From: Candidatus Latescibacterota bacterium
GTDB taxonomy: Bacteria > Latescibacterota > UBA2968 > UBA8231
Direction of reading: 5' to 3'
Assembly: GCA_965223905.1 (NCBI GenBank)
Contig: CBDCXV010000011.1
Span: 672,001-736,000, forward strand
Length of the DNA: 64,000 nucleotides
Shown: positions 1-64,000 of the stretch, in pieces
How positions within the stretch are numbered: position 1 is the stretch's first letter
Layout: each line of letters starts with the position of its first letter
Position numbers and translations under genes: made by a program
Notes under the pieces: model-generated
The model's database searches: none
What the model was told of the DNA's origin: nothing
Seen by the model: only the letters and a program-made list of their open reading frames with translations

Positions 1-275
1 TCTACTGCGCCGCCAAGTTCGCCCTCCGCGGGTTCGCGCAATCGATGCGCGAGGAGACCGCGGCCAGCGGAATCCGCGTCGCCCTCGTCAATCCCGGAAT
101 GGTGCGGACCGCCTTTCACGAAAACCTGGAGTTTCGCCCCGGATCCGAACCGGGCCAGCACCTTTTGCCGGTCGATGTCGCCGCCGCGGTATCACTGGTC
201 CTCGATGCTCGGAAGGGCGCCGCCATCGATGAAATCTACCTCTCCCCGCAAAAGCGGGTCATCGACTTTGGATGA
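1..275 (+). CDS. SDR family oxidoreductase, C-terminal part (5' end outside window)
   Basis: Frame from nt 3 reads YCAAKFALRGFAQSMREE...GIRVALVNPGMVRT: SDR YxxxK catalytic motif and NPG motif. Confidence 0.9.
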   Translation, partial: YCAAKFALRGFAQSMREETAASGIRVALVNPGMVRTAFHENLEFRPGSEPGQHLLPVDVAAAVSLVLDARKGAAIDEIYLSPQKRVIDFG

Positions 276-453
276 CGGGACTAACCGTTCTGTTTCAGTA
301 TTGGTGAAGGAATGCCACTTTACCCGCAATCCAAAGCGCTCTCGGCAGGCTATCGAGCGGCTTTGGGGAGGGCATCGGAAGCATTCCCGGAGGAACGGTC
401 CTCCCGGCCCATGCGCCGACCGGCTGTTGCCTGCACAGCCTGCGGGGTCGCCC

Positions 454-1113
454 TCAGAACCTGAAACCCAAACGGACGAAGGGCGTCGCCGAAGACGGAC
501 CCCCGGCATCGCCATAGAGGGCGCCGGCGTCCATCCGGCGCTCGTGGTAGGAGTTGATGGCCTGTACCTGATCGCGCAGATGGAGAAGGGACCCGAACTT
601 GGCCCACACCCCGATCGGCACCCAACCGGCCGCCCCATCCCTACCGGTCAGAATTCCGGTGGCCACCGCGGCAGCGGAGAAAAGCAACAGCGAGAATCCC
701 TGGCGGGATTCCCCGATGTAGAAGAATCCCCCTCCCGGGATCAGCGTCTCGATCGTCAGGGCCGCCACAAGCGAACGGCGAGGCTGGTACGCCGCGAGGC
801 GGATGGGGATGCGGCGGCTTCCGAGCTCCCGGATCGAGTGGAACTGATCGAGCGAGTAGGTCGCCGGACGCTCGTGCAGGGCGCCGATGACCTCGCGAAC
901 CGAGATTTCCTCCCCTTCGATCGCGACGACCCGAATCGCCCGAACCTTTCCGGACTTGAGAACCACCTCCCCCCAGGATTCGTCTTCGGCGATCTTTTCC
1001 AAGGTCGCCACTATGAAGTCATCGTCGCCGTAGATAGCCTTCGGAAACACTGACAAACCCATGACGAGGACTGCAATTATCATGTTGCAGCACAGCAATT
1101 TCCTTCGGCACAT
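454..1113 (-). CDS. hypothetical exported/membrane protein
   Basis: 219-aa ORF with hydrophobic N-terminal signal-like segment, internal hydrophobic helices and a C-terminal VRLGFRF. Confidence 0.65.
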   Translation of the reverse strand: MCRRKLLCCNMIIAVLVMGLSVFPKAIYGDDDFIVATLEKIAEDESWGEVVLKSGKVRAIRVVAIEGEEISVREVIGALHERPATYSLDQFHSIRELGSRRIPIRLAAYQPRRSLVAALTIETLIPGGGFFYIGESRQGFSLLLFSAAAVATGILTGRDGAAGWVPIGVWAKFGSLLHLRDQVQAINSYHERRMDAGALYGDAGGPSSATPFVRLGFRF

Positions 1114-1287
1114 GTGAGTCTGCCTTTGAGATCGGGGAGGAGCGGTGTTTGCGGGACGGGTAGAGGTCTTTTCCTGTCTGTTTAGATTACCGGTGGCTCC
1201 CCGGAATTGTCAAGGTGGGCGCCGACACAAGCGCCCGCTTGCCGGAACGGAAAGCCCGAAAAAGCCAGGAGAGGATCTTTCTTGACC

Positions 1288-2124
1288 ATGAGACCCGAGC
1301 TGGCGGCCGCCGTAGCCGCGGCCCGTGAAGCAGGCCGGATTCTGCTGTCTCATTTCGGAGCCGCAAAGGAAATTCGCGACAAGGGGAAGGAGTCGGGCGG
1401 CCGGTCTTCCCGGTCTCCGGGAGCCGCCCGCTACGATCCGGTCACGCAGGCGGACCTGGAGGTTGACGCCTGTCTGCGCGAGCGGTTGACCGCTGCCAGT
1501 CCAGGCTGCGGCTGGCTCTCCGAGGAAAGCGTCGATTCCCCCAGCCGCATCGGGAAGCGTCGCCTGTGGATCGTCGACCCGATCGACGGCACCATCGAAT
1601 TCATCGACCGGATCGGAGAGTTCGGCACCTCCATTGCCTTGGTAGAGGATGGGGATCCGGTCGTGGCCGTCGTCTTCAACCCGGTGGCAGGGGAGCTGTT
1701 CAGCGCCGTGCGCGGGGGTGGCTGTTTTCTCAACGGCAAGCGGGTCTTCTGCACCGCGGCGAACCGGCTTGACCGGGCAACCTTGATCGTCAGTCGCAGC
1801 GAAACCGCCCGCGGCGAGATCGATCCGTTGCGCCCCCACTTTGCAAGGGTGCGTCCCGTCGGCAGCGTGGCCTACAAACTCGCCCTCGTTGCCGCGGGGC
1901 TCGGCGACCTCAATGTCAGCCTAAAGCCCAAAAACGAATGGGACGTATGTGCCGGTGACCTGCTCGTGCGCGAGGCCGGGGGCCGCATGCTCGATCTCGA
2001 AGGGCAGGTACGGCGTTATAATCAACTCTGCACGCTGGTCAAGCCCGGACTCGTGGCCGGCAACGAGTCCCTCACCGCGCAAATGCTCGAACTCCTGGCG
2101 CGGTTGCCGGAAGGCGCAGCATGA
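1288..2124 (+). CDS. inositol monophosphatase family protein (CysQ-like 3'(2'),5'-bisphosphate nucleotidase)
   Basis: Motifs DPVTQAD, LSEES, WIVDPIDGT, EWDVCAG; ATG at 1288 chosen after AGGAGAGG. Confidence 0.88.
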   Translation: MRPELAAAVAAAREAGRILLSHFGAAKEIRDKGKESGGRSSRSPGAARYDPVTQADLEVDACLRERLTAASPGCGWLSEESVDSPSRIGKRRLWIVDPIDGTIEFIDRIGEFGTSIALVEDGDPVVAVVFNPVAGELFSAVRGGGCFLNGKRVFCTAANRLDRATLIVSRSETARGEIDPLRPHFARVRPVGSVAYKLALVAAGLGDLNVSLKPKNEWDVCAGDLLVREAGGRMLDLEGQVRRYNQLCTLVKPGLVAGNESLTAQMLELLARLPEGAA

Positions 2125-3842
2125 GAGGCAGCCCCGCAAACGCCGAGATCGTCGATTTCCTCAACCGCCACGGCGCCTTGATGGAACTCAACGGTGACAA
2201 CCCGTTCCGCGTGCGCGCCATGACCAATGCGGCGCGCATGATCGAGGAACTCGGCGTCGATGCCGCAGCCATGGCAGCCGACGGCAGACTGACCGAAATC
2301 GAAGGGATCGGCAAGGGGGTGGAGGAACTGGTTACCGAGTTCGTCCGTACCGGATCGGCGGCTGCCCACGAGGACCTGAAGAGAAAGATCCCCGAAAGCC
2401 TGCTCGAAGTTCTGCGGATTCCGGGGCTCGGAACCAGGAAGGTCAGGGCACTCTACGACGGCGCCGGAATCGAATCTGTCGAGGAACTCGAAAAGGCCTG
2501 CCGGGACGGCCGCCTGGACCGGCTCGGCGGTTTTGGGGCAAAGACTCGGGAGAACATTCTCGCCTCGATCGACCGCCTGCGGGAGTTTGGAAAAAGCTGG
2601 CTGCTACACGAGGCCGCAGCCCAGGCCGGGGAGTTGTGCGAGGCCTTGCGCGCCCTGCCGGCGACGAAGAGGGCCGGCATTGCCGGCAGCCTGCGGCGCT
2701 GCAGGGAGACCGTCAAGGATATCGACATCGTCGCCGGCAGCGACGACCCGGCCGCGGTCTCGGCTGCGTTTGCCGGCCATCACACGGTGCGCGAAGTGAT
2801 CGCCAGGGGGGACACAAAGACCTCGGTGCGCTTGCACAGCGGCATCCAGGCCGACTTGCGGATCGTAGCGGACGCCCGGTTCCCCGCCCTTCTCCATCAC
2901 TTCACCGGCAGCAAGGACCACAACGTCGCCATGCGGTCGCGGGCCCTCGGCCGGGGCATGCGCCTGAACGAGTACGGGCTCTTCACCGGATCCGGAGAGG
3001 CCGTACCCTGTGCGGGCGAGGCCGATCTCTTCGCCGCCCTCGGGCTGAGCTACATCCCTCCGGAGCTGCGCGAGGGCCTCGGCGAGGTCGAGGCCGCCGC
3101 CGAAGGAACGCTTCCCGACCTCATCCTGCCCGGGGACATTCGCGGCATGCTGCACGTGCACACCTCGTACAGCGACGGTAGGGACAGCGTCCCCGAGATG
3201 GCCGCGGCGGTCCGCGGGCGCGGTTATTCCTATCTCGGCATCTGCGACCACAGCCAATCCGCGGGGTACGTGTTCGGACTAAAGCCGGAGGAGGTGGCCG
3301 AACAGCACCGGGAGATCGATGCCTTGAACGAGACCTGGAAAAACTTCCGGGTTTTCAAGGGTATCGAATGCGACATCCGGCGGGACGGCAGTCTCGATTA
3401 CGATGACGAGCTGCTCGCGGGGTTCGATTTCGTCGTCGCCGCCGTCCACAACGGGATGAACATGGACGAGACCAGGCAGACGGAGCGGGTTATCCGCGCC
3501 ATCGAGCACCCCCGCACCCGCATCCTCGCCCATCCCGAGGGCAGGATCCTCAATCAGCGACGGGGCTGGGAGATCGATATGGACGCGGTCATCGAAGCCG
3601 CCGCGGGCAACGGCGTAGCCCTCGAGCTGAACGCGCAGCCGAACCGGCTCGATCTCGACTGGCGCTGGATCAGGAAGGCCCGGGACCGGGGCGTCCGGAT
3701 CGCCATCAACACCGACGCCCACCGGATCGGCCATCTCGATTTCATCGGGCTGGGGGTGAGCCTGGGCCGCAAGGGCTGGCTCGAAGCGGCCGACGTGATC
3801 AATACGCTCGAAACCGGTGCCATCGCCGACCTCTTGGGTTGA
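2121..3842 (+). CDS. polX: DNA polymerase X family / PHP domain protein
   Basis: NPFRVRA, HhH IPGLG, AGSLRR..ETVKDID, HFTGSKDHN; PHP motifs LHVHTSYSDG, CDHS, INTDAH. Confidence 0.95.
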   Translation: MRGSPANAEIVDFLNRHGALMELNGDNPFRVRAMTNAARMIEELGVDAAAMAADGRLTEIEGIGKGVEELVTEFVRTGSAAAHEDLKRKIPESLLEVLRIPGLGTRKVRALYDGAGIESVEELEKACRDGRLDRLGGFGAKTRENILASIDRLREFGKSWLLHEAAAQAGELCEALRALPATKRAGIAGSLRRCRETVKDIDIVAGSDDPAAVSAAFAGHHTVREVIARGDTKTSVRLHSGIQADLRIVADARFPALLHHFTGSKDHNVAMRSRALGRGMRLNEYGLFTGSGEAVPCAGEADLFAALGLSYIPPELREGLGEVEAAAEGTLPDLILPGDIRGMLHVHTSYSDGRDSVPEMAAAVRGRGYSYLGICDHSQSAGYVFGLKPEEVAEQHREIDALNETWKNFRVFKGIECDIRRDGSLDYDDELLAGFDFVVAAVHNGMNMDETRQTERVIRAIEHPRTRILAHPEGRILNQRRGWEIDMDAVIEAAAGNGVALELNAQPNRLDLDWRWIRKARDRGVRIAINTDAHRIGHLDFIGLGVSLGRKGWLEAADVINTLETGAIADLLG

Positions 3843-3854
3843 GGCCGGCCAGGC

Positions 3855-3923
3855 TGCGTGGAACAGGGTGTGCCGCTGATCTCTTTCAAGAAGGGTCAGC
3901 GCAAGGAGGACGTCGCCAAGCAG
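3855..3923 (+). mobile_element. internal remnant of a transposase-like gene (same family as 32889-32971)
   Basis: Translates CVEQGVPLISFKKGQRKEDVAKQ, resembling the 'VPLIxFxKGQRKDD' segment of a widespread IS-associated protein family (recognised from memory). Confidence 0.5.
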
Positions 3924-3928
3924 CCCGG

Positions 3929-4870
3929 TCACGGCTGGCGCGGGAGGTCGTCGGCTCGCCGGCCCGCGGTTTCGGCCTCCCCCAGGACCCATTTGCGGAA
4001 AGTCCGCACCTCGGGGCGCTGCCGGGCCGGCGCGGTGGTGATCAGGCAGCAGCGTTCAACCGCCTCGGCCTGGCGCTGGAAGACGGGGACCAGGGTTCTG
4101 CATTCCAGCTCCTGCGCGATCAGCCTCGAGCGTCCGATGGCGGCCCCGAGCCCGGCCACTGCGGCCTGGACCAGCATGCTGTAGAGGCGGAAGCCCGAGG
4201 CCCGCCACAGGTCGGGAGTGGACTGGCCCTGGCGGGCGAACCAGTACGACCAGTCGGCGTCCCATCCCAGGTCGTAGAGCAGGGGCCAGTGGTGCAGGCA
4301 GGCCGGTCGGCGGGGCCGTCCGCGCGCCGCGAGCAAGGCCGGGCTGCAGACCGGCAGCTGCTGCTCCTCGTAGAGCGTCTCCTCCAACAAGATGTCCTCA
4401 CGCCGCGTCAGCGGGCGCGGGGCCGCGGTCTCGCCAGTGTAGGCGAACCAGGCGTCGAAGTCGCGGCGGTCCGGATCGACGCCTCGGTGGTTGGTCTCGA
4501 CCTCGATGGCGATGCCGGGGTGGGCGGCCTTGAAGGTGGCCAGCCGCGGCACCAGCCACTTCTCGGCGACCGCCTCGACCGAGACGATGCGCACGCGGCG
4601 GGGCCAGCGGCGCTGCCGTTCGGAGACGCCGTGGAGATCGCCGAGGATGCGCTGCACCTCCTTCAGGTAGGCCTAGCCGCGGCGGTTGAGGCGCACGCCC
4701 CGATGGCGGCGGTCGAACAGGGGGACCTCGAGATGCTTCTCCAGCCTGCGGACGCGGTGGGCGACGGCGGGCGGGGTGACCCCGAGTTCGGCCCCGGCGC
4801 GGGCGAAGCTCTGGTGGCGGGCGGTGGCCTCGAAGAAGCGCAGGCTGTCGAGTGGGGGCAGGAGCAGCAC
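3929..4870 (-). pseudogene. LysR-family (GcvA-like) transcriptional regulator with in-frame TAG
   Basis: LPPLDSLRFFEATARHQSFARAGAELGVTPPAVAHRVRRLE HTH; TAG at 4673-4675, then same frame continues into the substrate-binding domain (WLVPRLATFKAAHPGI...QAAVAGLGAAI). Confidence 0.85.
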
Positions 4871-5364
4871 GGCAGAGAAACCTCTGGAAGGGCTTGGACA
4901 AATGGCTGCTATGGGATCGCCCATTTTCGCGTGGGCGGCAGCCGGTATGCTAGCGGGAAACCGCGGCAGGAGGGGCAAGTCCCCGGGCCGCGGTTAGCAT
5001 CTTATGGGCAAATATAATATGTGCAAAGGCATAAATTTTAGGGATAATGGAAACAGGCCATGGACATAAAAAATATAGTGCAAATAAACCTTTCCTTTTT
5101 AGGAAAATCATGTACTCTCAAACATTTGGTGTAACCGTTCAGTCCCCTGGCTAATGAGCCCCAGGAGAGGAATGGTCGCAGGTTGGTATTAGCGAACGGC
5201 GGAGTGGGTTGGAGGCAGCAGCGAGGGCGCCGGCTGCTGGCGCACGGCGGCGTGACAGGCCATCCTGAGATAATCGAGGACGTTGCGCTGCTGCTGGCGC
5301 AGGGTATCGCGCACCGTGAGCAGGCGCTCTACGAAGCGGCTGCCTTCGGCACTGTGGGTGCCGA

Positions 5365-5422
5365 TTGGGGGTAAAAAAGCACTCCGTTATGGATTCCAGT
5401 ATCCGTGCTTTTTTACCCCCAA
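5365..5422. repeat. 58-bp palindromic insertion with perfect 18-bp arms
   Basis: TTGGGGGTAAAAAAGCAC-N22-GTGCTTTTTTACCCCCAA; absent from the equivalent position of the intact IS66 copy (~5780). Confidence 0.85.
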
Positions 5423-5546
5423 AAGCTGGTGTGACGCCACAACATCCCATGACGAAGGGCTCGTTCGGGGTCGTTGTTGGTCGGCTCGACGCCTTCTCTG
5501 CGCACGAAGGTCCACAGGGCCGGCCCGAGGTCGAGGAGGTTGGCGC

Positions 5547-7170
5547 GTAACCGTTCAGTTCCCCTGGCAGGTTGGGGCGGGGGCGGAATGGTAGCAGGTT
5601 GACTATTAACGAATGGGGGAGTGGGTTGAAGGCAGCAGCGAGGGCGCCGGCTGCTTAGACACGGCGGCGTCACAGGCCATCCTGAGATAGTCGAGGACGT
5701 TGCGCTGCTGCTGGCGCAGGGTATCGCGCACCGTGAGCAGGCGCTCTACGAAACGGCTGCCTTCGGCACTGTGGGTGCCGAAGCTGGTGTGACGCCACAA
5801 CACGCCATGGCGAAGGGCTCGTTCGGCGTCGTTGTTGGTCGGCTCGACGCCGGGCCGGCGTGCGAAGGTCCACAGGGCCGGCCCGAGGTCGAGGAGATTG
5901 GCGCAGGTGGCCGCCGTCTTGGCGTCGGCGAACTGCTGCCCATAGCACAAATGAAACCGAAAGCGCAGACACAAATCGTCGATATAGTCCTGGAAGCGGG
6001 CGCGGGACAGGGTACCGTCGCGGACTTGATGCCACCAGGTAAACAGCTGCTCGCTGCGGTCCAACAGGTGTTGACCGACGCGCTCGGCCTCTCCGCCCCG
6101 GGCCACGAACTCCTCGAAGGCGCGCCGCAGGTGAGCCCAGCAGACTTGCCGGCGTCGCAGCGGCAGATGCGCGTAGGCCGAATAGCGATCGCAGCCGACC
6201 ACCGCCCGGTTATCCGCACCCAGCATCTCATCGACCCCGTCGCGGTTACGTCTTTTGCGGATGGAGAACACGGTGACGCCGTCCGTCACCGCGGTCCACA
6301 ACCAGGCCTTGGCGCGGCGCTGGCGCCAGCCGGTCTCGTCGACGTTGACGATGCCCTGTCGGCGAACGAAGGCGCGCGCCTCCTCGACCGCACCCGCCAG
6401 GGCCGTGGCCACTTCCTGTTCCAGCCGGCTGACGGTACCCAGCGACACCTCCAGGCCGAAGGCGTCGGACAACAGCGCCCGGATGTTGCGCTTGCTCAGC
6501 CGGTAGGCCCCGGCCAACAGGCCGACCCAGGCTTGCACGCTGGGACCGAAGGTGTGCCGCGATACGCCCTCGGGCCAACCGGCTTCGGTCAGGCGGTCGC
6601 AGTGACCGCAGCGCAGGGTGTGCAACTGATACTCGATGACCTCGGCCCGCACCGGCGGGATGACGACTGCCTGGTGACGCTGCGGATGGGGATCGTCTCC
6701 CGTCAACAGGTGCCCGCATCCGTGGCACGTACTCGGCTTGACCGGGATCAGTTCGTCCACCTGCTCCACCGATACCCACGAGCGGCCGTGTCCTTCGTGC
6801 CCGGGCTGTCCGCCCGGCGAGCGCCCCGAGGATCGGCGTCGGGAGGCGTCGGTGCGAGGCGAGGAGGAAGCGCCCGATTCCGACGAGGCGGCCCGGGCAC
6901 CGCGGCGGGACCGCCCCTTGCGGCGGGCCAATTCCCGCTCCAGCTCGGCGATCCGCGCCGTCTGTTGTTCCACGATTTGCTCGAGCTGGACAATGCGCTG
7001 ACGCAAGTCGCCTTCGGAAATCGCACTCTCAGGGGGTCTCTTCATGGGGTCGCCGTATCCAGGGAAATCTGCAACACACAACCGATTCCCGAAGATACCG
7101 ACGAACCCCAAAACCCGCGTAGGTATTTCTTTATATGCTCAAACTACTGCAGGGGGGACTGAACGGTTAC
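5547..7170 (-). mobile_element. complete single-ORF IS66-family element (ISBst12-like), 1624 bp
   Basis: IRs GTAACCGTTCAG (5547) / CTGAACGGTTAC (ends 7170); 8-bp TSD GTTGGCGC at 5539-5546 and 7171-7178. Confidence 0.95.
5606..7045 (-). CDS. IS66 family transposase
   Basis: Coiled coil, PGGQPGH, CxxC zinc finger, VDETGW, CDRYSAY, QVCWAHL, EPTNNDAERALR. Confidence 0.95.
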   Translation of the reverse strand: MKRPPESAISEGDLRQRIVQLEQIVEQQTARIAELERELARRKGRSRRGARAASSESGASSSPRTDASRRRSSGRSPGGQPGHEGHGRSWVSVEQVDELIPVKPSTCHGCGHLLTGDDPHPQRHQAVVIPPVRAEVIEYQLHTLRCGHCDRLTEAGWPEGVSRHTFGPSVQAWVGLLAGAYRLSKRNIRALLSDAFGLEVSLGTVSRLEQEVATALAGAVEEARAFVRRQGIVNVDETGWRQRRAKAWLWTAVTDGVTVFSIRKRRNRDGVDEMLGADNRAVVGCDRYSAYAHLPLRRRQVCWAHLRRAFEEFVARGGEAERVGQHLLDRSEQLFTWWHQVRDGTLSRARFQDYIDDLCLRFRFHLCYGQQFADAKTAATCANLLDLGPALWTFARRPGVEPTNNDAERALRHGVLWRHTSFGTHSAEGSRFVERLLTVRDTLRQQQRNVLDYLRMACDAAVSKQPAPSLLPSTHSPIR

Positions 7171-7516
7171 GTTGGCGCAGGTGGCCGCGGTCTTGGCGTC
7201 GGCAAACTGCTGACCATACCCCAGGTAATTATGAAACCGCCCACGCACGTCGCTGCCGTAGACCTGGAAGCTGGACCGTTGCAGGGTGCCGTCGCGGACC
7301 CGGTGCCACCAGGTAAACAATTGCTCGCTGACATCCAACAGCCGTTGGCCGACCCAGGCGGCCTCTTCGTCCCGGGTCACGAACTCCTCGAAGGTGCGCC
7401 GAAGATGAGCCCAGCACACTTGCCGGCGTCGCGGCGACAGATGTCCTTAGGCCGAATTTCAACTCCTGGTTCGATGTCTGGAGACGGACCTACCTCAAAA
7501 AGGAGGGTCTTCCTGA

Positions 7517-7795
7517 ATGCAAAACCTTTTTCTGTTGCTGGTCCTTATTTTGGCTGGCTCTGTCAGTCCGGGGGGATCCATATGCTGTCCCTTTCCCCTC
7601 CCTAACGGGCTTGAAGTGGGTGATCGTTGGACCTATTGGTGGAACTATCCGCATGGGCAGGACAGTTTAATCACCGTCGTTGGCAGCCACGAATTGGGGG
7701 AGCAGATTTATTTCTAATTGAATGACGGGGGCTTATACCGGGTAGATGAAGAGCATCGGACCTGGAAATACGATCCCATTTTGGAAAGCGAGGCG
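7517..7795 (+). pseudogene. divergent partner-protein (A-like) gene fragment fused to protease fragment
   Basis: Signal peptide plus LEVGDRWTY (cf. LAVGNSWTY); in-frame TAA at 7715-7717; runs directly into mid-protease sequence VHLIDRG at ~7795. Confidence 0.55.
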
Positions 7796-8941
7796 GTGCA
7801 CCTGATCGACCGAGGCCGTCACCGTCACCAGTATCTGCTGGAACGGCGTGCTCACGACGGAAGCGATGGGATCTCATTCGGCCGCTACCTCCTTTATCAT
7901 GAGTGCGACGAAGATCCGGGCCTTTTTATCTGGAGGCGCAGTACTACATATCCTGCAACTTGGCCCACACACCGCATCAGGGACGCCCAGGAACGTCGGC
8001 AACCGCTGCTGATCGTGGCCGACGATCGGCGCATCCGGGACGCGCGCGATAGCATGCCGAAGCGGAATATAGATATATACCAGGATATGCTCTTCGATCC
8101 GTTTCCGGTGGTGGGAACCACCACTTTTGTGATTGGGAGCACCACTTTTTCCCAGGGGCCGGTCGATGCGGTTTATTCCGACAGGGCCGACATCGGTCTG
8201 CGCCAGACCACTTCTAGCGGGAACTTTGATGGCGAGCAGGTGGACCCAGGGGAAGTCGGCTTGGCGATCACCAACATCACCCGCACCGAGGTCACGGGCA
8301 GGGCGGATCGGATCAGAGTGGACGTCATCTTTCTTCCCAGGGCTCCGGCCAACTTCACCGTGGAGGGGGGCGACGGGGCGGCCACCCTGCGCTTGGACGA
8401 TCCGGACGACTTCAGCCTCGATAGATGGGAGTATCAACAACAAGGCGGGAGCGACTGGGTGGAGATTCCCGTCGACGACGACCAATTGACCCGTGACGAG
8501 GCGACGGGGACCCTCTCGTATCCGGTGATGGGCCTGACCCACGGGGAGATGTACAGCTTCTAGGTGCGGGCGCACAACGCCGCGGGGTGGGGGCCGGCCG
8601 CGGGGCCGGTCGAGGTGACGCTCAACACGGCGCCGGAGGTCCTGGGTGACCGGAGTCCCTCGTTCGATGAGAACAGCGAGCAGCCGGTGGCCACGTACAC
8701 GGCCACCGACGCGGAAGGCGACGCGATCACGTGGTCCCTGACGGGGGCAGATTCCGCGGCGTTCGATCTCCCCGCCGACGCTACAGGCAATTCGTTTGAC
8801 CTTACGTTCGGGACGGCGCCGAACTACGAAAATCCGACCGATGCCAACCTGGACACGGTCTACGAGGTCACGGTGGTGGCCACCGACGACGGTATGCCGC
8901 CGCTGCCTGCGAACTATAGTAACAGGACCAGGTGCGCATGA
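7796..8941 (+). pseudogene. protease copy B0: 3' part of head + FN3 + cadherin-like; internal TAG
   Basis: Collinear with B2-B4 from VHLIDRG; GAG>TAG at 8561-8563; homology ends at DDGMPPLPA. Confidence 0.85.
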
Positions 8942-9010
8942 ATCACATCGGGCACCTGCGGTTTACAAATATTTCGTTAACGCGAACGATGGAAGAGAGG
9001 ATAAAGCATC

Positions 9011-9820
9011 ATGGAAACGAAGAAGATGATGATCAGCCTGACCCTGGCCGCCCTGCTCGGGCTGGGCGGGGCGCTGCCGGCCGCAGGCACCGACTATGCG
9101 GTTTCGGACTACCTGCCCCTGGCCGTGGGCAACTCCTGGACCTACGAACATTCTGTCGTTGGGAATCCACCTTACGATGACGATGAAAGGGACTTATGGG
9201 ACAGGACTCAATGGTCTACGTACACGGCACAATACCCTTCGATTCCCCAATTCACGATCACGGTGGAGCGCACCGAGGTGATCGACGGTAAGACCTATTT
9301 CGTGATCAGCGGCATGCCCGCCAACTGGCCGCCGGCGCCGCCGCATTTCATCGCCGGCAAGAAGCTGCGCTGGGAGGGCACCCACCTTATGGAACGCACC
9401 TCGGATGGAGAGCATGCGATCTTTCGCTTCGACGGCACTACCTCGACGATGGTCCCTTGGGAAGGAATGGATCTGTACGAGACGGAATACGCGATCCCGA
9501 CGGTAGAGGGGGACAATCAAGTCAAGGTGGTGGCGGGATGGGAACCGGTGCCATGGTATTCGTTCACGTTCTGGGGAAACGATGAAGGAGGGCGTGGGTG
9601 CGGCTTTCTTTGGGGGTATGGTTCCGGCGGATGCGGTTGGAGGATTAGCGGATCCGATGTTGCCATAGTATCCCAAAACCGTGTGGCTCCCCTTCGGGGG
9701 GTAATCGGCGGCAACCGGGTGGAATTTTCCGATGCGTTGATCCCCACCTCTTCGTCGTCCTCTTCCTGGGGCAGAATCAAGAATACGTTTTTCGCCCATG
9801 ACGGGAGGACCAGCCCATGA
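9011..9820 (+). CDS. secreted partner protein A1 (YLPLAVGNSWTY family, SWGxIK tail)
   Basis: Signal peptide, conserved blocks shared with A2-A4, tail PTSSSSSSWGRIKNTF; stop overlaps B1 start (ATGA). Confidence 0.85.
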   Translation: METKKMMISLTLAALLGLGGALPAAGTDYAVSDYLPLAVGNSWTYEHSVVGNPPYDDDERDLWDRTQWSTYTAQYPSIPQFTITVERTEVIDGKTYFVISGMPANWPPAPPHFIAGKKLRWEGTHLMERTSDGEHAIFRFDGTTSTMVPWEGMDLYETEYAIPTVEGDNQVKVVAGWEPVPWYSFTFWGNDEGGRGCGFLWGYGSGGCGWRISGSDVAIVSQNRVAPLRGVIGGNRVEFSDALIPTSSSSSSWGRIKNTFFAHDGRTSP

Positions 9821-10368
9821 GTCGCCCTTTCTTGTTCATCGCCCTCCTGCCGTTCCTCGGGGCGCACTCGGTCCTGGCCACTGGGTCCCCAGACACCTGG
9901 GATCGATCAATGACTCTGGACGTGGTCCTGGTCACATTTCAAGATGCGACCACGGCCAACCCCATGACCCCTATGTCCTGCGTGAGCAATAACACGCCTC
10001 AGGTATGTGATTATCATAACCATGACCTTCCCTACGGGTACAACGCGAATAGGGAGCCGTCGAGCTCAAGTTACCTGCTGCGGGACTTCGAGCGGCTTTT
10101 CAGTGGTGGCTACGGTACCCTGCCGGATTTTGTCGGGACCAGTCAGACGGTCGCCGATGACAACCATACGCTGCCGGAGGTGTTCGGCAGTGTGCGGGCC
10201 TACTTCGATTCCGTATCCAACGGGATGCTCGAACTGAACGTGCGCATGATCAATCCTGCTGATTCGCAGGGCAATCCCCGCTGGATCGAGCTGCCGCGCA
10301 CCAAAGCCGAATACGCCCGGATTACCATAAATAATCGAACAAGGCGGCCTGATGACGGGTACGCATGA
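9817..10368 (+). pseudogene. protease copy B1, truncated before the zinc site
   Basis: 183 aa matching the N-terminus of B2-B4 (TLDVVLVTFQD, FGSVRAYFDSVSNG); ends at the GCATGAATCAC junction. Confidence 0.85.
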
Positions 10369-10440
10369 ATCACACCAAGAGCGGACAGTTATCTCCTTTA
10401 AGGACAGTAATCAAAAATTAAAAGGACGGAGGAAAGCATC

Positions 10441-11250
10441 ATGGGAAAGAAGAAAATGATGGGCATTAGCCTGACCTTGGCCGCTCTGCTCGTAGCAAGC
10501 TGGGCGCTGCCGGCCGCAGCCACCGACTACGCGGCCTCGAACTACCTGCCGCTGGCCGTGGGCAACTCGTGGACCTACGGACATTCTGTCGTAGGGCTTA
10601 CGCCCTACGATGAGGATAAGAGCCATTGGCCTACGTACACGGCGCAGTTCCCTAAGAGACCCCAATTCACGATCACGGTGGAGCGCACGGAGGTGATTGA
10701 CAGCAAGACCTACTTCGTGATCAGCGACATGCCGGACCACTGGCCGCCGGCGCCGCCGCATTTCATCGTCGGCAAGAAGCTGCGCTGGGAAGGCACCCAC
10801 CTTATGGAACGCACCTCGGATGGAGAGCATGCGATCTTTCGCTTCGACGGCACTGCCTCGGACTACACTACCTCGACGATGGTCCCTTGGGAAGGAATGG
10901 ATCTGTACGAGACGGAATACGCGATCCCGACGGTAGAGGGGGACAATCAAGTCAAGGTGGTGGCGGGATGGGAACCGGTGCCATGGTATTCGTTCACGTT
11001 CTGGGGCAACGATGAAGGGGGGCGTGGATGCGGCTTTGTTTGGGGGTATGGTTCCAACGGATGCGGTTGGGGGATTAGCGGATCCGATGTTGCCGTGCTA
11101 TTCGAAAACGATGCGACTCCCCTTCGGGGGGTAATCGGCGGCAACCGGGTAGAATTTTCCGATGCGTTGATCCCCACCTCTTCGTCGTCCTCTTCCTGGG
11201 GCAGAATCAAGAATACGTTTTTCGCCCATGACGGGAGGACCAGCCCATGA
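10441..11250 (+). CDS. secreted partner protein A2
   Basis: Paralog of A1; 3' half nearly identical to A1; RBS GGAGG. Confidence 0.85.
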   Translation: MGKKKMMGISLTLAALLVASWALPAAATDYAASNYLPLAVGNSWTYGHSVVGLTPYDEDKSHWPTYTAQFPKRPQFTITVERTEVIDSKTYFVISDMPDHWPPAPPHFIVGKKLRWEGTHLMERTSDGEHAIFRFDGTASDYTTSTMVPWEGMDLYETEYAIPTVEGDNQVKVVAGWEPVPWYSFTFWGNDEGGRGCGFVWGYGSNGCGWGISGSDVAVLFENDATPLRGVIGGNRVEFSDALIPTSSSSSSWGRIKNTFFAHDGRTSP

Positions 11251-12272
11251 GTCGCCATTTCTTATGGATCGCCCTCCTGCCGTTCCTCGGGGCGCACTCG
11301 GTCCTGGCCACTGGGTCCCCAGACACCTGGGATCGATCAATGACTCTGGACGTGGTCCTGGTCACTTTTCAAGATGCGACCACTGGAACCGGGGTATATC
11401 ACTTGCACGACCGGCCCTACGGCACCAATCCCGGGGAGTCGGCCGATTCCATATACACGTTGCGCGACTTCGAGCGGCTCTTCAGTGGCGGGTACGGCGT
11501 CCTGCCGGATTTTGTCGGGACCAATCAGACGGTGGGTGACGGCCATGTGCTGCCGGAGGTTTTCGGCAGTGTGCGGGCCTACTTCGATTCCGTATCCAAC
11601 GGAATGTTCCAGTTGAACGTGCGCATGATCAATCCTGCTGACTCGGAGGGTTATCCCCGCTGGATCGAGCTGCCGCGCCCCAAGGCCGAATACGCCACGA
11701 TTATGATAAATGATCGAACCCGTCGGCCTGATGGAGGATTACGGGGGGATCTTTTCTGGGACGATGCCTACGAGACGGCGATGGACTCGGTGCGCTGCTG
11801 GAACCCTTCTTCGAACGTCCCGGGGGCAAACTGCGGGGTTTCGGCGATTTCCACGTACGCAATTACCGGAATCGGCCCTGGCGCCACCGTGGCTCAGCGA
11901 GTGGGGCACAAGGTGGCCTACCTGTATTCGGGAGCCACCTTCAAGGGGAGATCTCCTGCCGGTCTGCTGCATCCGAATGCCGATCTCCATACAGAGACCC
12001 ATCCGAGTAGTTCAGATGAAGTCGGTTACCGCTACGTGATGGGGGAGCGGGAGGGCAGCCATAACGATGACAACCGAACCATTGACGAGTTCGCTCCGAT
12101 TTACACCCATGCCCACGAAATCGGCCACCTGTTGGGGCTTTATCACGGTGGGGGCGGGGTAAGTGTTCCCAATCCGTACATGCCTGGCTCAACCTCTACC
12201 GCCCGGGGGGGGCAATATGCTCCACTGGGTGTTGATGCAAGGCAACGGAGCGGGGCCGGAAGTGATAAATAA

Positions 12273-13735
12273 GGCTATATCCGGATTCTTCAAAGGGCAT
12301 TTTATAGCGTTTACAGAGGGAGATTTCGAGGGTTTCACACTGTACGGAATCGGGCCGGAATCTGCGCCGGGATATCGAGGTCTCCGACACACAGATAAAT
12401 CAGGTCGGCAAAGGCATCCAGAGATTTAAATCCACTGGCGCGGTTCTTGAGCATGCGCACGACGCGGTTGAGGCCTTCGGCGGCGGCGTTGGTCAGGTGC
12501 GTACCGATGAAGGCGGTGATGCCGGCCGCCTGCTTTCGCACGGTGCCGACGAACCTGCGCAAGGGTTCCAGGCGGCTGCGCAGGGCCGCCGTCGTCCACT
12601 TCTTGAGGAAGCGTTCGGCGGCCCAGCGCGCCTTGTAGCGCCAGAAGTGCTCGAACTCGTCCTTCAGGCGCCAGGCGCGGTAGATGCGGCGGTTGGCCTT
12701 CTCCAGGGTTTGGAGCGTGCGCCGGTCCTTTCGCGAGCGCTGGGCGGAGTGATGCAGCAGCACCCAGCGCAGGCCCTTGAGCAGCTTGCGGTCCTCGCCG
12801 CAGGCTTGGCGCCACTGCTCCTTGCGCACCTCGTCGACGGCTTCGTTGAGGGCCTTGACGACGTGGAACCGGTCCAGGACCAACTCGGCGTTGGGACAGT
12901 GCCGGCCGATGGCGCCGATGAAGGTCTCGCTCAGGTCGCAGCAGGCCCAGCGGATGCGGTCCTTCTGGGAGGCGCTGAGATGGTCGCGGAAGAACGCGTC
13001 GATGGTTTCCCGTGCCTTGCCCTGGCCGACCCACACCACGCGGGAGCGTTCCAGGTCGTAGACCAGGGTGGCATATTTATGGCCCTTGGCGTAGGAGATC
13101 TCGTCGATGCCCACCGTCTTCAGCCCGCGGATGCGATGCCCCGTACGCCGGCGCTCGATGAGCCGGTGCAGCTGATCCGACAGCGTCGACGGGGCCAGAC
13201 CCAGCAGGCGTGCGGCGGCGGCCTGCGTCATCCACTGGCAGTAGGTCAGCAGCAGGTATTCGAAGCGGTAGCTGACCCGGGCCGAGCGCGCCGCCCAGGG
13301 GGCCTCCTCGAGGCGACGGCCGTGGGTAGGGCAGCGGATCTCCCGGGGGGCGTGGTGCAGCCACACGGTACGGCCGCCGACGCGGACATCGCGCCAGCGG
13401 CGGGGCTCCAGGACCTGAACGATGCGGCCCCGGAGCCCGCACTCGGGACAGCGGCAGCCGTTCTTTTGGGGCTTGACCTTGACGACGACAGCCGCTTCTT
13501 CCCCGCGTCCTTCGAACCACACGCTCACCGCGCGAAACCCCTTGAAGTTGAGCAGCTTGGAGACGAACTTCATAGCGGTCATAGGTCGCCTTCTCTCTTT
13601 CCCTTTGGGGAGTGCTTGATGGGGATACACCAAGCATAGGGAACGACCTATGGCCTTGTCATGTACTCAGAGGAACAGCAAAGGCTCAGGTACTGCCGTA
13701 CTTACGTTTCGGCGTTGAAAAACCCGGATAGAACC
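12273..13735 (-). mobile_element. complete ISL3-family element, 1463 bp
   Basis: Imperfect IRs GGCTATATCCGGATTCTTCAA / GGTTCTATCCGGGTTTTTCAA (rc); 8-bp TSD ATAAATAA at 12265-12272 and 13736-13743. Confidence 0.95.
12335..13582 (-). CDS. ISL3 family transposase
   Basis: CPECG/CPTHG zinc finger, GIDEISY..GHKYAT, CCDLS, LDRFHVVK, TNAAAEGLN. Confidence 0.95.
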   Translation of the reverse strand: MTAMKFVSKLLNFKGFRAVSVWFEGRGEEAAVVVKVKPQKNGCRCPECGLRGRIVQVLEPRRWRDVRVGGRTVWLHHAPREIRCPTHGRRLEEAPWAARSARVSYRFEYLLLTYCQWMTQAAAARLLGLAPSTLSDQLHRLIERRRTGHRIRGLKTVGIDEISYAKGHKYATLVYDLERSRVVWVGQGKARETIDAFFRDHLSASQKDRIRWACCDLSETFIGAIGRHCPNAELVLDRFHVVKALNEAVDEVRKEQWRQACGEDRKLLKGLRWVLLHHSAQRSRKDRRTLQTLEKANRRIYRAWRLKDEFEHFWRYKARWAAERFLKKWTTAALRSRLEPLRRFVGTVRKQAAGITAFIGTHLTNAAAEGLNRVVRMLKNRASGFKSLDAFADLIYLCVGDLDIPAQIPARFRTV

Positions 13736-15088
13736 ATAAATAACGGCTACCATACGCCCTACCGCTCCTGCCCCCCTCCAATCAATCCCTTCTACCAGTG
13801 GGACCTTGGGTGGATCACCCCGACCCCTATCACCGGATCCCAAGACAATTATGAAATAGAGCCCGGCACGGTGCAGCTTATCACCCGGGGCGATATCGAG
13901 TACCCTGCTGGAGCGTCGTTCGCACGATGGTCAAGGCCCCCCTCACGACAGCGGAAGAGGAATCTCATTCGGCCGCTACATCCTTTACCATGAGTACGCC
14001 GAAGATCCGGGTCTTTTTATCTGGAGGCGCAGTACTACATATCCTGCAACTTGGACCACACACCGCATCAATAACGCCCAGGAACGTCGGCAACCGCTGC
14101 TGATCGTAGCCGACGACCGTCGTATTGGCAACGCGCGCGATCAAGAACAAAACCCGAGTATACCCGAATACCAGGACATGCTGTTCGATCCTTTTCCGGT
14201 GGTGGGAACCACCACTTTTACGATTGGGAGCACCACTTTAACCCAGGGGCCGGTCAATGAGGTTTTTTCCGACAGGGCCGCCATCGGTCTGCGCCAGACC
14301 ACTTCTAGTGGGAACTTTGATGGCGAGCAGGTGGACCCCGGCGAGGTGGGGTTTGCGGTCACCGACATTACCCGCACCGAGGTCACGGGCAGGGCGGACC
14401 GGATCAGAGTGGACGTCATTCTTCTTCCCTCGGCTCCGTCGAACCTGACGGTGGCAGCCGGCGGCGGCGCGGCCATCCTGAGCTGGGACGATCCGGACGA
14501 CTTCAGCCTCGATAGATGGGAGTATCAACAACAGGGCGAGAGCGACTGGGTGGAGGTTCCCGTCGACGACGACCAATTGACCCGTGACGAGGCGACGGGG
14601 ACCCTCTCGTATCCGGTGATGGGTCTGACCCACGGGGAGATGTACAGCTTCGAGGTGCGGGCGCACAACGCCGCGGGGTGGGGGCCGGCCGCGGGGCCGG
14701 TCGAGGTGACGCTCAACACGGCGCCGGTGGTTTCAGGACCTGGAACCCCCTCGTTCGATGAGAACGGCGAGCAACCGGTGGCCACGTACACGGCCACCGA
14801 CGCACAGGAGGACGGGATCACCTGGTCGCTGACGGGGGCAGATTCCGCGGCGTTCGATCTCCCCACCGAGGCTACGGGCAATTCGTTTGACCTTTCGTTC
14901 CGGTCAGCGCCCGACTACGAGAATCCGACCGATGCCAACCTGGACACGGTCTACGAGGTCATGGTGGTGGCCACCGACGACGGTGTGCCGCCGCTGCCTG
15001 GGAGCTAACAGGAACAGATGCGCATGAATCACCCGGATCGGAGACCCTAAACTTTAACTCTTCAATTTGAACGATGGAGGAAAGCATC

Positions 15089-15838
15089 ATGGAAAAGAAA
15101 AAAATGATGGGCATCAGCCTGACTCTGGCCGTCCTGCTCGGTCTGGGCGGGGCGCAGCCGGCCGCGGCCACGGACTACCAAGCTTCGGACTACCTGCCCT
15201 TGGCGGTGGGCAACTCGTGGACCTACGAGCACGATTACTACGATCCAGGCATAGACGAAAGCCAATGGTCTGCATACACGGCTCAGTATCCCTCGGACCC
15301 TCAGTTCACGATCACGGTGGAGCGCACCGAGGTGATCGACGGCAAGACCTACTACGTGCTCAGCGACATGCCGGACCACTGGCCGCCGGCGCCGCCGCAT
15401 TTCATCGCCGGCAGGAAGCTGCGCTGGGAGGGCACCCACCTGATGGAGCGCACCTCGAACGGCGAGCAGGCGATCTTCCGCTTTGACGGGACGGACTACC
15501 AAGTCTCTACGGATGAGGGGGATTTCCAGGTCACGGTGAGAACGTCGTATTCAAATCCAGTACCAAAGTATGGTTTCGACTTTAATGGTGGAGTAGGGGG
15601 TGGAGTCCGATTCCTTGCGGGCTATGGTATCGAGAGAGCTGTTCAAATTCGCTTCAGTATCGATGTCACAACGTTCATTAACGAGGTAAGACCAGTCCGG
15701 GCGGTGATCGGGGGACGTCAGGTGGAACATGCCGACGCGGAGAAGACCCCGATCGACACCTCTTCCTCATCGTCTTCCTGGGGTGGGGTGAAGCAGACGT
15801 ATTTCGCCCATGCTCCTGAAGGGAGGACCAGCCGATGA
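15089..15838 (+). CDS. secreted partner protein A3
   Basis: Signal peptide, YLPLAVGNSWTYEH, tail SSSSSSWGGVKQTY. Confidence 0.85.
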   Translation: MEKKKMMGISLTLAVLLGLGGAQPAAATDYQASDYLPLAVGNSWTYEHDYYDPGIDESQWSAYTAQYPSDPQFTITVERTEVIDGKTYYVLSDMPDHWPPAPPHFIAGRKLRWEGTHLMERTSNGEQAIFRFDGTDYQVSTDEGDFQVTVRTSYSNPVPKYGFDFNGGVGGGVRFLAGYGIERAVQIRFSIDVTTFINEVRPVRAVIGGRQVEHADAEKTPIDTSSSSSSWGGVKQTYFAHAPEGRTSR

Positions 15839-18063
15839 GTCGCCCTTTCTTGTGCATCGCCCTCCTGCCGGTGCTCTGGGCGTATTCGGCTGAGGCCGCC
15901 GGGTCAGCTTTTACCGGGAGGGCGTCTACTACCGCAGAGACGTTCCCCTGTACGCTGGACGTGGTGCTGGTCACTTTTCAAGATGCGACCACCGGAAGCG
16001 GGAATTATCACTTGTATGACCGGCCTTACGGCACCAACCCCGGGGAACCGGCCGGTTCCAGCTACACGCGGAGCGACTTCGAACGGTTGTTCGTCGGGGA
16101 CACGGTCACCGTGGCAGGCGGCCATGTGCTGCCGGAGGTGTTCGGCAGTGTGCGCGCCTATTACGACTCCGTATCCAACGGGGACTTCGAGCTGAACGTG
16201 TGCATGATCAACCCGGCCGGTGAGGACGGCTATCCCCGCTGGATCGAGCTGCCGCACACCAAGGCCCACTATGCCGAGATAACCAGCATTCCTCTTAGCA
16301 GAACGCACCAAGAATTCTTCGACGAGCTCTACGACACGGGGATGGACTCGGTGCGCTGCTGGAACCCTACGCCATTTCCAACCGATCCTGACCCGCCGAC
16401 CTGCGGGAGGAATTCAGCGGTAACCGGGTACGCCATAACCGACATCGGCCCTGACAACTCCGTGGATCAGCGGCTGCGCCACAAGGTGGTCTACCTGTAT
16501 TCCGGTGCCACCTTTAAAGGCAGAGATCCCGCCGGCCTGCTGCATCCGCAAGCGGACTTGCATACCCGGACCAATCCGAGCCGATCATCTCACGTCGGCT
16601 ACCGCTACGTGATGGGGGAGCGGGAGGGCAGCCACCGGAATGAAAACCGCAGCATTGACGAGTTCGCCCCGATTTACACCCACGTTCACGAAATCGGTCA
16701 TTTGCTGGGCCTCCCTCACGGCGGGGGTAAGGTGAGTGGCTCCAACCCCAATCCTTACGTGCCTGGCACGAACTATGCAACTCCCAAGGGGGCCAATCTG
16801 CTGGAATGGACCTTGATGCAAGGCAACGGGTCCGGGCCGGAAGTGGAAGAAAACGGCTACCATACGCCCTATCGCTCCTGTCCCAATCCGATTAATCCCT
16901 TTTATCTGATGGACTTGGAATGGATTGACCCGCCCACCCCTATCACCGAATCCCAGGACAATTTCGAAATAGGGCCCGGGACGGTACACCTGATCGACCG
17001 GGGACGTCACCAGTATCTGCTGGAACGGCGTTCCCACGACGGAAGCGATGGAATCTCATTCGGCCGCTACATCCTTTTTCACGAGTTCCAAGAGGATCCG
17101 GGTCTTTTTATCTGGCGACGAAGAACCTTTGCAACCCAACCGCTGCTGATCGTGGCCGACGGCCGGCGCATCCGGAACGCGCGCGATCAAGAACAAAACC
17201 CGAATATCCCCGAATACCAGGACATGCTTCTTCGATCCATTTCCGGTTGAAGCTACCCCTGTGACGGGAGGGAGCGTCAATTTTACCCAGTCGGCGGTCG
17301 ATGCGGTTTATGACAACATGGCCGACGTCGGTCTGCGCCAGACGACGGAGAATGAAGATCCCCCGGGGGATGCTGGTCGCCAAACAGATCCCATGGAGGT
17401 GGGTGTGGGTTTTGCGCTCACCAACATCACCCGCACCGATGTCACGGGCAGGGCGGATCGGATCAGGGTGGACGTCACTTTTCTTCCCAGGGCTCCGGCC
17501 AACCTCACCATAGAAGCCGGCGACGGCTCGGCCATCCTGCGCTGGGACGATCCGGACGACTTCACCCTCGATAGATGGGAGTATCGGCAGGGCGGGGGCG
17601 GCTGGGTGGAAGTTCCCGTCGACGACGACCAATTGATCCGCGTCGAGGCGACGGGAACCTTCAGGTATCCGGTGGACGGTCTGACCAACGGGGAGATGTA
17701 CAGCTTCGAGGTGCGGGCGCACAACGCCGCGGGGTGGGGCCGGTGGCGGGGCCTGTCGAGGTGACGCTCAACACGGCGCCGGTGGTTTCAGGTCCTGAGA
17801 CCCCCTCGTTCGATGAGAACAGCGAGCAGCCGGTGGCCACGTACACGGCCACCGACGCGGACGGAGACGCGATCACCTGGTCCCTGACGGGGGCGGATTC
17901 GGCGGCGTTCGATCTCCCCACCGACGCTACAGGCAATTCGTTTGACCTTTCGTTCGGGACGGCGCCGAACTACGAGCAACCGGCCGATGCCAACCTGGAC
18001 ACGGTCTACGAGGTCACGGTGCAGGCCACCGACGACGGTATGCCGCCGCTGCCTGCGAGCTAA
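15835..18063 (+). pseudogene. M6-like metzincin protease copy B3 (head + FN3 + cadherin), two frameshifts (possibly sequencing errors)
   Basis: HVHEIGHLLGLPH, WTLMQG; extra T at ~17229 and G4 instead of G5 at 17736-17739; ends DDGMPPLPAS*. Confidence 0.85.
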
Positions 18064-18143
18064 CAGGACCAAGTGCAGCATGAATCACATCGGGCACCTG
18101 CGGTTTACGAATATTTCGTTAACGCGAACGAAGGAGGAGCAAC

Positions 18144-18908
18144 ATGGAAGCGAAGAATAAAATGAACATCAGCCTGACCCTGGCCGTCCTGCTCGGACTC
18201 GGCTGGGCGCTGCCGGCCGCGGCCACCGACTATGCGGTTTCGGACTACCAGCCGCTGGCCGTGGGCAACTCGTGGACCTACGAGCATTCTCACTCTGGCC
18301 TGGATAGAAGCCAATGGTCCGCTTACACCGCACAGTTCCCTAGGACACCCCAGTTCACGATCACGGTGGAGCGCACCGAGGTGATCGACGGCAAGACCTA
18401 CTACGTGATCAGCGACATGCCGGACAACTGGCCGCCGGCTCCGCTGCTTTTCATCGCCGGCAGGAAGCTGCGCTGGGAGGGCACCCACCTGATGGAGCGC
18501 ACCGGGGACGGCGAGCAGGCGCTCTTCCGCTTTCCCGCCGAGACGGACTACGAGGTCTCAACGGACGAAGGGCTTATTGAGGTCTCGGGGCTCATGTGGA
18601 GCAGTCATCCTGTGCCGTTATATACGTTCGAATATCCTGTTCCCAGCCTGGTGGGGGGAATAGGGGGAAGCGGGTTCCTTGCGGGGTATGGCATGGATGG
18701 ATGCGGTGATGAAATCTTCTCAATCGATGTCCCCCTATTTGGAAACGGTGTATTTGCGATCCGGGCGGTGATCGGGGGGCGTCAGGTGGAATATGCCGAC
18801 GCTTGGAGGGGGAGGACCCCGATCGACACCTCTTCCTCATCGTCTTCCTGGGGTGGGGTGAAGCAGACGTTGTTCTCCCATGCTCCTGAAGGGAGGAACA
18901 GCCGATGA
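18144..18908 (+). CDS. secreted partner protein A4
   Basis: Signal peptide, YQPLAVGNSWTYEH, tail SSSSSSWGGVKQTL. Confidence 0.85.
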   Translation: MEAKNKMNISLTLAVLLGLGWALPAAATDYAVSDYQPLAVGNSWTYEHSHSGLDRSQWSAYTAQFPRTPQFTITVERTEVIDGKTYYVISDMPDNWPPAPLLFIAGRKLRWEGTHLMERTGDGEQALFRFPAETDYEVSTDEGLIEVSGLMWSSHPVPLYTFEYPVPSLVGGIGGSGFLAGYGMDGCGDEIFSIDVPLFGNGVFAIRAVIGGRQVEYADAWRGRTPIDTSSSSSSWGGVKQTLFSHAPEGRNSR

Positions 18909-21900
18909 GTCGCCCTTTCTTGTGTATCGCCCTTCTGCCGCTGCTCTGGGCGAGTTCTGTTGAGGCTGCCGGGTCGCGGAATACTTGGAGATCCCCCACT
19001 ACCCTGGACGTGGTGCTGGTCACTTTTCAAGATGCGACAACTGGAACCGGGGTTTATCACTTGCACGACCGGCCCTACGGCACCAACCCCGGGGAGCCGG
19101 CCGACTCCAGCTACACGTTGCGCGACTTCGAGCGCCTCTTCAGTGGCGGGTACGGCGTCCTGCCGGATTTTGTCGGGACCAATCAGACGGTGGGTGGCGG
19201 CCATGTGCTGCCGGAGGTGTTCGGCAGTGTGCGGGCTTACTTCGACTCCGTATCCAACGGGATGTTCCAGTTGAACGTGCGCATGATCAACCCGACCGAT
19301 GAGGACGGCTATCCCCGCTGGATCGAGCTGCCCGAAACCAAGGCCCACTATGCTGAGATCTCCAGCACTTTAAGTAGACGCCGAACTTTCTTTAATGGAC
19401 TCTACGCCACGGCGATGGACTCGGTGCGCTGTTGGAACCCTACGCCATTTCCAACCGATCCTGACCCGCCAACCTGCGGGAGGAATTCAGCGGTAACCGG
19501 GTACGCCATTACCGACATCGGCCCTGACAACACCGTGGCTCAGCGGCGGCGCCACAAGGTGGTCTACCTGTATTCCGGTGCCACCTTCAAGGGAAGATCT
19601 CCTGCCGGCCTGCTGCATCCGCAAGCGGATTGGCACACAAGGACCACCCCGGGTATGGCCGACGACGTAGGTTACCGCTACGTGATGGGGGAGCGGGAGG
19701 GCAGCCATCGGAATGACAACCGAACCATTGACGAGTTTGCTCCGATTTTCACCCATGCCCACGAAATCGGCCACCTGTTGGGCCTCTACCACGGCGGGGG
19801 TTTGAAGAACGGACCTAATCCGTACATGCCTGACTCAACCTATATGAATGACGGGGCGGCCAACCTGCTGGACTGGGGTTTGATGCAAGGCGACGGAGCC
19901 GGGCCGGTAGTGGTAAACAGGGGCTATCATTCGGTCTATCGCTCCTGTCCCAATCCGATTAATCCCTTCTATCTGATGGACTTGGAGTGGATCGACCCGA
20001 CCGAGGTCATCGAGATCATTGGGAATCAGGACGACTACGAAATAGCGCCCGGGACGGTGCACCTGATCGACCGGGGCGCTCACGAGTATCTGCTGGAACG
20101 GCGTGCTCACGACGGGATAGACGGGATCTCATTCGGCCGCTACCTCCTTTATCATGAGTACGACGAAGATCCGGGTCTATTTATCTGGCGGCGTGAGACA
20201 TTGCCTAGATCCACGACTGCCCGAGAACGTGCGCAACCGCTGCTGATCGTGGCCGACGGCCGGCGCATCCGGGACGCGCGCGATAACGAGCCGACCCGGG
20301 ATATACATCGATACCAGGATATGCTCTTCGATCCGTTTCCGGTGGTGGGGGACACCACATTTATGATTGGGACCACCACCTTCACCCAGGGGCCGGTCAA
20401 TGAGGTTTATGACAACATGGGTGGCGCCGGTCTGCGCCAGACGACAGCTACCGGGAGGGATGGCGGTGAGCAAACAGATCCCATGGAGGTGGGTTTTGCG
20501 CTCACCAACATCACCCGCATCGATGTACCCGACGGGGCGGATGAGATCACGGTGGACGTCATCTTTCTTCCCAGGGCTCCGGCCAACCTCACCGTGGAAG
20601 CCGGCGATGGCTCCGCCATCCTGACTTGGAACGATCCGGACGACTTCACCCTCGATAGATGGGAGTATCGGCAGGGCGGGAGCGGCTGGGTGGAGGTTCC
20701 CGTCGACGACGACCAATTGATCCGCGTCGAGGCGACGGGGACCCTCTCGTATACGGTGATGGGCCTGACCAACGGGGAGATGTACAGCTTCGAGGTGCGG
20801 GCGCACAACGCCGCGGGGTGGGGGGCGGGCTCGGGACCTTTCGAGGTGACCCTCAACACCGCGCCGGAGGTCATGGGTGAGGCAAGTCCCTCGTTCGATG
20901 AGGACAGCGAGTCGACGGTGGCCACGTACACGGCCACCGACGCGGAAGGGGACGCGATCACGTGGTCGTTGACGGGGGCGGATGCCGCAGCTTTCAGCCC
21001 GCCCTCCGACGCAACGGGCAATTCGTTTGACCTTTCGTTTCGGTCACCGCCGAACTACGAGAATCCGACCGATGCCAACCTGGACACGGTCTACGAGGTC
21101 ACGGTGGTGGCCACCGACGACGGTATGCCGCCGCTGGATGCGAGTTATCCGGTGACGGTGCCCTTGAACAACGTCGACGAAGAGGGCACGGTGACTTTGT
21201 CCACGACTACGCCCCTGGTGGGTCATCCGTTGGGGAGCGCGCTCGGTGAACCGGATGGGGGCGTGACCGATCTCCGGTGGCAGTGGCAGCGCCGGTTGAG
21301 TGGTACGAAGAGGTGGGAAGACGTCTCTTCGAGCCGGGCCCGGTCCGAGGAATTCCATCAAGGGCAGGGGTATACGCCGAAACCGGGGGATGTGGGGTAT
21401 GAACTGCGGGCGACGGTCGGCTATACCGACGTGCATGGCCCGGGCAAGAGGGCGCAGAGCCCCGAGTCCGCCCCGGTGGTGGACGTGCCTTCGGCGCCTC
21501 GGAACCTGGAGGCGGCTGCGGGGAACGCCCGGGTGGATCTGAGGTGGGATCCGCCGCTCACCGACAACGGTTCGGCGCTGAGGGGGTATGGGTATCGCTA
21601 CGGCAGCGGCGGCAGTTGGACCCCGGGGACTCTGGGGCTGACGCCGAGTCACACGATCGATCAGTTGACCAACGGCACGGCCTACACCTTCGAGCTATGG
21701 GCGGTCAACGGGGCGGGGAACAGCGACCCCACCTCGGTGACGTCGACGCCGCTTGGAGTTCCCGACCCGCCGGTATTGAGCGTGGAGGAGGGGGACGGCC
21801 GGGTGCGGCTGCGGTTTGTACTGGGGTCGGACAACGGGTCGGGGATCACGCGCCGGGACACGCGGGTGTATCGCCTGGTCGACGGGGCCAGGCTGTGGCC

Positions 21901-22282
21901 GTTCGGTGAGCTGTGGTTCGAGACGGCCGTCGACCCGAGCTCGTCGGATTACCCGCGTCGGTTCACCTCGGGGTACAGCGAGGGCTGGCAGGGTTTGACC
22001 AACGGGTTGGAGTACACCTTCGAGGTGCGGACGGTCAACGAGGTGGGGACCAGTGCCCTCGCCCGGGTCACGGCCACGCCCCGGGGGTCTCCTCCTCCCC
22101 GGCCGGTGACGGTCACCTACGGGGCGTCGTCCTACGCGGCGCAGGAAGGGGGCGAGGCGGCGACGGTGCGGCTTTCGGCGCCGGCGTCTCAGGCGCTGCG
22201 CATCCCGATTGCGGTCAATCCCCCGTCGGGGGACTACAGCCGTGATCCGGGCAGCGGCCACCCCTTGTCCTTCTCCCGTTGA
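18905..22282 (+). CDS. M6-like metzincin protease B4 with FN3, cadherin-like and further FN3 domains; 3' end apparently cut by IS remnant
   Basis: Uninterrupted 1125 aa; HAHEIGHLLGLYH, WGLMQG, PINPFY; FN3 (GLTNGxxYxFEVRA) x3; breaks off within a repeat also found in the 25121 protein. Confidence 0.9.
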   Translation: MSRPFLCIALLPLLWASSVEAAGSRNTWRSPTTLDVVLVTFQDATTGTGVYHLHDRPYGTNPGEPADSSYTLRDFERLFSGGYGVLPDFVGTNQTVGGGHVLPEVFGSVRAYFDSVSNGMFQLNVRMINPTDEDGYPRWIELPETKAHYAEISSTLSRRRTFFNGLYATAMDSVRCWNPTPFPTDPDPPTCGRNSAVTGYAITDIGPDNTVAQRRRHKVVYLYSGATFKGRSPAGLLHPQADWHTRTTPGMADDVGYRYVMGEREGSHRNDNRTIDEFAPIFTHAHEIGHLLGLYHGGGLKNGPNPYMPDSTYMNDGAANLLDWGLMQGDGAGPVVVNRGYHSVYRSCPNPINPFYLMDLEWIDPTEVIEIIGNQDDYEIAPGTVHLIDRGAHEYLLERRAHDGIDGISFGRYLLYHEYDEDPGLFIWRRETLPRSTTARERAQPLLIVADGRRIRDARDNEPTRDIHRYQDMLFDPFPVVGDTTFMIGTTTFTQGPVNEVYDNMGGAGLRQTTATGRDGGEQTDPMEVGFALTNITRIDVPDGADEITVDVIFLPRAPANLTVEAGDGSAILTWNDPDDFTLDRWEYRQGGSGWVEVPVDDDQLIRVEATGTLSYTVMGLTNGEMYSFEVRAHNAAGWGAGSGPFEVTLNTAPEVMGEASPSFDEDSESTVATYTATDAEGDAITWSLTGADAAAFSPPSDATGNSFDLSFRSPPNYENPTDANLDTVYEVTVVATDDGMPPLDASYPVTVPLNNVDEEGTVTLSTTTPLVGHPLGSALGEPDGGVTDLRWQWQRRLSGTKRWEDVSSSRARSEEFHQGQGYTPKPGDVGYELRATVGYTDVHGPGKRAQSPESAPVVDVPSAPRNLEAAAGNARVDLRWDPPLTDNGSALRGYGYRYGSGGSWTPGTLGLTPSHTIDQLTNGTAYTFELWAVNGAGNSDPTSVTSTPLGVPDPPVLSVEEGDGRVRLRFVLGSDNGSGITRRDTRVYRLVDGARLWPFGELWFETAVDPSSSDYPRRFTSGYSEGWQGLTNGLEYTFEVRTVNEVGTSALARVTATPRGSPPPRPVTVTYGASSYAAQEGGEAATVRLSAPASQALRIPIAVNPPSGDYSRDPGSGHPLSFSR

Positions 22283-22365
22283 CGATCCCGGTTCTTTGGT
22301 CGAAGGAGAGGCCTGAACCATCGTCGCGTCCATGATAGTACCCTCCCTGACCAGCAAACCCCGGT
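22265..22365 (-). mobile_element. IS5-family transposase remnant
   Basis: Minus strand reads GLLVREGTIMDATMVQASPSTK/NRDRQRE, matching the IS5 'GTIVDAT...PSSTKN' motif. Confidence 0.7.
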
Positions 22366-22429
22366 ACGAGGGTCGGGACTCCCGGTGCATCCAGGGGGAT
22401 CGAGCTGGTGATCTGCTATGTGTGAGGTG

Positions 22430-22678
22430 TGTCGCAAAATGCGACTCGCGTTCCAAATTGCAACACATTCCCCGTCCTGCTTCTTATTCTTTTCTATAAC
22501 TTATTGATAAACAAACAGTTGCAGTTTCTTCTGCCACAGGGCATTCGGTCTTCGGAGCGATGTACGTGTCGCATTCTGCAACGCTTCCCCAAATCTTGCA
22601 AGGAGACTCACATACGATATAACTCTTGCATTTGCAATAAGTTAGTCCGCTTTCTAACAGATTGGCACAGGATTTGCA
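22430..22678 (+). promoter_or_regulatory. sigma54 promoter module 1 (UAS palindromes, IHF site, -24/-12)
   Basis: TTGGCACAGGATTTGCA at 22662-22678; IHF-consensus TAACTTATTGATA at 22497-22509; palindromic TGTCGCAAAATGCGAC at 22430 and related site at ~22567. Confidence 0.85.
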
Positions 22679-22741
22679 GACAAGTCTTGATATGCAAGAC
22701 TCTTCCCGTCGCTGCTGAACGATTGAGGAGAGGAAAACACC

Positions 22742-22900
22742 ATGGAAACGAAAAGATGATGGAAACGAAAAAGATGATCAGCCTGACCCTGGCCGAGCTG
22801 CTCGCAGTGAGCTGGGCCTGGGGGGCCGTAGCTGCCGACTGTGAGGCCGCGGACTACCTGCCGCCGGCCGTGGGCAACTCGTGTATTTACAAAGATTCTG
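22742..22900 (+). pseudogene. degenerate 5' fragment of partner protein (A5)
   Basis: METKKMISLTLAELLAVSWA...DYLPPAVGNSCIY then loses homology; start region tandemly duplicated (ATGGAAACGAAAA(A)GATG x2). Confidence 0.75.
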
Positions 22901-23203
22901 CCCATTCGGCCATTGGGGATACCAAGGCTGCCCAGGCGGGGCTGATTCTGGAGACGTACGCGGATTCAGCCGGTGACCTCGCCGAGGCGCCGCCGGCAGG
23001 GGTGATCCTGAAAGGCGGTCAGATCGACAGCAGCACGGTGGAGGTGGGCGCCTTTGATGACTCCCTCCTGAATGAAGGAGGAAAAATGAGGCTCCTCCGG
23101 AGAATCTGTGGGTTGAGGAGGGGAGGCCTTGACGATGGGGATAGAGGGTCGAGACGGCCTGCGCGTCGAGGGGATCGATGCGGGATCCCCAATGCGTGAG
23201 GAC

Positions 23204-23452
23204 TGTCGCAAAATGGGACATTCGTTGAAAAATGCGACACATTCCCCGTCCCGTCTCCGAATATTTCCTATAACTTGTTCAAAAACTTACAGTTGAAGTC
23301 TCCCCGCAACAGGGCATTCGGTCGTCGGGCGCGATGGGCGTGTCGCATTTTGAAACACTTCCCGAAATTTTGCCAGGAAACCCACATACGATATAACTCC
23401 CGCATATACCGTATGTTAGTCTGTTTTCAAAAAAATTGGCACAGAATTTGCA
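23204..23452 (+). promoter_or_regulatory. sigma54 promoter module 2 (diverged duplicate of module 1)
   Basis: TTGGCACAGAATTTGCA at 23436-23452; TGTCGCAAAATGGGACA at 23204; collinear with 22430-22678. Confidence 0.8.
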
Positions 23453-24129
23453 AACCGGATCTTAACAAGCAGGGAGGGTACAGCGCGCCCGAACCCGGTG
23501 ATCTACGGATAGGAGAGGTAGGCGCCCAATAGCAGAGATAAAGGGGGCAAGGGGGGATATTTTTGCTCCCAAACAAATTTAGGTATTGGTATTGACAAGG
23601 GCATATTGGCGGGGTTTCTTGTACGGGCCAAGCGAAACCCTTCGCAGTTAGGCGCAATTAAACTTAGGGCGCGGTGTGTAGCGAATGATGGAGTGGGTTT
23701 TGGCAGCGGCGAAGGCGTCCTGTGCTCGTGCACTTCCCCGCGCTCATGCAAAAGGGCCCGAATCACGTAAGCGGTGGCGGTGTCTGGACGCTTGTTTTGG
23801 CAACCAGAGGGTCATCTTGTGTGCGATGATATCAGTAGAGTAGTCCATAACTTGGGACGTGAAATTCAGATGCTTGCCCCGGTACCCATAGGAGGCTATT
23901 CGATGAAATGTCGTGGGATGAGATTGCCAATGTTCATGCTCGTTTTTTGGTTGGCTATTCAGCCGCTGTGGCCGTCCATGAAATCGATGAGCCCGATTCT
24001 CTCCGGTTATTTACTTTGGCGAAGGAGATAATGATGGGAATATTCACATGGGTAGAAATTTTGAGAATACAGCCTACGTACATATGAAATAATAAGCCAA
24101 TGGCGTATTTGCGTGAAAGGAGAAGCATC

Positions 24130-25086
24130 ATGGTGAAACGAATGATGGCTTTTGCACTTCTGAACTGGATTGTTGCTGTTCTGCTGCTGGTCGGCCTGCC
24201 TTCCTGGGGACATGAACCCGACGGGGTGGTCTACGAGGCGTTCGAGTGGCCTCCCGGCATGGAGCCTGTGATTGACGGCGTCGAGGAGCAGTGGTGGCTT
24301 TCTGAGTACGTCATTCCAATCTCGCGGAGCCGAAACGAGGAGGGTGAATTTGCCGACACCACAAACAGCACGGTGTACTCCGAGATTCTGGTGAGCTGGA
24401 GCGACGCCACCAACCGGCTCTACATCATGGAATGGCGATTCGACGATTCATGGACCGAGGGGGATCTATTTCTCCTGAAGCTGGATGGAGATCATGGCGG
24501 CGAGCAAATCTGGTACAGTCCGAAAGAATACGGAGACGCCCGTAGCGATGGATGGAGCAATCGCTACGGCCAGATGTACGCGGTGGAAGTTCCCGAATAC
24601 GGCGAGAGGAACCTGTCCCACTTCACCCCGGCCACCTGGCACATCGAGCACATTGACATCGCGTATTCGTATCCCCGCATAGGGGCGACCATTGGATGGC
24701 CATCCCATTTCGATTTCACTTCGCCGCTGTACATCGAGTCAAGTTGGGTCCTGTGGGATGTTTTCAGATGGAATAACCCGGAAGAGTCCGTCGTCACGGA
24801 CCTGGAAGAGGGCAAGATCATCGGCCTCGGATGGCACCATGTCGACGTGGACGAGAACGATCCCAACATATCCACTGTATGGAGAAGCAGTGGGTGGAAT
24901 GCGGAGATCGATTCGTGGGAATACTTCATAACCGGCGCGACCCTTTCTGATTTTCTGCTTGTGCGAGAAGACATTTTCTATGGCCATACGTTCTGCTTCC
25001 AAGATTGCCCTGACGATGGGTATGAACCCTCCGTTGTAGCTAAGCGATCCTTGGGCGCTATCAAACATTCGTTCCCGGTTCCATAA
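24130..25086 (+). CDS. secreted protein, possible CBM9-like sugar-binding fold, SLGAIK tail
   Basis: Signal peptide; EPVIDG..EQW, LYIMEWRFDD, LEEGKIIGL..VDVD pattern; C-terminal VAKRSLGAIKHSF. Confidence 0.7.
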   Translation: MVKRMMAFALLNWIVAVLLLVGLPSWGHEPDGVVYEAFEWPPGMEPVIDGVEEQWWLSEYVIPISRSRNEEGEFADTTNSTVYSEILVSWSDATNRLYIMEWRFDDSWTEGDLFLLKLDGDHGGEQIWYSPKEYGDARSDGWSNRYGQMYAVEVPEYGERNLSHFTPATWHIEHIDIAYSYPRIGATIGWPSHFDFTSPLYIESSWVLWDVFRWNNPEESVVTDLEEGKIIGLGWHHVDVDENDPNISTVWRSSGWNAEIDSWEYFITGATLSDFLLVREDIFYGHTFCFQDCPDDGYEPSVVAKRSLGAIKHSFPVP

Positions 25087-25120
25087 TCCGTTTAATTCCC
25101 TCTTAAAAGAAAGAAAGAAC

Positions 25121-28100
25121 ATGATTGCCGTTTGGATGTTGCTCGCTGTTGTCGGCTCCACCTCCGTCGTCTGGAGCCAGGACTTTGTGTGTGGTTGGGA
25201 AGGCGATCCCGTCCCCGTCGAGGGCACACGGGGTGGCTCCACGGCTCCCTACGATCCCACCAAGTTCCAGCGCAACACGCAGGAAGTGCTGATTCTGCTG
25301 GGAAAATTTCAGGGGGAAAACGACCGGGCAGTGGTCAATCTGAGCGACCGGTACGGCGCCGACAATCAGAGCTTCACCTCCTTGCTCACCAGGGATCACA
25401 ACGGCAGTCTGACCGACTACTTCCTGGAGATGTCCCTGGACGCTCTGACGCTGACTCCATCGGAGCCGATCAGCACGAAATTCTACGAATCGGACGACGA
25501 TAGTATCGACGATTATGTCGGCTCCGATTGCGAGGACGGCTGGGGACCGGGCGTCGAGAGATTCGTGCGGGAGGTAATACAGGAGGCCGAGGGGGATTTC
25601 GATTTCACCCTAGCCGATGTAGTAGGGGTGGTCACGCCTCCCCAGTTCGGATGGGAATGCGGCCGCAACGGCACCATTTTCAAGAACCTCGCCCTAGAGG
25701 ACGAAGACGGAAACGCCTTTACCGTCGACGGCCTCTCTTCAATCGAAGCGGTGATGACCGCGGACTACCGGACCAGCATGGCATTCATGGTCTCGGTATT
25801 CGCGCACGAGTACGGCCACATCATGGGACTGCCGGAGCTGTACGACCGAGACCGGATTACTCAGCCCGAGGACGGGGACGACCCCATACCCCATGATGAT
25901 GTGAACAGTCTGGAGTCGGCCGGGATCGGCCTCTGGGGCATCATGGGGCAGGGAGGATTGGGATGGAACTTAACCATTAATTCCGGGCCCAATATCATGA
26001 GCGCCTGGTCACGTGCCCAGGTAGGCTGGTCCGTTCCGCAGGTGGTCAACGACGACCGGCTGAACATCCAGCTGGCCGACATCCACCTGCATCGGAACAA
26101 CATGTACAAGGTGCCCATCGCCGAGAACGAGTACTTCCTGATTGCCAACCGGCAGAACCGGCACAGTTCCACCCCGATGCTGGGAAGTTACTACGAAGAC
26201 CTGGCTCCGGGGGAAGGCGGCCTGGCTATATGGCACGTCGACGACAACATTACGGCCTACCCCGACGCCGTGAGACATGAGAAGCACAAGCGGGTCGACC
26301 TGGAATGCGCCGACGGGTTGTATAGCGACCGGGGACATCCGTCTTCGATGCCCGATCCGGTTTCGGGAGGCGACAACCTCGACTTCGACGCCTGCGGTGT
26401 GAGAGACGCCCAGAACAATTGCGATACTGCCCTGGATCAGTATAACGGCAACAACGGCGACGGCATCGACCTGTGGGACGGCCGCGCTCCCCGGGTTCGT
26501 TTCGCTCCTGACACCAACCCCACGACTCATGCGTATGAGAGAAGAAGTTGGGACGGCGCCGCATCCAGTATGCTACACAATCAGAACGTGTTCAGCGGAG
26601 TGCACATCGAAAACATTCGAAAGCTGACGGCCACGCCGGGACGATGTCCTTCGATGTCCGGTTCGCACCGCTCCCGCCGAAGTCTCTGGACAAGGCGGTC
26701 GGTGAGGGTCTCGTCGCTCTGACCTGGGAACCGCCGGACTCGAATCCCGCGATCACCCCGGACCCGGCTCCGGTTGCCTCGTACAAGGTGCGCTACCGGC
26801 CCAGCTCGTCCACGTCCGTTACGGACTGGAACGAGGTGTCGCTGAGCCCCAGCTCCGCTTGTTCAAACTCTATGTGCTCCCACACGGTGACCGGTCTGAC
26901 CAACAATACCGAGTACACGTTCGAGGTGTTCGCCGTATCGGAGGGGCTCTCCGGCGCCACTGGAAAGAACGGCGCGGTCGTGCGCATCAACGGCACGCCG
27001 GAGATCAGCATTTCCGGGAAGGCGGTGGCGAAGTTTCCCGAGGTGATCCGGCCCCAGAGCGAGTGGCCGACATTCGTGGCCCGGTACGAGAAGAGCGGCT
27101 CGTACACCTGGTCCCTGAGCGGAGACGACCACACCCATTTCCGGCTTGAGCCCGAGAACGATACCACCGCAGGGTACCGGGAGCTGCACTTCGTGAAAAC
27201 GTCCGCGCCGAACTTCGAGCAGCCCGGCGACAAGAACACCGACCGGTTGTACCTGGTGACCCTCCACGCCATTCCCGACGGAACCGGGCCGCGCTCTCAA
27301 AATCGCTACATGAAGCCAGTCGTGGTCGAGATCGAGAACGCGGACGATCCCGGCGTCGTCACCCTGTCGAACACGGACCTGCATGCCGGAGACAGGGTGA
27401 CCGCCTCGCTGGCAGACGTAGACCGCGTCAAGGAGGAGACGGTGACCTGGCAGTGGTTCCAGGTAACCTACGTGAACGAGGGGTACAACATGCTTGACCC
27501 TATCCCAGGGGCTACCTCGGCCACGTACACGACGGACGGCGGCGACGTCGGGTTCAAGCTCAGCGCCAAGGCCAACTACATGGACGAGCACATCAAACCA
27601 GACAAGCCGGAGGAAATACACGACGCATACGGCCAAACGGACCTCGTCCGGGGCCCTGTCATTCAGAAGGCGACGGTCCCATTCGCCGAAGGGGGCTCGG
27701 GCACGGTTCATGAATGCGTGGTCCACGACGCGGACGGCAACGTGACGCAGGCGTCCTGGTCTCTGGACCCGGAGCGAAACTTGGATGAAGCCGCCTTTTC
27801 CATCGCAACCACCGGCGAGCTTGCCTTCGTGAGCCCGCCCGACTACGAAAATCCGACTGCGGTCAATCCGTCCGAGGACACGCTTCCCTATCGAAACATG
27901 TACGCCGTGAAGGTGTGGGCCGATGTGAACGGCATCCGGGTCAGCGGAACCATCAACGTGAACGTGACCGACATGGACGAGGACGGAGTGGTCACGATCT
28001 CTCCTGATCCTCCAATCGCAGGACAGCAGTTGAGGGCTACGTTGGTCGATGACGACGGCATCACAGTCGAGCCTTACTGGACCTGGGATCGACAATTTTC

Positions 28101-31100
28101 AGGAACAAGAGGAGGCAGCGATCCTCTTACTATAGAGGAAAGCTCTGTTTTCACTCCCAGCCAAAACTTCATTGGATCTCACTTACAACCAACTGTCAGA
28201 TACAGTGACCGACATGGAGTCAAAACCGTTGTCGGGCCTATGAGCAGCCCCGTGATCTACGTGCCTTCCGAGCCCAGGGAACTGACCGCTACGGCCGGCA
28301 ACGAGGTGGTGGACCTGTCGTGGATCGCTCCTGCCAAGGACAACTATTCTGATATTTCAGGGTATATCCTTCGCTGGGGCAGCGTCCCGGCCACGTCCGA
28401 CGGAAGCATCCCTGGCGACGACGAAATTACCTGGACCACTGTGAACCTGGGGGCGTCAATCACCAGCCATCAGGTGGAGAGCCTGAGCAACGGCACGGAG
28501 TACAGCTTCGAGGTGCGCGCCGTCAACGGGGCGGGGGCGGGGGCCTCCGCGAGCGTCACGGCGACGCCGGAGAGGGACACGCCGGGCCGGGTGGAGTGGA
28601 GCACGACTCAGCCGCAGGTGGGTCAGGAGCTGACGCCGACGCTCATCGACCCGGACAACCCGGCGCTGGCAGAGGCGCGCTGGCGCTGGCGCCGGCAGAG
28701 GTGGTCTCGGTCCGATGCCGGCGATTCGCTGTCGGCGCCGGTCCCCGGGTCGCGCTCCGGTGAATCGAAACTAGGAGTGATCGCCCGCACGCGTCAGTAT
28801 ACGCCCCGGGTGAGCGATCTCCATCAGTGGTTGTGGGTGGAAGTCACTTATACCGACGACTTCGACCGGCACCGGGTAAGCGCGACGGCGTCGAGGGCGG
28901 TGGGACCGGGTCCGCCGTGCGCCCCCGCCAACCTGAAGGCGGCGCCCGGGGATGGGCAGGTGACGCTGACTTGGGAGGCGGGCTGCAACAACGGGGGCAC
29001 CATCGACAGGTATCAATACCGTCGTCTGGACGCGCGGAAATGGGTGCGGGTGCCCGGGGACGGCTCGGCCCGTCGTCAGCAGGTGACGGGCCTGACCAAC
29101 GGGGAGGCGCACACGTTCGAGGTGCGGGCGGGGAACCGGCAGGAGTGGGGTCCTGCCGCCCAGGCCACGGCCACGCCCGCGGCGGCGGAGCGCACGGTGT
29201 CTTTCGCGGCGGCCGCGTATCAGGCGAGTGAAGGGGGGGAGGCGGCGACGGTGACGGTGCGGCTGTCGCCGTCTGCGTCGGAAGCGCTGCGCATCCCGAT
29301 TGCGGTCAATCCCCCGTCGGGCGACTTCACGGTGGCGGGGCTGACGGACGGAGCGCTGTCGTTTTCTTCGGGCGCGGAGCGGCAAACGTTTACGGTCGCG
29401 GCGAACCAGGACGACGACTGGGACGACGAAGAGGTGACGTTGGGTTTCGGCACGCCGCTGCCGGAGGGGGTGAGCGCCGGCGATCCTGCCCGCGCCACGG
29501 TGACCCTGTTCGACGACGACGATGCGCCCGGGGAGGTGACGGTTAGACCGGCGACGGCGCAGGTGGGCACGGAGCTGACGGCGACGCTGAGCGACGCGGA
29601 CGAGGTGGCAGAGGTGACGGGCTGGCAGTGGCATCGGCGGGCCTCGGATCAGGCGGCCTGGACCGCGATTTTGGGGGCCACGGCGGCGGCGTACAGGCCG
29701 GTGTCGGTCGATGCAGGGCAGTATCTGCAGGCGACGGTGAGCTACACGGACGGGCACGGTCCGGACAAGGGGGCCGCGAGCGCGGCCATCGGCCCGGTGA
29801 CGCCCCGTATTACGAGCCTGACGATCGCCTACGGGGACTCGACGTATCGGGCGAGGGAAGGAGGTTCCGTGACGGTGACGGTGAGGCTGTCGGAGGCGGC
29901 AGACCAGTTGCTGAAGATCCCGGTCGCGATCGAGGCGGACGAAGGCACCGAGCCGACCGATTTCAGCGACGATCTGTCCAACGACACGCTGTCGTTCACA
30001 CAACACGTTACTCTGCAAACGTTTACGATCACGGCGAACGAGGATGACGACACGGTCGACGAGAGGGTGCTTCTGGGGTTTGGGGATCTTCCGGAGGGGG
30101 TGGTTGCCGGCACGCCGGCGAGCGCCACGGTGACCCTCGTGGACGGCACCGGCACGGTGACTTTGATCTCAACGACGCCGCAGGTGGGCAGGCCGCTGAC
30201 GGCGGTGCTCACCGACCCGGATGGGGGCATCCATGTGAATACGTGGCATTGGCAGTGGCGGGCCCGGGATACGGACGAGTGGGAGCGCCCCCCCTGCCGA
30301 CGACCCGCTATCCGGGGCTGACCAGCTTTACGCCGCAAGCCGAGCATGTCGGGAAGCGGCTGCGGGTGACAGTCTACTACACCGACGCCCACGGCCCGAA
30401 CAAGAGCGCACAGAGCGGGGTGACCGAACCGGTGACGTCCCCGCCCCTGACGGTTGCCTTCAGCAGCTCCTCGTACCAGGCGACGGAAGGGGGCAGTGCG
30501 GCGACGGTGACGGTGCGGCTGTCGCCGGCGGCGGCGCAGCAGGAAGTCACCCTCCCGATCGTGTTCGATCCCCCCTCGGGCGACTACAGCCACGATCTGG
30601 GCACGGACAACACACTGACGTTCGCCCAAAACGTTTCCACTCAGTCGTTTTCGGTCACGGCGTCCGAGGATGCGGACACGGACGACGAAAGGGTGACGCT
30701 GAGCTTTGGCGCCCTGCCTTCGGGGGTCGTTGCGGGCACGCCGGCAAGTACGGCGGTGACCCTGATCGACGACGACACGCCCGACCCGGGCGATCCGCCC
30801 GATCCGCCGGACACCCCCGGCACGGTGCGCTTGTCGCCGACGTCGCCGGAAGTGGATCAGGAGGTGACGGCCACCCTGGTGGACGTCGACGGCCACTTGG
30901 AGGTGGTGGCCTGGCAGTGGCAGCGGCGGGCGGACGCCAGTTCGGGGTGGGTGAATATCGACCGGTCGGCGCGCATCCCCATTGCGGCCACGTCCCGCTA
31001 CACGCCGTCGTCGGCGGACCGGGGGCAGCAGCTGCGGGCGACGGTCGGCTACACGGACGGGCACGGGTCGGGCAAAAGCGCCCAGAGCGCGGCGACCTCG

Positions 31101-32682
31101 GCGGTGACGAAGCCGGACACCCCCGGCACGGTGCGCTTGTCGCCGACATCGCCGGAAGTGGATCAGGAGGTGACGGCCACCCTGGTGGACGTCGACGGCC
31201 ACTTGGAGGTGGTGGCCTGGCAGTGGCAGCGGCGGGCGGACGCCAGTTCGGGGTGGGTGAATATCGACCGGTCGGCGCGCATCCCCATTGCGGCCACGTC
31301 CCGCTACACGCCGTCGTCGGCGGACCGGGGGCAGCAGCTGCGGGCGACGGTCGGCTACACGGACGGGCACGGGTCGGGCAAAAGCGCCCAGAGCGCGGCG
31401 ACCTCGGCGGTGACGAAGCCGGACACCCCCGGCACGGTGCGCTTGTCGCCGACGTCGCCGGAAGTGGATCAGGAGGTGACGGCCACCCTGGTGGACGTCG
31501 ACGGCCACTTGGAGGTGGTGGCCTGGCAGTGGCAGCGGCGGGCGGACGCCAGTTCGGGGTGGGTGAATATCGACCGGTCGGCGCGCATCCCCATTGCGGC
31601 CACGTCCCGCTACACGCCGTCGTCGGCGGACCGGGGGCAGCAGCTGCGGGCGACGGTGAGCTACACGGACGGGCACGGGTCGGGCAAAAGCGCCCAGAGC
31701 GCGGCGACCTCGGCGGTGACGAAGCCGGACACCCCCGGCACGGTGCGCTTGTCGCCGACATCGCCGGAAGTGGATCAGGAGGTGACGGCCACCCTTGGTG
31801 GACGTCGACGGCCACTTGGAGGTGGTGGCCTGGCAGTGGCAGCGGCGGGCGGACGCCAGTTCGGGGTGGGTGAATATCGACCGGTCGGCGCGCATCCCCA
31901 TTGCGGCCACGTCCCGCTACACGCCGTCGTCGGCGGACCGGGGGCAGCAGCTGCGGGCGACGGTCGGCTACACGGACGGGCACGGGTCGGGCAAAAGCGC
32001 CCAGAGCGCGGCGACCTCGGCGGTGACCGACGTGCCCGAGCCGCCGGACCCGCCCACCGGGGTGAGTGTGAGCGCGCCGGACAACATGGGCCATGAACGG
32101 CTGTCGGTGAGCTGGACGGCGCCCGACAACAGCGGGCGGCCGGCGCTCAGCGGCTACGACGTGCACTACTGCAAGACCAACGAGGTCTTCTTGTGCGACA
32201 GCTACGGCATCTGGTCCTCGCAGACAGTCGGCGGCGGCGCCAACAGTACCCTGCTGATCGGGCTGTCCTCCAACACCGGGTACACGGTGCAGGTGCGGGC
32301 CCGCAACGCCGATGGCACCAGCGCCTGGTCCTCGCGGGCCACCGGCCCCACCCACTCGGCCGCCGCCAAGGCCCTGGCCGAGCAGCTGGCCGTGACCGGG
32401 TTGGACGGGCTTGCCGCCCTGGCCGCCCCCAACCCTTTCAACTCCAGCACCACCCTCTATTTCCAGCTGACCGAAACCCAGGGGGTCTCCCTGGTCATCT
32501 ACAGCCTGGCCGGACAGGTGGTCAAAACGCTGCTGCCCGGCCGCACCCTGAAAGCCGGGATTCACGAGGTGTCCTGGGAGGGCCGCGACGACCAGGGACG
32601 CCCGGTGGCCGCCGGCGTCTACTTCTACCGGCTCATCGCAGGGGACAAAGCCCTGGTGCGCAAGATGACCCTCCTGAGGTGA
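25121..32682 (+). CDS. giant (~2500 aa) M6/immune-inhibitor-A-like metalloprotease with FN3, cadherin-like and Calx-beta-like repeats and C-terminal FlgD-Ig domain; three single-base frameshifts
   Basis: GSLTDYFLEMS, AHEYGHIMGLPELYD, GLWGIMGQG, MSAWSR, EYFLIANRQ, GLAIWHVDD; CTD PNPFNSST...GVYFYRL...KMTLLR; shifts at ~26621, ~30290, ~31795 join ORFs 25121, 26548, 30243 and 31795. Confidence 0.85.
30807..32027 (+). repeat. four near-identical 306-bp (102-aa) intragenic tandem repeats
   Basis: Unit starts CCGGACACCCCCGGCACG at 30807, 31113, 31419, 31725. Confidence 0.95.
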
Positions 32683-32789
32683 CAGACCCGGACGGTGACG
32701 GCCATACCTGTCGGAGACCTATCGAGGCTTCGCCTCAGACCGCCGAGGCATGTCGAGCTGGCCTCCCCTGGCTGGGGTACATAGAAAAA

Positions 32790-32882
32790 GCTCCAGTTGC
32801 GCGGCGGTGGTCCCCGGAGGGACCCCGGTCAGTGGGACCGTCTGAGCGGTCGGTTGGCCGTGAGGCCGTGCCCAACTGGAGC
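32790..32882 (+). ncRNA. candidate structured RNA / multi-stem element upstream of a transposase-like remnant
   Basis: Outer stem GCTCCAGTTG/CAACTGGAGC enclosing GGTCCC-CGGA-GGGACC, GACCG-TCTGAG-CGGTC and GGCC-GTGA-GGCC. Confidence 0.5.
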
Positions 32883-32888
32883 CTGACC

Positions 32889-32971
32889 ATGAATATAGCC
32901 TCCTCTTCTGTGGCCGACATCCTGAACAAGCAGTGACCCTCCAGGTCGAGAGCATCGACCGCATGTACCTC
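32889..32971 (+). mobile_element. 5' remnant of transposase-like gene (same family as 3855-3923)
   Basis: MNIASSSVADILNK/VTLQVESIDRMYL with one frameshift; resembles the 'VADVL..HVTLEVExIDRMYL' N-terminus of that family (from memory). Confidence 0.55.
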
Positions 32972-33042
32972 ATTGCGAAAGGGCCAAACTCGCCGCTTGA
33001 AACTTGACTCAAATGCCACAAAACCGCGCACCCAAGCAGGCC

Positions 33043-34095
33043 CTAGGCCAGACTGACCTCTGCCCCCGCCATCTGGCTGCGGTAGATGCCGTCGAGAATC
33101 GTCATCACCTGCAGCGACTGCTCCGCCGGCACCGGCGAGGGCGCGTCCTCGGCGACGGCCCGGGCGAACTCGACGCACTCCTGGGCATGCGCCTCGAGAC
33201 CTTCCGGCATCAGTCTCACCGCCCTGTTGTAGAACTGGCGCGTCCGGTAGTTGGTCTCCAGAATTTCGCACTTCGGCCAGTGCAGGCCTCCGGCAGTCCC
33301 GTACAGCCACATCTGCATGTCCTCGCCGCTCGTGTCGTGATGCAGCAGCCAGCTCACTTCGAGGATCAGGGTCGCCCCGCTGTCGAAGCGAACGAACGCC
33401 GCGGCGAAGTCCTCGACGTCGAATTCCGGGGGGATCGAGCGGCGCCCGCCGCCGAAGGCCCCCTCCTGGCTGGCGATCTCGGCACGGGCGACGCCGCTGA
33501 CCGCTGCCGGCTGCGGGTTTCCCATGAACCAGAGGGTGAGGTCGAGGATGTGAACCCCGATATCGATGCACGGACCGCCCCCGCTCAAGCGCCGCTGCAC
33601 AAAACCGGAACCGGTCGGAGCGAATCCGCGGCGCAGCATCCAGCTGCGGGCGTGATAGATGTCACCGAGAACCCCGAGGTCGATTTCCGCCTTCATCGCC
33701 CGCGCCGAGGGCTCGAAGCGGAAATGCTGGGCCGTCATCAGCTTCCTTCCCGACTTGTCGCGCGCAGCGATCATTTCACGCACCAGGTCCGGAGTCGGCG
33801 CCAGGGGCTTTTCGCAGATCACGTGCTTTCCCGCTTCGAGCGCGGCGACGGCGAGAGGGGCGTGGTGCATGTTGGGAACGCAAATGTCGACGATGTCGAT
33901 TTCCGGGTCGGAGAACAGCTCTTCCTGGGTCGGGTACAGCCTGGAGACGCCCTGCTCCTCTCCCCACGACCGCAACACCGCAGCGTCGATATCACATCCG
34001 GCAACCACCTCGGCATGTCCCGAAGCCCGCCAACCGGGCATGTGAGACCGCGATATGCCGCCCACCCCGATGATCCCGACCTTCAGCGCCGCCAT
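33043..34095 (-). CDS. Gfo/Idh/MocA family oxidoreductase
   Basis: KVGIIGVGGI, GKHVICEKP, GGGPCIDIGVHILD. Confidence 0.95.
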   Translation of the reverse strand: MAALKVGIIGVGGISRSHMPGWRASGHAEVVAGCDIDAAVLRSWGEEQGVSRLYPTQEELFSDPEIDIVDICVPNMHHAPLAVAALEAGKHVICEKPLAPTPDLVREMIAARDKSGRKLMTAQHFRFEPSARAMKAEIDLGVLGDIYHARSWMLRRGFAPTGSGFVQRRLSGGGPCIDIGVHILDLTLWFMGNPQPAAVSGVARAEIASQEGAFGGGRRSIPPEFDVEDFAAAFVRFDSGATLILEVSWLLHHDTSGEDMQMWLYGTAGGLHWPKCEILETNYRTRQFYNRAVRLMPEGLEAHAQECVEFARAVAEDAPSPVPAEQSLQVMTILDGIYRSQMAGAEVSLA

Positions 34096-34205
34096 ACAGA
34101 ATCCTCCTTTTGTCCGAGTTTCCCTGCCTGGCGGAAATCAAGCGAATAGCAGGCGGCCATTCCACTGCCCGCAGAGCCGATCGAGCCGGGTAACGCTGGT
34201 GGTGT

Positions 34206-36290
34206 CTAGCGCCTGCGAAGATCGCCGAGGCGAAGCAGGTTCCTCCTGGGTGAGACCTGTTGCAGGTGGACCCTGACCGGATCCCCCGGGTGGGCTGACA
34301 TCTCTGTCGCGGCTACGTACCCCTCGATGTCGAAGCCATCGAGCAGAACCGTGTACCCCAGACCGGAGCGCCGTATCACCGTCGCCTGGAGGTCGGCGCC
34401 CTGATGCGGCTGGAGCGCCGCCAGAAGCCAGTAGCGGCGGCCGTGTCTTTCGACCCTGCGGGCCGCTTCGATTCCCGCAGCGCATTCTCCGAGCAGACGT
34501 TTCAGCTCTTCTTCGCAGACCAGGGCACTCCCGCTTTTCGCGGCGATCAGCTGTCTCTGCATGACGAGGTGCTCATAGCGGCCGAGCGGTGCCGTTCCGG
34601 CGGCGCAACGGGACAGGCCGAAGGCCTCGTGTTCCGCCGGTTTCACTTTTATCGACTCGGGTGTGCCCGCTTTTCGCAGCAGGTATGAACGCAACCTGAG
34701 GGAGTCCACCGATTCCCTGCCTGCCCCCGCTTCGATCGGGGTATCCCCGGGCAGAGGCCGAGTCCTGTACAGCGCCGGGATCCGGTGTTCTTCACACCAG
34801 GCCCCCAAATGCTCGCTGGCGACGTTAACACACTCGTCGAGGACCGTCTTCTCCATGTTGTCGATGCGGGAAATCGTCACTGTGCTGTCGGCGACCCGAA
34901 TGCCGGGCTCCCTATCCGGCACCCTCTCCATCGGCAGCCTGCCCTGCCGGCGGGCGCGGAGTTCCGCGGCGATCCCCGCCAGGGCACGCAATCCGCCCGG
35001 GGCCCGTCCTCCCGCAATGGAGGCCTCGGAGGAAATCATGCGCGGGCGGATGCGGCGCAGGGCGATGCGGCAGTCGCGGATGCGCAGATCGCGTCCCAGC
35101 ACCACTTCGATCCGCAGGGACGGTGTTGCCCGCTCGCCGCGGAAGCGCAGGGCTTCCTCCAGGGCGGGGGGAACAAGCGGGATGCGGCGGTCCGGCAGTT
35201 CGATGCTGGTGGCGCGGTCAGCGGCGTCCCTGTCCAGGGCACTGCCGGCCGGAACCGCAGCTGCGACCAGGGGCAGGTACACCTGCAGCCGGAATCCCCG
35301 AATCGTGCGCCGCGCCAGAACGGCAACAGCCGCAGACGGATCGGCCGGATCCGCGAAGGCGTAGGGCCGTCGCCAGACTCGGGTCGCTGCGAACCTGCCG
35401 ACCACCGCTGGGACCCTGTCGGCTTCGCGCAGGGACTCGGGAGAGAATTCCAGCGGCACGCCGCACCTGTGCAGCTCGAGGTTCTCATCCTTGTCCCAGA
35501 ATCCCAGCTGCACGAGCACATCGAAGGCCGCTCCGGGACCGTGAAGGTGGGCCCTCTCCATCAGGACAGCCGACTGCGAGCGCCGCCGACTTCCGCTGCC
35601 GAAAACGGCGGCTTCCCGCAACAACCGAACCGCTTCCTCCGCGTTTGCCGGGCGTGGGTCGGGGGCGGCCCCGTCGGCGACCCGGCGCACCCATGCCGCC
35701 ACCTCGGCAAGCTCTTTCTCCTCCTGTCTTTTTTGCGACTCGAGCTCCCCAGTTCGAGCCAGTGCCTCGCGGGAAAGCGGGGACCACCCATTTGCGTGGC
35801 GGGCGAAGAACCGGCCCTCCCAGAGAGCGCGCAGAAGGACCGGACGATCGTCCGGTCGCGGTGAACGGAAAAGGAGCTCGGCGAGCTCATCCAGCGACCA
35901 CACGCGGCGCTCCCCCTCCTCTGCGGCAATCTCCCACAGCGGCTGAAGCTCGACAGCGAGGCTGCGGGCGTGGCGCTGCTCGTCGATGCGGCGGAGATGG
36001 GACAGAGCCTCCTGTCTCGACAGGGTGGGCACCTTGCTGGTCGACAGGTCGAGGATCTTGTCGCGCCGCAACCAGCGTTCGCGGCCGCGTACGTCGATGA
36101 CGAGCAGACGGCGGCCGGGATGCCGCAACACGGCTCCGAACCAGAGGCCGCCACCGTGTGTGAATTCGACGAGAGATCCGTTGGCGAGGTTGCTGTGAGA
36201 CGGGACGCGGCGGCCGAAAAGCTGCCGGCCGACTTGCGATCGCACCCGGGGATCGTCGTGGCTCAGAAGATCCCGGACCCATGTTGGCAT
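34206..36290 (-). CDS. RNB-domain (RNase II/R-like) protein with degenerate active site
   Basis: LDRDAADRATSIELPDRRIPLVP, IPALYRT, HEAFGL..TAPLGRYEHLVMQRQL, C-terminal S1-like domain. Confidence 0.8.
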   Translation of the reverse strand: MPTWVRDLLSHDDPRVRSQVGRQLFGRRVPSHSNLANGSLVEFTHGGGLWFGAVLRHPGRRLLVIDVRGRERWLRRDKILDLSTSKVPTLSRQEALSHLRRIDEQRHARSLAVELQPLWEIAAEEGERRVWSLDELAELLFRSPRPDDRPVLLRALWEGRFFARHANGWSPLSREALARTGELESQKRQEEKELAEVAAWVRRVADGAAPDPRPANAEEAVRLLREAAVFGSGSRRRSQSAVLMERAHLHGPGAAFDVLVQLGFWDKDENLELHRCGVPLEFSPESLREADRVPAVVGRFAATRVWRRPYAFADPADPSAAVAVLARRTIRGFRLQVYLPLVAAAVPAGSALDRDAADRATSIELPDRRIPLVPPALEEALRFRGERATPSLRIEVVLGRDLRIRDCRIALRRIRPRMISSEASIAGGRAPGGLRALAGIAAELRARRQGRLPMERVPDREPGIRVADSTVTISRIDNMEKTVLDECVNVASEHLGAWCEEHRIPALYRTRPLPGDTPIEAGAGRESVDSLRLRSYLLRKAGTPESIKVKPAEHEAFGLSRCAAGTAPLGRYEHLVMQRQLIAAKSGSALVCEEELKRLLGECAAGIEAARRVERHGRRYWLLAALQPHQGADLQATVIRRSGLGYTVLLDGFDIEGYVAATEMSAHPGDPVRVHLQQVSPRRNLLRLGDLRRR

Positions 36291-36519
36291 GGCTACCTCC
36301 TTCAGTCAGGTGCCCGTGTACCCCCGAAATCTTCGGCACGGGCCGGCTATCATGTATTTCTTGCCTGGCCTGGAAACGGACCTGCGGACGGACATCGAAG
36401 CAATGCCCTCGCGAGCGCCCGGGAATTGCCGGGAGGATGCCCCGATCCTACCGTATCTGCCGGCCGGCACAGTGTCAATCGCAATTTCCCGTAGCGCGGG
36501 CGGAACCGGAAAAGGCGGC

Positions 36520-37656
36520 ATGGAACAGTTCGAAACCATCGCACGCGAGCGCATCCACCGCATCGAGAAGGGCGTGCTACTGGGACGGCGACCCCGGCAG
36601 TTGGGATGCAACGCCCGTATCTCCGTCCATGGAGACGCGGTCAGGGACCAGGTGGTGCGGATTCGGACCGCCGGCGGGGGGATGGGAATCGGGTGGTCGG
36701 GAATCGCCGAAAAGCAGGCCGCCGAACTGGTCGGCAGGACTGTCGGAGAGCTGTTCTCGATGCCGGACGGGGCCAATCATGCAGGGTTGCCGATCGACCT
36801 GCCGCTCTGGGACCTGTGCGCCCGCCTGGCGGGCTTGCCCCTCTACCGGCTGCTCGGTCCGCGCGGCTCGCGCGAGGTAGAGCTGTACGACGGCTCCATT
36901 TACATCGACGATCTCGAGTTGAGCGACGCCGAGGCGCGCGCCCTGTACACGCGGCAGGTGCAGTCGGGATGGGATGCCGGCTACCGCAACTTCAAGATCA
37001 AGGTCGGGAGGGGGGCTCGCTGGATGCCTGCCACCGAGGGCCTCGCCCGCGACGCCCTGGTGATCCGGACCGTTCGGGAGGCAGCGGGAGCGAATGCCAG
37101 GATCCTGATCGACGCCAACATGGGCAACACCCTCAACAGCGCCAAGCAGCTGCTGGCGGAGACCGCGGACGCCCGCATCTACTGGTTCGAGGAGCCTTTT
37201 GCCGAGGACCTGCCGCTCAATCAGGCGCTTAAGGAGTTCATCCAGAAGAACGGCTACGACACGATGGTGGCCGATGGGGAATTCCATCCGCCCCCCTACT
37301 TTTTCGACCTTGTAGAAGAGGGTTGGATCGACATCGTGCAGCAGGATTTCCACCAGTACGGGCTGACCTGGTGGCGCGCTGTTTCAGCCCGGCTGGAGGG
37401 GTGTGCAGCGCGCTGTGCTCCCCATACCTGGGGCAGCTACGTCGAGCGCTTCACTCACGCCCATTTTGCCGCCTCCATACCCAATTTCGACCTCCTGGAA
37501 GCGGAGCCGGCCGATCTGCCGGGGCTGATCGCCGACGATTGGGAGATGGTCGATGGCCGCCTCATCGTCCCCGATACCCCCGGATCCGGCTTCGACATCG
37601 AGGAGGCGGTCTGGAACAGGGCCGTCGAGGCGAGCGGCTTCAGTCTCTCGGCCTGA
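36520..37656 (+). CDS. mandelate racemase / muconate-lactonizing enzyme family protein
   Basis: DLPLWDL..AGLPLYRLLG, FKIKVG, IDAN, WFEEP, ADGE, PHTWG. Confidence 0.9.
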   Translation: MEQFETIARERIHRIEKGVLLGRRPRQLGCNARISVHGDAVRDQVVRIRTAGGGMGIGWSGIAEKQAAELVGRTVGELFSMPDGANHAGLPIDLPLWDLCARLAGLPLYRLLGPRGSREVELYDGSIYIDDLELSDAEARALYTRQVQSGWDAGYRNFKIKVGRGARWMPATEGLARDALVIRTVREAAGANARILIDANMGNTLNSAKQLLAETADARIYWFEEPFAEDLPLNQALKEFIQKNGYDTMVADGEFHPPPYFFDLVEEGWIDIVQQDFHQYGLTWWRAVSARLEGCAARCAPHTWGSYVERFTHAHFAASIPNFDLLEAEPADLPGLIADDWEMVDGRLIVPDTPGSGFDIEEAVWNRAVEASGFSLSA

Positions 37657-37657
37657 T

Positions 37658-38560
37658 TCACCTGGCGCCGCTGCGGTTGCCGGGCCCCGGCCGATCGAGC
37701 CATCCGGGCAGGCGCACGGCCTCCGAATCCCGCCACGCCGTGAGGTAAAGGGAGGCGGTAAACTCCGCCGCGGTCGCGGCCTGCTGCAATCCGAACCGGG
37801 CGGCAGGCCCTGACAGCGGCTCGAAATCATCTGCCAGCTCGTACACCCGGCCGACGTTGTCGTGATTCTCCGCGAACCGGCTCATGACAGCCGCCATCAG
37901 GTCGCCGAACGGCTGCGGGCGGCAATCGGCTGCAAGGGCGTCCGGGTCGGGGGCGAGCCGATCGATAACAGAGTCGACCTTTTCGTGGATACCGGCGTGA
38001 AGCTTCGATCCGCCGCCCGACGAATCCCCCTCCGCTTGTACGTAGCCGTCGTAATGAATCGTGAGATGCAGGGGCTGGAACAGATCCTGGGCGTAGTGGG
38101 CCAGAAGTCCGGCGTATACCAGGGCCTTGCTTTTTGGCGCCTCCAGCCCGGGCCAGCGGCGGTGTTCCGCCAGTGCGAGGGTCAACTGCTCCGTCCACTC
38201 GGCGACGGCATAGGGCAGGAAACCGACCTCGGAAGGGCTGACCCCGACCTCGCGGCAGAGCCTCACGAATTCGTACCGCGTCGCCGGCAGGGGCCTGCCG
38301 GCCAGAAGCTCGATGTCGAGAAAATGTTCGGGATGCTCGCGGTCGCGCAGGTTCGGCAGGGACCGGTTTTTTGCCAGGTCGGGATCGTAAACGCTGCTGG
38401 CGACCAGTTCCTCCCCTTCCTTCAGAAACGCCGGCACTTCTTCCGGAAGGGCGCGTATGGCCGCCCTCGTGATGATCTCGTGTCCATCACCCCACCACCC
38501 ACAGGCGCTTCGCCCGGAGACAGCGATCAGGAAAAGGAGGAAAAGCACCTGGAAGGGCAT
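37658..38560 (-). CDS. secreted S1/P1 nuclease / zinc phospholipase C-like protein
   Basis: Signal peptide then WWGDGH; HFLD; HYAQDLFQPLH; GIHEKVD zinc ligands. Confidence 0.8.
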   Translation of the reverse strand: MPFQVLFLLFLIAVSGRSACGWWGDGHEIITRAAIRALPEEVPAFLKEGEELVASSVYDPDLAKNRSLPNLRDREHPEHFLDIELLAGRPLPATRYEFVRLCREVGVSPSEVGFLPYAVAEWTEQLTLALAEHRRWPGLEAPKSKALVYAGLLAHYAQDLFQPLHLTIHYDGYVQAEGDSSGGGSKLHAGIHEKVDSVIDRLAPDPDALAADCRPQPFGDLMAAVMSRFAENHDNVGRVYELADDFEPLSGPAARFGLQQAATAAEFTASLYLTAWRDSEAVRLPGWLDRPGPGNRSGAR

Positions 38561-38569
38561 CGCCGAGAG

Positions 38570-39394
38570 TCAGTACTCCAGCCTGTTTACGTCGACGGTC
38601 CTGCTCCAGGCCTCGAACTCGGCATTCATCGTTTCGGTCCAGCCGCGGTCTATTTCACCCGGGCTGTAACGTCCCTCGCGAATGGACTGTTTTCCCCAGT
38701 AATCCCGCAGGCGCGTCATTTCGGACGATTCGACCACCTGCCGGGCATACTTCGCAGGGATGAAAATGACGCCGCTGGATGTTCCGAGCACGATGTCTCC
38801 GGGCAGCACCGACGCCTGTCCGACGCGAATCGGTCCGTTGATCTCCGTCAGTGTGACCTCGCCGATGCCGGTCGGGTGAAGCCCCTTGGCGAAGACGTTG
38901 ATCGGCAGCTCGCGGACCCGCTGGGTGTCGCGGATCGAGCCATCGACGACCAGTCCGGTGCCTCCGGTGTTGGCGGCGATGGCGGTGCCGAGATTGTCGC
39001 CGATAAAGGTGCCGCGGACGATCTTCCCGAAGAGCTCGACGACGAGGACGTCGCCGGACACGAGGGTGTCGATCACCCACGAGTTCTGACCGCCGACGCG
39101 GCCTTCCCTGCTGCCTGCCGCCTCCGTGACCTGGTGGAGATCGGGGCGATGAGGAACGTAGCGGCAGGTCACGGCGCGCCCGGTCAAGACGCGCTCCGGG
39201 TGGAGATTGATCCAGTCCCCTTCGAACTGGAAGTGGTACTCCTGGCCATGCAGGACGCCCCAGGCCTCCTCGGTCGTCACCTTCTTCATCCGTTCCAGGA
39301 TATCATCGGGAACCATCGGGCGCCCGTCCTCGGACCGGGCCCCTTCGTATTCGGAAGTCAGTTCGCGAATTCGTTCTGCGGACAGCAATTCCAT
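38570..39394 (-). CDS. RraA family protein (HMG aldolase-like)
   Basis: LTGRAVT, GDVLVV, IGDNL, GLVVDGSIRD, VLPGDIVLG. Confidence 0.88.
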   Translation of the reverse strand: MELLSAERIRELTSEYEGARSEDGRPMVPDDILERMKKVTTEEAWGVLHGQEYHFQFEGDWINLHPERVLTGRAVTCRYVPHRPDLHQVTEAAGSREGRVGGQNSWVIDTLVSGDVLVVELFGKIVRGTFIGDNLGTAIAANTGGTGLVVDGSIRDTQRVRELPINVFAKGLHPTGIGEVTLTEINGPIRVGQASVLPGDIVLGTSSGVIFIPAKYARQVVESSEMTRLRDYWGKQSIREGRYSPGEIDRGWTETMNAEFEAWSRTVDVNRLEY

Positions 39395-39632
39395 CGGCGC
39401 AATCCTGCGTTGGAGACTTCTATTTTTTTGTAGGAGCAGGTTCCGCTGAATTCGGCGGCCGTATTCAAGCGCCAAGGGAGGGTTGCCTGTTTCAGGCGGC
39501 ACCGGCAGGTACTTTTGCTCTTCGGGGCAATATGACCCCACGCCGGATCGAGGGTCAAGAAAGGGTTGGTGGCAGTTCCATCATCTACCCTTTCGAGGTC
39601 CGCGGCATCCGGGGCCTTCCTGCGGGTGCCCA

Positions 39633-40103
39633 CTAGAACGGCAGATCGTCCGCTCTGAAATCGGAGATCCCCGGAGCCGCGGGAGAAGCCGGACGGGTAA
39701 TTGCGTCGAGCTCGAGCTGGGTTTCTTCCCCGCGCCCGTATTTCATGTCGAGCTCTCCGGGGCCCCCGGCGGCGTCGATGAGCTGGAGATCGGTGACCAT
39801 GATCTCCGTGACGTAGTGCCGGCGCCGGTTGGCGTCCTCCCAGTTGCGCGTGTGCAGCCTGCCCTCGACGCGGACCTTGCTTCCCTTCTTCAGGTACTGG
39901 CCGGCGATCTCGGCGAAGCGCCTCCACATGACGAGCCGATGCCACTCGGTGCGCCGTCGCCGCTTCCCCTTGTTGTCGGTCCAGTCGTCGTCGGTCGCCA
40001 GGCGCACACTGGCAACCTGCGTCCCCCTCGGCGTGAACCTGATTTCCGGATCGGCGCCGAGATTCCCGACCAGTATGACCTTGTTGATGTTTCCTGCGGC
40101 CAT
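39633..40103 (-). CDS. ssb: single-stranded DNA-binding protein
   Basis: NKVILVGNLGADPE, TEWHRLV, YLKKGSKV.VEGRL, C-terminal DDLPF. Confidence 0.97.
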   Translation of the reverse strand: MAAGNINKVILVGNLGADPEIRFTPRGTQVASVRLATDDDWTDNKGKRRRRTEWHRLVMWRRFAEIAGQYLKKGSKVRVEGRLHTRNWEDANRRRHYVTEIMVTDLQLIDAAGGPGELDMKYGRGEETQLELDAITRPASPAAPGISDFRADDLPF

Positions 40104-40111
40104 CCCCCACC

Positions 40112-40333
40112 TCACTCTCCGCCATCTCCGGAGAGATGCCCCCTGCCCCCGCGTTTGCGACGGGACTGTGGAGTCTGGATTCCGAAGCGCCGGCAAAGCC
40201 GGCCGAAACTGCTCGGAGCTATACCCAGAGCCAGGCCGGCATCGCGATTGCTGGCGTAAATGCGCGCTGCGCGCTCGATGCGGTCGCGATCAAATCTCTC
40301 CAATTCCCGATCCTCCTGTCGGCTTTGCACATG
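40112..40333 (-). CDS. small Fis-like helix-turn-helix protein
   Basis: RIERAARIYASNRDAGLALGIAPSSFGRLCRRFGI resembles an HTH (AA..LGI); directly upstream of ssb; start uncertain. Confidence 0.6.
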   Translation of the reverse strand, partial: HVQSRQEDRELERFDRDRIERAARIYASNRDAGLALGIAPSSFGRLCRRFGIQTPQSRRKRGGRGHLSGDGGE

Positions 40334-40351
40334 ATTGGACAAGTGCACATA

Positions 40352-40380
40352 ATTTTACTAACCAAATGTGCATATGTCAA
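40352..40380 (-). promoter_or_regulatory. sigma70 promoter for HTH-ssb, overlapped by inverted-repeat operator
   Basis: TTGACA-17bp-TAAAAT on minus strand; IR arms TTGGACAAGTGCACAT / ATGTGCATATGTCAA. Confidence 0.75.
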
Positions 40381-41966
40381 GGCCATTCCGTGCGGTAGGC
40401 CACCAGGAGATCGCCGGCGCTAATGGATCTCGACTCGAGCGAAACGCTGTGTACCGGAATGAGATATCTGGATTCAACCAGCCGGGGGTACCAGTTCGGC
40501 ATGACGACGACGAACTCCGGTCTCCTCGCCACCAGGAATTCCAGCACGCCCCCGTCGGCAGCCTGCCGCGGCCGCAGATAGGTCAGCACCTCCGGGGTGA
40601 TCAGTCCCGCGGTATCGATGATCCGCCGCCCGCTGAAGTACCCGAGGGCCCCTATATCGTGTGTCGCCACCACGGCATCTTCCGGAGCCTCCCGGGCGAT
40701 CCAGCGGGCCATCGGCACGTGCATCTGCTGAATATCGCGGACGTTCTCTCCGAACTGCCTGGCCCCGCCCGGCTGCATGAGCAGGGCGTTGAAGACCACC
40801 GCCATCCAGGCGAGGCCGCCCGGCCGGAGGACCCGGGATTCCCGCACAAAGCCGGAGGAGCTCGAACTGCACAGCCACACCAGGAAATCGCGAAGACCCA
40901 TGGTTCCGAGAACCGCCATCAATGGAATCAGGTGAGCGAAGTAGCGGCCGTGCTGAAAGGTCGCTCCCTTGTACGGGGCCAGTACCCCGCGGACCAGGGG
41001 AAGCGCCAGGATCAGAACCAGGAGGAGCCGCTCCGGGCCCGCAGGCCGGCGCCGCGCCGCGAAGGCCCCCGCGAGCGCTCCGGCAGTCAGAACCGCGTTG
41101 TTCGTCACGCTGTACTCGATTGTCTCAACTAGTTGCACCAGTGGGTAGTAGACGAGGCATTTCAACACTTGAAGGACATCGAGCCGGGCCAGTGCTCCCG
41201 GCAGACCGTACGGTCCGACCTTGGCGTAGTAGGTATTGGGAAACGGATGTCCTATGGTGGCGAAGTTGAAGGCGACGAAGGGGGCGAGCAGCAGCGCGAA
41301 GAGCAGGCAGGGCCGCGCCAGGTCACCGAGAACCCGGATCCGGGGGCCCGGAGGCATCCGCAGCCAGCTGTCGAGGAGGAGGACCGGAAACAGGAGCAGG
41401 CATTCGGGCCGCGCCAGTGAGGACGCGGCGAGCAGGACGGTGGCTCCCGGCCCGGGTGGCGCCCCCCGGGAGCGCAGACAGAGCCAGATGCCGGCAGTCG
41501 CGGCGGCGGCGTACAGGGTGATCTCCATGCCCGACAGGCTGCCCCAGATCAACCTCGGGGTGGTCGCCGCGGACAGACTGGCGAGCAACGCCCAGCCGCC
41601 GCTCAATCCCGCCTGGCGGGCGAGGAGGAAGGTGAAGGTTGCCGTTCCCCACAGCAGCAGGACGCCCACCAGCTTCGCCGCCATCACGACATCGACCGGC
41701 AGCAGGTGCAACCCCGCCAGCAGGACGGTCCACAGAGGGGCGGACGAGGCCGAGACCGGTTCTCCCGCGTTGAAGTACATGCCATGGCCGCTGCTGAGGT
41801 TGCGGGCCATCTGCATGTGGATCCAGGAATCGTCGAGGGGAAATCCCCAGGCCCGGTTCAGCTCCCACTCGGCAAGCAGCCAGGGGACGACCGCGGCGCT
41901 GACCGCGAGGCCCATGACCAGCGCCGACCACCGGCCGGACAGGGATCTGGCTGGAGGGCTCATCAC
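40377..41966 (-). CDS. polytopic membrane glycosyltransferase (GT-C / ArnT-like)
   Basis: GFPLDDSWIH..ARNL..G, SGME, LARPE, PNTYYAK, DIGALGY, DTAGLI; many TM helices. Confidence 0.8.
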   Translation of the reverse strand: MMSPPARSLSGRWSALVMGLAVSAAVVPWLLAEWELNRAWGFPLDDSWIHMQMARNLSSGHGMYFNAGEPVSASSAPLWTVLLAGLHLLPVDVVMAAKLVGVLLLWGTATFTFLLARQAGLSGGWALLASLSAATTPRLIWGSLSGMEITLYAAAATAGIWLCLRSRGAPPGPGATVLLAASSLARPECLLLFPVLLLDSWLRMPPGPRIRVLGDLARPCLLFALLLAPFVAFNFATIGHPFPNTYYAKVGPYGLPGALARLDVLQVLKCLVYYPLVQLVETIEYSVTNNAVLTAGALAGAFAARRRPAGPERLLLVLILALPLVRGVLAPYKGATFQHGRYFAHLIPLMAVLGTMGLRDFLVWLCSSSSSGFVRESRVLRPGGLAWMAVVFNALLMQPGGARQFGENVRDIQQMHVPMARWIAREAPEDAVVATHDIGALGYFSGRRIIDTAGLITPEVLTYLRPRQAADGGVLEFLVARRPEFVVVMPNWYPRLVESRYLIPVHSVSLESRSISAGDLLVAYRTEWP

Positions 41967-42045
41967 CTGGCCGGGGTTGCCGGGGGGTCCCCTGCGGCAG
42001 GGGTAGCGACCGGGTTCACCGGGTTTCTCCGAAATGCAGTCGAAA

Positions 42046-44094
42046 TCATCGGGCCTCGGACAGGGTCCGCTTCGCCTCTGCGCGGGCGGCCTGCATCAGC
42101 TCGAGATCCCGCAGAGGGTCAGCGACGACGAACCCGGGAATGCCCGCCTGCCTGGTTCCGAGCACCTCCCCCGGGCCGCGGATCTCGAGGTCGAAGCGGG
42201 CTATCTCGAAACCGTCGTTCGTAGCGCAGAACGCCCGCAGCCGCTGTTCCGCCCTTGGCGAACCCTCCCCCTCAGCGGCCCCGGAGTAGTCGATGAGAAT
42301 GCAGTAGGCCTGCCCCTCTCCCCGGCCCACCCGGCCCCGAAGCTGGTGCAGCTGCGCCAGACCGAACCTCTCGGCGTGCTCGATCACCATGACCGTCGCT
42401 TCGGGAACGTCGACGCCCACCTCGATGACGGTAGTGGCGACGAGGACCTGCACCTCCCCGCGGGCGAAACGCTCCATCTGCCCGGTCTTTTCCGCGCTGC
42501 CCAGGCGCCCGTGCAGGAGTCCGACCTCGAACTCCGCCAGGGGCCCGGAACTGCTCACTTCCTCGAAACCGTCGACCGCCGACTTCAGGTCGAGCTTTTC
42601 CGATTCCTCTATGACCGGGTACACGATGTAGACGCGCTCCCCGCAACGCAGGCGGCTGGCGGCGAACTCGAGGATCCTGGCACGGCTGGCGGGGGTCCGC
42701 AGCTCGGTGCGCACCGGCTTGCGCCCCGGGGGTACTTCGTCGAGGACGGAGACTTCTAGGTCGCCGTAGAGGGTGAGGGTGAGGGACCGGGGAATCGGAG
42801 TCGCGGTCATGACGAGGATGTCCGCAGTGGGGGCCTTCTCGTACAGCCTTTGGCGCTGGGAAACGCCGAAGCGATGCTGCTCGTCGACGACCCCGAGGCC
42901 GAGGCTGCGGAACCGGACCTCGCTCTCGATCAGGGCGTGGGTGCCGACGGCGACCGCAGCCGACCCGGTCTGGATCGCCGTCAAAACCTCCTCGCGGACA
43001 GCTTTTCTCTGCCCTCCGGCCACCAGCACGGCGGCGACCCCGAAGGGGTGCAGCAGGGACTGCAGATAGTAGAAATGCTGCTCTGCGAGGATTTCGGTCG
43101 GTGCCATCAGAGCGGCCTGGTACCCGGCCTCCACCGCGGTAAGAATGGCGCAGAGGGCGACCAGGGTCTTGCCGGAGCCGACCTCCCCGTGCAGAAGTCG
43201 CCGCATCGGCCGTGGGCTAACCATGTCCGCGGTTATCTCGGACAGGGTGCGCGACTGCGCCCCGGTGAGCTCGAAGGGGAGGGAGGACAACAGCCCGGGC
43301 ACCAGCCTGGTGCTTTTGCCGAACTGGTGCCCCCGTTGATCTCCCGCCCTCTGCCGTCTCTTCAGGAGGGAGAGCTGCAGAGTGTAGAACTCTTGGAAAG
43401 CCAGGCGTCTCCTCGCCCTGTCGAGCGCGTCAAATGATTCAGGGAAGTGTATGGTGCGGAGGGAGTTGTGCAGTTCGACGAGATCGTTTCTCCGGCGCGT
43501 GTCCGGGTCGAGGGACTCCTCCGTTCCCGGCAGGTACCGATCGAGGGCGGCTCTGACGATGGCCCGGAATCCGCGACTGCGCAGGCCGCGCTCCTTCATG
43601 TCGGCGGTGGTGGCGTACAACGGGATGATACCCGCGGTGTGAATGAGCCCACGATCCCCTGCTGCGGAGAGGAACTCGTACTCCGGATGGGGCATTTGCA
43701 GGCGCCCCCGGTACTCTTCGACCCTGCCGCTGAGAGCAAGGAGATCGCCGACTTCCGCCCTGACGTACTGGCCGCCCTGGAACCAGACGCAGCGGAGGGT
43801 TCCCGAGCCGTCGCTGACGTCGACGGTGGCGGGCAGCGGACGGCCCCTGCGGCTGCGCGCGAAACCTGGGGAGGCGCAGGCCGTGACCGTGGCGATCACG
43901 GTCACCTCCCCTCCTGCAGCGAGCTCGGAAATCATCGCCACGGCGCTGCGGTCGAGGTATCGCCGCGGCACCCTCAGGAGCAGGCCCGCCACGGTTTCGA
44001 TCCCGGCCTCCCTGAGCGCCTGGCCCCGCCTGGAGCCCACGCCCGGAACTTCCTCGATTGCCGTGGCCAGCTGCGACCCGTTCAGCCGAAGCAC
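42046..44094 (-). CDS. recG: ATP-dependent DNA helicase RecG
   Basis: MRRLLHGEVGSGKT, MAPTEILAEQH, DEQHRFGV, MTATPIPR, GLAQLHQLRGRVGRG. Confidence 0.97.
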   Translation of the reverse strand: MLRLNGSQLATAIEEVPGVGSRRGQALREAGIETVAGLLLRVPRRYLDRSAVAMISELAAGGEVTVIATVTACASPGFARSRRGRPLPATVDVSDGSGTLRCVWFQGGQYVRAEVGDLLALSGRVEEYRGRLQMPHPEYEFLSAAGDRGLIHTAGIIPLYATTADMKERGLRSRGFRAIVRAALDRYLPGTEESLDPDTRRRNDLVELHNSLRTIHFPESFDALDRARRRLAFQEFYTLQLSLLKRRQRAGDQRGHQFGKSTRLVPGLLSSLPFELTGAQSRTLSEITADMVSPRPMRRLLHGEVGSGKTLVALCAILTAVEAGYQAALMAPTEILAEQHFYYLQSLLHPFGVAAVLVAGGQRKAVREEVLTAIQTGSAAVAVGTHALIESEVRFRSLGLGVVDEQHRFGVSQRQRLYEKAPTADILVMTATPIPRSLTLTLYGDLEVSVLDEVPPGRKPVRTELRTPASRARILEFAASRLRCGERVYIVYPVIEESEKLDLKSAVDGFEEVSSSGPLAEFEVGLLHGRLGSAEKTGQMERFARGEVQVLVATTVIEVGVDVPEATVMVIEHAERFGLAQLHQLRGRVGRGEGQAYCILIDYSGAAEGEGSPRAEQRLRAFCATNDGFEIARFDLEIRGPGEVLGTRQAGIPGFVVADPLRDLELMQAARAEAKRTLSEAR

Positions 44095-44276
44095 CTGTTA
44101 CTCTCCGGGATCGCCCCGGCCCGAAAGTTGGTCCGCGCCCTCCCCGGTGACGAGGCCGCTTCGCAGCGACCGCAGGGCAATCCGGGGGGAGGGAACGACT
44201 CGCAGGCGGGCTTGGAGCCCACGGAAATCGATGCGGAAAGGCCTGTCCCGGGTTTCCGGGACCGCAGGCGGAGCGC

Positions 44277-44305
44277 TTGACAGAGGGAAACCGCTCCTGT
44301 ATATA
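44277..44305 (+). promoter_or_regulatory. putative sigma70 promoter
   Basis: TTGACA-17bp-TATATA upstream of the 44370 ORF. Confidence 0.55.
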
Positions 44306-44369
44306 CCCCTCTTTCTCCCCGCGCAAATCGGCTCCCTCCCTCCCCGGGTATTCGAGCTCTCACGAAACC

Positions 44370-44840
44370 ATGCAGCGACCCTCTTTCGCCCAGTTCCTCA
44401 CGGGCTCCGGCTCGCCGGGCGGCCCGCTCTTCCTTTTCGCCTATTGCGGGATGTGGCTTCACCTCGTCGTCGGCATCCCCCTCTTGGTTCTGAAGCTCGA
44501 GGTGCCGCTGCCGGACGCCGTCGGTTCGATGGCCATCAGTTCGCTCAGCGCCGGAATCATCCTCTACGCAATCCTTTCCCGGGAGTACGGATTGCTCGTC
44601 ACCCTGATCCCGTACGGACTCGGGATGGCGCGGGCATTCGCCCCCGAAACCCGGGGCGTCGACTTCCTGCTGGCCGCCATCATCATCCTCTTGGGCTCGG
44701 GGCATCGGGTGTTTTCCAGTGAGTACCGACACTACAGGCGGGAGGTTTTCGACGGGGACGAAGGAATGCCGCTGTGGATCACCGCTCTCACCGGCGCGGT
44801 CCTGATGCTGCTGTTCCTCTGCGGATTTCAACTGCTGTAA
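44370..44840 (+). CDS. hypothetical membrane protein
   Basis: 156 aa with 4-5 hydrophobic helices, downstream of a sigma70-like promoter. Confidence 0.7.
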   Translation: MQRPSFAQFLTGSGSPGGPLFLFAYCGMWLHLVVGIPLLVLKLEVPLPDAVGSMAISSLSAGIILYAILSREYGLLVTLIPYGLGMARAFAPETRGVDFLLAAIIILLGSGHRVFSSEYRHYRREVFDGDEGMPLWITALTGAVLMLLFLCGFQLL

Positions 44841-44894
44841 ACCGCGACATTTCCCGGGCGGAAGCCGTAGCGACTCCGGGAGGAGCCCGCGCCG

Positions 44895-45998
44895 TTAGCG
44901 GATCTTGAGGGTCGCCAGGCCGCACAGCGCGAGGATGCCGGCGACGATCCAGAAGCGGATTACGATCTTGGTGTCGGCGATGCCCCGCGCCTGAAAGTGG
45001 TGGTGGATGGGGGCGCTGAGGAAGAATCTCCGTCCCAGCCACCTGATGCCGATCTTCTCCTGAATCAGCACCGACAGGGCCTCTCCGACGAAAATCCCGC
45101 CGACGATCAGGAACAGGATCTCCTGTTTCACCAGAACCACCAGGGTCCCGATTAGCCCGCCGAGCGCCAGCGATCCGGCATCCCCCATGATCACGTTCGC
45201 GGGGTAGGAGTTGAACCACAGGAACCCGAGGCAGGCTCCGAACACGATGGTGCAGATGATGGCGACCTCTCCGGCCCCCGGAATGAACGGAAAGATCAGG
45301 AACTCGGAGATCCTGGCGTGGCTGGAGACGTACGCGAAGACGCCGTACACCGCCACGACGAAGGCTACGGGCACCACGGCGAGGCCGTCTATGCCGTCGG
45401 CGATGTTCACCGAGTTGGAGATGGCGATGATGGTGAACACGATCAGCGGCACGTACCCCCACGACAGATCGACTACGGGGTTCTTCAGGAACGGCAGGTA
45501 GAGCTGCGTCGCCAGCCCCGGGGGGAGCGGCGACAGCCAATCGGAGACGAAGACGACGGCGAAGACGATGGCGTAGAGAAACTGCAGCGCCAGCTTGGCG
45601 GTCTCCGACAGACCGCGATCGTTGTTGCCGTGGCGGACCTTGAGGTAGTCGTCGATGTATCCCAGGGCGGCAAACCAGGCGACCGCAGCCATGCACATGA
45701 GCACGAGCGGATTGTGCAGCTGGCACCAGAGCAGCACGCTCAGGGCGATTGCCGCCACCAGCAGTCCGCCCCCGTAAGTCTTGGCAGGGTGATCGGTAAC
45801 CGGAAAGTCGGTGTATATGCGCGACGTGTCGCGCTTGCCCGAGCGGTAGAAGTAGAGGATTATGCGCCAGCCGAACAGGATGGTGAACACCAGGGCGGTG
45901 ATGGCGCCGCCGATGGCGCGAAAACTGATCGAGTCGAACAGCCGCAGGTAGGAGAGGGACTGGACCGATTGCAGGTAGTCGCCGAGATAGACCAGCAC
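44895..45998 (-). CDS. mraY: phospho-N-acetylmuramoyl-pentapeptide transferase (MraY-like)
   Basis: GYIDDYLK, SNSVNIADGIDGLA, LGFLWFNSYPA, MGDAGSLALG, APIHHHF. Confidence 0.92.
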   Translation of the reverse strand: MLVYLGDYLQSVQSLSYLRLFDSISFRAIGGAITALVFTILFGWRIILYFYRSGKRDTSRIYTDFPVTDHPAKTYGGGLLVAAIALSVLLWCQLHNPLVLMCMAAVAWFAALGYIDDYLKVRHGNNDRGLSETAKLALQFLYAIVFAVVFVSDWLSPLPPGLATQLYLPFLKNPVVDLSWGYVPLIVFTIIAISNSVNIADGIDGLAVVPVAFVVAVYGVFAYVSSHARISEFLIFPFIPGAGEVAIICTIVFGACLGFLWFNSYPANVIMGDAGSLALGGLIGTLVVLVKQEILFLIVGGIFVGEALSVLIQEKIGIRWLGRRFFLSAPIHHHFQARGIADTKIVIRFWIVAGILALCGLATLKIR

Positions 45999-46007
45999 GG
46001 AGTTCCC

Positions 46008-48062
46008 TTATCCGCCCCCGGCCCTGAAGGCGTCGGGCGCCTCCGACGCATCGGCAGGAGAGTCAGCGAGCTCGGCGAGTTCGGAAAGACTCTCTTTCAG
46101 GGGGAACTCCGGAGTGAAGTTCGGCGACGTGGCGAGCACCTGCTCTGCCTCACCGGCCATCTCGGCAGGGCTCAGAACCCCGCGGCGAAGCAGGTTCTGC
46201 AGCGCCAGCACCACCTCGTGCCGGACCTGCCAGTCCGGGTGATGGTAGAAGTTCCGCAGCAAGCGGATCAGCCCGGGATCCCCCCCCACGGCCCCCAGGG
46301 CTCGTATCGCCCTGGCGACGACTCGCCGGGAGCGGTCCGACAGCGCATTTACGAGGGCGCTCTCGATGCGTTCGGAGGGCTTGCCGGCCTCCCCGAGCAG
46401 ATCCGCGGCCGCGGCCCGGACCTCGAAATAGGGATCGGTCTCGAGGGCAACCAGAAGCGCGGCCTCGACCTGCGGCTCTCCGGCGACCCGCAGCCACCGC
46501 AGTGCGATCTGTATGGTGTTTCGCCTCAGAATCCCGGAATGCCGGAAGTCGCCCCCCAGCAGTCTCTTTAGGGCCCCCACCTGCCGGCGGTCCTCGAGGA
46601 TCTGGAGCAACAGGTCGAGCCGGTCCCGGTGCTCGAGATAGCCGGCGAGCTTGACCCCGACGTTGCGTTTGCCGAGCGGAATTTCGTACCACTCTCTCGA
46701 CGAAAGGTAGCGGTCCGCCTGATAGCGCAGGTAGGCCAACTCGCGGTCGGGGATCCCCTGGGCTCCGCCGGCCGCTTCCACCCGCTCCCGCACCTTTCTG
46801 ACCAGGGCGTTCGGATCGCCCGGCAGCCCTTCATCTCCCGGGGCCTCGAGGTTGAGGGATGCCGGCCTTCCCCCCTCTACCATGCTCTCGAGCTCTCTGC
46901 GGATCAGCTCCAGGCTGTCGCGCCGCGGCACCCCCTGCGCCGCGGCTGACACCCGGCGCCGTTCCTCGGGGGCTTCGAGCAATCCCTCGATCGCTGCGGC
47001 GAGGCGTTTGCCGTCGACCTTGGTGGTAACGCCCCCCCCTTCCCACGCAGCCTCGGAGTAGAGGACGACCGCGGCTCCCCGTTTCTCCATCTCGCGGGCG
47101 TTGATCGCCTGGTGATCGTCCGCGGATGTCGACAGTGGAATGATGACGGCAGGCAAGCCGCAAACGCCGATTTCGGTGAGCGTTGCCGCACCCCCGCGGC
47201 AGACGACGACATCGGACGCGGCGTAGAGATCCTCGATCTGTTCCGCGTAGGGCAGCCGCCGGTACCAGTCCGAGGTGTCGCCGGCCAATCCCGACTCGCG
47301 CAACCGCTGCTCAGTGTCGGCGACTGGGTCGTACGTCGCCTCGGAGACTCCTCCGGGGGAGGTGGCCCCGGTGACGTGCAGGATGAGCAGGTCCGAACGT
47401 TGCCGCAGCCTCGGCAGCGCCTCGACCACGGCGCGGTTGATCTCGCGCGACCCCTGGGAACCGCCGACGACGAACAGCACCTGGCGCTCCGGATCGATAT
47501 CGAGCCTTTTGCGGGCGGCGGCTCGGTCGAGCTGCAGGAGCTCGCGGCGAACCGGGTAGCCGACCACCGCGACGCGCCCGATGTCGAACCAGCGCCCCGC
47601 CTGCTCGAAAGCCACACCTATGCGGTCGGCCAACCGCCCCACCGTGTGGTTGAGCAGTCCTGGATGGGCGTTGGGTTCGTAGAGGAACATCCTGGCCTTG
47701 CAGACACGCAACTTGCGCAGAATGCCGAAGGCGAGCATCACCGGAGCGCTGACGAAACCGCCGGTGGTGATGACCACGTGGGGCCGGAAGCGGAGCAGAA
47801 TCAGCAGGGCGCGGCCGACTCCGGCGGCCAGGGTCAGCCAGAACAGCATCTGGGGCAGCGCCGAGAGGGAGCGCGGGTAGGGACGCGAGCGCACGTAGCG
47901 CAGCGCGTACCCCCGGGCCGGAACGATCCTGGATTCAAGCCGGTTGCGAACTCCGACGTAGAGGAACTCCGCGTCGGCATGCAGGCGGCGCAGCTCGTCG
48001 GCAATGGCAAGTGCAGGATATACGTGGCCCCCGGTGCCGCCGCCGGTCAGGAGGTATTTCAC
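46008..48062 (-). CDS. murG: MurG-like GT28 glycosyltransferase fused to a C-terminal HEAT-repeat region
   Basis: TGGGTGGHVYPALA, TGGFVS, EPNAHPG, GGSQGS, RGGAAT, DHQAINA; then ~260 aa with FEVRAAAADLLG / VVARAIRALG / WQVRHEVVLAL repeats. Confidence 0.85.
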   Translation of the reverse strand: MKYLLTGGGTGGHVYPALAIADELRRLHADAEFLYVGVRNRLESRIVPARGYALRYVRSRPYPRSLSALPQMLFWLTLAAGVGRALLILLRFRPHVVITTGGFVSAPVMLAFGILRKLRVCKARMFLYEPNAHPGLLNHTVGRLADRIGVAFEQAGRWFDIGRVAVVGYPVRRELLQLDRAAARKRLDIDPERQVLFVVGGSQGSREINRAVVEALPRLRQRSDLLILHVTGATSPGGVSEATYDPVADTEQRLRESGLAGDTSDWYRRLPYAEQIEDLYAASDVVVCRGGAATLTEIGVCGLPAVIIPLSTSADDHQAINAREMEKRGAAVVLYSEAAWEGGGVTTKVDGKRLAAAIEGLLEAPEERRRVSAAAQGVPRRDSLELIRRELESMVEGGRPASLNLEAPGDEGLPGDPNALVRKVRERVEAAGGAQGIPDRELAYLRYQADRYLSSREWYEIPLGKRNVGVKLAGYLEHRDRLDLLLQILEDRRQVGALKRLLGGDFRHSGILRRNTIQIALRWLRVAGEPQVEAALLVALETDPYFEVRAAAADLLGEAGKPSERIESALVNALSDRSRRVVARAIRALGAVGGDPGLIRLLRNFYHHPDWQVRHEVVLALQNLLRRGVLSPAEMAGEAEQVLATSPNFTPEFPLKESLSELAELADSPADASEAPDAFRAGGG

Positions 48063-48269
48063 GTTATCGGTCCGTCGCTTGCCCCCGTACCGGAGAGGAG
48101 GGGGCGGAAATACGCCGCCGGCAGATCGACCCGATGGGGCGAATGCCTTGGGGGGCCGGCAAACGGATCCGGGAAACCGGTGGGGATGTGCAGGCTGGGT
48201 GGCGAAGGAGGCATCTTCCGCCCAATTGTAGCAAGATCGCCGAAATGCGACAAGCGGCTGCACTCCCCT

Positions 48270-49037
48270 TCAGATGTCGGTCACCGCGGCCTTCGGCATC
48301 CATCCTCCGCTGCCGTTGGGCAGCCGCACCAGGTACCATCCTTCCTCATCGCGGTCGATGCGCACCTTGGTACCCTCGTGAAGCACGAACACCGGCGTCT
48401 GGTCGCCGCCAGGTCCGCTGCGGGCGGTCGCCTCCTGGGCGGTCACGATGGCATGGTTCGCCGATTCGTGGGTGTAGATGCGCGAGGCGAGAAACAGGGC
48501 TGCAATCACCCAGGCAGCTGCGCATGCGGCCAGCAGCCGCAGTTGCACCCGTGCAGCCTGGGGCCGCAGCCAGCGCAGACAGGCGAGCACCCAGACGGAG
48601 AGCAGGGTCGCGGCGAAGGCGACCGCGAGTTCGTCGAGGGTGGGAAAGGCGTAGACCGCGGCGGCGAAGCGGGCCAGCGGATTCTCCTCCGCGGGCGGCT
48701 CCCGGTCCCTCTTCACCTGGCGGGCGAAGCGCAGGTTTGCGAGTATGTCCGGATCCCTCGGCTCGAGCCGCACGGCGCGCTCGTACCACACTATCGCTTC
48801 ACCGAGGCGCGAGACCTTGAAGCAGGCATTGCCGAGGTTGTAGAACAGGCGGGAATCGCGAATGCCTTCGCCGGCGATCCGCAAGTAGGTATCGCGGGCA
48901 GCCTCGTACTCGCCGGCGCGGTAGAGGTCGTTTCCCTCGGCGAACAGCCCCGCGGCCGCGGATTGCCCTGCCGAAGGAACCGGTGTGCAGGCGCAGGCGA
49001 CCGCCAACGAGGCCGCGAGCAGGGACCGGGTCTTCAC
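48270..49037 (-). CDS. batE: BatE-like TPR + SH3 protein
   Basis: YNLGNA..LGEAIVWYERA..EPRDPDILANL; FVLHEGTKV...GWM; operon position. Confidence 0.85.
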   Translation of the reverse strand: MKTRSLLAASLAVACACTPVPSAGQSAAAGLFAEGNDLYRAGEYEAARDTYLRIAGEGIRDSRLFYNLGNACFKVSRLGEAIVWYERAVRLEPRDPDILANLRFARQVKRDREPPAEENPLARFAAAVYAFPTLDELAVAFAATLLSVWVLACLRWLRPQAARVQLRLLAACAAAWVIAALFLASRIYTHESANHAIVTAQEATARSGPGGDQTPVFVLHEGTKVRIDRDEEGWYLVRLPNGSGGWMPKAAVTDI

Positions 49038-50824
49038 GCCAGCACCCTCTGCAGCCGTTCCATCAGCTCCTCGGCGCGATCCTGGGTGCGCCTCATCTCC
49101 TCGGCCGAGGCCGCACCGGTGGCGAAGCGGGCAAATTCGCATTCCTCCAGCAGTTCTCCGAGATCCTCCATCGTCTGCTGCGGCGTCCCCCGGCCCCGCA
49201 GCTCCACAGCGCACTCTTCCTTCTCCAGCCCCGCGGCCGAGCGGTTGAGGTGGTCGGCGACGAACTCCAGCACCGCCCGGTGGATCTCCGCATGGAAATC
49301 CGGAGCCGGGGCGCCTCCGGCCAGCATCCGGCGCGCCGTTTTCAGCCTGCGTCCGGCCGCGCCCCGAGCGCCCCGGCGGCGCGCGTAGGCGATGTCCCCC
49401 TCGAGCCGGCGCCGGTGGCGCTGCCAGACGTAAAGACCTGCGTACGCCAACGGCATCAGCGACTGCACCAGCCAGAAAGTAACGCTGCGGTACAGGTACC
49501 CTTCGTCCCCCAGCTCCCCCACATCCGGTTTAATGTGGCGAATGTCGGTCCCGACGACCTCGATCTCCTTTCTGCTCAGCAGGTAGCGGGTATCTTCCCC
49601 GCTCTCCTGCAGGTCGCCGCCGACGGGAAGCTCGCGGGGATCCGTCTGCAGCGTCCGGTAAGCTCGCACCTCGGGATCGAAAAAGGCGAAACGCGCCGGG
49701 GGAATGGCGAGAGTCCCCGGGGCTTCGGGAATCAGGATGTACTCGAAGGTCTTGGTGCCGCCGTAACCGCTGCCGGTATCTCCCGACTCCTCGGACACTT
49801 TCGGGTCGTACTCCTTGAATCCCACCAGGTCCCCGAGCAACGGCTCTCCGACCGCGCCGATATTACCCTTCCCCTGAATCGAGATGGTGAGAGTAACGGG
49901 ATCCCCGGCCCGCGGCGCCGGTGGCTGCAGGGTCGACATCATCCGGTAGGTTCCCACCGCGCCGTCGAACTCCGCGGGCCGTCCCTTCGCAGGCAGGGGC
50001 AGTACTTCGACGGTGACCTCGGGGCTGCGCACCAGCAGGGTCCGGCCGCGGCCGAAGAACGGATCGTCGAACAGGGAGAAAGCGTCGAACAGGCTGTTCC
50101 TCCTCCTTCCCTCGACAACGCTGCACCGGATCACCAGAGGCTCGATTACGTGCTCCCCGGCGCTGGCCGGAAACAGGGCCACCTTGCGCAGCGGCACGAC
50201 ATTGAAGGCGACTCCGCCGATCACCTGGCGTTGCGGTTCCAGGCGCTGGGCGACGAACAGATCCTTGGTCCAGAATCCCGAGAACGCGGGCACCTCCTCG
50301 AAGCCGACGTCCCGGAGCTGGTAGCGGTAGCACAGGTCGTAGGACAGCAATACCTGTTGGCCTGCGTAAACTTTCGCCCGGTCCTGCTCCACCCGGACGA
50401 ACAGGTTGTCCTCCAGGGACTGCGGTTCGGCCTCTCCCTTTCCCTTTGCCACGATTACCTCGATCGCTTTCGTCGAGTACTTCCTACCCCCCAGCTCAAG
50501 TGTAGCCGGCCCGATGACGAAGGTCCCCTCGCGGCGCGGGTACAAGGTGTAGGTCAGCTCGCGGGCGTGGGTCACGCGGCCGTTGACGATCTCGGTGCGC
50601 ACCCCGACCGAGGGACCGTACACGTCGAATTCGTCGAGCTTCAGCTGCGGCGTCGGGACTTTCGGGAAGTTCTGCGAAGAGGAGATCGACAGCGTCATCT
50701 CGATCGGGCGGGATCTGGTTGTCCTGGTGCGATCCAGCGAGGCCGTGAACTCGACCTCCGCGGCGGCGAAGGAGGCTGCCACCACCACTCCGGCCGCCGC
50801 CGCAATCAGTCGCCCAAATTGCAA
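49034..50824 (-). CDS. batD: BatD family protein
   Basis: EFTASLDR, VYAGQQV, PAEFDGAVG, GDPVTL..GKGN; operon position. Confidence 0.85.
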   Translation of the reverse strand: MQFGRLIAAAAGVVVAASFAAAEVEFTASLDRTRTTRSRPIEMTLSISSSQNFPKVPTPQLKLDEFDVYGPSVGVRTEIVNGRVTHARELTYTLYPRREGTFVIGPATLELGGRKYSTKAIEVIVAKGKGEAEPQSLEDNLFVRVEQDRAKVYAGQQVLLSYDLCYRYQLRDVGFEEVPAFSGFWTKDLFVAQRLEPQRQVIGGVAFNVVPLRKVALFPASAGEHVIEPLVIRCSVVEGRRRNSLFDAFSLFDDPFFGRGRTLLVRSPEVTVEVLPLPAKGRPAEFDGAVGTYRMMSTLQPPAPRAGDPVTLTISIQGKGNIGAVGEPLLGDLVGFKEYDPKVSEESGDTGSGYGGTKTFEYILIPEAPGTLAIPPARFAFFDPEVRAYRTLQTDPRELPVGGDLQESGEDTRYLLSRKEIEVVGTDIRHIKPDVGELGDEGYLYRSVTFWLVQSLMPLAYAGLYVWQRHRRRLEGDIAYARRRGARGAAGRRLKTARRMLAGGAPAPDFHAEIHRAVLEFVADHLNRSAAGLEKEECAVELRGRGTPQQTMEDLGELLEECEFARFATGAASAEEMRRTQDRAEELMERLQRVLA

Positions 50825-50831
50825 AGCAGTC

Positions 50832-51677
50832 CTACCAATCCTTGACCTGGGCCCTGGCCTCCACCCGAAAGCGGCGGCGCTGGGCCTCCTGCTCGCTGTC
50901 GGCAAAGGCGTCGAGCAGCTGTTCGGCTTCAGAGGACTGCATCTGACCGGGAATCGGCTGTTCCCCTTCAGGCTGTCCGGAATCTTCGGGGGCTTCCCGG
51001 GGTTGCGAAGACTGCTCCGGCTCCTCGTCTTCTTCCCGGGGCCCGTCCTGCCGGGGCCCGTCCTGCCGAGGATCCTGTTCAGGGTCTCCGGAAGACTCGT
51101 CGGGTTCTCCCGAATCGGAGGGCTCGGATTCCTCCGGCTGTTCGCCCTGCTGCTGCTGTTGCTGCTCCTGCTGCTGCTGTTGTTGATGTTGCTCCTGCTG
51201 ACGTTGCATGCGCAGGGCGAGCTCGAGATTCGCCTTCCCCGCCTCCTCGTCGAATCCCCGAAGGATCGCCTCCTTGAACGCCTCCACCGCCTGGGGATAC
51301 GCCTCCTTCTGGTACAAGGTGTTGCCGAGGTTGTAGAAACTTCGGGCCGACAGGGGCGGCGAGGACGACGCCCCTTCGAAGGCGCGGCCAGCGGCCTCGA
51401 AGTCCCCTTGCTTGTACAACGCATCTCCAACGTTGAACAACAGCTCCGGGGAATCCGGGTCCTCTATCTGCGCCTGCCGGTACTGATCCGCCGCCTTTTC
51501 AAAACGGCCCTCGTTGTAGTGCTCGAGCGCCTCGGCGCTGCGCTCCGCGGCCTTGTCTCCCACAGTCGACGCGCCTGCGGGGGCCGGGATCGCCGCGGCC
51601 AGCGCCAGAACAAGGACCGCCCGGCCACCGCGGCGGGGCTCGACACGCCCCCCGGCTCGGAGATTGGGGCCCTTCAT
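50832..51677 (-). CDS. batC: BatC-like TPR protein with Gln/Glu-rich tail
   Basis: FNVGDALYK, YNLGNTLY, NLELAL, poly-Q, AEQLLDA...KDW. Confidence 0.85.
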   Translation of the reverse strand: MKGPNLRAGGRVEPRRGGRAVLVLALAAAIPAPAGASTVGDKAAERSAEALEHYNEGRFEKAADQYRQAQIEDPDSPELLFNVGDALYKQGDFEAAGRAFEGASSSPPLSARSFYNLGNTLYQKEAYPQAVEAFKEAILRGFDEEAGKANLELALRMQRQQEQHQQQQQQEQQQQQQGEQPEESEPSDSGEPDESSGDPEQDPRQDGPRQDGPREEDEEPEQSSQPREAPEDSGQPEGEQPIPGQMQSSEAEQLLDAFADSEQEAQRRRFRVEARAQVKDW

Positions 51678-52699
51678 TCGAAACGGCCCCTCCATTCCCG
51701 CCGCTGTTGCCTCCGGTCGCCCAGGAGCGACTCGAGAGCAAAGCAGGCGAGGGCGAGAGCAAGCGGGATCTGGTAGCGCTCCTCGTAGCGCGTGAACCTC
51801 CGGGACTCGAACTCCTTCTGATCCATGTTGGCGATCTCGCGGTATATCTCTTCGATCTCCGCCCCGCGCAAACTGCTGCGGTAGTACGCCCCCTCGCTGA
51901 GGGCCGCCACTTGGCGCAGCACCCCCTCGTCGAGCCGCGTCTTCACGGGATTACCTGCGCGGTCGCGGTGAAAGTCGACCCCACCCCCGTCCTGCCTGAT
52001 CGGTATCAGCTCACCGTCGGAGGTGCCCATGCCGATCGCGAATATGCGTACACCCTCTGCCGCGGCGTTGTCCGCGGCCGCTATCGGATCGGCGACGTGA
52101 TCCTCCCCGTCGGTGAACAGCACGATCGCCTTGTGCTGGCGGTCCCCTTCGTCGAAGCAGCCGCGCGCCAGCTCGATCGCCTCCCCTATCGCCGTTCCCT
52201 GGACCGGGATGCTGCCGGCGTCGACGACGGACAAGAGCAGCCCCAGGGCCCCGTAGTCGAGGGTCAGCGGACACTGGACGAACGCCTTGCCGGCAAACAC
52301 CACGAGGCCGACGCGATCCCCCTCCAGCCGGTCGAGCAGCTCCCCAATCTGGTAACGGGCCCGCTGCAGCCGGTTGGGGCCGATATCTTCGGCCAGCATG
52401 CTCCGGGAGACGTCGAGTGCGACGACGATGTCGACTCCCCTGCGCTTTGCCATTGTCAGCTCGGCTCCGAACTGCGGGCCGCCCAGGGCAAGTGAGAGAA
52501 AGGCAAAGCCGCTGACGGCGATGCAGTACTTCCAGTGCTGTCGAACCACGCTGACGCTGCGGGTCAATCTGCCGGCCACCTGCGGCGCTGCAAAGCGGGC
52601 AAGGGCGCGACGCTTGGCGGCTACGGCCCAAAACGCGAAAAGCACGAGCAGCGGCAGGGCCATCAGCAGCCAGAGATTGTCGGGGTGGGCGAAGCGCAT
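51674..52699 (-). CDS. batB: BatB vWA domain protein
   Basis: ALDVSRSMLAED..PNRL, GDRVGLVVFAG, CPLTLDY, TDGEDH. Confidence 0.9.
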   Translation of the reverse strand: MRFAHPDNLWLLMALPLLVLFAFWAVAAKRRALARFAAPQVAGRLTRSVSVVRQHWKYCIAVSGFAFLSLALGGPQFGAELTMAKRRGVDIVVALDVSRSMLAEDIGPNRLQRARYQIGELLDRLEGDRVGLVVFAGKAFVQCPLTLDYGALGLLLSVVDAGSIPVQGTAIGEAIELARGCFDEGDRQHKAIVLFTDGEDHVADPIAAADNAAAEGVRIFAIGMGTSDGELIPIRQDGGGVDFHRDRAGNPVKTRLDEGVLRQVAALSEGAYYRSSLRGAEIEEIYREIANMDQKEFESRRFTRYEERYQIPLALALACFALESLLGDRRQQRREWRGRFE

Positions 52700-52709
52700 C
52701 GGAGTAGGG

Positions 52710-53687
52710 TCAGGGGAGCCGGCGGAACCGGGTGTTGGCCAGGATGAACCCGAGCAGCAGCAGAGTTGATCCGGTCCAGAGGAAGCGTCCGTAGCGTTCG
52801 GAAAAGTCGAGATAGATGGCGCTCGTCACCGGGGTGGTTTCGAGCTCCCCTATCTCCTCGTACACCTGCTTCAGCTTTTCGCGGCTGGTGGCGTGGTAGT
52901 AGTGGCCCCCGGTAGACGTCGCGATCTTCTTGAGGATCTCCTCGTCGAATTCGGGCCCACGGCCCCGTCGCCCTGGCGCCTGGTTGCTCAGGCCGCCAAC
53001 GCCGATCGTGTACACGCGGATGCCGGTTGCCTCGGCGACCGCGGCCGCGGTCATGGGGTCGATCTCTCCTGCGTTGTTGACTCCGTCGGTCAGCAGGATG
53101 ACGACCTTGCTCTTGCCGTCGGCGTCGCGCAGCCGGTTGCAGGCATTGATCAGGGCGACGCCGATGGCGGTGCCGTCCCAGCTCCTCGAGGCGATCCCGA
53201 TATCTGCGAGGAACTCCAGGAGGACGTCGTAGTCGAGGGTCAGGGGACACTGGGTGAAGCTCACGCCGGCGAACACGACCATGCCGATGCGGTCGCTGTG
53301 CCTGCCGGCGATGAACTCCGACACCACATCCTTGGCGACCGCGAGCCGGTTGGCGTCACCGAGATCACGGGCTTCCATGCTTCCCGAGACATCGAGAACG
53401 AGCATGATGTCGATCCCTTCGGCGGTCACGTCGACGACTTCCTTGCCGGCCTGGGGGCGGGCCATCGCCAGGATCAGGCAGCCGAGCCCGGCCAGTCGCA
53501 GCACCACCAAGGCGTGGCGCAGGTGCACCAACATGCCGGGCTTCAGGCCCTCGAAAGACTCCAGACTGGAGAAGCGGATGCTGCCCCTGTCACCTCGCTC
53601 TTCGACCAGATAGCGGTACAGGAGCAGCGGCAGCAGCACCAGTGCCAACAGCCATACCCCGTTTTCGAAACGCAGATACTCCTCCAC
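52710..53687 (-). CDS. batA: BatA vWA domain protein
   Basis: AMARPQ, EGIDIMLVLDVSGSMEARD, KSKVVILLTDGVNNAG. Confidence 0.9.
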   Translation of the reverse strand: MEEYLRFENGVWLLALVLLPLLLYRYLVEERGDRGSIRFSSLESFEGLKPGMLVHLRHALVVLRLAGLGCLILAMARPQAGKEVVDVTAEGIDIMLVLDVSGSMEARDLGDANRLAVAKDVVSEFIAGRHSDRIGMVVFAGVSFTQCPLTLDYDVLLEFLADIGIASRSWDGTAIGVALINACNRLRDADGKSKVVILLTDGVNNAGEIDPMTAAAVAEATGIRVYTIGVGGLSNQAPGRRGRGPEFDEEILKKIATSTGGHYYHATSREKLKQVYEEIGELETTPVTSAIYLDFSERYGRFLWTGSTLLLLGFILANTRFRRLP

Positions 53688-53691
53688 TCGG

Positions 53692-54762
53692 CTATCCCAC
53701 GCCCGGTTCGGAAGAGCCTCCGCTGTTTCCGATGGCACCTCCGGTCTCCGCTTCCCTCACCCCTTCCGCGGCCGCGGCCTGCGCCGTAGCGGCTCTCGCC
53801 TGTTTTCGCAGCCAGTCCTCCAGACCCTGGACGATCTCGATCCCCCTTTCCGGTCCCGCTTCCGCGTCGCCGGTTTCCGGGACGTGACGGGCGAACTTGA
53901 CGAGATCGGCATCCCTGAGAAAGAGGGCGACCCGGCGTTCGATCTCTCCGGGAAAACCGGGGATGCGGGCGAGTGCCCCTTCGATCTCCGCAGTCGTCCG
54001 TTCGAGCGCCTCCACCCCTGCCTTGTCTTCGAAAAACCTCCGCAGCGTTTCCGACAGCAAGGTGTAGTGCGTTTTGTAGGCGCGGCGCGCAACCAGCCCC
54101 ATGCCGGCGATCTTCCTGAATTCGGCGATGTAGTTGACAGTCGGAGGAGGCGGTTGAACCGCGTCACCGCGATGCCGGCGATCGAGGAAGAACACCTTCA
54201 GGGCCCAGGCCGCGCCCACCGCGGCCAAGGTGGCGAGCAGGGCGGCGACCCAGACCGGAATCCCGCCGGAGATCACCAGAGGGGGAACGATGTCCCGCAG
54301 TTCGTCATCTTCCGGGTCGCGGACCGGCACGATTTCTACAGCCAGCGGGGCGGTGCTGCGGAACAGGGTGTCCTTCCCCGCGGCGGCGAATCGGACCGGG
54401 ATAGGGGGGATCGTCAGCTCACCGAGGTCGAACGCCCGCACCTTGTAGGTGGCGACCGCTTCGGTCTCCTGTTCCGAGACGGAACGGCGCTCGACTTTGG
54501 GCGAGGCGGAATCGACCTCCAGCTCTCGCGGAAAGACCTCTTCCATCTCGGGAAACGACGGCGAGTACCCGGCCGGGTATCGCAGCCTCAGGGTCAAGGT
54601 CAGGGGCGCCCCGATGTTGGCGGCCGCCGTATCGAACTCGGCGGCGACATCGAATGCCCCGGCTGGGATCGCGGGTCGCTGGGCGAAGGCGTGGACGCCG
54701 GCTACGAGGAGGGTGGCGAACCCGCTTGCCCAGAGCCGGAGCGGACCGCGGTGCCGCAACAT
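53692..54762 (-). CDS. Bat-operon conserved membrane protein
   Basis: Signal peptide, Ig-like region, ELRDIVPP + TM helix, ALERTTAE, ADLVKFA. Confidence 0.75.
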   Translation of the reverse strand: MLRHRGPLRLWASGFATLLVAGVHAFAQRPAIPAGAFDVAAEFDTAAANIGAPLTLTLRLRYPAGYSPSFPEMEEVFPRELEVDSASPKVERRSVSEQETEAVATYKVRAFDLGELTIPPIPVRFAAAGKDTLFRSTAPLAVEIVPVRDPEDDELRDIVPPLVISGGIPVWVAALLATLAAVGAAWALKVFFLDRRHRGDAVQPPPPTVNYIAEFRKIAGMGLVARRAYKTHYTLLSETLRRFFEDKAGVEALERTTAEIEGALARIPGFPGEIERRVALFLRDADLVKFARHVPETGDAEAGPERGIEIVQGLEDWLRKQARAATAQAAAAEGVREAETGGAIGNSGGSSEPGVG

Positions 54763-54773
54763 CCTCCCGTCCT

Positions 54774-56195
54774 CTATTCGGCAGTGGTGTCGTCCGCTGC
54801 GCCCGTGGCGGGCGCTTTAGACACGTCGTCGAGGCCGAGCTTCAGGTCCTCGAGGGCATCGGTGCCGATCCGGAACACCGAGGCCACGCCCGTGCGCATG
54901 AGATAGGCGGTTCCGTCGACCTCGCCGATCCTGATTTCCACCCTCTCTTCGAGGTCGTCGGTGAGCTGAATGCGCACGGCGGGAACCTCGAGGCCGTACG
55001 GAGCGAGGTCGATAGCGGCTTCCTCCGCGGCATCGGAGGTGAAGGCCTCGACCTCGATGCCGTCAATGTCGCTCAACAGGCTGTTGAGTTTCCACGACTT
55101 GGCCTCGCGATCCTCCGGTGCCGAGATGTGCCAGCCCCCGGTCGTGTCGCGCTCGGCAGTGAACGCGGCCTCGCCCCCCTGCCAGAGCTCGATCTTCCCG
55201 ATCGCGTCGCGGTCGTCCACAGCTACCGGCTGCTTGTCCCGCAGGTCGAATGCGCTCTTGCCGGCAGCGTTGACGAGGGTGGAATCGACCAGGAAAATCG
55301 GCGCTCGACTGGGGTCGAGGGCGTAGTGCAGTCCGTCTTCCGCTTCCAATCCGATGACGAGCCGCTTCTCGGCCCGCTCCTCACCCAGCAGAAGGGAGAC
55401 CTCGAGTATCGGCTCGGCAAGGCCGCGATTCGCTTTCTCCTCCTCTCCCGGGGTTTCGCTCACGAAGGCCTCTGCCTCGGAGTTCGAAATCTCCTGCAGC
55501 AACTCCTCCACCGCGGACTCGTCCGCGGGCCGGTCGACCGGCATCAGCCGCCAGCTCCCGTCGTCCCGGACGATGGCGAGCTCTTCTTCGATCGCGAAGC
55601 CGGTCAGGCCGATCTCGCGCACATCGTCACTGTCGAAAGCCAGGACTCTCCGATCTCTCAGGTCGAAAACCCCCTTGTCGAGGTTGTCGAAGCGCCAGGC
55701 GCGCACGGTGAATATCTCGGGGTTCTCACCGCTGCGACGCGCGTACGCGTAGCGTTCGGTCGGACTGTCCTCCCCGAGGAGGACAGTGTCGAGAACCGTC
55801 TCTGCCAGCTCGATCAGAACCCGCAGCCTCGGCCTCCCAAGGCCGTACTTTGCTGCCAGCTCGGCGTTGCCTGCCGCCGCTACGCTGTCCTCGACGACAC
55901 GCTCGATCTCGGTTTCGCGCAGGTTGCGCAGATACCTCTCGATCGCCTTCTGGTCGGCGTCGGCCGCTACCGGCCCCTGCAAGCGCCAGCCGTCCGGCGT
56001 CTTGGCCACCGAGATGGCGGTATCGGCGCGCTCGATTAGGATCCGCGTCGCTTCGTGGTCGCTGAAGTCGAGAAGCTGCCTGGCCTTTTTGGCCGCTTCT
56101 TCGCGCTCCTCCCCACCCTTTATCTCGTAGAAATAGACGAATGCCAGCAGGGCCGCGAAAACGGCGCTGATGACGAGGTTGGTTTTGAACCGCAT
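54774..56195 (-). CDS. DUF4340 domain protein
   Basis: N-terminal TM; repeated W.L..P....AD / YGL..P / LRD units; follows GldG. Confidence 0.85.
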   Translation of the reverse strand: MRFKTNLVISAVFAALLAFVYFYEIKGGEEREEAAKKARQLLDFSDHEATRILIERADTAISVAKTPDGWRLQGPVAADADQKAIERYLRNLRETEIERVVEDSVAAAGNAELAAKYGLGRPRLRVLIELAETVLDTVLLGEDSPTERYAYARRSGENPEIFTVRAWRFDNLDKGVFDLRDRRVLAFDSDDVREIGLTGFAIEEELAIVRDDGSWRLMPVDRPADESAVEELLQEISNSEAEAFVSETPGEEEKANRGLAEPILEVSLLLGEERAEKRLVIGLEAEDGLHYALDPSRAPIFLVDSTLVNAAGKSAFDLRDKQPVAVDDRDAIGKIELWQGGEAAFTAERDTTGGWHISAPEDREAKSWKLNSLLSDIDGIEVEAFTSDAAEEAAIDLAPYGLEVPAVRIQLTDDLEERVEIRIGEVDGTAYLMRTGVASVFRIGTDALEDLKLGLDDVSKAPATGAADDTTAE

Positions 56196-56198
56196 CTC

Positions 56199-59100
56199 CT
56201 ACTTCTCCGTCCCGGTATTCGGAGTGAAGTCGCTCTTTATCCAGACGAGGATACAGGCATTGGCAATCCACCACCCGGCGGATACCAGCTGCAGGGTCTC
56301 GTTGGGAATCGCCGCGAACCCGACGCCGACGACGATCGCGCTCAGGGTCAGGGCCGCGGGCCATGACCAGGGTTCCTTGCGGTGAAGGCCGTAACCAGTC
56401 ATCGCCAGTCCGACCAACAGGATGAAGTAGCCGAGCCCGGCGAGGATGTCCCCGTCCGCAATCGCCACAGTTGCCAAGGCGAAAAGGCCGACTGTCGCCG
56501 AGAAGTGCGAGTACATCAGCCAACGGACAAACCCGGACGAGTAGGCCTGGTAGCCGCGGCGCAGCATGATGACGAATCCGGACAGGGCAACCGCGAAAGG
56601 CAGCACGAACACGGAGACCCACAGCACCACGTCTCCCTGGTTGCCGACGAGGTTGATGGGGTTGGAACCGGGACGCTTGAGCGGGATCGTGAGACGATCC
56701 TCGCTTTCGGTCACCCATTTCAGGGCGCCTATCAACAGCTCGCCGTTGGCCTGCTGGCCGAAGTGCTGGTTGCGGGCGAAATCGGAGTCGCCGAAGACCA
56801 CGAGACGGGTCTTGTCCCCACTGGCGGCGCTGTCCGGGTCGGCCTTGACGGCGACCGCCAGCGACAGCGGCCCCTGGCGGTCGCTCTCCGGATCGAACTC
56901 GACCTGCCCTCCCTCTCCGGCCAGCGGCGACAGGTCGGTCTCCGCCCAGCTGCTGCGGTGGGTGTAGGCCAACGCCGTGATCTCGGATCCGGCGGGATCC
57001 TGCGCCGGGGAAACCGAGCGCGCAAACGGGAAGAAGCTCATCGTGCCGGAGCCGATCTTCCCGGTCACCGGGTGGTTGCCGTACTGGAGCACGACGGGAA
57101 CGGAAACATCGGCGCCGAGAAGCTGCCCGATACCGCTCAGGTCGACGACGAAGTCGTTCCCGAGGTCGATACCGTACCCCTCCAGCACCGATTCGAGCCC
57201 GGTGTCGACACCCGGGTCGGCGAGGAGGACGGCGTCCTTGCCCCTGCGGAGAAGGGCTTCGAAGGTCACCGCCTCGGTGCTCGACAACGGCTCCTTCGGG
57301 CCGAGGAGGACCAGCGTCTGCGCAGCAATCGGGGCGCCGTCCAGCCTTACGCCCTCGTCGATCTGCAGATTGAGCTCCTTCAGGCGCCCGTTGAGAATGC
57401 TGAACCCCTCGCCGTCCACTTCCGTCAGCATTCCCTCGCCATGCCCGCCGACGAATGCGATGCGGCGCTCGCGTGCCTCGAGGGCGCTCTTGATCGCGTT
57501 GCTCAGCGCCTCTTCGGTCTGTTCCTCGATGCGTTCGCCGTGCACCTTGCCGTCCCCGGACACCTCGACGAGGGAGGTTCCGCGGGTGGTTACCCCGTGC
57601 TGTTTCCACTCAAGGGAGCGCTGCTGCGGATCGACAATCTCGTAGTCGAAATTCCGCGTCTCGTATTTGTACTCATCCATCAATTCCCGGAAGCGCATCG
57701 ACTCCATCTCGGAGGTAAATGCCTTGACGGAAATGAAGCGGTCCTGCCGTTCGGCCCGCTCCAGAAGGTCCCGCGTCTTCGGCGACAGCGTGAACAGCCC
57801 GTCCGCGGTCACGTCGAGGCGGCTGTGATAGCGGTCGCCGATGACGTTCACCAGGGTGACGATACCGAGGGAGAGCGCCAGCCCGAGTCCCGCGGCCAGG
57901 AGATCGGGAACACTCCAGCGGCCCTTGCTCGAAACGACGAAGAAGCCGGCGAGCGCCACCGCCAGCGGATAGAGGATGACCCCGATCCAGAAAATCCATT
58001 CCGCCTGGCTGTCGGTCAGCGCGATCGGGTTGAAACCGGCCTCGCGCGGCCGGATGGAGATCAGACCCTCGTCCGCGGCCAGCCAGCTGATCGCGTTGAG
58101 GACGAGATCGCCGTTTCCCTGCAGATCGAAATAGCGGTTGCTGGCAAAGTCGGAATCGCCGAAGAGGACGAGCCTTCCGCCGTCCTCCCTCATGGCAGCG
58201 ACTCCGAGGGCTACGGGCCCGGTCCGGTCGACGCCCTCGTCGAGCGACACGGTGCGTTTCCCCTGCCCGGGCTGGAGGGCGCTGAGGTCCCGTTCAGCCC
58301 AACTCTGGCTGCTCGTCATGACCAGCTCCGCACCCTCGACTGCCTCGGTTTCGACGAAGCGGACCGAGCGCGCAAGTTCGAAGAATGTCATGATTCCCGA
58401 GCGGTGCTTGCGGACCAGCGGATGCTCCTGGTCGTAGCTGACGGCGACGGGAATGGTGAAATCAAGACCGAACAGGCTTCCGATTCCGCTCGTGTCGATG
58501 ACGAAGTCGTCGCCCAGCTCGGCCCCCCACGAAGAGAACAGCTCTTTCAGTCCGCTCTCGTGCGCGGGATCCAGGAGGGCGATGACCGCGCCTCCGGCGT
58601 CGAGGTAGCGGGCGATGGCGTCCGCCTCGGTGCTGAAAAAGGGAGACTGCGGCCCGGCGATGATCAGCACCGCGCAGTCGTCCGGGACCTCCCCTTCCCT
58701 GGCGAGGAAAAGGGAGTCCTCGAGCACGTAGTCGATCTCCTGCAGGCGGTCGCGAAGTCTGCTGAGTCCCTGGTCGGTCTGGGCAACCCCCTTCTCGCCA
58801 TGGCCGACGGTGAGATAGACGAAGGACTGGCGGTCGCGGGTCACCTTGAGCATCGCGTTGGTGATCTCCTTCTCGGTCAGCTCGGTTACCCTCTGCTGCT
58901 TTTCGCCCGACTCCACCACGACGGTGTTGTAGCGGCGAATGCCGTAGTCGCTCGTTCTCTGCGGATCGCGGTCGGGATCGACGAGCTCGAAATCGAAGGA
59001 GCCGCTGTACGTCGAGTACTGCTTCAGCAGGCCCTCGAGCTTCTCGTCTTCCCCCTTTTCCATGAAGGCGAGGACACGCACGTCGCGGTCGAGCCCCTGC

Positions 59101-59420
59101 AGCGACTCCACCGTGAGTGGGGAGAGGCTGTGAAGCTTGCCCGCGGTGAGATCGTACCGCTGCGGGTGGGAATTGGTGACGAAGTTGACCATGACGACGA
59201 TCAACAGGACCAGGATGCTTCCCCACAGAGCGTTGAGCCAGCTCGAGTACTGCTTGAAAAGGGCGGGGTTGATCGCGGCGCAAACCGCGATCAACAGCAC
59301 CCCGGCGCCGAGGCAGGCCAGCTGGGCGCCCGTTTCCTCCGTGTCGAGGGCCAGCGCCAGCCCCCCCATGAGGGCGAGAGCCGCTCCGGCCAGGCTGATA
59401 TGAGTGGTGTACGCTTTCAT
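56199..59420 (-). CDS. GldG-like ABC auxiliary protein with tandem-duplicated module
   Basis: Two copies of RxDxTxxxxxxLS...GHGE...RLVxFGDSDFA; 1073 aa. Confidence 0.88.
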   Translation of the reverse strand: MKAYTTHISLAGAALALMGGLALALDTEETGAQLACLGAGVLLIAVCAAINPALFKQYSSWLNALWGSILVLLIVVMVNFVTNSHPQRYDLTAGKLHSLSPLTVESLQGLDRDVRVLAFMEKGEDEKLEGLLKQYSTYSGSFDFELVDPDRDPQRTSDYGIRRYNTVVVESGEKQQRVTELTEKEITNAMLKVTRDRQSFVYLTVGHGEKGVAQTDQGLSRLRDRLQEIDYVLEDSLFLAREGEVPDDCAVLIIAGPQSPFFSTEADAIARYLDAGGAVIALLDPAHESGLKELFSSWGAELGDDFVIDTSGIGSLFGLDFTIPVAVSYDQEHPLVRKHRSGIMTFFELARSVRFVETEAVEGAELVMTSSQSWAERDLSALQPGQGKRTVSLDEGVDRTGPVALGVAAMREDGGRLVLFGDSDFASNRYFDLQGNGDLVLNAISWLAADEGLISIRPREAGFNPIALTDSQAEWIFWIGVILYPLAVALAGFFVVSSKGRWSVPDLLAAGLGLALSLGIVTLVNVIGDRYHSRLDVTADGLFTLSPKTRDLLERAERQDRFISVKAFTSEMESMRFRELMDEYKYETRNFDYEIVDPQQRSLEWKQHGVTTRGTSLVEVSGDGKVHGERIEEQTEEALSNAIKSALEARERRIAFVGGHGEGMLTEVDGEGFSILNGRLKELNLQIDEGVRLDGAPIAAQTLVLLGPKEPLSSTEAVTFEALLRRGKDAVLLADPGVDTGLESVLEGYGIDLGNDFVVDLSGIGQLLGADVSVPVVLQYGNHPVTGKIGSGTMSFFPFARSVSPAQDPAGSEITALAYTHRSSWAETDLSPLAGEGGQVEFDPESDRQGPLSLAVAVKADPDSAASGDKTRLVVFGDSDFARNQHFGQQANGELLIGALKWVTESEDRLTIPLKRPGSNPINLVGNQGDVVLWVSVFVLPFAVALSGFVIMLRRGYQAYSSGFVRWLMYSHFSATVGLFALATVAIADGDILAGLGYFILLVGLAMTGYGLHRKEPWSWPAALTLSAIVVGVGFAAIPNETLQLVSAGWWIANACILVWIKSDFTPNTGTEK

Positions 59421-59441
59421 CGCGCCTCGATAGCCGCCCCC

Positions 59442-60233
59442 CTACCGCCGCCAGCGCCTCGACTCGATGACGCGGCCGGTGGCGAACAGGGTGAAGAAAA
59501 CGAAGCTCAGGTAGAAGACGACGTCCTTGGTGTCGATGACACCGCGCTGGAAGTCCTGCAGGTGCTGGATGATCGACAGGTACTGCAGCACCTTGGCCAG
59601 CGTCGGACCGGCGAAGCTCGCCGACCAGTCGATCAGCCACAGCAGCAGGAGAGCGCCGAAGGCGAGCAGCACGGCGACGATCTGGTTTTCGGTGACCGCG
59701 GATGCCAGGATGCCGACGCCGATGAAGGTGGCCCCGAGCAGCAGGTATCCCAGGTAGGCCGACCAGATCGGTCCCCAGTCCGGTTCGCCGTACACCTCGA
59801 GGATGCCGCAGTACACAAGGGTCAAGGCGACGATGGAGGTGTAGAGCGTGAAGCAGGCGAAGAACTTGCCGAGCAGGATCTGCGTCGTCGAGATCGGCGA
59901 CGTCATCAGCAGCTCGATCGTTCCCGTCTTCTTCTCCTCGGCGAACAGCCGCATCGTCAACATCGGCACCACGAGCAGCCAGATAAAGTCCATGACCGCG
60001 AAGAACTGGGTCACCACCATCTCGTTGAGGTTGAGCGGCGGCATTCCGCTGGCGTCCATGTACTGCGCCCGCTGGCTGTACTGCAGGCACCACCAGTTGA
60101 ACTGCATCAGGATGTTGCGGAACAGGTAGCCGGACAGGAACAGGAACACTCCGGCGATAACGTAGGCTACCGGGGATACGAAATACGATCGCATCTCTTT
60201 GGAGTATACGGCGAGCAGGTTGCGCATCTTCAA
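59442..60233 (-). CDS. ABC transporter permease (GldF-like)
   Basis: KEMRSYFVSPVAY, LTMRLFAEEKKTGTIELL, ENQIVA. Confidence 0.9.
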   Translation of the reverse strand: MKMRNLLAVYSKEMRSYFVSPVAYVIAGVFLFLSGYLFRNILMQFNWWCLQYSQRAQYMDASGMPPLNLNEMVVTQFFAVMDFIWLLVVPMLTMRLFAEEKKTGTIELLMTSPISTTQILLGKFFACFTLYTSIVALTLVYCGILEVYGEPDWGPIWSAYLGYLLLGATFIGVGILASAVTENQIVAVLLAFGALLLLWLIDWSASFAGPTLAKVLQYLSIIQHLQDFQRGVIDTKDVVFYLSFVFFTLFATGRVIESRRWRR

Positions 60234-61177
60234 GCCTCCTCCTCGGTGGTCAAACGCAGGAAAATATCCTCGAGGGTCATCTCGAGGCCGCGCAGCTCGC
60301 GCAGTCCGTAGCCTCCGTCGACGAGCCGCCTGGCGACCTCGTCCCTGATCTCCCGTCCCGGAGTCGCGGTGACGATGAAAACGGAGTCGGTGCCGCCGGG
60401 GCTGCCGGCCGTGTCCTCGCGCACCTCGATTACGCCCTCCAGGCCCTCTATGGCCGAGCGGATCTCATCCGCGGGCCCTGCAACCTGGGCGCGCAGCATC
60501 TCCCCTTCCTTCAACTCGGCGATCAGGCTTTCCGGGGTGCCCTCGCCGACTATGCGGCCGGCGTTGATGATCACCACCTTCTCGCAGGTCATGCTGACCT
60601 CGGGCAGGATGTGGGTGCTGAGGATGATGGTGTGATCTCCCCCCAATCCCCTGATCGTCTCGCGGATCTCGATGATCTGCTTCGGGTCGAGTCCGACAGT
60701 AGGTTCGTCGAGAATGAGTACGCTCGGGTTGTGCACCAGCGCCTGGGCGAGCCCGACCCTCTGCCGGTAACCTTTGGACAGGTGGCCGATCACCTGGTGG
60801 CGGACGTGGGCGATACCCGTCCGCTCCATGGTCTCGTCCATTCGAGCGCTGATCTCGGAGCCGGGAACCCCCTTTATCCTGGCGACGAAGCCCAGGTAGG
60901 AATCGACCGTCATGTCGCTGTAGAGGGGCGGCAGCTCGGGGAGGTAGCCGATGCGTTTGCGGACCTCGAGTGATTCTTCGACCACGTCGTGGCCGTCGAC
61001 CGATGCGCTGCCGCTCGATGGCGGCAGGTAGCAGGTCAATACCCGCATCGTAGTCGTCTTTCCCGCTCCATTGGGGCCGAGAAAGCCGAGAATCTGTCCC
61101 TTGTCGGCCCTGAACGACACGCCGTCGATGGCCGGCACGTCGCCGTAGTACTTCGACAAGTCGTTGACTTCTATCAC
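60230..61177 (-). CDS. ABC transporter ATP-binding protein (GldA-like)
   Basis: GPNGAGKTT, LSKGYRQRVGLAQAL, LILDEPT. Confidence 0.93.
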   Translation of the reverse strand: MIEVNDLSKYYGDVPAIDGVSFRADKGQILGFLGPNGAGKTTTMRVLTCYLPPSSGSASVDGHDVVEESLEVRKRIGYLPELPPLYSDMTVDSYLGFVARIKGVPGSEISARMDETMERTGIAHVRHQVIGHLSKGYRQRVGLAQALVHNPSVLILDEPTVGLDPKQIIEIRETIRGLGGDHTIILSTHILPEVSMTCEKVVIINAGRIVGEGTPESLIAELKEGEMLRAQVAGPADEIRSAIEGLEGVIEVREDTAGSPGGTDSVFIVTATPGREIRDEVARRLVDGGYGLRELRGLEMTLEDIFLRLTTEEEA

Positions 61178-61214
61178 CCTTTTGCTCCTCCTGTTCTTGC
61201 TCGCAGCAGGTTTG

Positions 61215-62090
61215 CTAATTGCGGCTCATGCGCGCCTTGAAAAAGTGGATGAGCGGCTCGATGTAGGAAGCGGACGTATCGACGCGTACCTCGTCGACAC
61301 CGAGGCTTCGGAACAGCCGTTGTCGAGCTGCCGCGGCGCGGGCCTCGGCAGCCTGAAAAGCCTCGCGTACGCGGGGGTCGCCGCTGTCGACGAGAATCTG
61401 GTCGCCGGTTTCGGCGTCGTGCAAGGTAAGCATGCCGGCGTCGGGAAGCTCCGCCTCGCGTGGATCGACGAGGTTGATCGCTATGGTGTCGTGACTCCGG
61501 CTCAAACGCCGCAGCGCCGGCTCGTAGCCGTTGTCGCGGAAGTCGGAGATAATGAACATCACCCCGCGGCGGTGTACCACCCGGTCGAGGTATTCCAGCG
61601 CCGTGGCGAGTGAGGTCCGGCGCCCGCGAGGTTCGAAATAGAGCAGTTCGCGGATCACGCGCAGGACGTGGCGGCGCCCCTTCTTCGGCGGCACGAAGAC
61701 CTCGACCGCGTCCGTGAAGATCAGCAGCCCTACGCGGTCGTTGTTCTTTATGGCGGAAAAAGCGAGCAGCGCCGAAATCTCGACCCCGATCTCCCCCTTC
61801 ATCTTGTCGGCGCTGCCGAAGGCGCCCGACCCGCTGGCGTCGACCACCAGCAGAACCGTCAGCTCCCGCTCCTCGTCGAAAAGCTTGACGAACGGCCGGC
61901 CTGCCCGGGCAGTTACGTTCCAGTCGATGCTGCGAACGTCGTCCCCCTGATGGTACTCGCGAACCTCGGCGAACTCCATTCCACGCCCCTTGAACACCGA
62001 GTGGTATTCACCGGCGAACAAGCTGTTGACGACGCTGCGAGTGTGAATCTCGATCAGCCGGACCTTGTCGAATATTTCCTTGGGAATCAA
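61215..62090 (-). CDS. DUF58 domain protein
   Basis: GEYHSVFKGRGMEFAEVREY..GDDVRSIDWNVTAR. Confidence 0.93.
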   Translation of the reverse strand: MIPKEIFDKVRLIEIHTRSVVNSLFAGEYHSVFKGRGMEFAEVREYHQGDDVRSIDWNVTARAGRPFVKLFDEERELTVLLVVDASGSGAFGSADKMKGEIGVEISALLAFSAIKNNDRVGLLIFTDAVEVFVPPKKGRRHVLRVIRELLYFEPRGRRTSLATALEYLDRVVHRRGVMFIISDFRDNGYEPALRRLSRSHDTIAINLVDPREAELPDAGMLTLHDAETGDQILVDSGDPRVREAFQAAEARAAAARQRLFRSLGVDEVRVDTSASYIEPLIHFFKARMSRN

Positions 62091-62097
62091 GTCGACC

Positions 62098-63093
62098 TCA
62101 CGGAACCTCGACGCCGTCGAACAACCGCCTGACGATCTCCTCGGAGTCGATCTCCTCGGCCTCTGCTTCGTAGCTGACTGCGATGCGATGGCGCAGCACG
62201 TCGGCGCCGACCGCCTTGACGTCTTCCGGGGTTACGTACCCCCGCCTGCGGATGAAGGCGTGGGCCCGGGCCGCCCGCACCAAAAAAATCGTCGCCCTGG
62301 GAGAGGACCCGAATTCGATGAGAGCGGCGAGCTCGGACATTCCCGCACCAGCGGGGTTGCGAGTCGCGTGCACGAGGTCGACAGCGTAGTCCTTGATCTT
62401 GTCGTCGACATACACCAGGCGCACCGAGTTGCGGAGCGTGCGTATGTCGTCGAGTGAAACCACCGGCTCGACCTCGATGTCGCCGTCCTCGGCCATGCGA
62501 TCGAGAATGGAACGCTCTTCCTCGCGCGACGGATATCCGACCTTGACCTTGAGCATGAAACGGTCGATCTGCGCCTCGGGGAGCGGGTAGGTGCCCTCCT
62601 GCTCAATCGGGTTTTGCGTCGCCATCACCAGAAACGGGTCGTCCAGGGGATAAGTTTCGTCGCCGATCGTCACCTGGCGTTCCTGCATCGACTCGAGAAG
62701 AGCGCTCTGCACCTTCGCAGGGGCCCGGTTTACCTCGTCTGCGAGCACGAGGTTTGCGAATATCGGGCCCTTCTTCGGCCGGAAGGAACCCGAGATCTGA
62801 TCGAAGATGAGCGTGCCCGTCAGATCCGCGGGGAGCAAGTCGGGGGTGAACTGGAGCCGCTTGAACTCTCCGCCGATGATCCTGGAAAGGGTGCTCACCG
62901 TCAGTGTCTTGGCCAGTCCAGGAACTCCCTCAAGCAGGACATGGCCGTTGCACAGAAGCCCGATGACGAGACGCTCCACCATGTGGCGCTGGCCGACGAC
63001 CACACGGTCCATCTGTTGCAGGATGCGATCGACCGCCTGGGAATCCCTATGGACGCGTTCCGTTATCGCGTTTATGTCGGTATCGATCGTCAC
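62098..63093 (-). CDS. moxR: MoxR family AAA+ ATPase
   Basis: HVLLEGVPGLAKT, RLQFTPDLLPAD, DEVNRAPAKVQSALLE, ATQNPIEQEGTYPLPEAQ. Confidence 0.96.
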   Translation of the reverse strand: MTIDTDINAITERVHRDSQAVDRILQQMDRVVVGQRHMVERLVIGLLCNGHVLLEGVPGLAKTLTVSTLSRIIGGEFKRLQFTPDLLPADLTGTLIFDQISGSFRPKKGPIFANLVLADEVNRAPAKVQSALLESMQERQVTIGDETYPLDDPFLVMATQNPIEQEGTYPLPEAQIDRFMLKVKVGYPSREEERSILDRMAEDGDIEVEPVVSLDDIRTLRNSVRLVYVDDKIKDYAVDLVHATRNPAGAGMSELAALIEFGSSPRATIFLVRAARAHAFIRRRGYVTPEDVKAVGADVLRHRIAVSYEAEAEEIDSEEIVRRLFDGVEVP

Positions 63094-63266
63094 GAAAACC
63101 TGCCTGCGCCCGGCGACTGCCGTCGGGACGTGACGCGACGCCTGGTTTCTTTTTTCAGCCCTGCTGGTTGCCCGATACGGGCGTTGGTGGGAGGATCTCC
63201 GGTCCGGTGGGTGAGAGGAACTGCCTCGGTCATCAGTTATTTTTTTGGTGAAAACGGGAGTCGGCT

Positions 63267-63797
63267 TTACGGCGAGCTTGCCCCTTCCTGGAACTTGACC
63301 CATTCCTCGGGAGACTTGCCGACGTTGGGCAACAGCCGCCGGGCGCTGGCGGCCAGTTCCGAATCGGGATAACGGTCGATCACCAAACGATAGGACTCAC
63401 GGGCGCGCGCGTATTCTTCGAGGTACTCCTCGGAGATGAACCCGATCATGAACTGGGCGTCGTCGGCGTACTCGCTGCTGGCGTACTCCTCGAGCAGCCG
63501 TTCGTAATGCCCGATCGCGCCTCGCATATCCCCCTCCTGCTGAGTGATCATTGCCAGCATTCGGAGTGCTTTCGGAGCGGACTCGTGCCGCGGATAGCGT
63601 TCGAGGAAATCGCCGAACCGTGCGACCGCCACGTCCAGCGAGGTGCTGTCGGTCCCAGCGGCCCGCGCCGCGGCTTCGGCGGCCGCCATCGCCTGTTCCG
63701 GGGTGTCCTGCGAACAGGCGGTCCAGATCAAACAGGTCGCGGCGGCAACCGCCATGGTCGCACGGCCGATCTGCCGGGATTCCCTGGGCGATCCCAT
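63267..63797 (-). CDS. TPR lipoprotein (BamD/CpoB-like)
   Basis: Lipobox WTAC; TPR motifs FLERYP, YADDAQFMIGF, VIDRYPDS. Confidence 0.75.
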   Translation of the reverse strand: MGSPRESRQIGRATMAVAAATCLIWTACSQDTPEQAMAAAEAAARAAGTDSTSLDVAVARFGDFLERYPRHESAPKALRMLAMITQQEGDMRGAIGHYERLLEEYASSEYADDAQFMIGFISEEYLEEYARARESYRLVIDRYPDSELAASARRLLPNVGKSPEEWVKFQEGASSP

Positions 63798-63865
63798 ATT
63801 CGACCCACGGACCGACCTGCGGTTCCAGAACTGCGAGCTGCTGGCGTTGTTTTCGGCTGGGTTGT

Positions 63866-64000
63866 TCAATCTTCCCTGGAGGCCTTTTTTTTCCCGCCCC
63901 TGCTGTCGGCGTTTCCGGAACTGCTCGCCTTGCCGTCGGATTTGTCCGGCTTGTCCGAAGACGGACTCGACTCCTTCGCCGCTTTCTCCGCCTGCTTGTA
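63866..64000 (-). CDS. C-terminal end of a CDS, possibly FmdB-type zinc-ribbon protein
   Basis: Open frame YKQAEKAAKESSPSSDKPDKS...KKKASRED*; low-complexity Lys/Ser tail. Confidence 0.4.
   Translation of the reverse strand, partial: YKQAEKAAKESSPSSDKPDKSDGKASSSGNADSRGGKKKASRED

Follow-up and report, generated by a model that had tools for sequence, protein, structure and literature searches.

In the AprA-AprI and Serratia protease-SmaPI systems, an exported beta-barrel inhibitor, thought to protect the periplasm, is encoded beside a zinc metalloprotease with an HExxHxxGxxH motif; AprI is an eight-stranded barrel that inserts its N-terminus, and the serralysins leave the cell by the T1SS. Rhs and CDI polymorphic toxin loci encode a variable C-terminal toxin followed by an immunity gene, with downstream orphan cassettes that are without the N-terminal part. 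[quoted passage not shown]

Here we describe a locus in which, as in the potempin/KLIKK pairs, a gene for a small secreted beta-protein lies immediately upstream of each gene for a secreted peptidase. It is located in a 64,000-nt stretch of DNA from a Candidatus Latescibacterota bacterium (the window; Table 1), where four partner genes (A) each overlap a protease gene (B) by ATGA in diverged tandem repeats of about 3.07 kb. The region is best explained as a tandem array, now decayed in part, of a two-gene module that Latescibacterota-type bacteria conserve; that A caps B in this module is, in our judgement, about as likely as not.

Table 1 Features of the array and its flanks (positions in the window)
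Feature	Position	Strand	Description	Evidence or remark
IS66-family transposase	5606..7111	-	Left flank of array	Pfam DDE_Tnp_IS66 E 1.5e-33, zf-IS66, DUF6444
66-aa ORF	7517..7717	+	Signal-peptide-like start; stop, then B-like sequence	Translation
B0	7796..8941	+	5'-truncated B, B4 residues 385-748	tblastn, 75% identity
A1	9011..9820	+	Intact partner gene, 269 aa	A HMM E 6e-131
B1	9817..10368	+	N-terminal stub, head residues 1-160 only	tblastn
A2	10441..11250	+	Intact partner gene, 269 aa	ORF, A HMM
B2 5' part	11247..12272	+	Head residues 1 to about 341-346, cut by IS	tblastn
ISL3-family insertion sequence	12273..13735	-	Transposase 12335-13633	Splits B2
B2 3' part	13736..15008	+	Residues ~337-758	Includes FN3 and cadherin-like domain
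A3	15074..15838	+	Intact; 254 aa from 15074	Likelier start 15089 by alignment
B3	15835..18063	+	Complete B of the short form (head, FN3, cadherin-like domain)	Broken by frameshifts
A4	18144..18908	+	Intact partner gene, 254 aa	Used for structure and complex models
B4	18905..22282	+	Open ORF, 1125 aa	Signal peptide, M6-like head, further domains
A remnant	22759..22914	+	Signal peptide and first ~50 residues; similarity stops thereafter	A profile
Secreted 328-aa protein	24100..25086	+	34 nt upstream of second-type protease gene	
Second-type M6-like giant gene	25121..32682	+	Motif HEYGHIMGLPELYD, FN3, Calx-beta, T9SS type A sorting domain	

The tandem A-B arrangement proposed in the initial annotation was borne out by the intact ORFs, by the ATGA junctions and by direct repeats in the DNA, in which identity to the reference copy runs from 60 to 96%. 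The start-to-start spacing of the units was 3044-3099 nt, in agreement with the ~3.1 kb previously claimed, except for the short unit 1 (1415-1433 nt); a spacing of 6091 nt corresponds to unit 1 plus unit 2 including its insertion sequence. Pairwise dS among the copies ranged from 0.17 to 0.85 overall (A, 0.17-0.66; B heads, 0.36-0.74), a divergence that excludes a collapsed or duplicated assembly, and by this measure the paralogues are old. At the left edge, where a partial unit had been placed at 7517, B-like sequence is indeed present, but naming the 66-aa ORF an A gene is not secure because it scores only 3.5 bits against the A profile. The A remnant reported at the right edge exists, with its start at 22759 rather than 22742, and the A profile recognises 51 residues at its beginning (E 4.5e-17). 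Beyond 22900, where the initial annotation stopped, the locus continues to 32.7 kb, the end of the second-type giant gene. Tandem duplication of a segment comprising A and B residues 1-748 probably produced the array, which is decaying in this genome: an IS has inserted, sequence has been deleted, and one nonsense codon and several frameshifts have arisen.

The four A genes are related (A4 gave 55-70% identity over the full length in tblastn), and the claimed ATGA overlap was seen in all four window pairs (4/4), each with a GGGAGGA ribosome-binding site ahead of the B start. As annotated, every A begins with a putative signal peptide, read from its sequence as a charged start, a hydrophobic stretch and then ..PAAA/TDY. 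A is a Sec-exported, all-beta protein of ~225 mature residues, and its family is undescribed: no Pfam family matched the A genes, a profile search of the PDB returned no relative, and Foldseek of the A4 model (~13 strands, pLDDT 70) against the PDB gave no match at E<=1e-3. The nearest folds were LolA/LppX/YmcC-like lipoproteins and FABPs, all weak (best E 3e-3, TM 0.31/0.35), and neither a potempin nor AprI was among the 50 Foldseek matches listed. The family comprises ~290 clusters at 50% identity among 1.84 billion representatives. Within the array, dN/dS was 0.39-0.54 for A and 0.30-0.44 for the B heads, and within A it was 0.20-0.43 in the N-terminal half and 0.50-0.87 in the C-terminal half. 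A ends in an S-rich [ST]WGx[IVLM]K tail, which was also found on eight non-A ORFs, C-terminal in all; in the A relative P0068, its place is taken by a dockerin-like and T9SS domain. This tail may be a new sorting or docking signal common to unrelated secreted proteins of these phyla.

As judged from its sequence, gene B encodes a secreted zinc metalloprotease with a head that is distantly M6/InhA-like and scores below the curated family cutoff. The B4 head contains the motif HEIGHLLGLYH, in which H286, E287, H290 and H296 are invariant across 27 heads and together form the metzincin-type HExxHxxGxxH. The M6 domain model TIGR03296 matched B with E values of 3e-6 and 1.5e-8, and its cutoff of 110.8 bits was reached neither by B4 (27.2) or B3 (34.9) nor by the second-type head (78.1). 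Pfam Peptidase_M6 (PF05547) matched neither B4 nor B3; the one match was to a distant relative in locus L018, which scored 21 bits where the cutoff is 22. The top Foldseek match of the B4 head was the Bacillus anthracis InhA2 zymogen 4yu6 (E 3.6e-4, probability 0.99), with TM 0.42/0.34 and an rmsd of 12-13 A for a query model of pLDDT 69. PDB 1jiw and 1smp, which we take to be serralysin/inhibitor entries, appeared here only as protease matches.

All four A ORFs are open, whereas B0-B3 each carry lesions; the initial annotation had observed such damage in most B copies. The B4-like part of B0 (7796-8917) has an in-frame GAG>TAG stop at 8561-8563. B2 is split by the ISL3-family element, whose transposase matched Pfam DDE_Tnp_ISL3 (E 1.5e-66) and which has 24-nt inverted repeats (12270-12293 and 13715-13738) and an 8-bp target duplication, ATAAATAA (12265-12272 and 13736-13743); beyond the element, B2 resumes with residues 337-395 in another frame and continues with residues 396-758, and this 3' part has an extra frameshift near 13904. 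B3 has two frameshifts of 1 nt each, near 17229 and, within a G run, near 17736. To the left of the array, part of another IS66 copy lies at ~7135-7450, with an antisense ORF (7135-7605) resembling that of 5771-7162. B4 reads through signal peptide, M6-like head, FN3, cadherin-like domain, further FN3 and then part of a Calx-like domain; it is not whole, and its relative P0124 (79% identical) extends ~400 residues further. A domain search found no sorting domain on B4 or on the short B forms. The upstream copies had been described simply as truncated, but they end in ..PPLPAS or PPLPGS plus a stop at the repeat junction, as do intact relatives of 752-770 aa, which marks the short version of the gene as inherited. 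The idea that the A genes outlive their partners, as immunity genes outlive toxins, found little support in the window: at the rate seen in B, with four point lesions in ~6.3 kb, the 3.1 kb of A should hold ~2, and the observed zero has a probability of ~0.13; two broken A-like pieces (7517 and 22759) are also present.

Downstream of the array, the 328-aa protein is CBM9-like by language-model features (0.96 to clusters carrying CBM9_1), is unrelated to A (hhalign probability 1.7%) and has a related C-terminal tail, ..SLGAIKHSFPVP. In the second-type gene, four frames follow one another (25121-26722, 26548-30321, 30243-32096 and 31795-32682); the gene contains four 306-bp tandem repeats, and its frame changes inside and near a 306-bp repeat of 99% identity. 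Its last segment (31795-32682) scored 33.5 bits for TIGR04183, above the cutoff of 23, and matched PF13860 (E 1.2e-9). A T9SS sorting domain is also terminal in the relatives P0127, P0139 and P0140 and in the B of locus L006, and a T9SS-type C-terminal domain is carried by some A relatives (P0068, P0076, P0108; L008).

The A profile retrieved 28 loci, 25 from Latescibacterota/Latescibacteria, two from Gemmatimonadota/Gemmatimonadetes and one from Saprospiraceae, the last with an A match of only 19 residues. These loci gave 51 A-HMM matches, and 40 full-length A remained after the 11 covering <60% of the profile were dropped. A B start lay directly downstream on the same strand for 21/40, with a complete head in 12 and a stub or frameshifted head in nine; thus the adjacency predicted from the window is kept in Latescibacterota and Gemmatimonadota MAGs, and, the loci having been found via A, these figures give A genes with B, not B genes with A. 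Of 18 B starts in the loci, 17 overlap or adjoin the stop codon of A, mostly as ATGA or TGATG with GGAGG ahead (one directly abuts), so that the potempin/KLIKK spacing (overlap or <=5 bp) was found in 4/4 window pairs and 17/18 loci starts. The other 19/40 full-length A genes across the 28 loci have no type-1 B directly downstream, which counts against the capping reading; two of them precede second-type M6-like giant genes, one lies ahead of a B start interrupted by an IS66 transposase, and six precede another A, with A-only runs in L019 and L021. Distant A relatives adjoin S8 subtilases in L023 and, via a 171-aa ORF, in L019, neighbours for which a zinc-site-specific cap does not obviously account. 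The suggested comparison of A with B gave A and B-head distances that co-vary (r 0.82 over 13 pairs, matched in 4/5000 permutations), a result that establishes co-inheritance only.

Complex prediction, which had been proposed as a check, gave a score of 0.79 for A4 with the B4 head and at best 0.00 for three controls. This mark was reached by 116/157 solved complexes and 2/215 mismatched pairs, rates that hold only roughly here because our own alignments were used; the score is the model's own confidence, and both single-chain models are middling (pLDDT 70 and 69). It is unlikely to reflect recall of a solved structure, since A has no PDB relative by sequence or fold. The runs agreed in at least 77% of contacts, with a partner pLDDT of at least 80. 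The modelled B interface includes residues 286-287, 290 and 295-296 and the loops 143-168 and 233-254, the zinc-site residues H286, E287, H290 and H296 being among them. On the A side, 33/42 interface residues fall in the variable C-terminal half; the N-terminal half, the most conserved, makes only 9/42 contacts, which counts against the capping reading. Mean conservation at the interface was 0.48 for A (mature A, 0.74) and 0.51 for B (head, 0.63). The model supports binding of A4 to the B4 head, and because the interface lies on the zinc site and mostly in the variable half of A, a cognate cap is the best reading.

On that basis, we give roughly equal credence for and against A being a cognate active-site-capping latency or inhibitor partner of B, analogous but not homologous to the potempins. 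The two proteins would be made in fixed proportion through translational coupling and would meet after export, whereupon the variable C-terminal half of A would bind the protease head and cover the catalytic zinc site; the cap would keep the enzyme latent, or shield the envelope of the producer, up to the release of the protease. Because the interface residues are the least conserved in both proteins, A and B are probably matched within each paralogous pair. The modelled placement of A over the zinc motif fits the cognate-inhibitor option of the initial annotation.

An unlikely alternative is that A is a trans-acting prodomain or foldase needed for the folding or export competence of B in the periplasm, covering the active site transiently and then being degraded instead of protecting the cell as a lasting inhibitor. 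B has no evident propeptide, its first conserved strand (..TLDVVLVTF) beginning ~10 residues past the predicted cleavage site; its closest structural match is a zymogen, translational coupling implies 1:1 synthesis, and a prodomain would be expected to show the same modelled zinc-site interface. However, an intact A beside a dead or stub B, here and in nine loci pairs, would be odd for a dedicated foldase, and the T9SS-type domains of the A relatives named above also count against this alternative. It is unlikely that A is instead a non-inhibitory accessory, such as a carrier, an anchor or a substrate-recruiting subunit with a LolA-like open barrel, whose co-expression with secreted proteases is incidental, and that the zinc-site contact is a modelling artefact. 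Its top Foldseek matches are putative lipoproteins, a YmcC-like fold, LppX and LolA, A genes without a type-1 B and A-only arrays occur, and the presence of the C-terminal tail on unrelated small secreted proteins suggests a localisation role independent of B. Nevertheless, the resemblance to these folds is weak (TM about 0.3), the complex score stands against 0.00 in all three controls with zinc-site residues in the interface, and that interface sits in the co-varying, least conserved parts of A and B.

The array could also be viewed as a working recombination library of A-plus-protease-head cassettes upstream of one full-length sorting-domain gene, exchanged as matched inhibitor-enzyme units; cassettes would swap by gene conversion or unequal crossing-over, varying the specificity or antigenicity of the surface protease and always bringing the cognate cap along. 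Hints of this come from P0124, in which a type-1 head is joined to a tail that in the window follows the second-type head (78% identity), from a 300-nt patch (family D12) that is 93% identical between B2 and B4 in surroundings of 75-85%, and from the interface residues being the most variable in both proteins. This reading is distinctly unlikely. The library of variant heads proposed in the initial annotation is not supported: of the four upstream copies three are dead, and no sign of switching machinery was seen. It is highly improbable that the array itself is a product of faulty assembly, whether of misjoined repeats or of mixed strains. Assembly errors could give 1-nt indels such as those of B3, one of them in a G run, and the second-type gene shifts frame inside and near a 99%-identical 306-bp repeat; against this, the copies differ by the dS values given above and have lesions specific to each, inverted repeats bound the IS and its target site is duplicated, the unit end ..PPLPAS recurs in intact genes of relatives on other contigs, and the flanking housekeeping genes read through.

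If the capping model is right, A opens a structurally new family of proteins that inhibit zinc proteases. Its partners are large adhesin-like proteases of the M6 type, from phyla on which hardly any experimental work exists. The available sections of PMC9890683 describe an inhibitor gene joined ahead of a T9SS protease gene as unique to Tannerella; this design would then have a second, independent origin elsewhere in that superphylum, built on another fold. With its variable and co-varying residues, the interface would offer naturally occurring pairs, matched and mismatched, for studies of inhibitor specificity. For annotation, a recurrent 'hypothetical protein' gains a name and a test, and the C-terminal tail motif is flagged.

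Among known systems, the Rhs/CDI loci resemble the A-B array in their tandem diverged effectors with matched small partners, the partners often being intact beside broken effectors. The toxin-immunity analogy drawn in the initial annotation fails on geometry: the A partner lies upstream, what varies is the catalytic head at the N-terminus, which has a signal peptide of its own, the B copies are without C-terminal rather than N-terminal parts, and toxin delivery domains are absent. InhA (MEROPS M6; 4yu6) is, like B, a large multidomain secreted zinc protease and is its best structural match; unlike InhA, the type-1 B heads have a third zinc-motif histidine and score below the curated cutoff. 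InhA carries its own propeptide, according to the 4yu6 zymogen entry, whereas B pairs with the separate gene A; we know of no separate partner gene for InhA, and our searches found none. In the serralysin/AprI systems, as here, the gene for an exported beta-protein partner adjoins that for a secreted HExxHxxGxxH zinc metalloprotease, but gene order and secretion route differ, the modelled contacts of A come from its C-terminal half, and no homology of A-B to AprA-AprI was detected.

The potempin/KLIKK pairs differ from A-B in several respects. Mature A, at ~225 residues, is about twice the size of a potempin and is not a lipoprotein, having no lipobox cysteine; its ~13-stranded model had no potempin among the 50 Foldseek matches listed, and no sequence match was found. 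B is M6-like, a type absent from the KLIKK families as given in the available part of PMC9890683, and has no KLIKK motif, and the A-B pairs form a tandem array with pseudogenes in a different phylum. Both systems nonetheless have several paralogous or non-homologous pairs per genome, peptidases tied to T9SS cargo and a common sorting-type segment on variable mature parts, which is the signal peptide in potempins and the C-terminal WGxxK tail in A. Blocking of the active-site cleft by the partner is demonstrated for potempins and modelled for A. Of the analogues named at the outset, potempin/KLIKK is the right one, and its partner-upstream, overlapping gene order, as described in the available part of PMC9890683, agrees with that of A-B.

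On the plus strand of the window (G+C content about 0.63), a pair of open reading frames is repeated between 7.5 and 22.3 kb: a gene for a small secreted protein, A (four intact copies, A1-A4, of 254-269 aa), followed by a gene for an M6-like zinc protease, B (copies B0-B4; see table). The stop codon of every A overlaps the ATG of its B as ATGA, with a GGGAGGA ribosome-binding site in front. DNA repeat finding recovered families of 3-5 copies with 60-96% identity to the reference copy, and the copies were spaced by 3044-3099 nt, in agreement with the unit of ~3.1 kb proposed in the initial annotation, except for unit 1, which is shorter (1415-1433 nt). Pairwise dS among the window paralogues was 0.17-0.66 for A and 0.36-0.74 for the N-terminal catalytic part of B (the head), and the corresponding dN/dS values, 0.39-0.54 and 0.30-0.44, indicate purifying selection on both during most of their divergence. 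The array copies are old paralogues. Since they are this diverged and each has its own lesions, we dropped repeat mis-assembly as an explanation and consider it extremely improbable that the whole array is an assembly artefact; with the ORF pairs, DNA repeats and ATGA junctions, the tandem A-B array is real.

Locations of the array, its flanks and selected features of loci retrieved from other genomes
Feature	Position	Strand	Description
A1	9011-9820	+	ORF
A2	10441-11250	+	ORF
A3	15074/15089-15838	+	ORF; two candidate starts
A4	18144-18908	+	ORF
B0	7796-8917		residues 385-748 only; GAG>TAG stop at 8561
B1			N-terminal stub of 160 residues
B2			split by an ISL3 element after residue ~341; one additional frameshift
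B3			two 1-nt frameshifts, one within a G run
B4			1125 aa; reading frame open
B-to-A spacers	8942-9010, 10369-10440, 15009-15088, 18064-18143		B end to next A, ~70-80 nt
IS66-family transposase	5606-7111	-	left edge of array
IS66, second copy	7135-7450		fragment; left edge of array
Secreted 328-aa protein	24100-25086		CBM9-like by language-model features (score 0.96); ends ..SLGAIKHSFPVP
Second-type M6-like giant gene	25121-32682		starts 34 nt beyond the 24100-25086 gene; motif HEYGHIMGLPELYD
Tandem repeat, 306 bp	30806-32027		in second-type gene; 4.0 copies, 99% identity
Bat/VWA/MoxR-DUF58 cluster	49034-63303	-	Pfam matches; also GldA/GldF/GldG-like ABC set (ABC_tran, ABC2_membrane, ABC_transp_aux)
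Tailed ORF, L026	10131-10664		WGxxK tail
Tailed ORF, L008	2689-3348		WGxxK tail
Tailed ORF, L015	7965-9038		WGxxK tail
Tailed ORF, L018	18797-19468		WGxxK tail
Tailed ORF, L018	19470-20147		WGxxK tail
Tailed ORF, L020	13375-14286		WGxxK tail
Tailed ORF, L024	11346-12167	-	WGxxK tail
Second-type relative, L018	3286-8082
Second-type relative, L025	11426-19855
Region with S8 subtilase, L023	9938-15054		large
Region with S8 subtilase, L019	8469-13767		large
Region with S8 subtilase, L026	9659-16948		large
IS66 transposase, L027	8480-10000	-	interrupts B just past its start; 63% identity to the window's

A GCATGAATCAC element and a ribosome-binding site are common to the four B-to-A spacers. Sites found in a sigma-70 promoter and terminator scan of 7000-25200 were no more frequent than shuffling would predict, so a single transcript may run through the whole array. 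Rfam and tRNA scans of the whole window gave no matches.

The B lesions were located by tblastn with B4 together with alignments. The element in B2, whose transposase matched the ISL3 family in Pfam (E 1.5e-66), is bounded by 24-nt inverted repeats and an 8-bp ATAAATAA duplication, and the G-run frameshift of B3 could stem from an assembly error. The upstream B copies end in ..PPLPAS or ..PPLPGS and a stop, exactly at the repeat junction; the same ending in four intact relatives of 752-770 aa (P0122, P0123, P0125 and P0126; 64-87% identity) shows the short form, consisting of head, FN3 and a cadherin-like domain, to be an inherited gene form and not a recent accident. The initial view that most B copies are truncated or disrupted therefore holds for disruption and fails for simple truncation of the upstream copies. 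B4 itself is incomplete: P0124, a relative of 1529 aa, is 79% identical to B4 across residues 1-856, and its tail beyond the B4-like part corresponds to window 28282-29798 (78-81% identity). Of the partial unit and the A remnant described earlier, the remnant is present (51 residues, E 4.5e-17 against the A profile) and starts at 22759, not 22742; near 7517 there is the B-type copy B0, and the 66-aa ORF there is doubtfully A-like (3.5 bits). The proposal that A outlives B is only suggestive in the window, where, by our own arithmetic from the tblastn lesion map, A would have a ~0.13 chance of escaping every point lesion if these fell as often as in B, and it recurs in other loci, with an intact A beside a stub or frameshifted B in 9 cases and beside an IS-cut B in 1. 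In L003, L014, L017, L022, L027 and L002, a short N-terminal stub of B stands behind an intact A, and L003 has an A-stub-A-stub tandem resembling window unit 1. The IS-cut case is that of L027, where an intact A lies ahead of the IS66-interrupted B.

The initial annotation closed the locus at 22900, but the region runs on to the end of the second-type gene. G+C falls to 0.55 beyond 22282, and the stretch 22283-26000, which starts at the B4 stop and contains the A remnant and the CBM9-like gene, has a G+C of 0.55-0.56, lower than the 0.58-0.70 of its surroundings. Compared with the arrangement that P0124 implies, this stretch may have been rearranged or inserted. No homology between the CBM9-like protein and A was detected by hhalign (probability 1.7%). 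The second-type head scored 78 bits against TIGR03296, under the cutoff of 110.8; the gene also encodes Calx-beta and FN3 domains, and its product finishes with a T9SS type A sorting domain (TIGR04183 at 33.5 bits, above the cutoff of 23). The coding sequence is spread over four successive frames, owing to three frameshifts, real or introduced in assembly. Farther out, the locus is flanked by housekeeping genes (PolX, RecG, MurG, Bat/MoxR and a GldA/F/G-like ABC system). The GldA/GldF/GldG ABC transporter is gliding- and T9SS-associated in Bacteroidota.

Pfam recognized FN3 and a weak cadherin match in B, and nothing else. The head matched the curated M6 domain model under its cutoff (E 3e-6 and 1.5e-8), and in a PDB profile search its zinc motif was aligned to karilysin, serralysins and ADAMTS only. 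H286, E287, H290, H296 and M327 are invariant across 27 aligned heads, the histidines and glutamate forming a metzincin-type HExxHxxGxxH motif, so that B has, as judged from the alignment, the residues of an active zinc protease. The best PDB match of the head model (pLDDT 69, pTM 0.78) was the zymogen of Bacillus anthracis InhA2, an M6 enzyme (E 3.6e-4, probability 0.99, TM 0.42/0.34). Given these weak M6 matches and the InhA2 match of the head model, B is fairly called M6-like, not a member by the curated cutoffs. Its relatives (50 matches of 618-1969 aa) have very diverse tails, as do the B proteins of the loci, and several (P0127, P0139, P0140 and L006) end in a T9SS-type domain.

A1-A4 matched no family in Pfam or NCBIfam, and Pfam at E<=5 over the 45 members of the A alignment gave only C-terminal FlgD_ig, EF-hand or dockerin matches, in 2 members. 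Neither A4 alone nor the A profile had a match in PDB sequence searches. A word-indexed search with A4 returned 257 matching proteins, and the A profile, run against 1.84 billion entries, 290 representative clusters (212 at E<=1e-10); A is a small, lineage-restricted family. The A model (pLDDT 70, pTM 0.63) shows about 13 strands in an all-beta fold, with disorder at both ends (residues 1-34 and 229-254). Foldseek found nothing in the PDB at E<=1e-3, the nearest folds being the putative lipoprotein 4fvs, a YmcC-like protein, LppX, LolA and FABPs (TM about 0.2-0.35). The best ESM Atlas match was a "hypothetical protein" cluster (0.89); a DUF3108_like identity (0.76) was judged too weak and rejected. 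A search for fused A forms of 446-2000 aa, itself weak evidence, found none. The mean majority-residue frequency is 0.82 in the N-terminal half (28-135) and 0.62 in the C-terminal half (136-225).

The Ser-rich stretch and WGxxK at the A C-terminus are conserved as well (0.82). This tail, often rich in Ser/Thr, continues into [ST]WGx[IVLM]K with another 3-17 residues behind it. It falls within the last 10-40 residues of A1-A4 and of the 24100-25086 protein; nearly every A protein carries it, as do 8 small ORFs outside the A profile matches. The motif occurred 46 times in 2097 ORFs, 45 times at <=40 aa from the C-terminus; in shuffled sequences the corresponding means were 0.43 and 0.07. In P0068, an A relative, a dockerin-like and a T9SS-type domain take its place. 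The tail may be a sorting or docking signal; we know of no description of it.

The A profile search retrieved 28 loci, assigned by their titles to 25 Latescibacterota/Latescibacteria MAGs, 2 Gemmatimonadota/-etes and 1 Saprospiraceae, the last with a match spanning only 19 residues. An HMM scan of all loci ORFs gave 51 A matches, 11 of which were left out for profile coverage below 60%. A B start lay directly downstream on the same strand of 21 of the remaining 40 A genes (12 with a complete head, 9 with a stub or frameshifted head), a rate that counts A genes and not B heads because the loci were retrieved via A; A is thus not mostly found without B. The other 19 were, on our reading of the loci, followed by another A (6), a second-type M6-like giant (2), an S8 subtilase (2, one via a 171-aa ORF), a B start that an IS66 transposase interrupts (1), an M9 collagenase 516 nt away (1, L008), a WD40 protein (1) or nothing relevant (6). 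Of the 18 B starts in the loci, 17 meet the A stop: most overlap it as ATGA or TGATG, and one abuts it. Both proteins carry export signals. Pairwise A distances co-varied with B-head distances (r 0.82; 4 of 5000 permutations as high), which shows co-inheritance as a unit, not binding. On these comparisons, A and B form a conserved, translationally coupled and co-inherited pair.

A maximum-likelihood tree built from 44 A sequences places the A genes linked to S8 and to second-type M6-like enzymes in a deep clade of their own (8 rows, support 99/95). We had considered A to lie upstream of three protease classes (M6-like, S8 and M9), but the M9-adjacent A nests in the type-1 (B-linked) clade, so the M9 link was dropped. 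The large S8 subtilases of L023, L019 and L026, one of them with a T9SS-type C-terminal domain, lie behind deep-clade A or small WGxxK-tailed ORFs. Hhalign found no homology between the A profile and the small ORFs that precede the S8 genes of L026 and L019 (probability <5%), the tail motif being the sole aligned part for the L026 ORF. These arrangements hint that a layout of small partner plus protease extends past M6-like enzymes.

The complex of the B4 head (residues 25-555, 27-row alignment) and mature A4 (residues 28-254, 45-row alignment) was modelled with a score of 0.79, the best of 3 controls scoring 0.00; among reference cases, 116 of the 157 solved complexes attained this mark, as did 2 of the 215 mismatched pairs, counts that are only rough here given our own alignments. 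Three runs shared at least 77% of contacts, with partner pLDDT of at least 80, and since no relative of A has been solved, the model is unlikely to reproduce a known complex. The model supports, but does not demonstrate, binding of A4 to the B4 head. The confident B interface comprises loops 143-168, 210-211 and 233-254 and residues 286-287, 290 and 295-296, and would therefore include two zinc histidines, the catalytic glutamate and the third histidine. On the A side, 33 of 42 predicted interface residues lie in the variable C-terminal half; the N-terminal half is the most conserved part, yet has few modelled contacts with the head. Mean conservation of modelled interface versus rest is 0.48 versus 0.74 for A and 0.51 versus 0.63 for B. 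Length variants of the two proteins also occur together: A1 and A2 have a 19-25-residue insertion, located just before the modelled contact region (from A4 residue 150), and the 152-168 loop of their partners B1 and B2, inside the modelled interface, exceeds that of B3 and B4 by 6-8 residues.

We propose that A would bind the head of its own B and cap the catalytic site through its variable half, and that the capped enzyme would stay latent, or the producer be protected, until the protease exits via T9SS where a sorting domain is present. To this role as a cap, suggested by the model, we give about an even chance. B has no evident propeptide of its own, which would suit A as a transient trans-prodomain or foldase, a role we consider unlikely; a non-inhibitory accessory or anchor, which we rate as quite unlikely, would agree with the hints of a LolA-like fold, with the orphan A genes and with the tail that other proteins share. 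Coupling and the complex model favour A as the cognate partner or inhibitor of B, as first suggested.

The initial annotation had also taken the locus for a library of variant protease heads. There is evidence of exchange between copies: P0124 is a mosaic of a B4-like head part and a tail held elsewhere in the window, and a 300-nt patch is 93% identical between B2 (11343-11642) and B4 (19001-19300), neighbouring unit parts being 75-85% identical, which suggests gene conversion between non-adjacent copies. However, of the four upstream B copies three are dead, B4 ends without a sorting domain, and the second-type gene loses its frame three times. Neither a recombinase nor any other switching device was seen. 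We therefore consider a working library with exchange between copies very unlikely. Overall, the initial observation survives with corrections; of the interpretation offered with it, the evidence backs the partner or inhibitor half but not the library half.

In the literature collection that we searched, no paper described the A-B pair, and the passages of PMC12993501 on proteases and inhibitors had no relevance to it. An analogy with toxin-immunity cassettes fails on both gene order and the varying end of the protein. According to PMC9890683, the potempins of Tannerella forsythia are small beta-barrel inhibitors whose genes directly precede those of six T9SS peptidases from different classes; the stop and start codons overlap or lie <=5 bp apart, the genes are co-transcribed, and the inhibitors wedge loops into the peptidase active-site cleft. 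Unlike potempins, A is not a lipoprotein, is about twice their size, has another strand count and has no sequence or fold match to them among the matches listed. We judge the A-B module, on the modelled complex, to be a protease with a co-encoded putative cognate cap, the cap belonging to a new protein family in little-studied phyla, and by this putative function the potempin/KLIKK network is its closest known counterpart.
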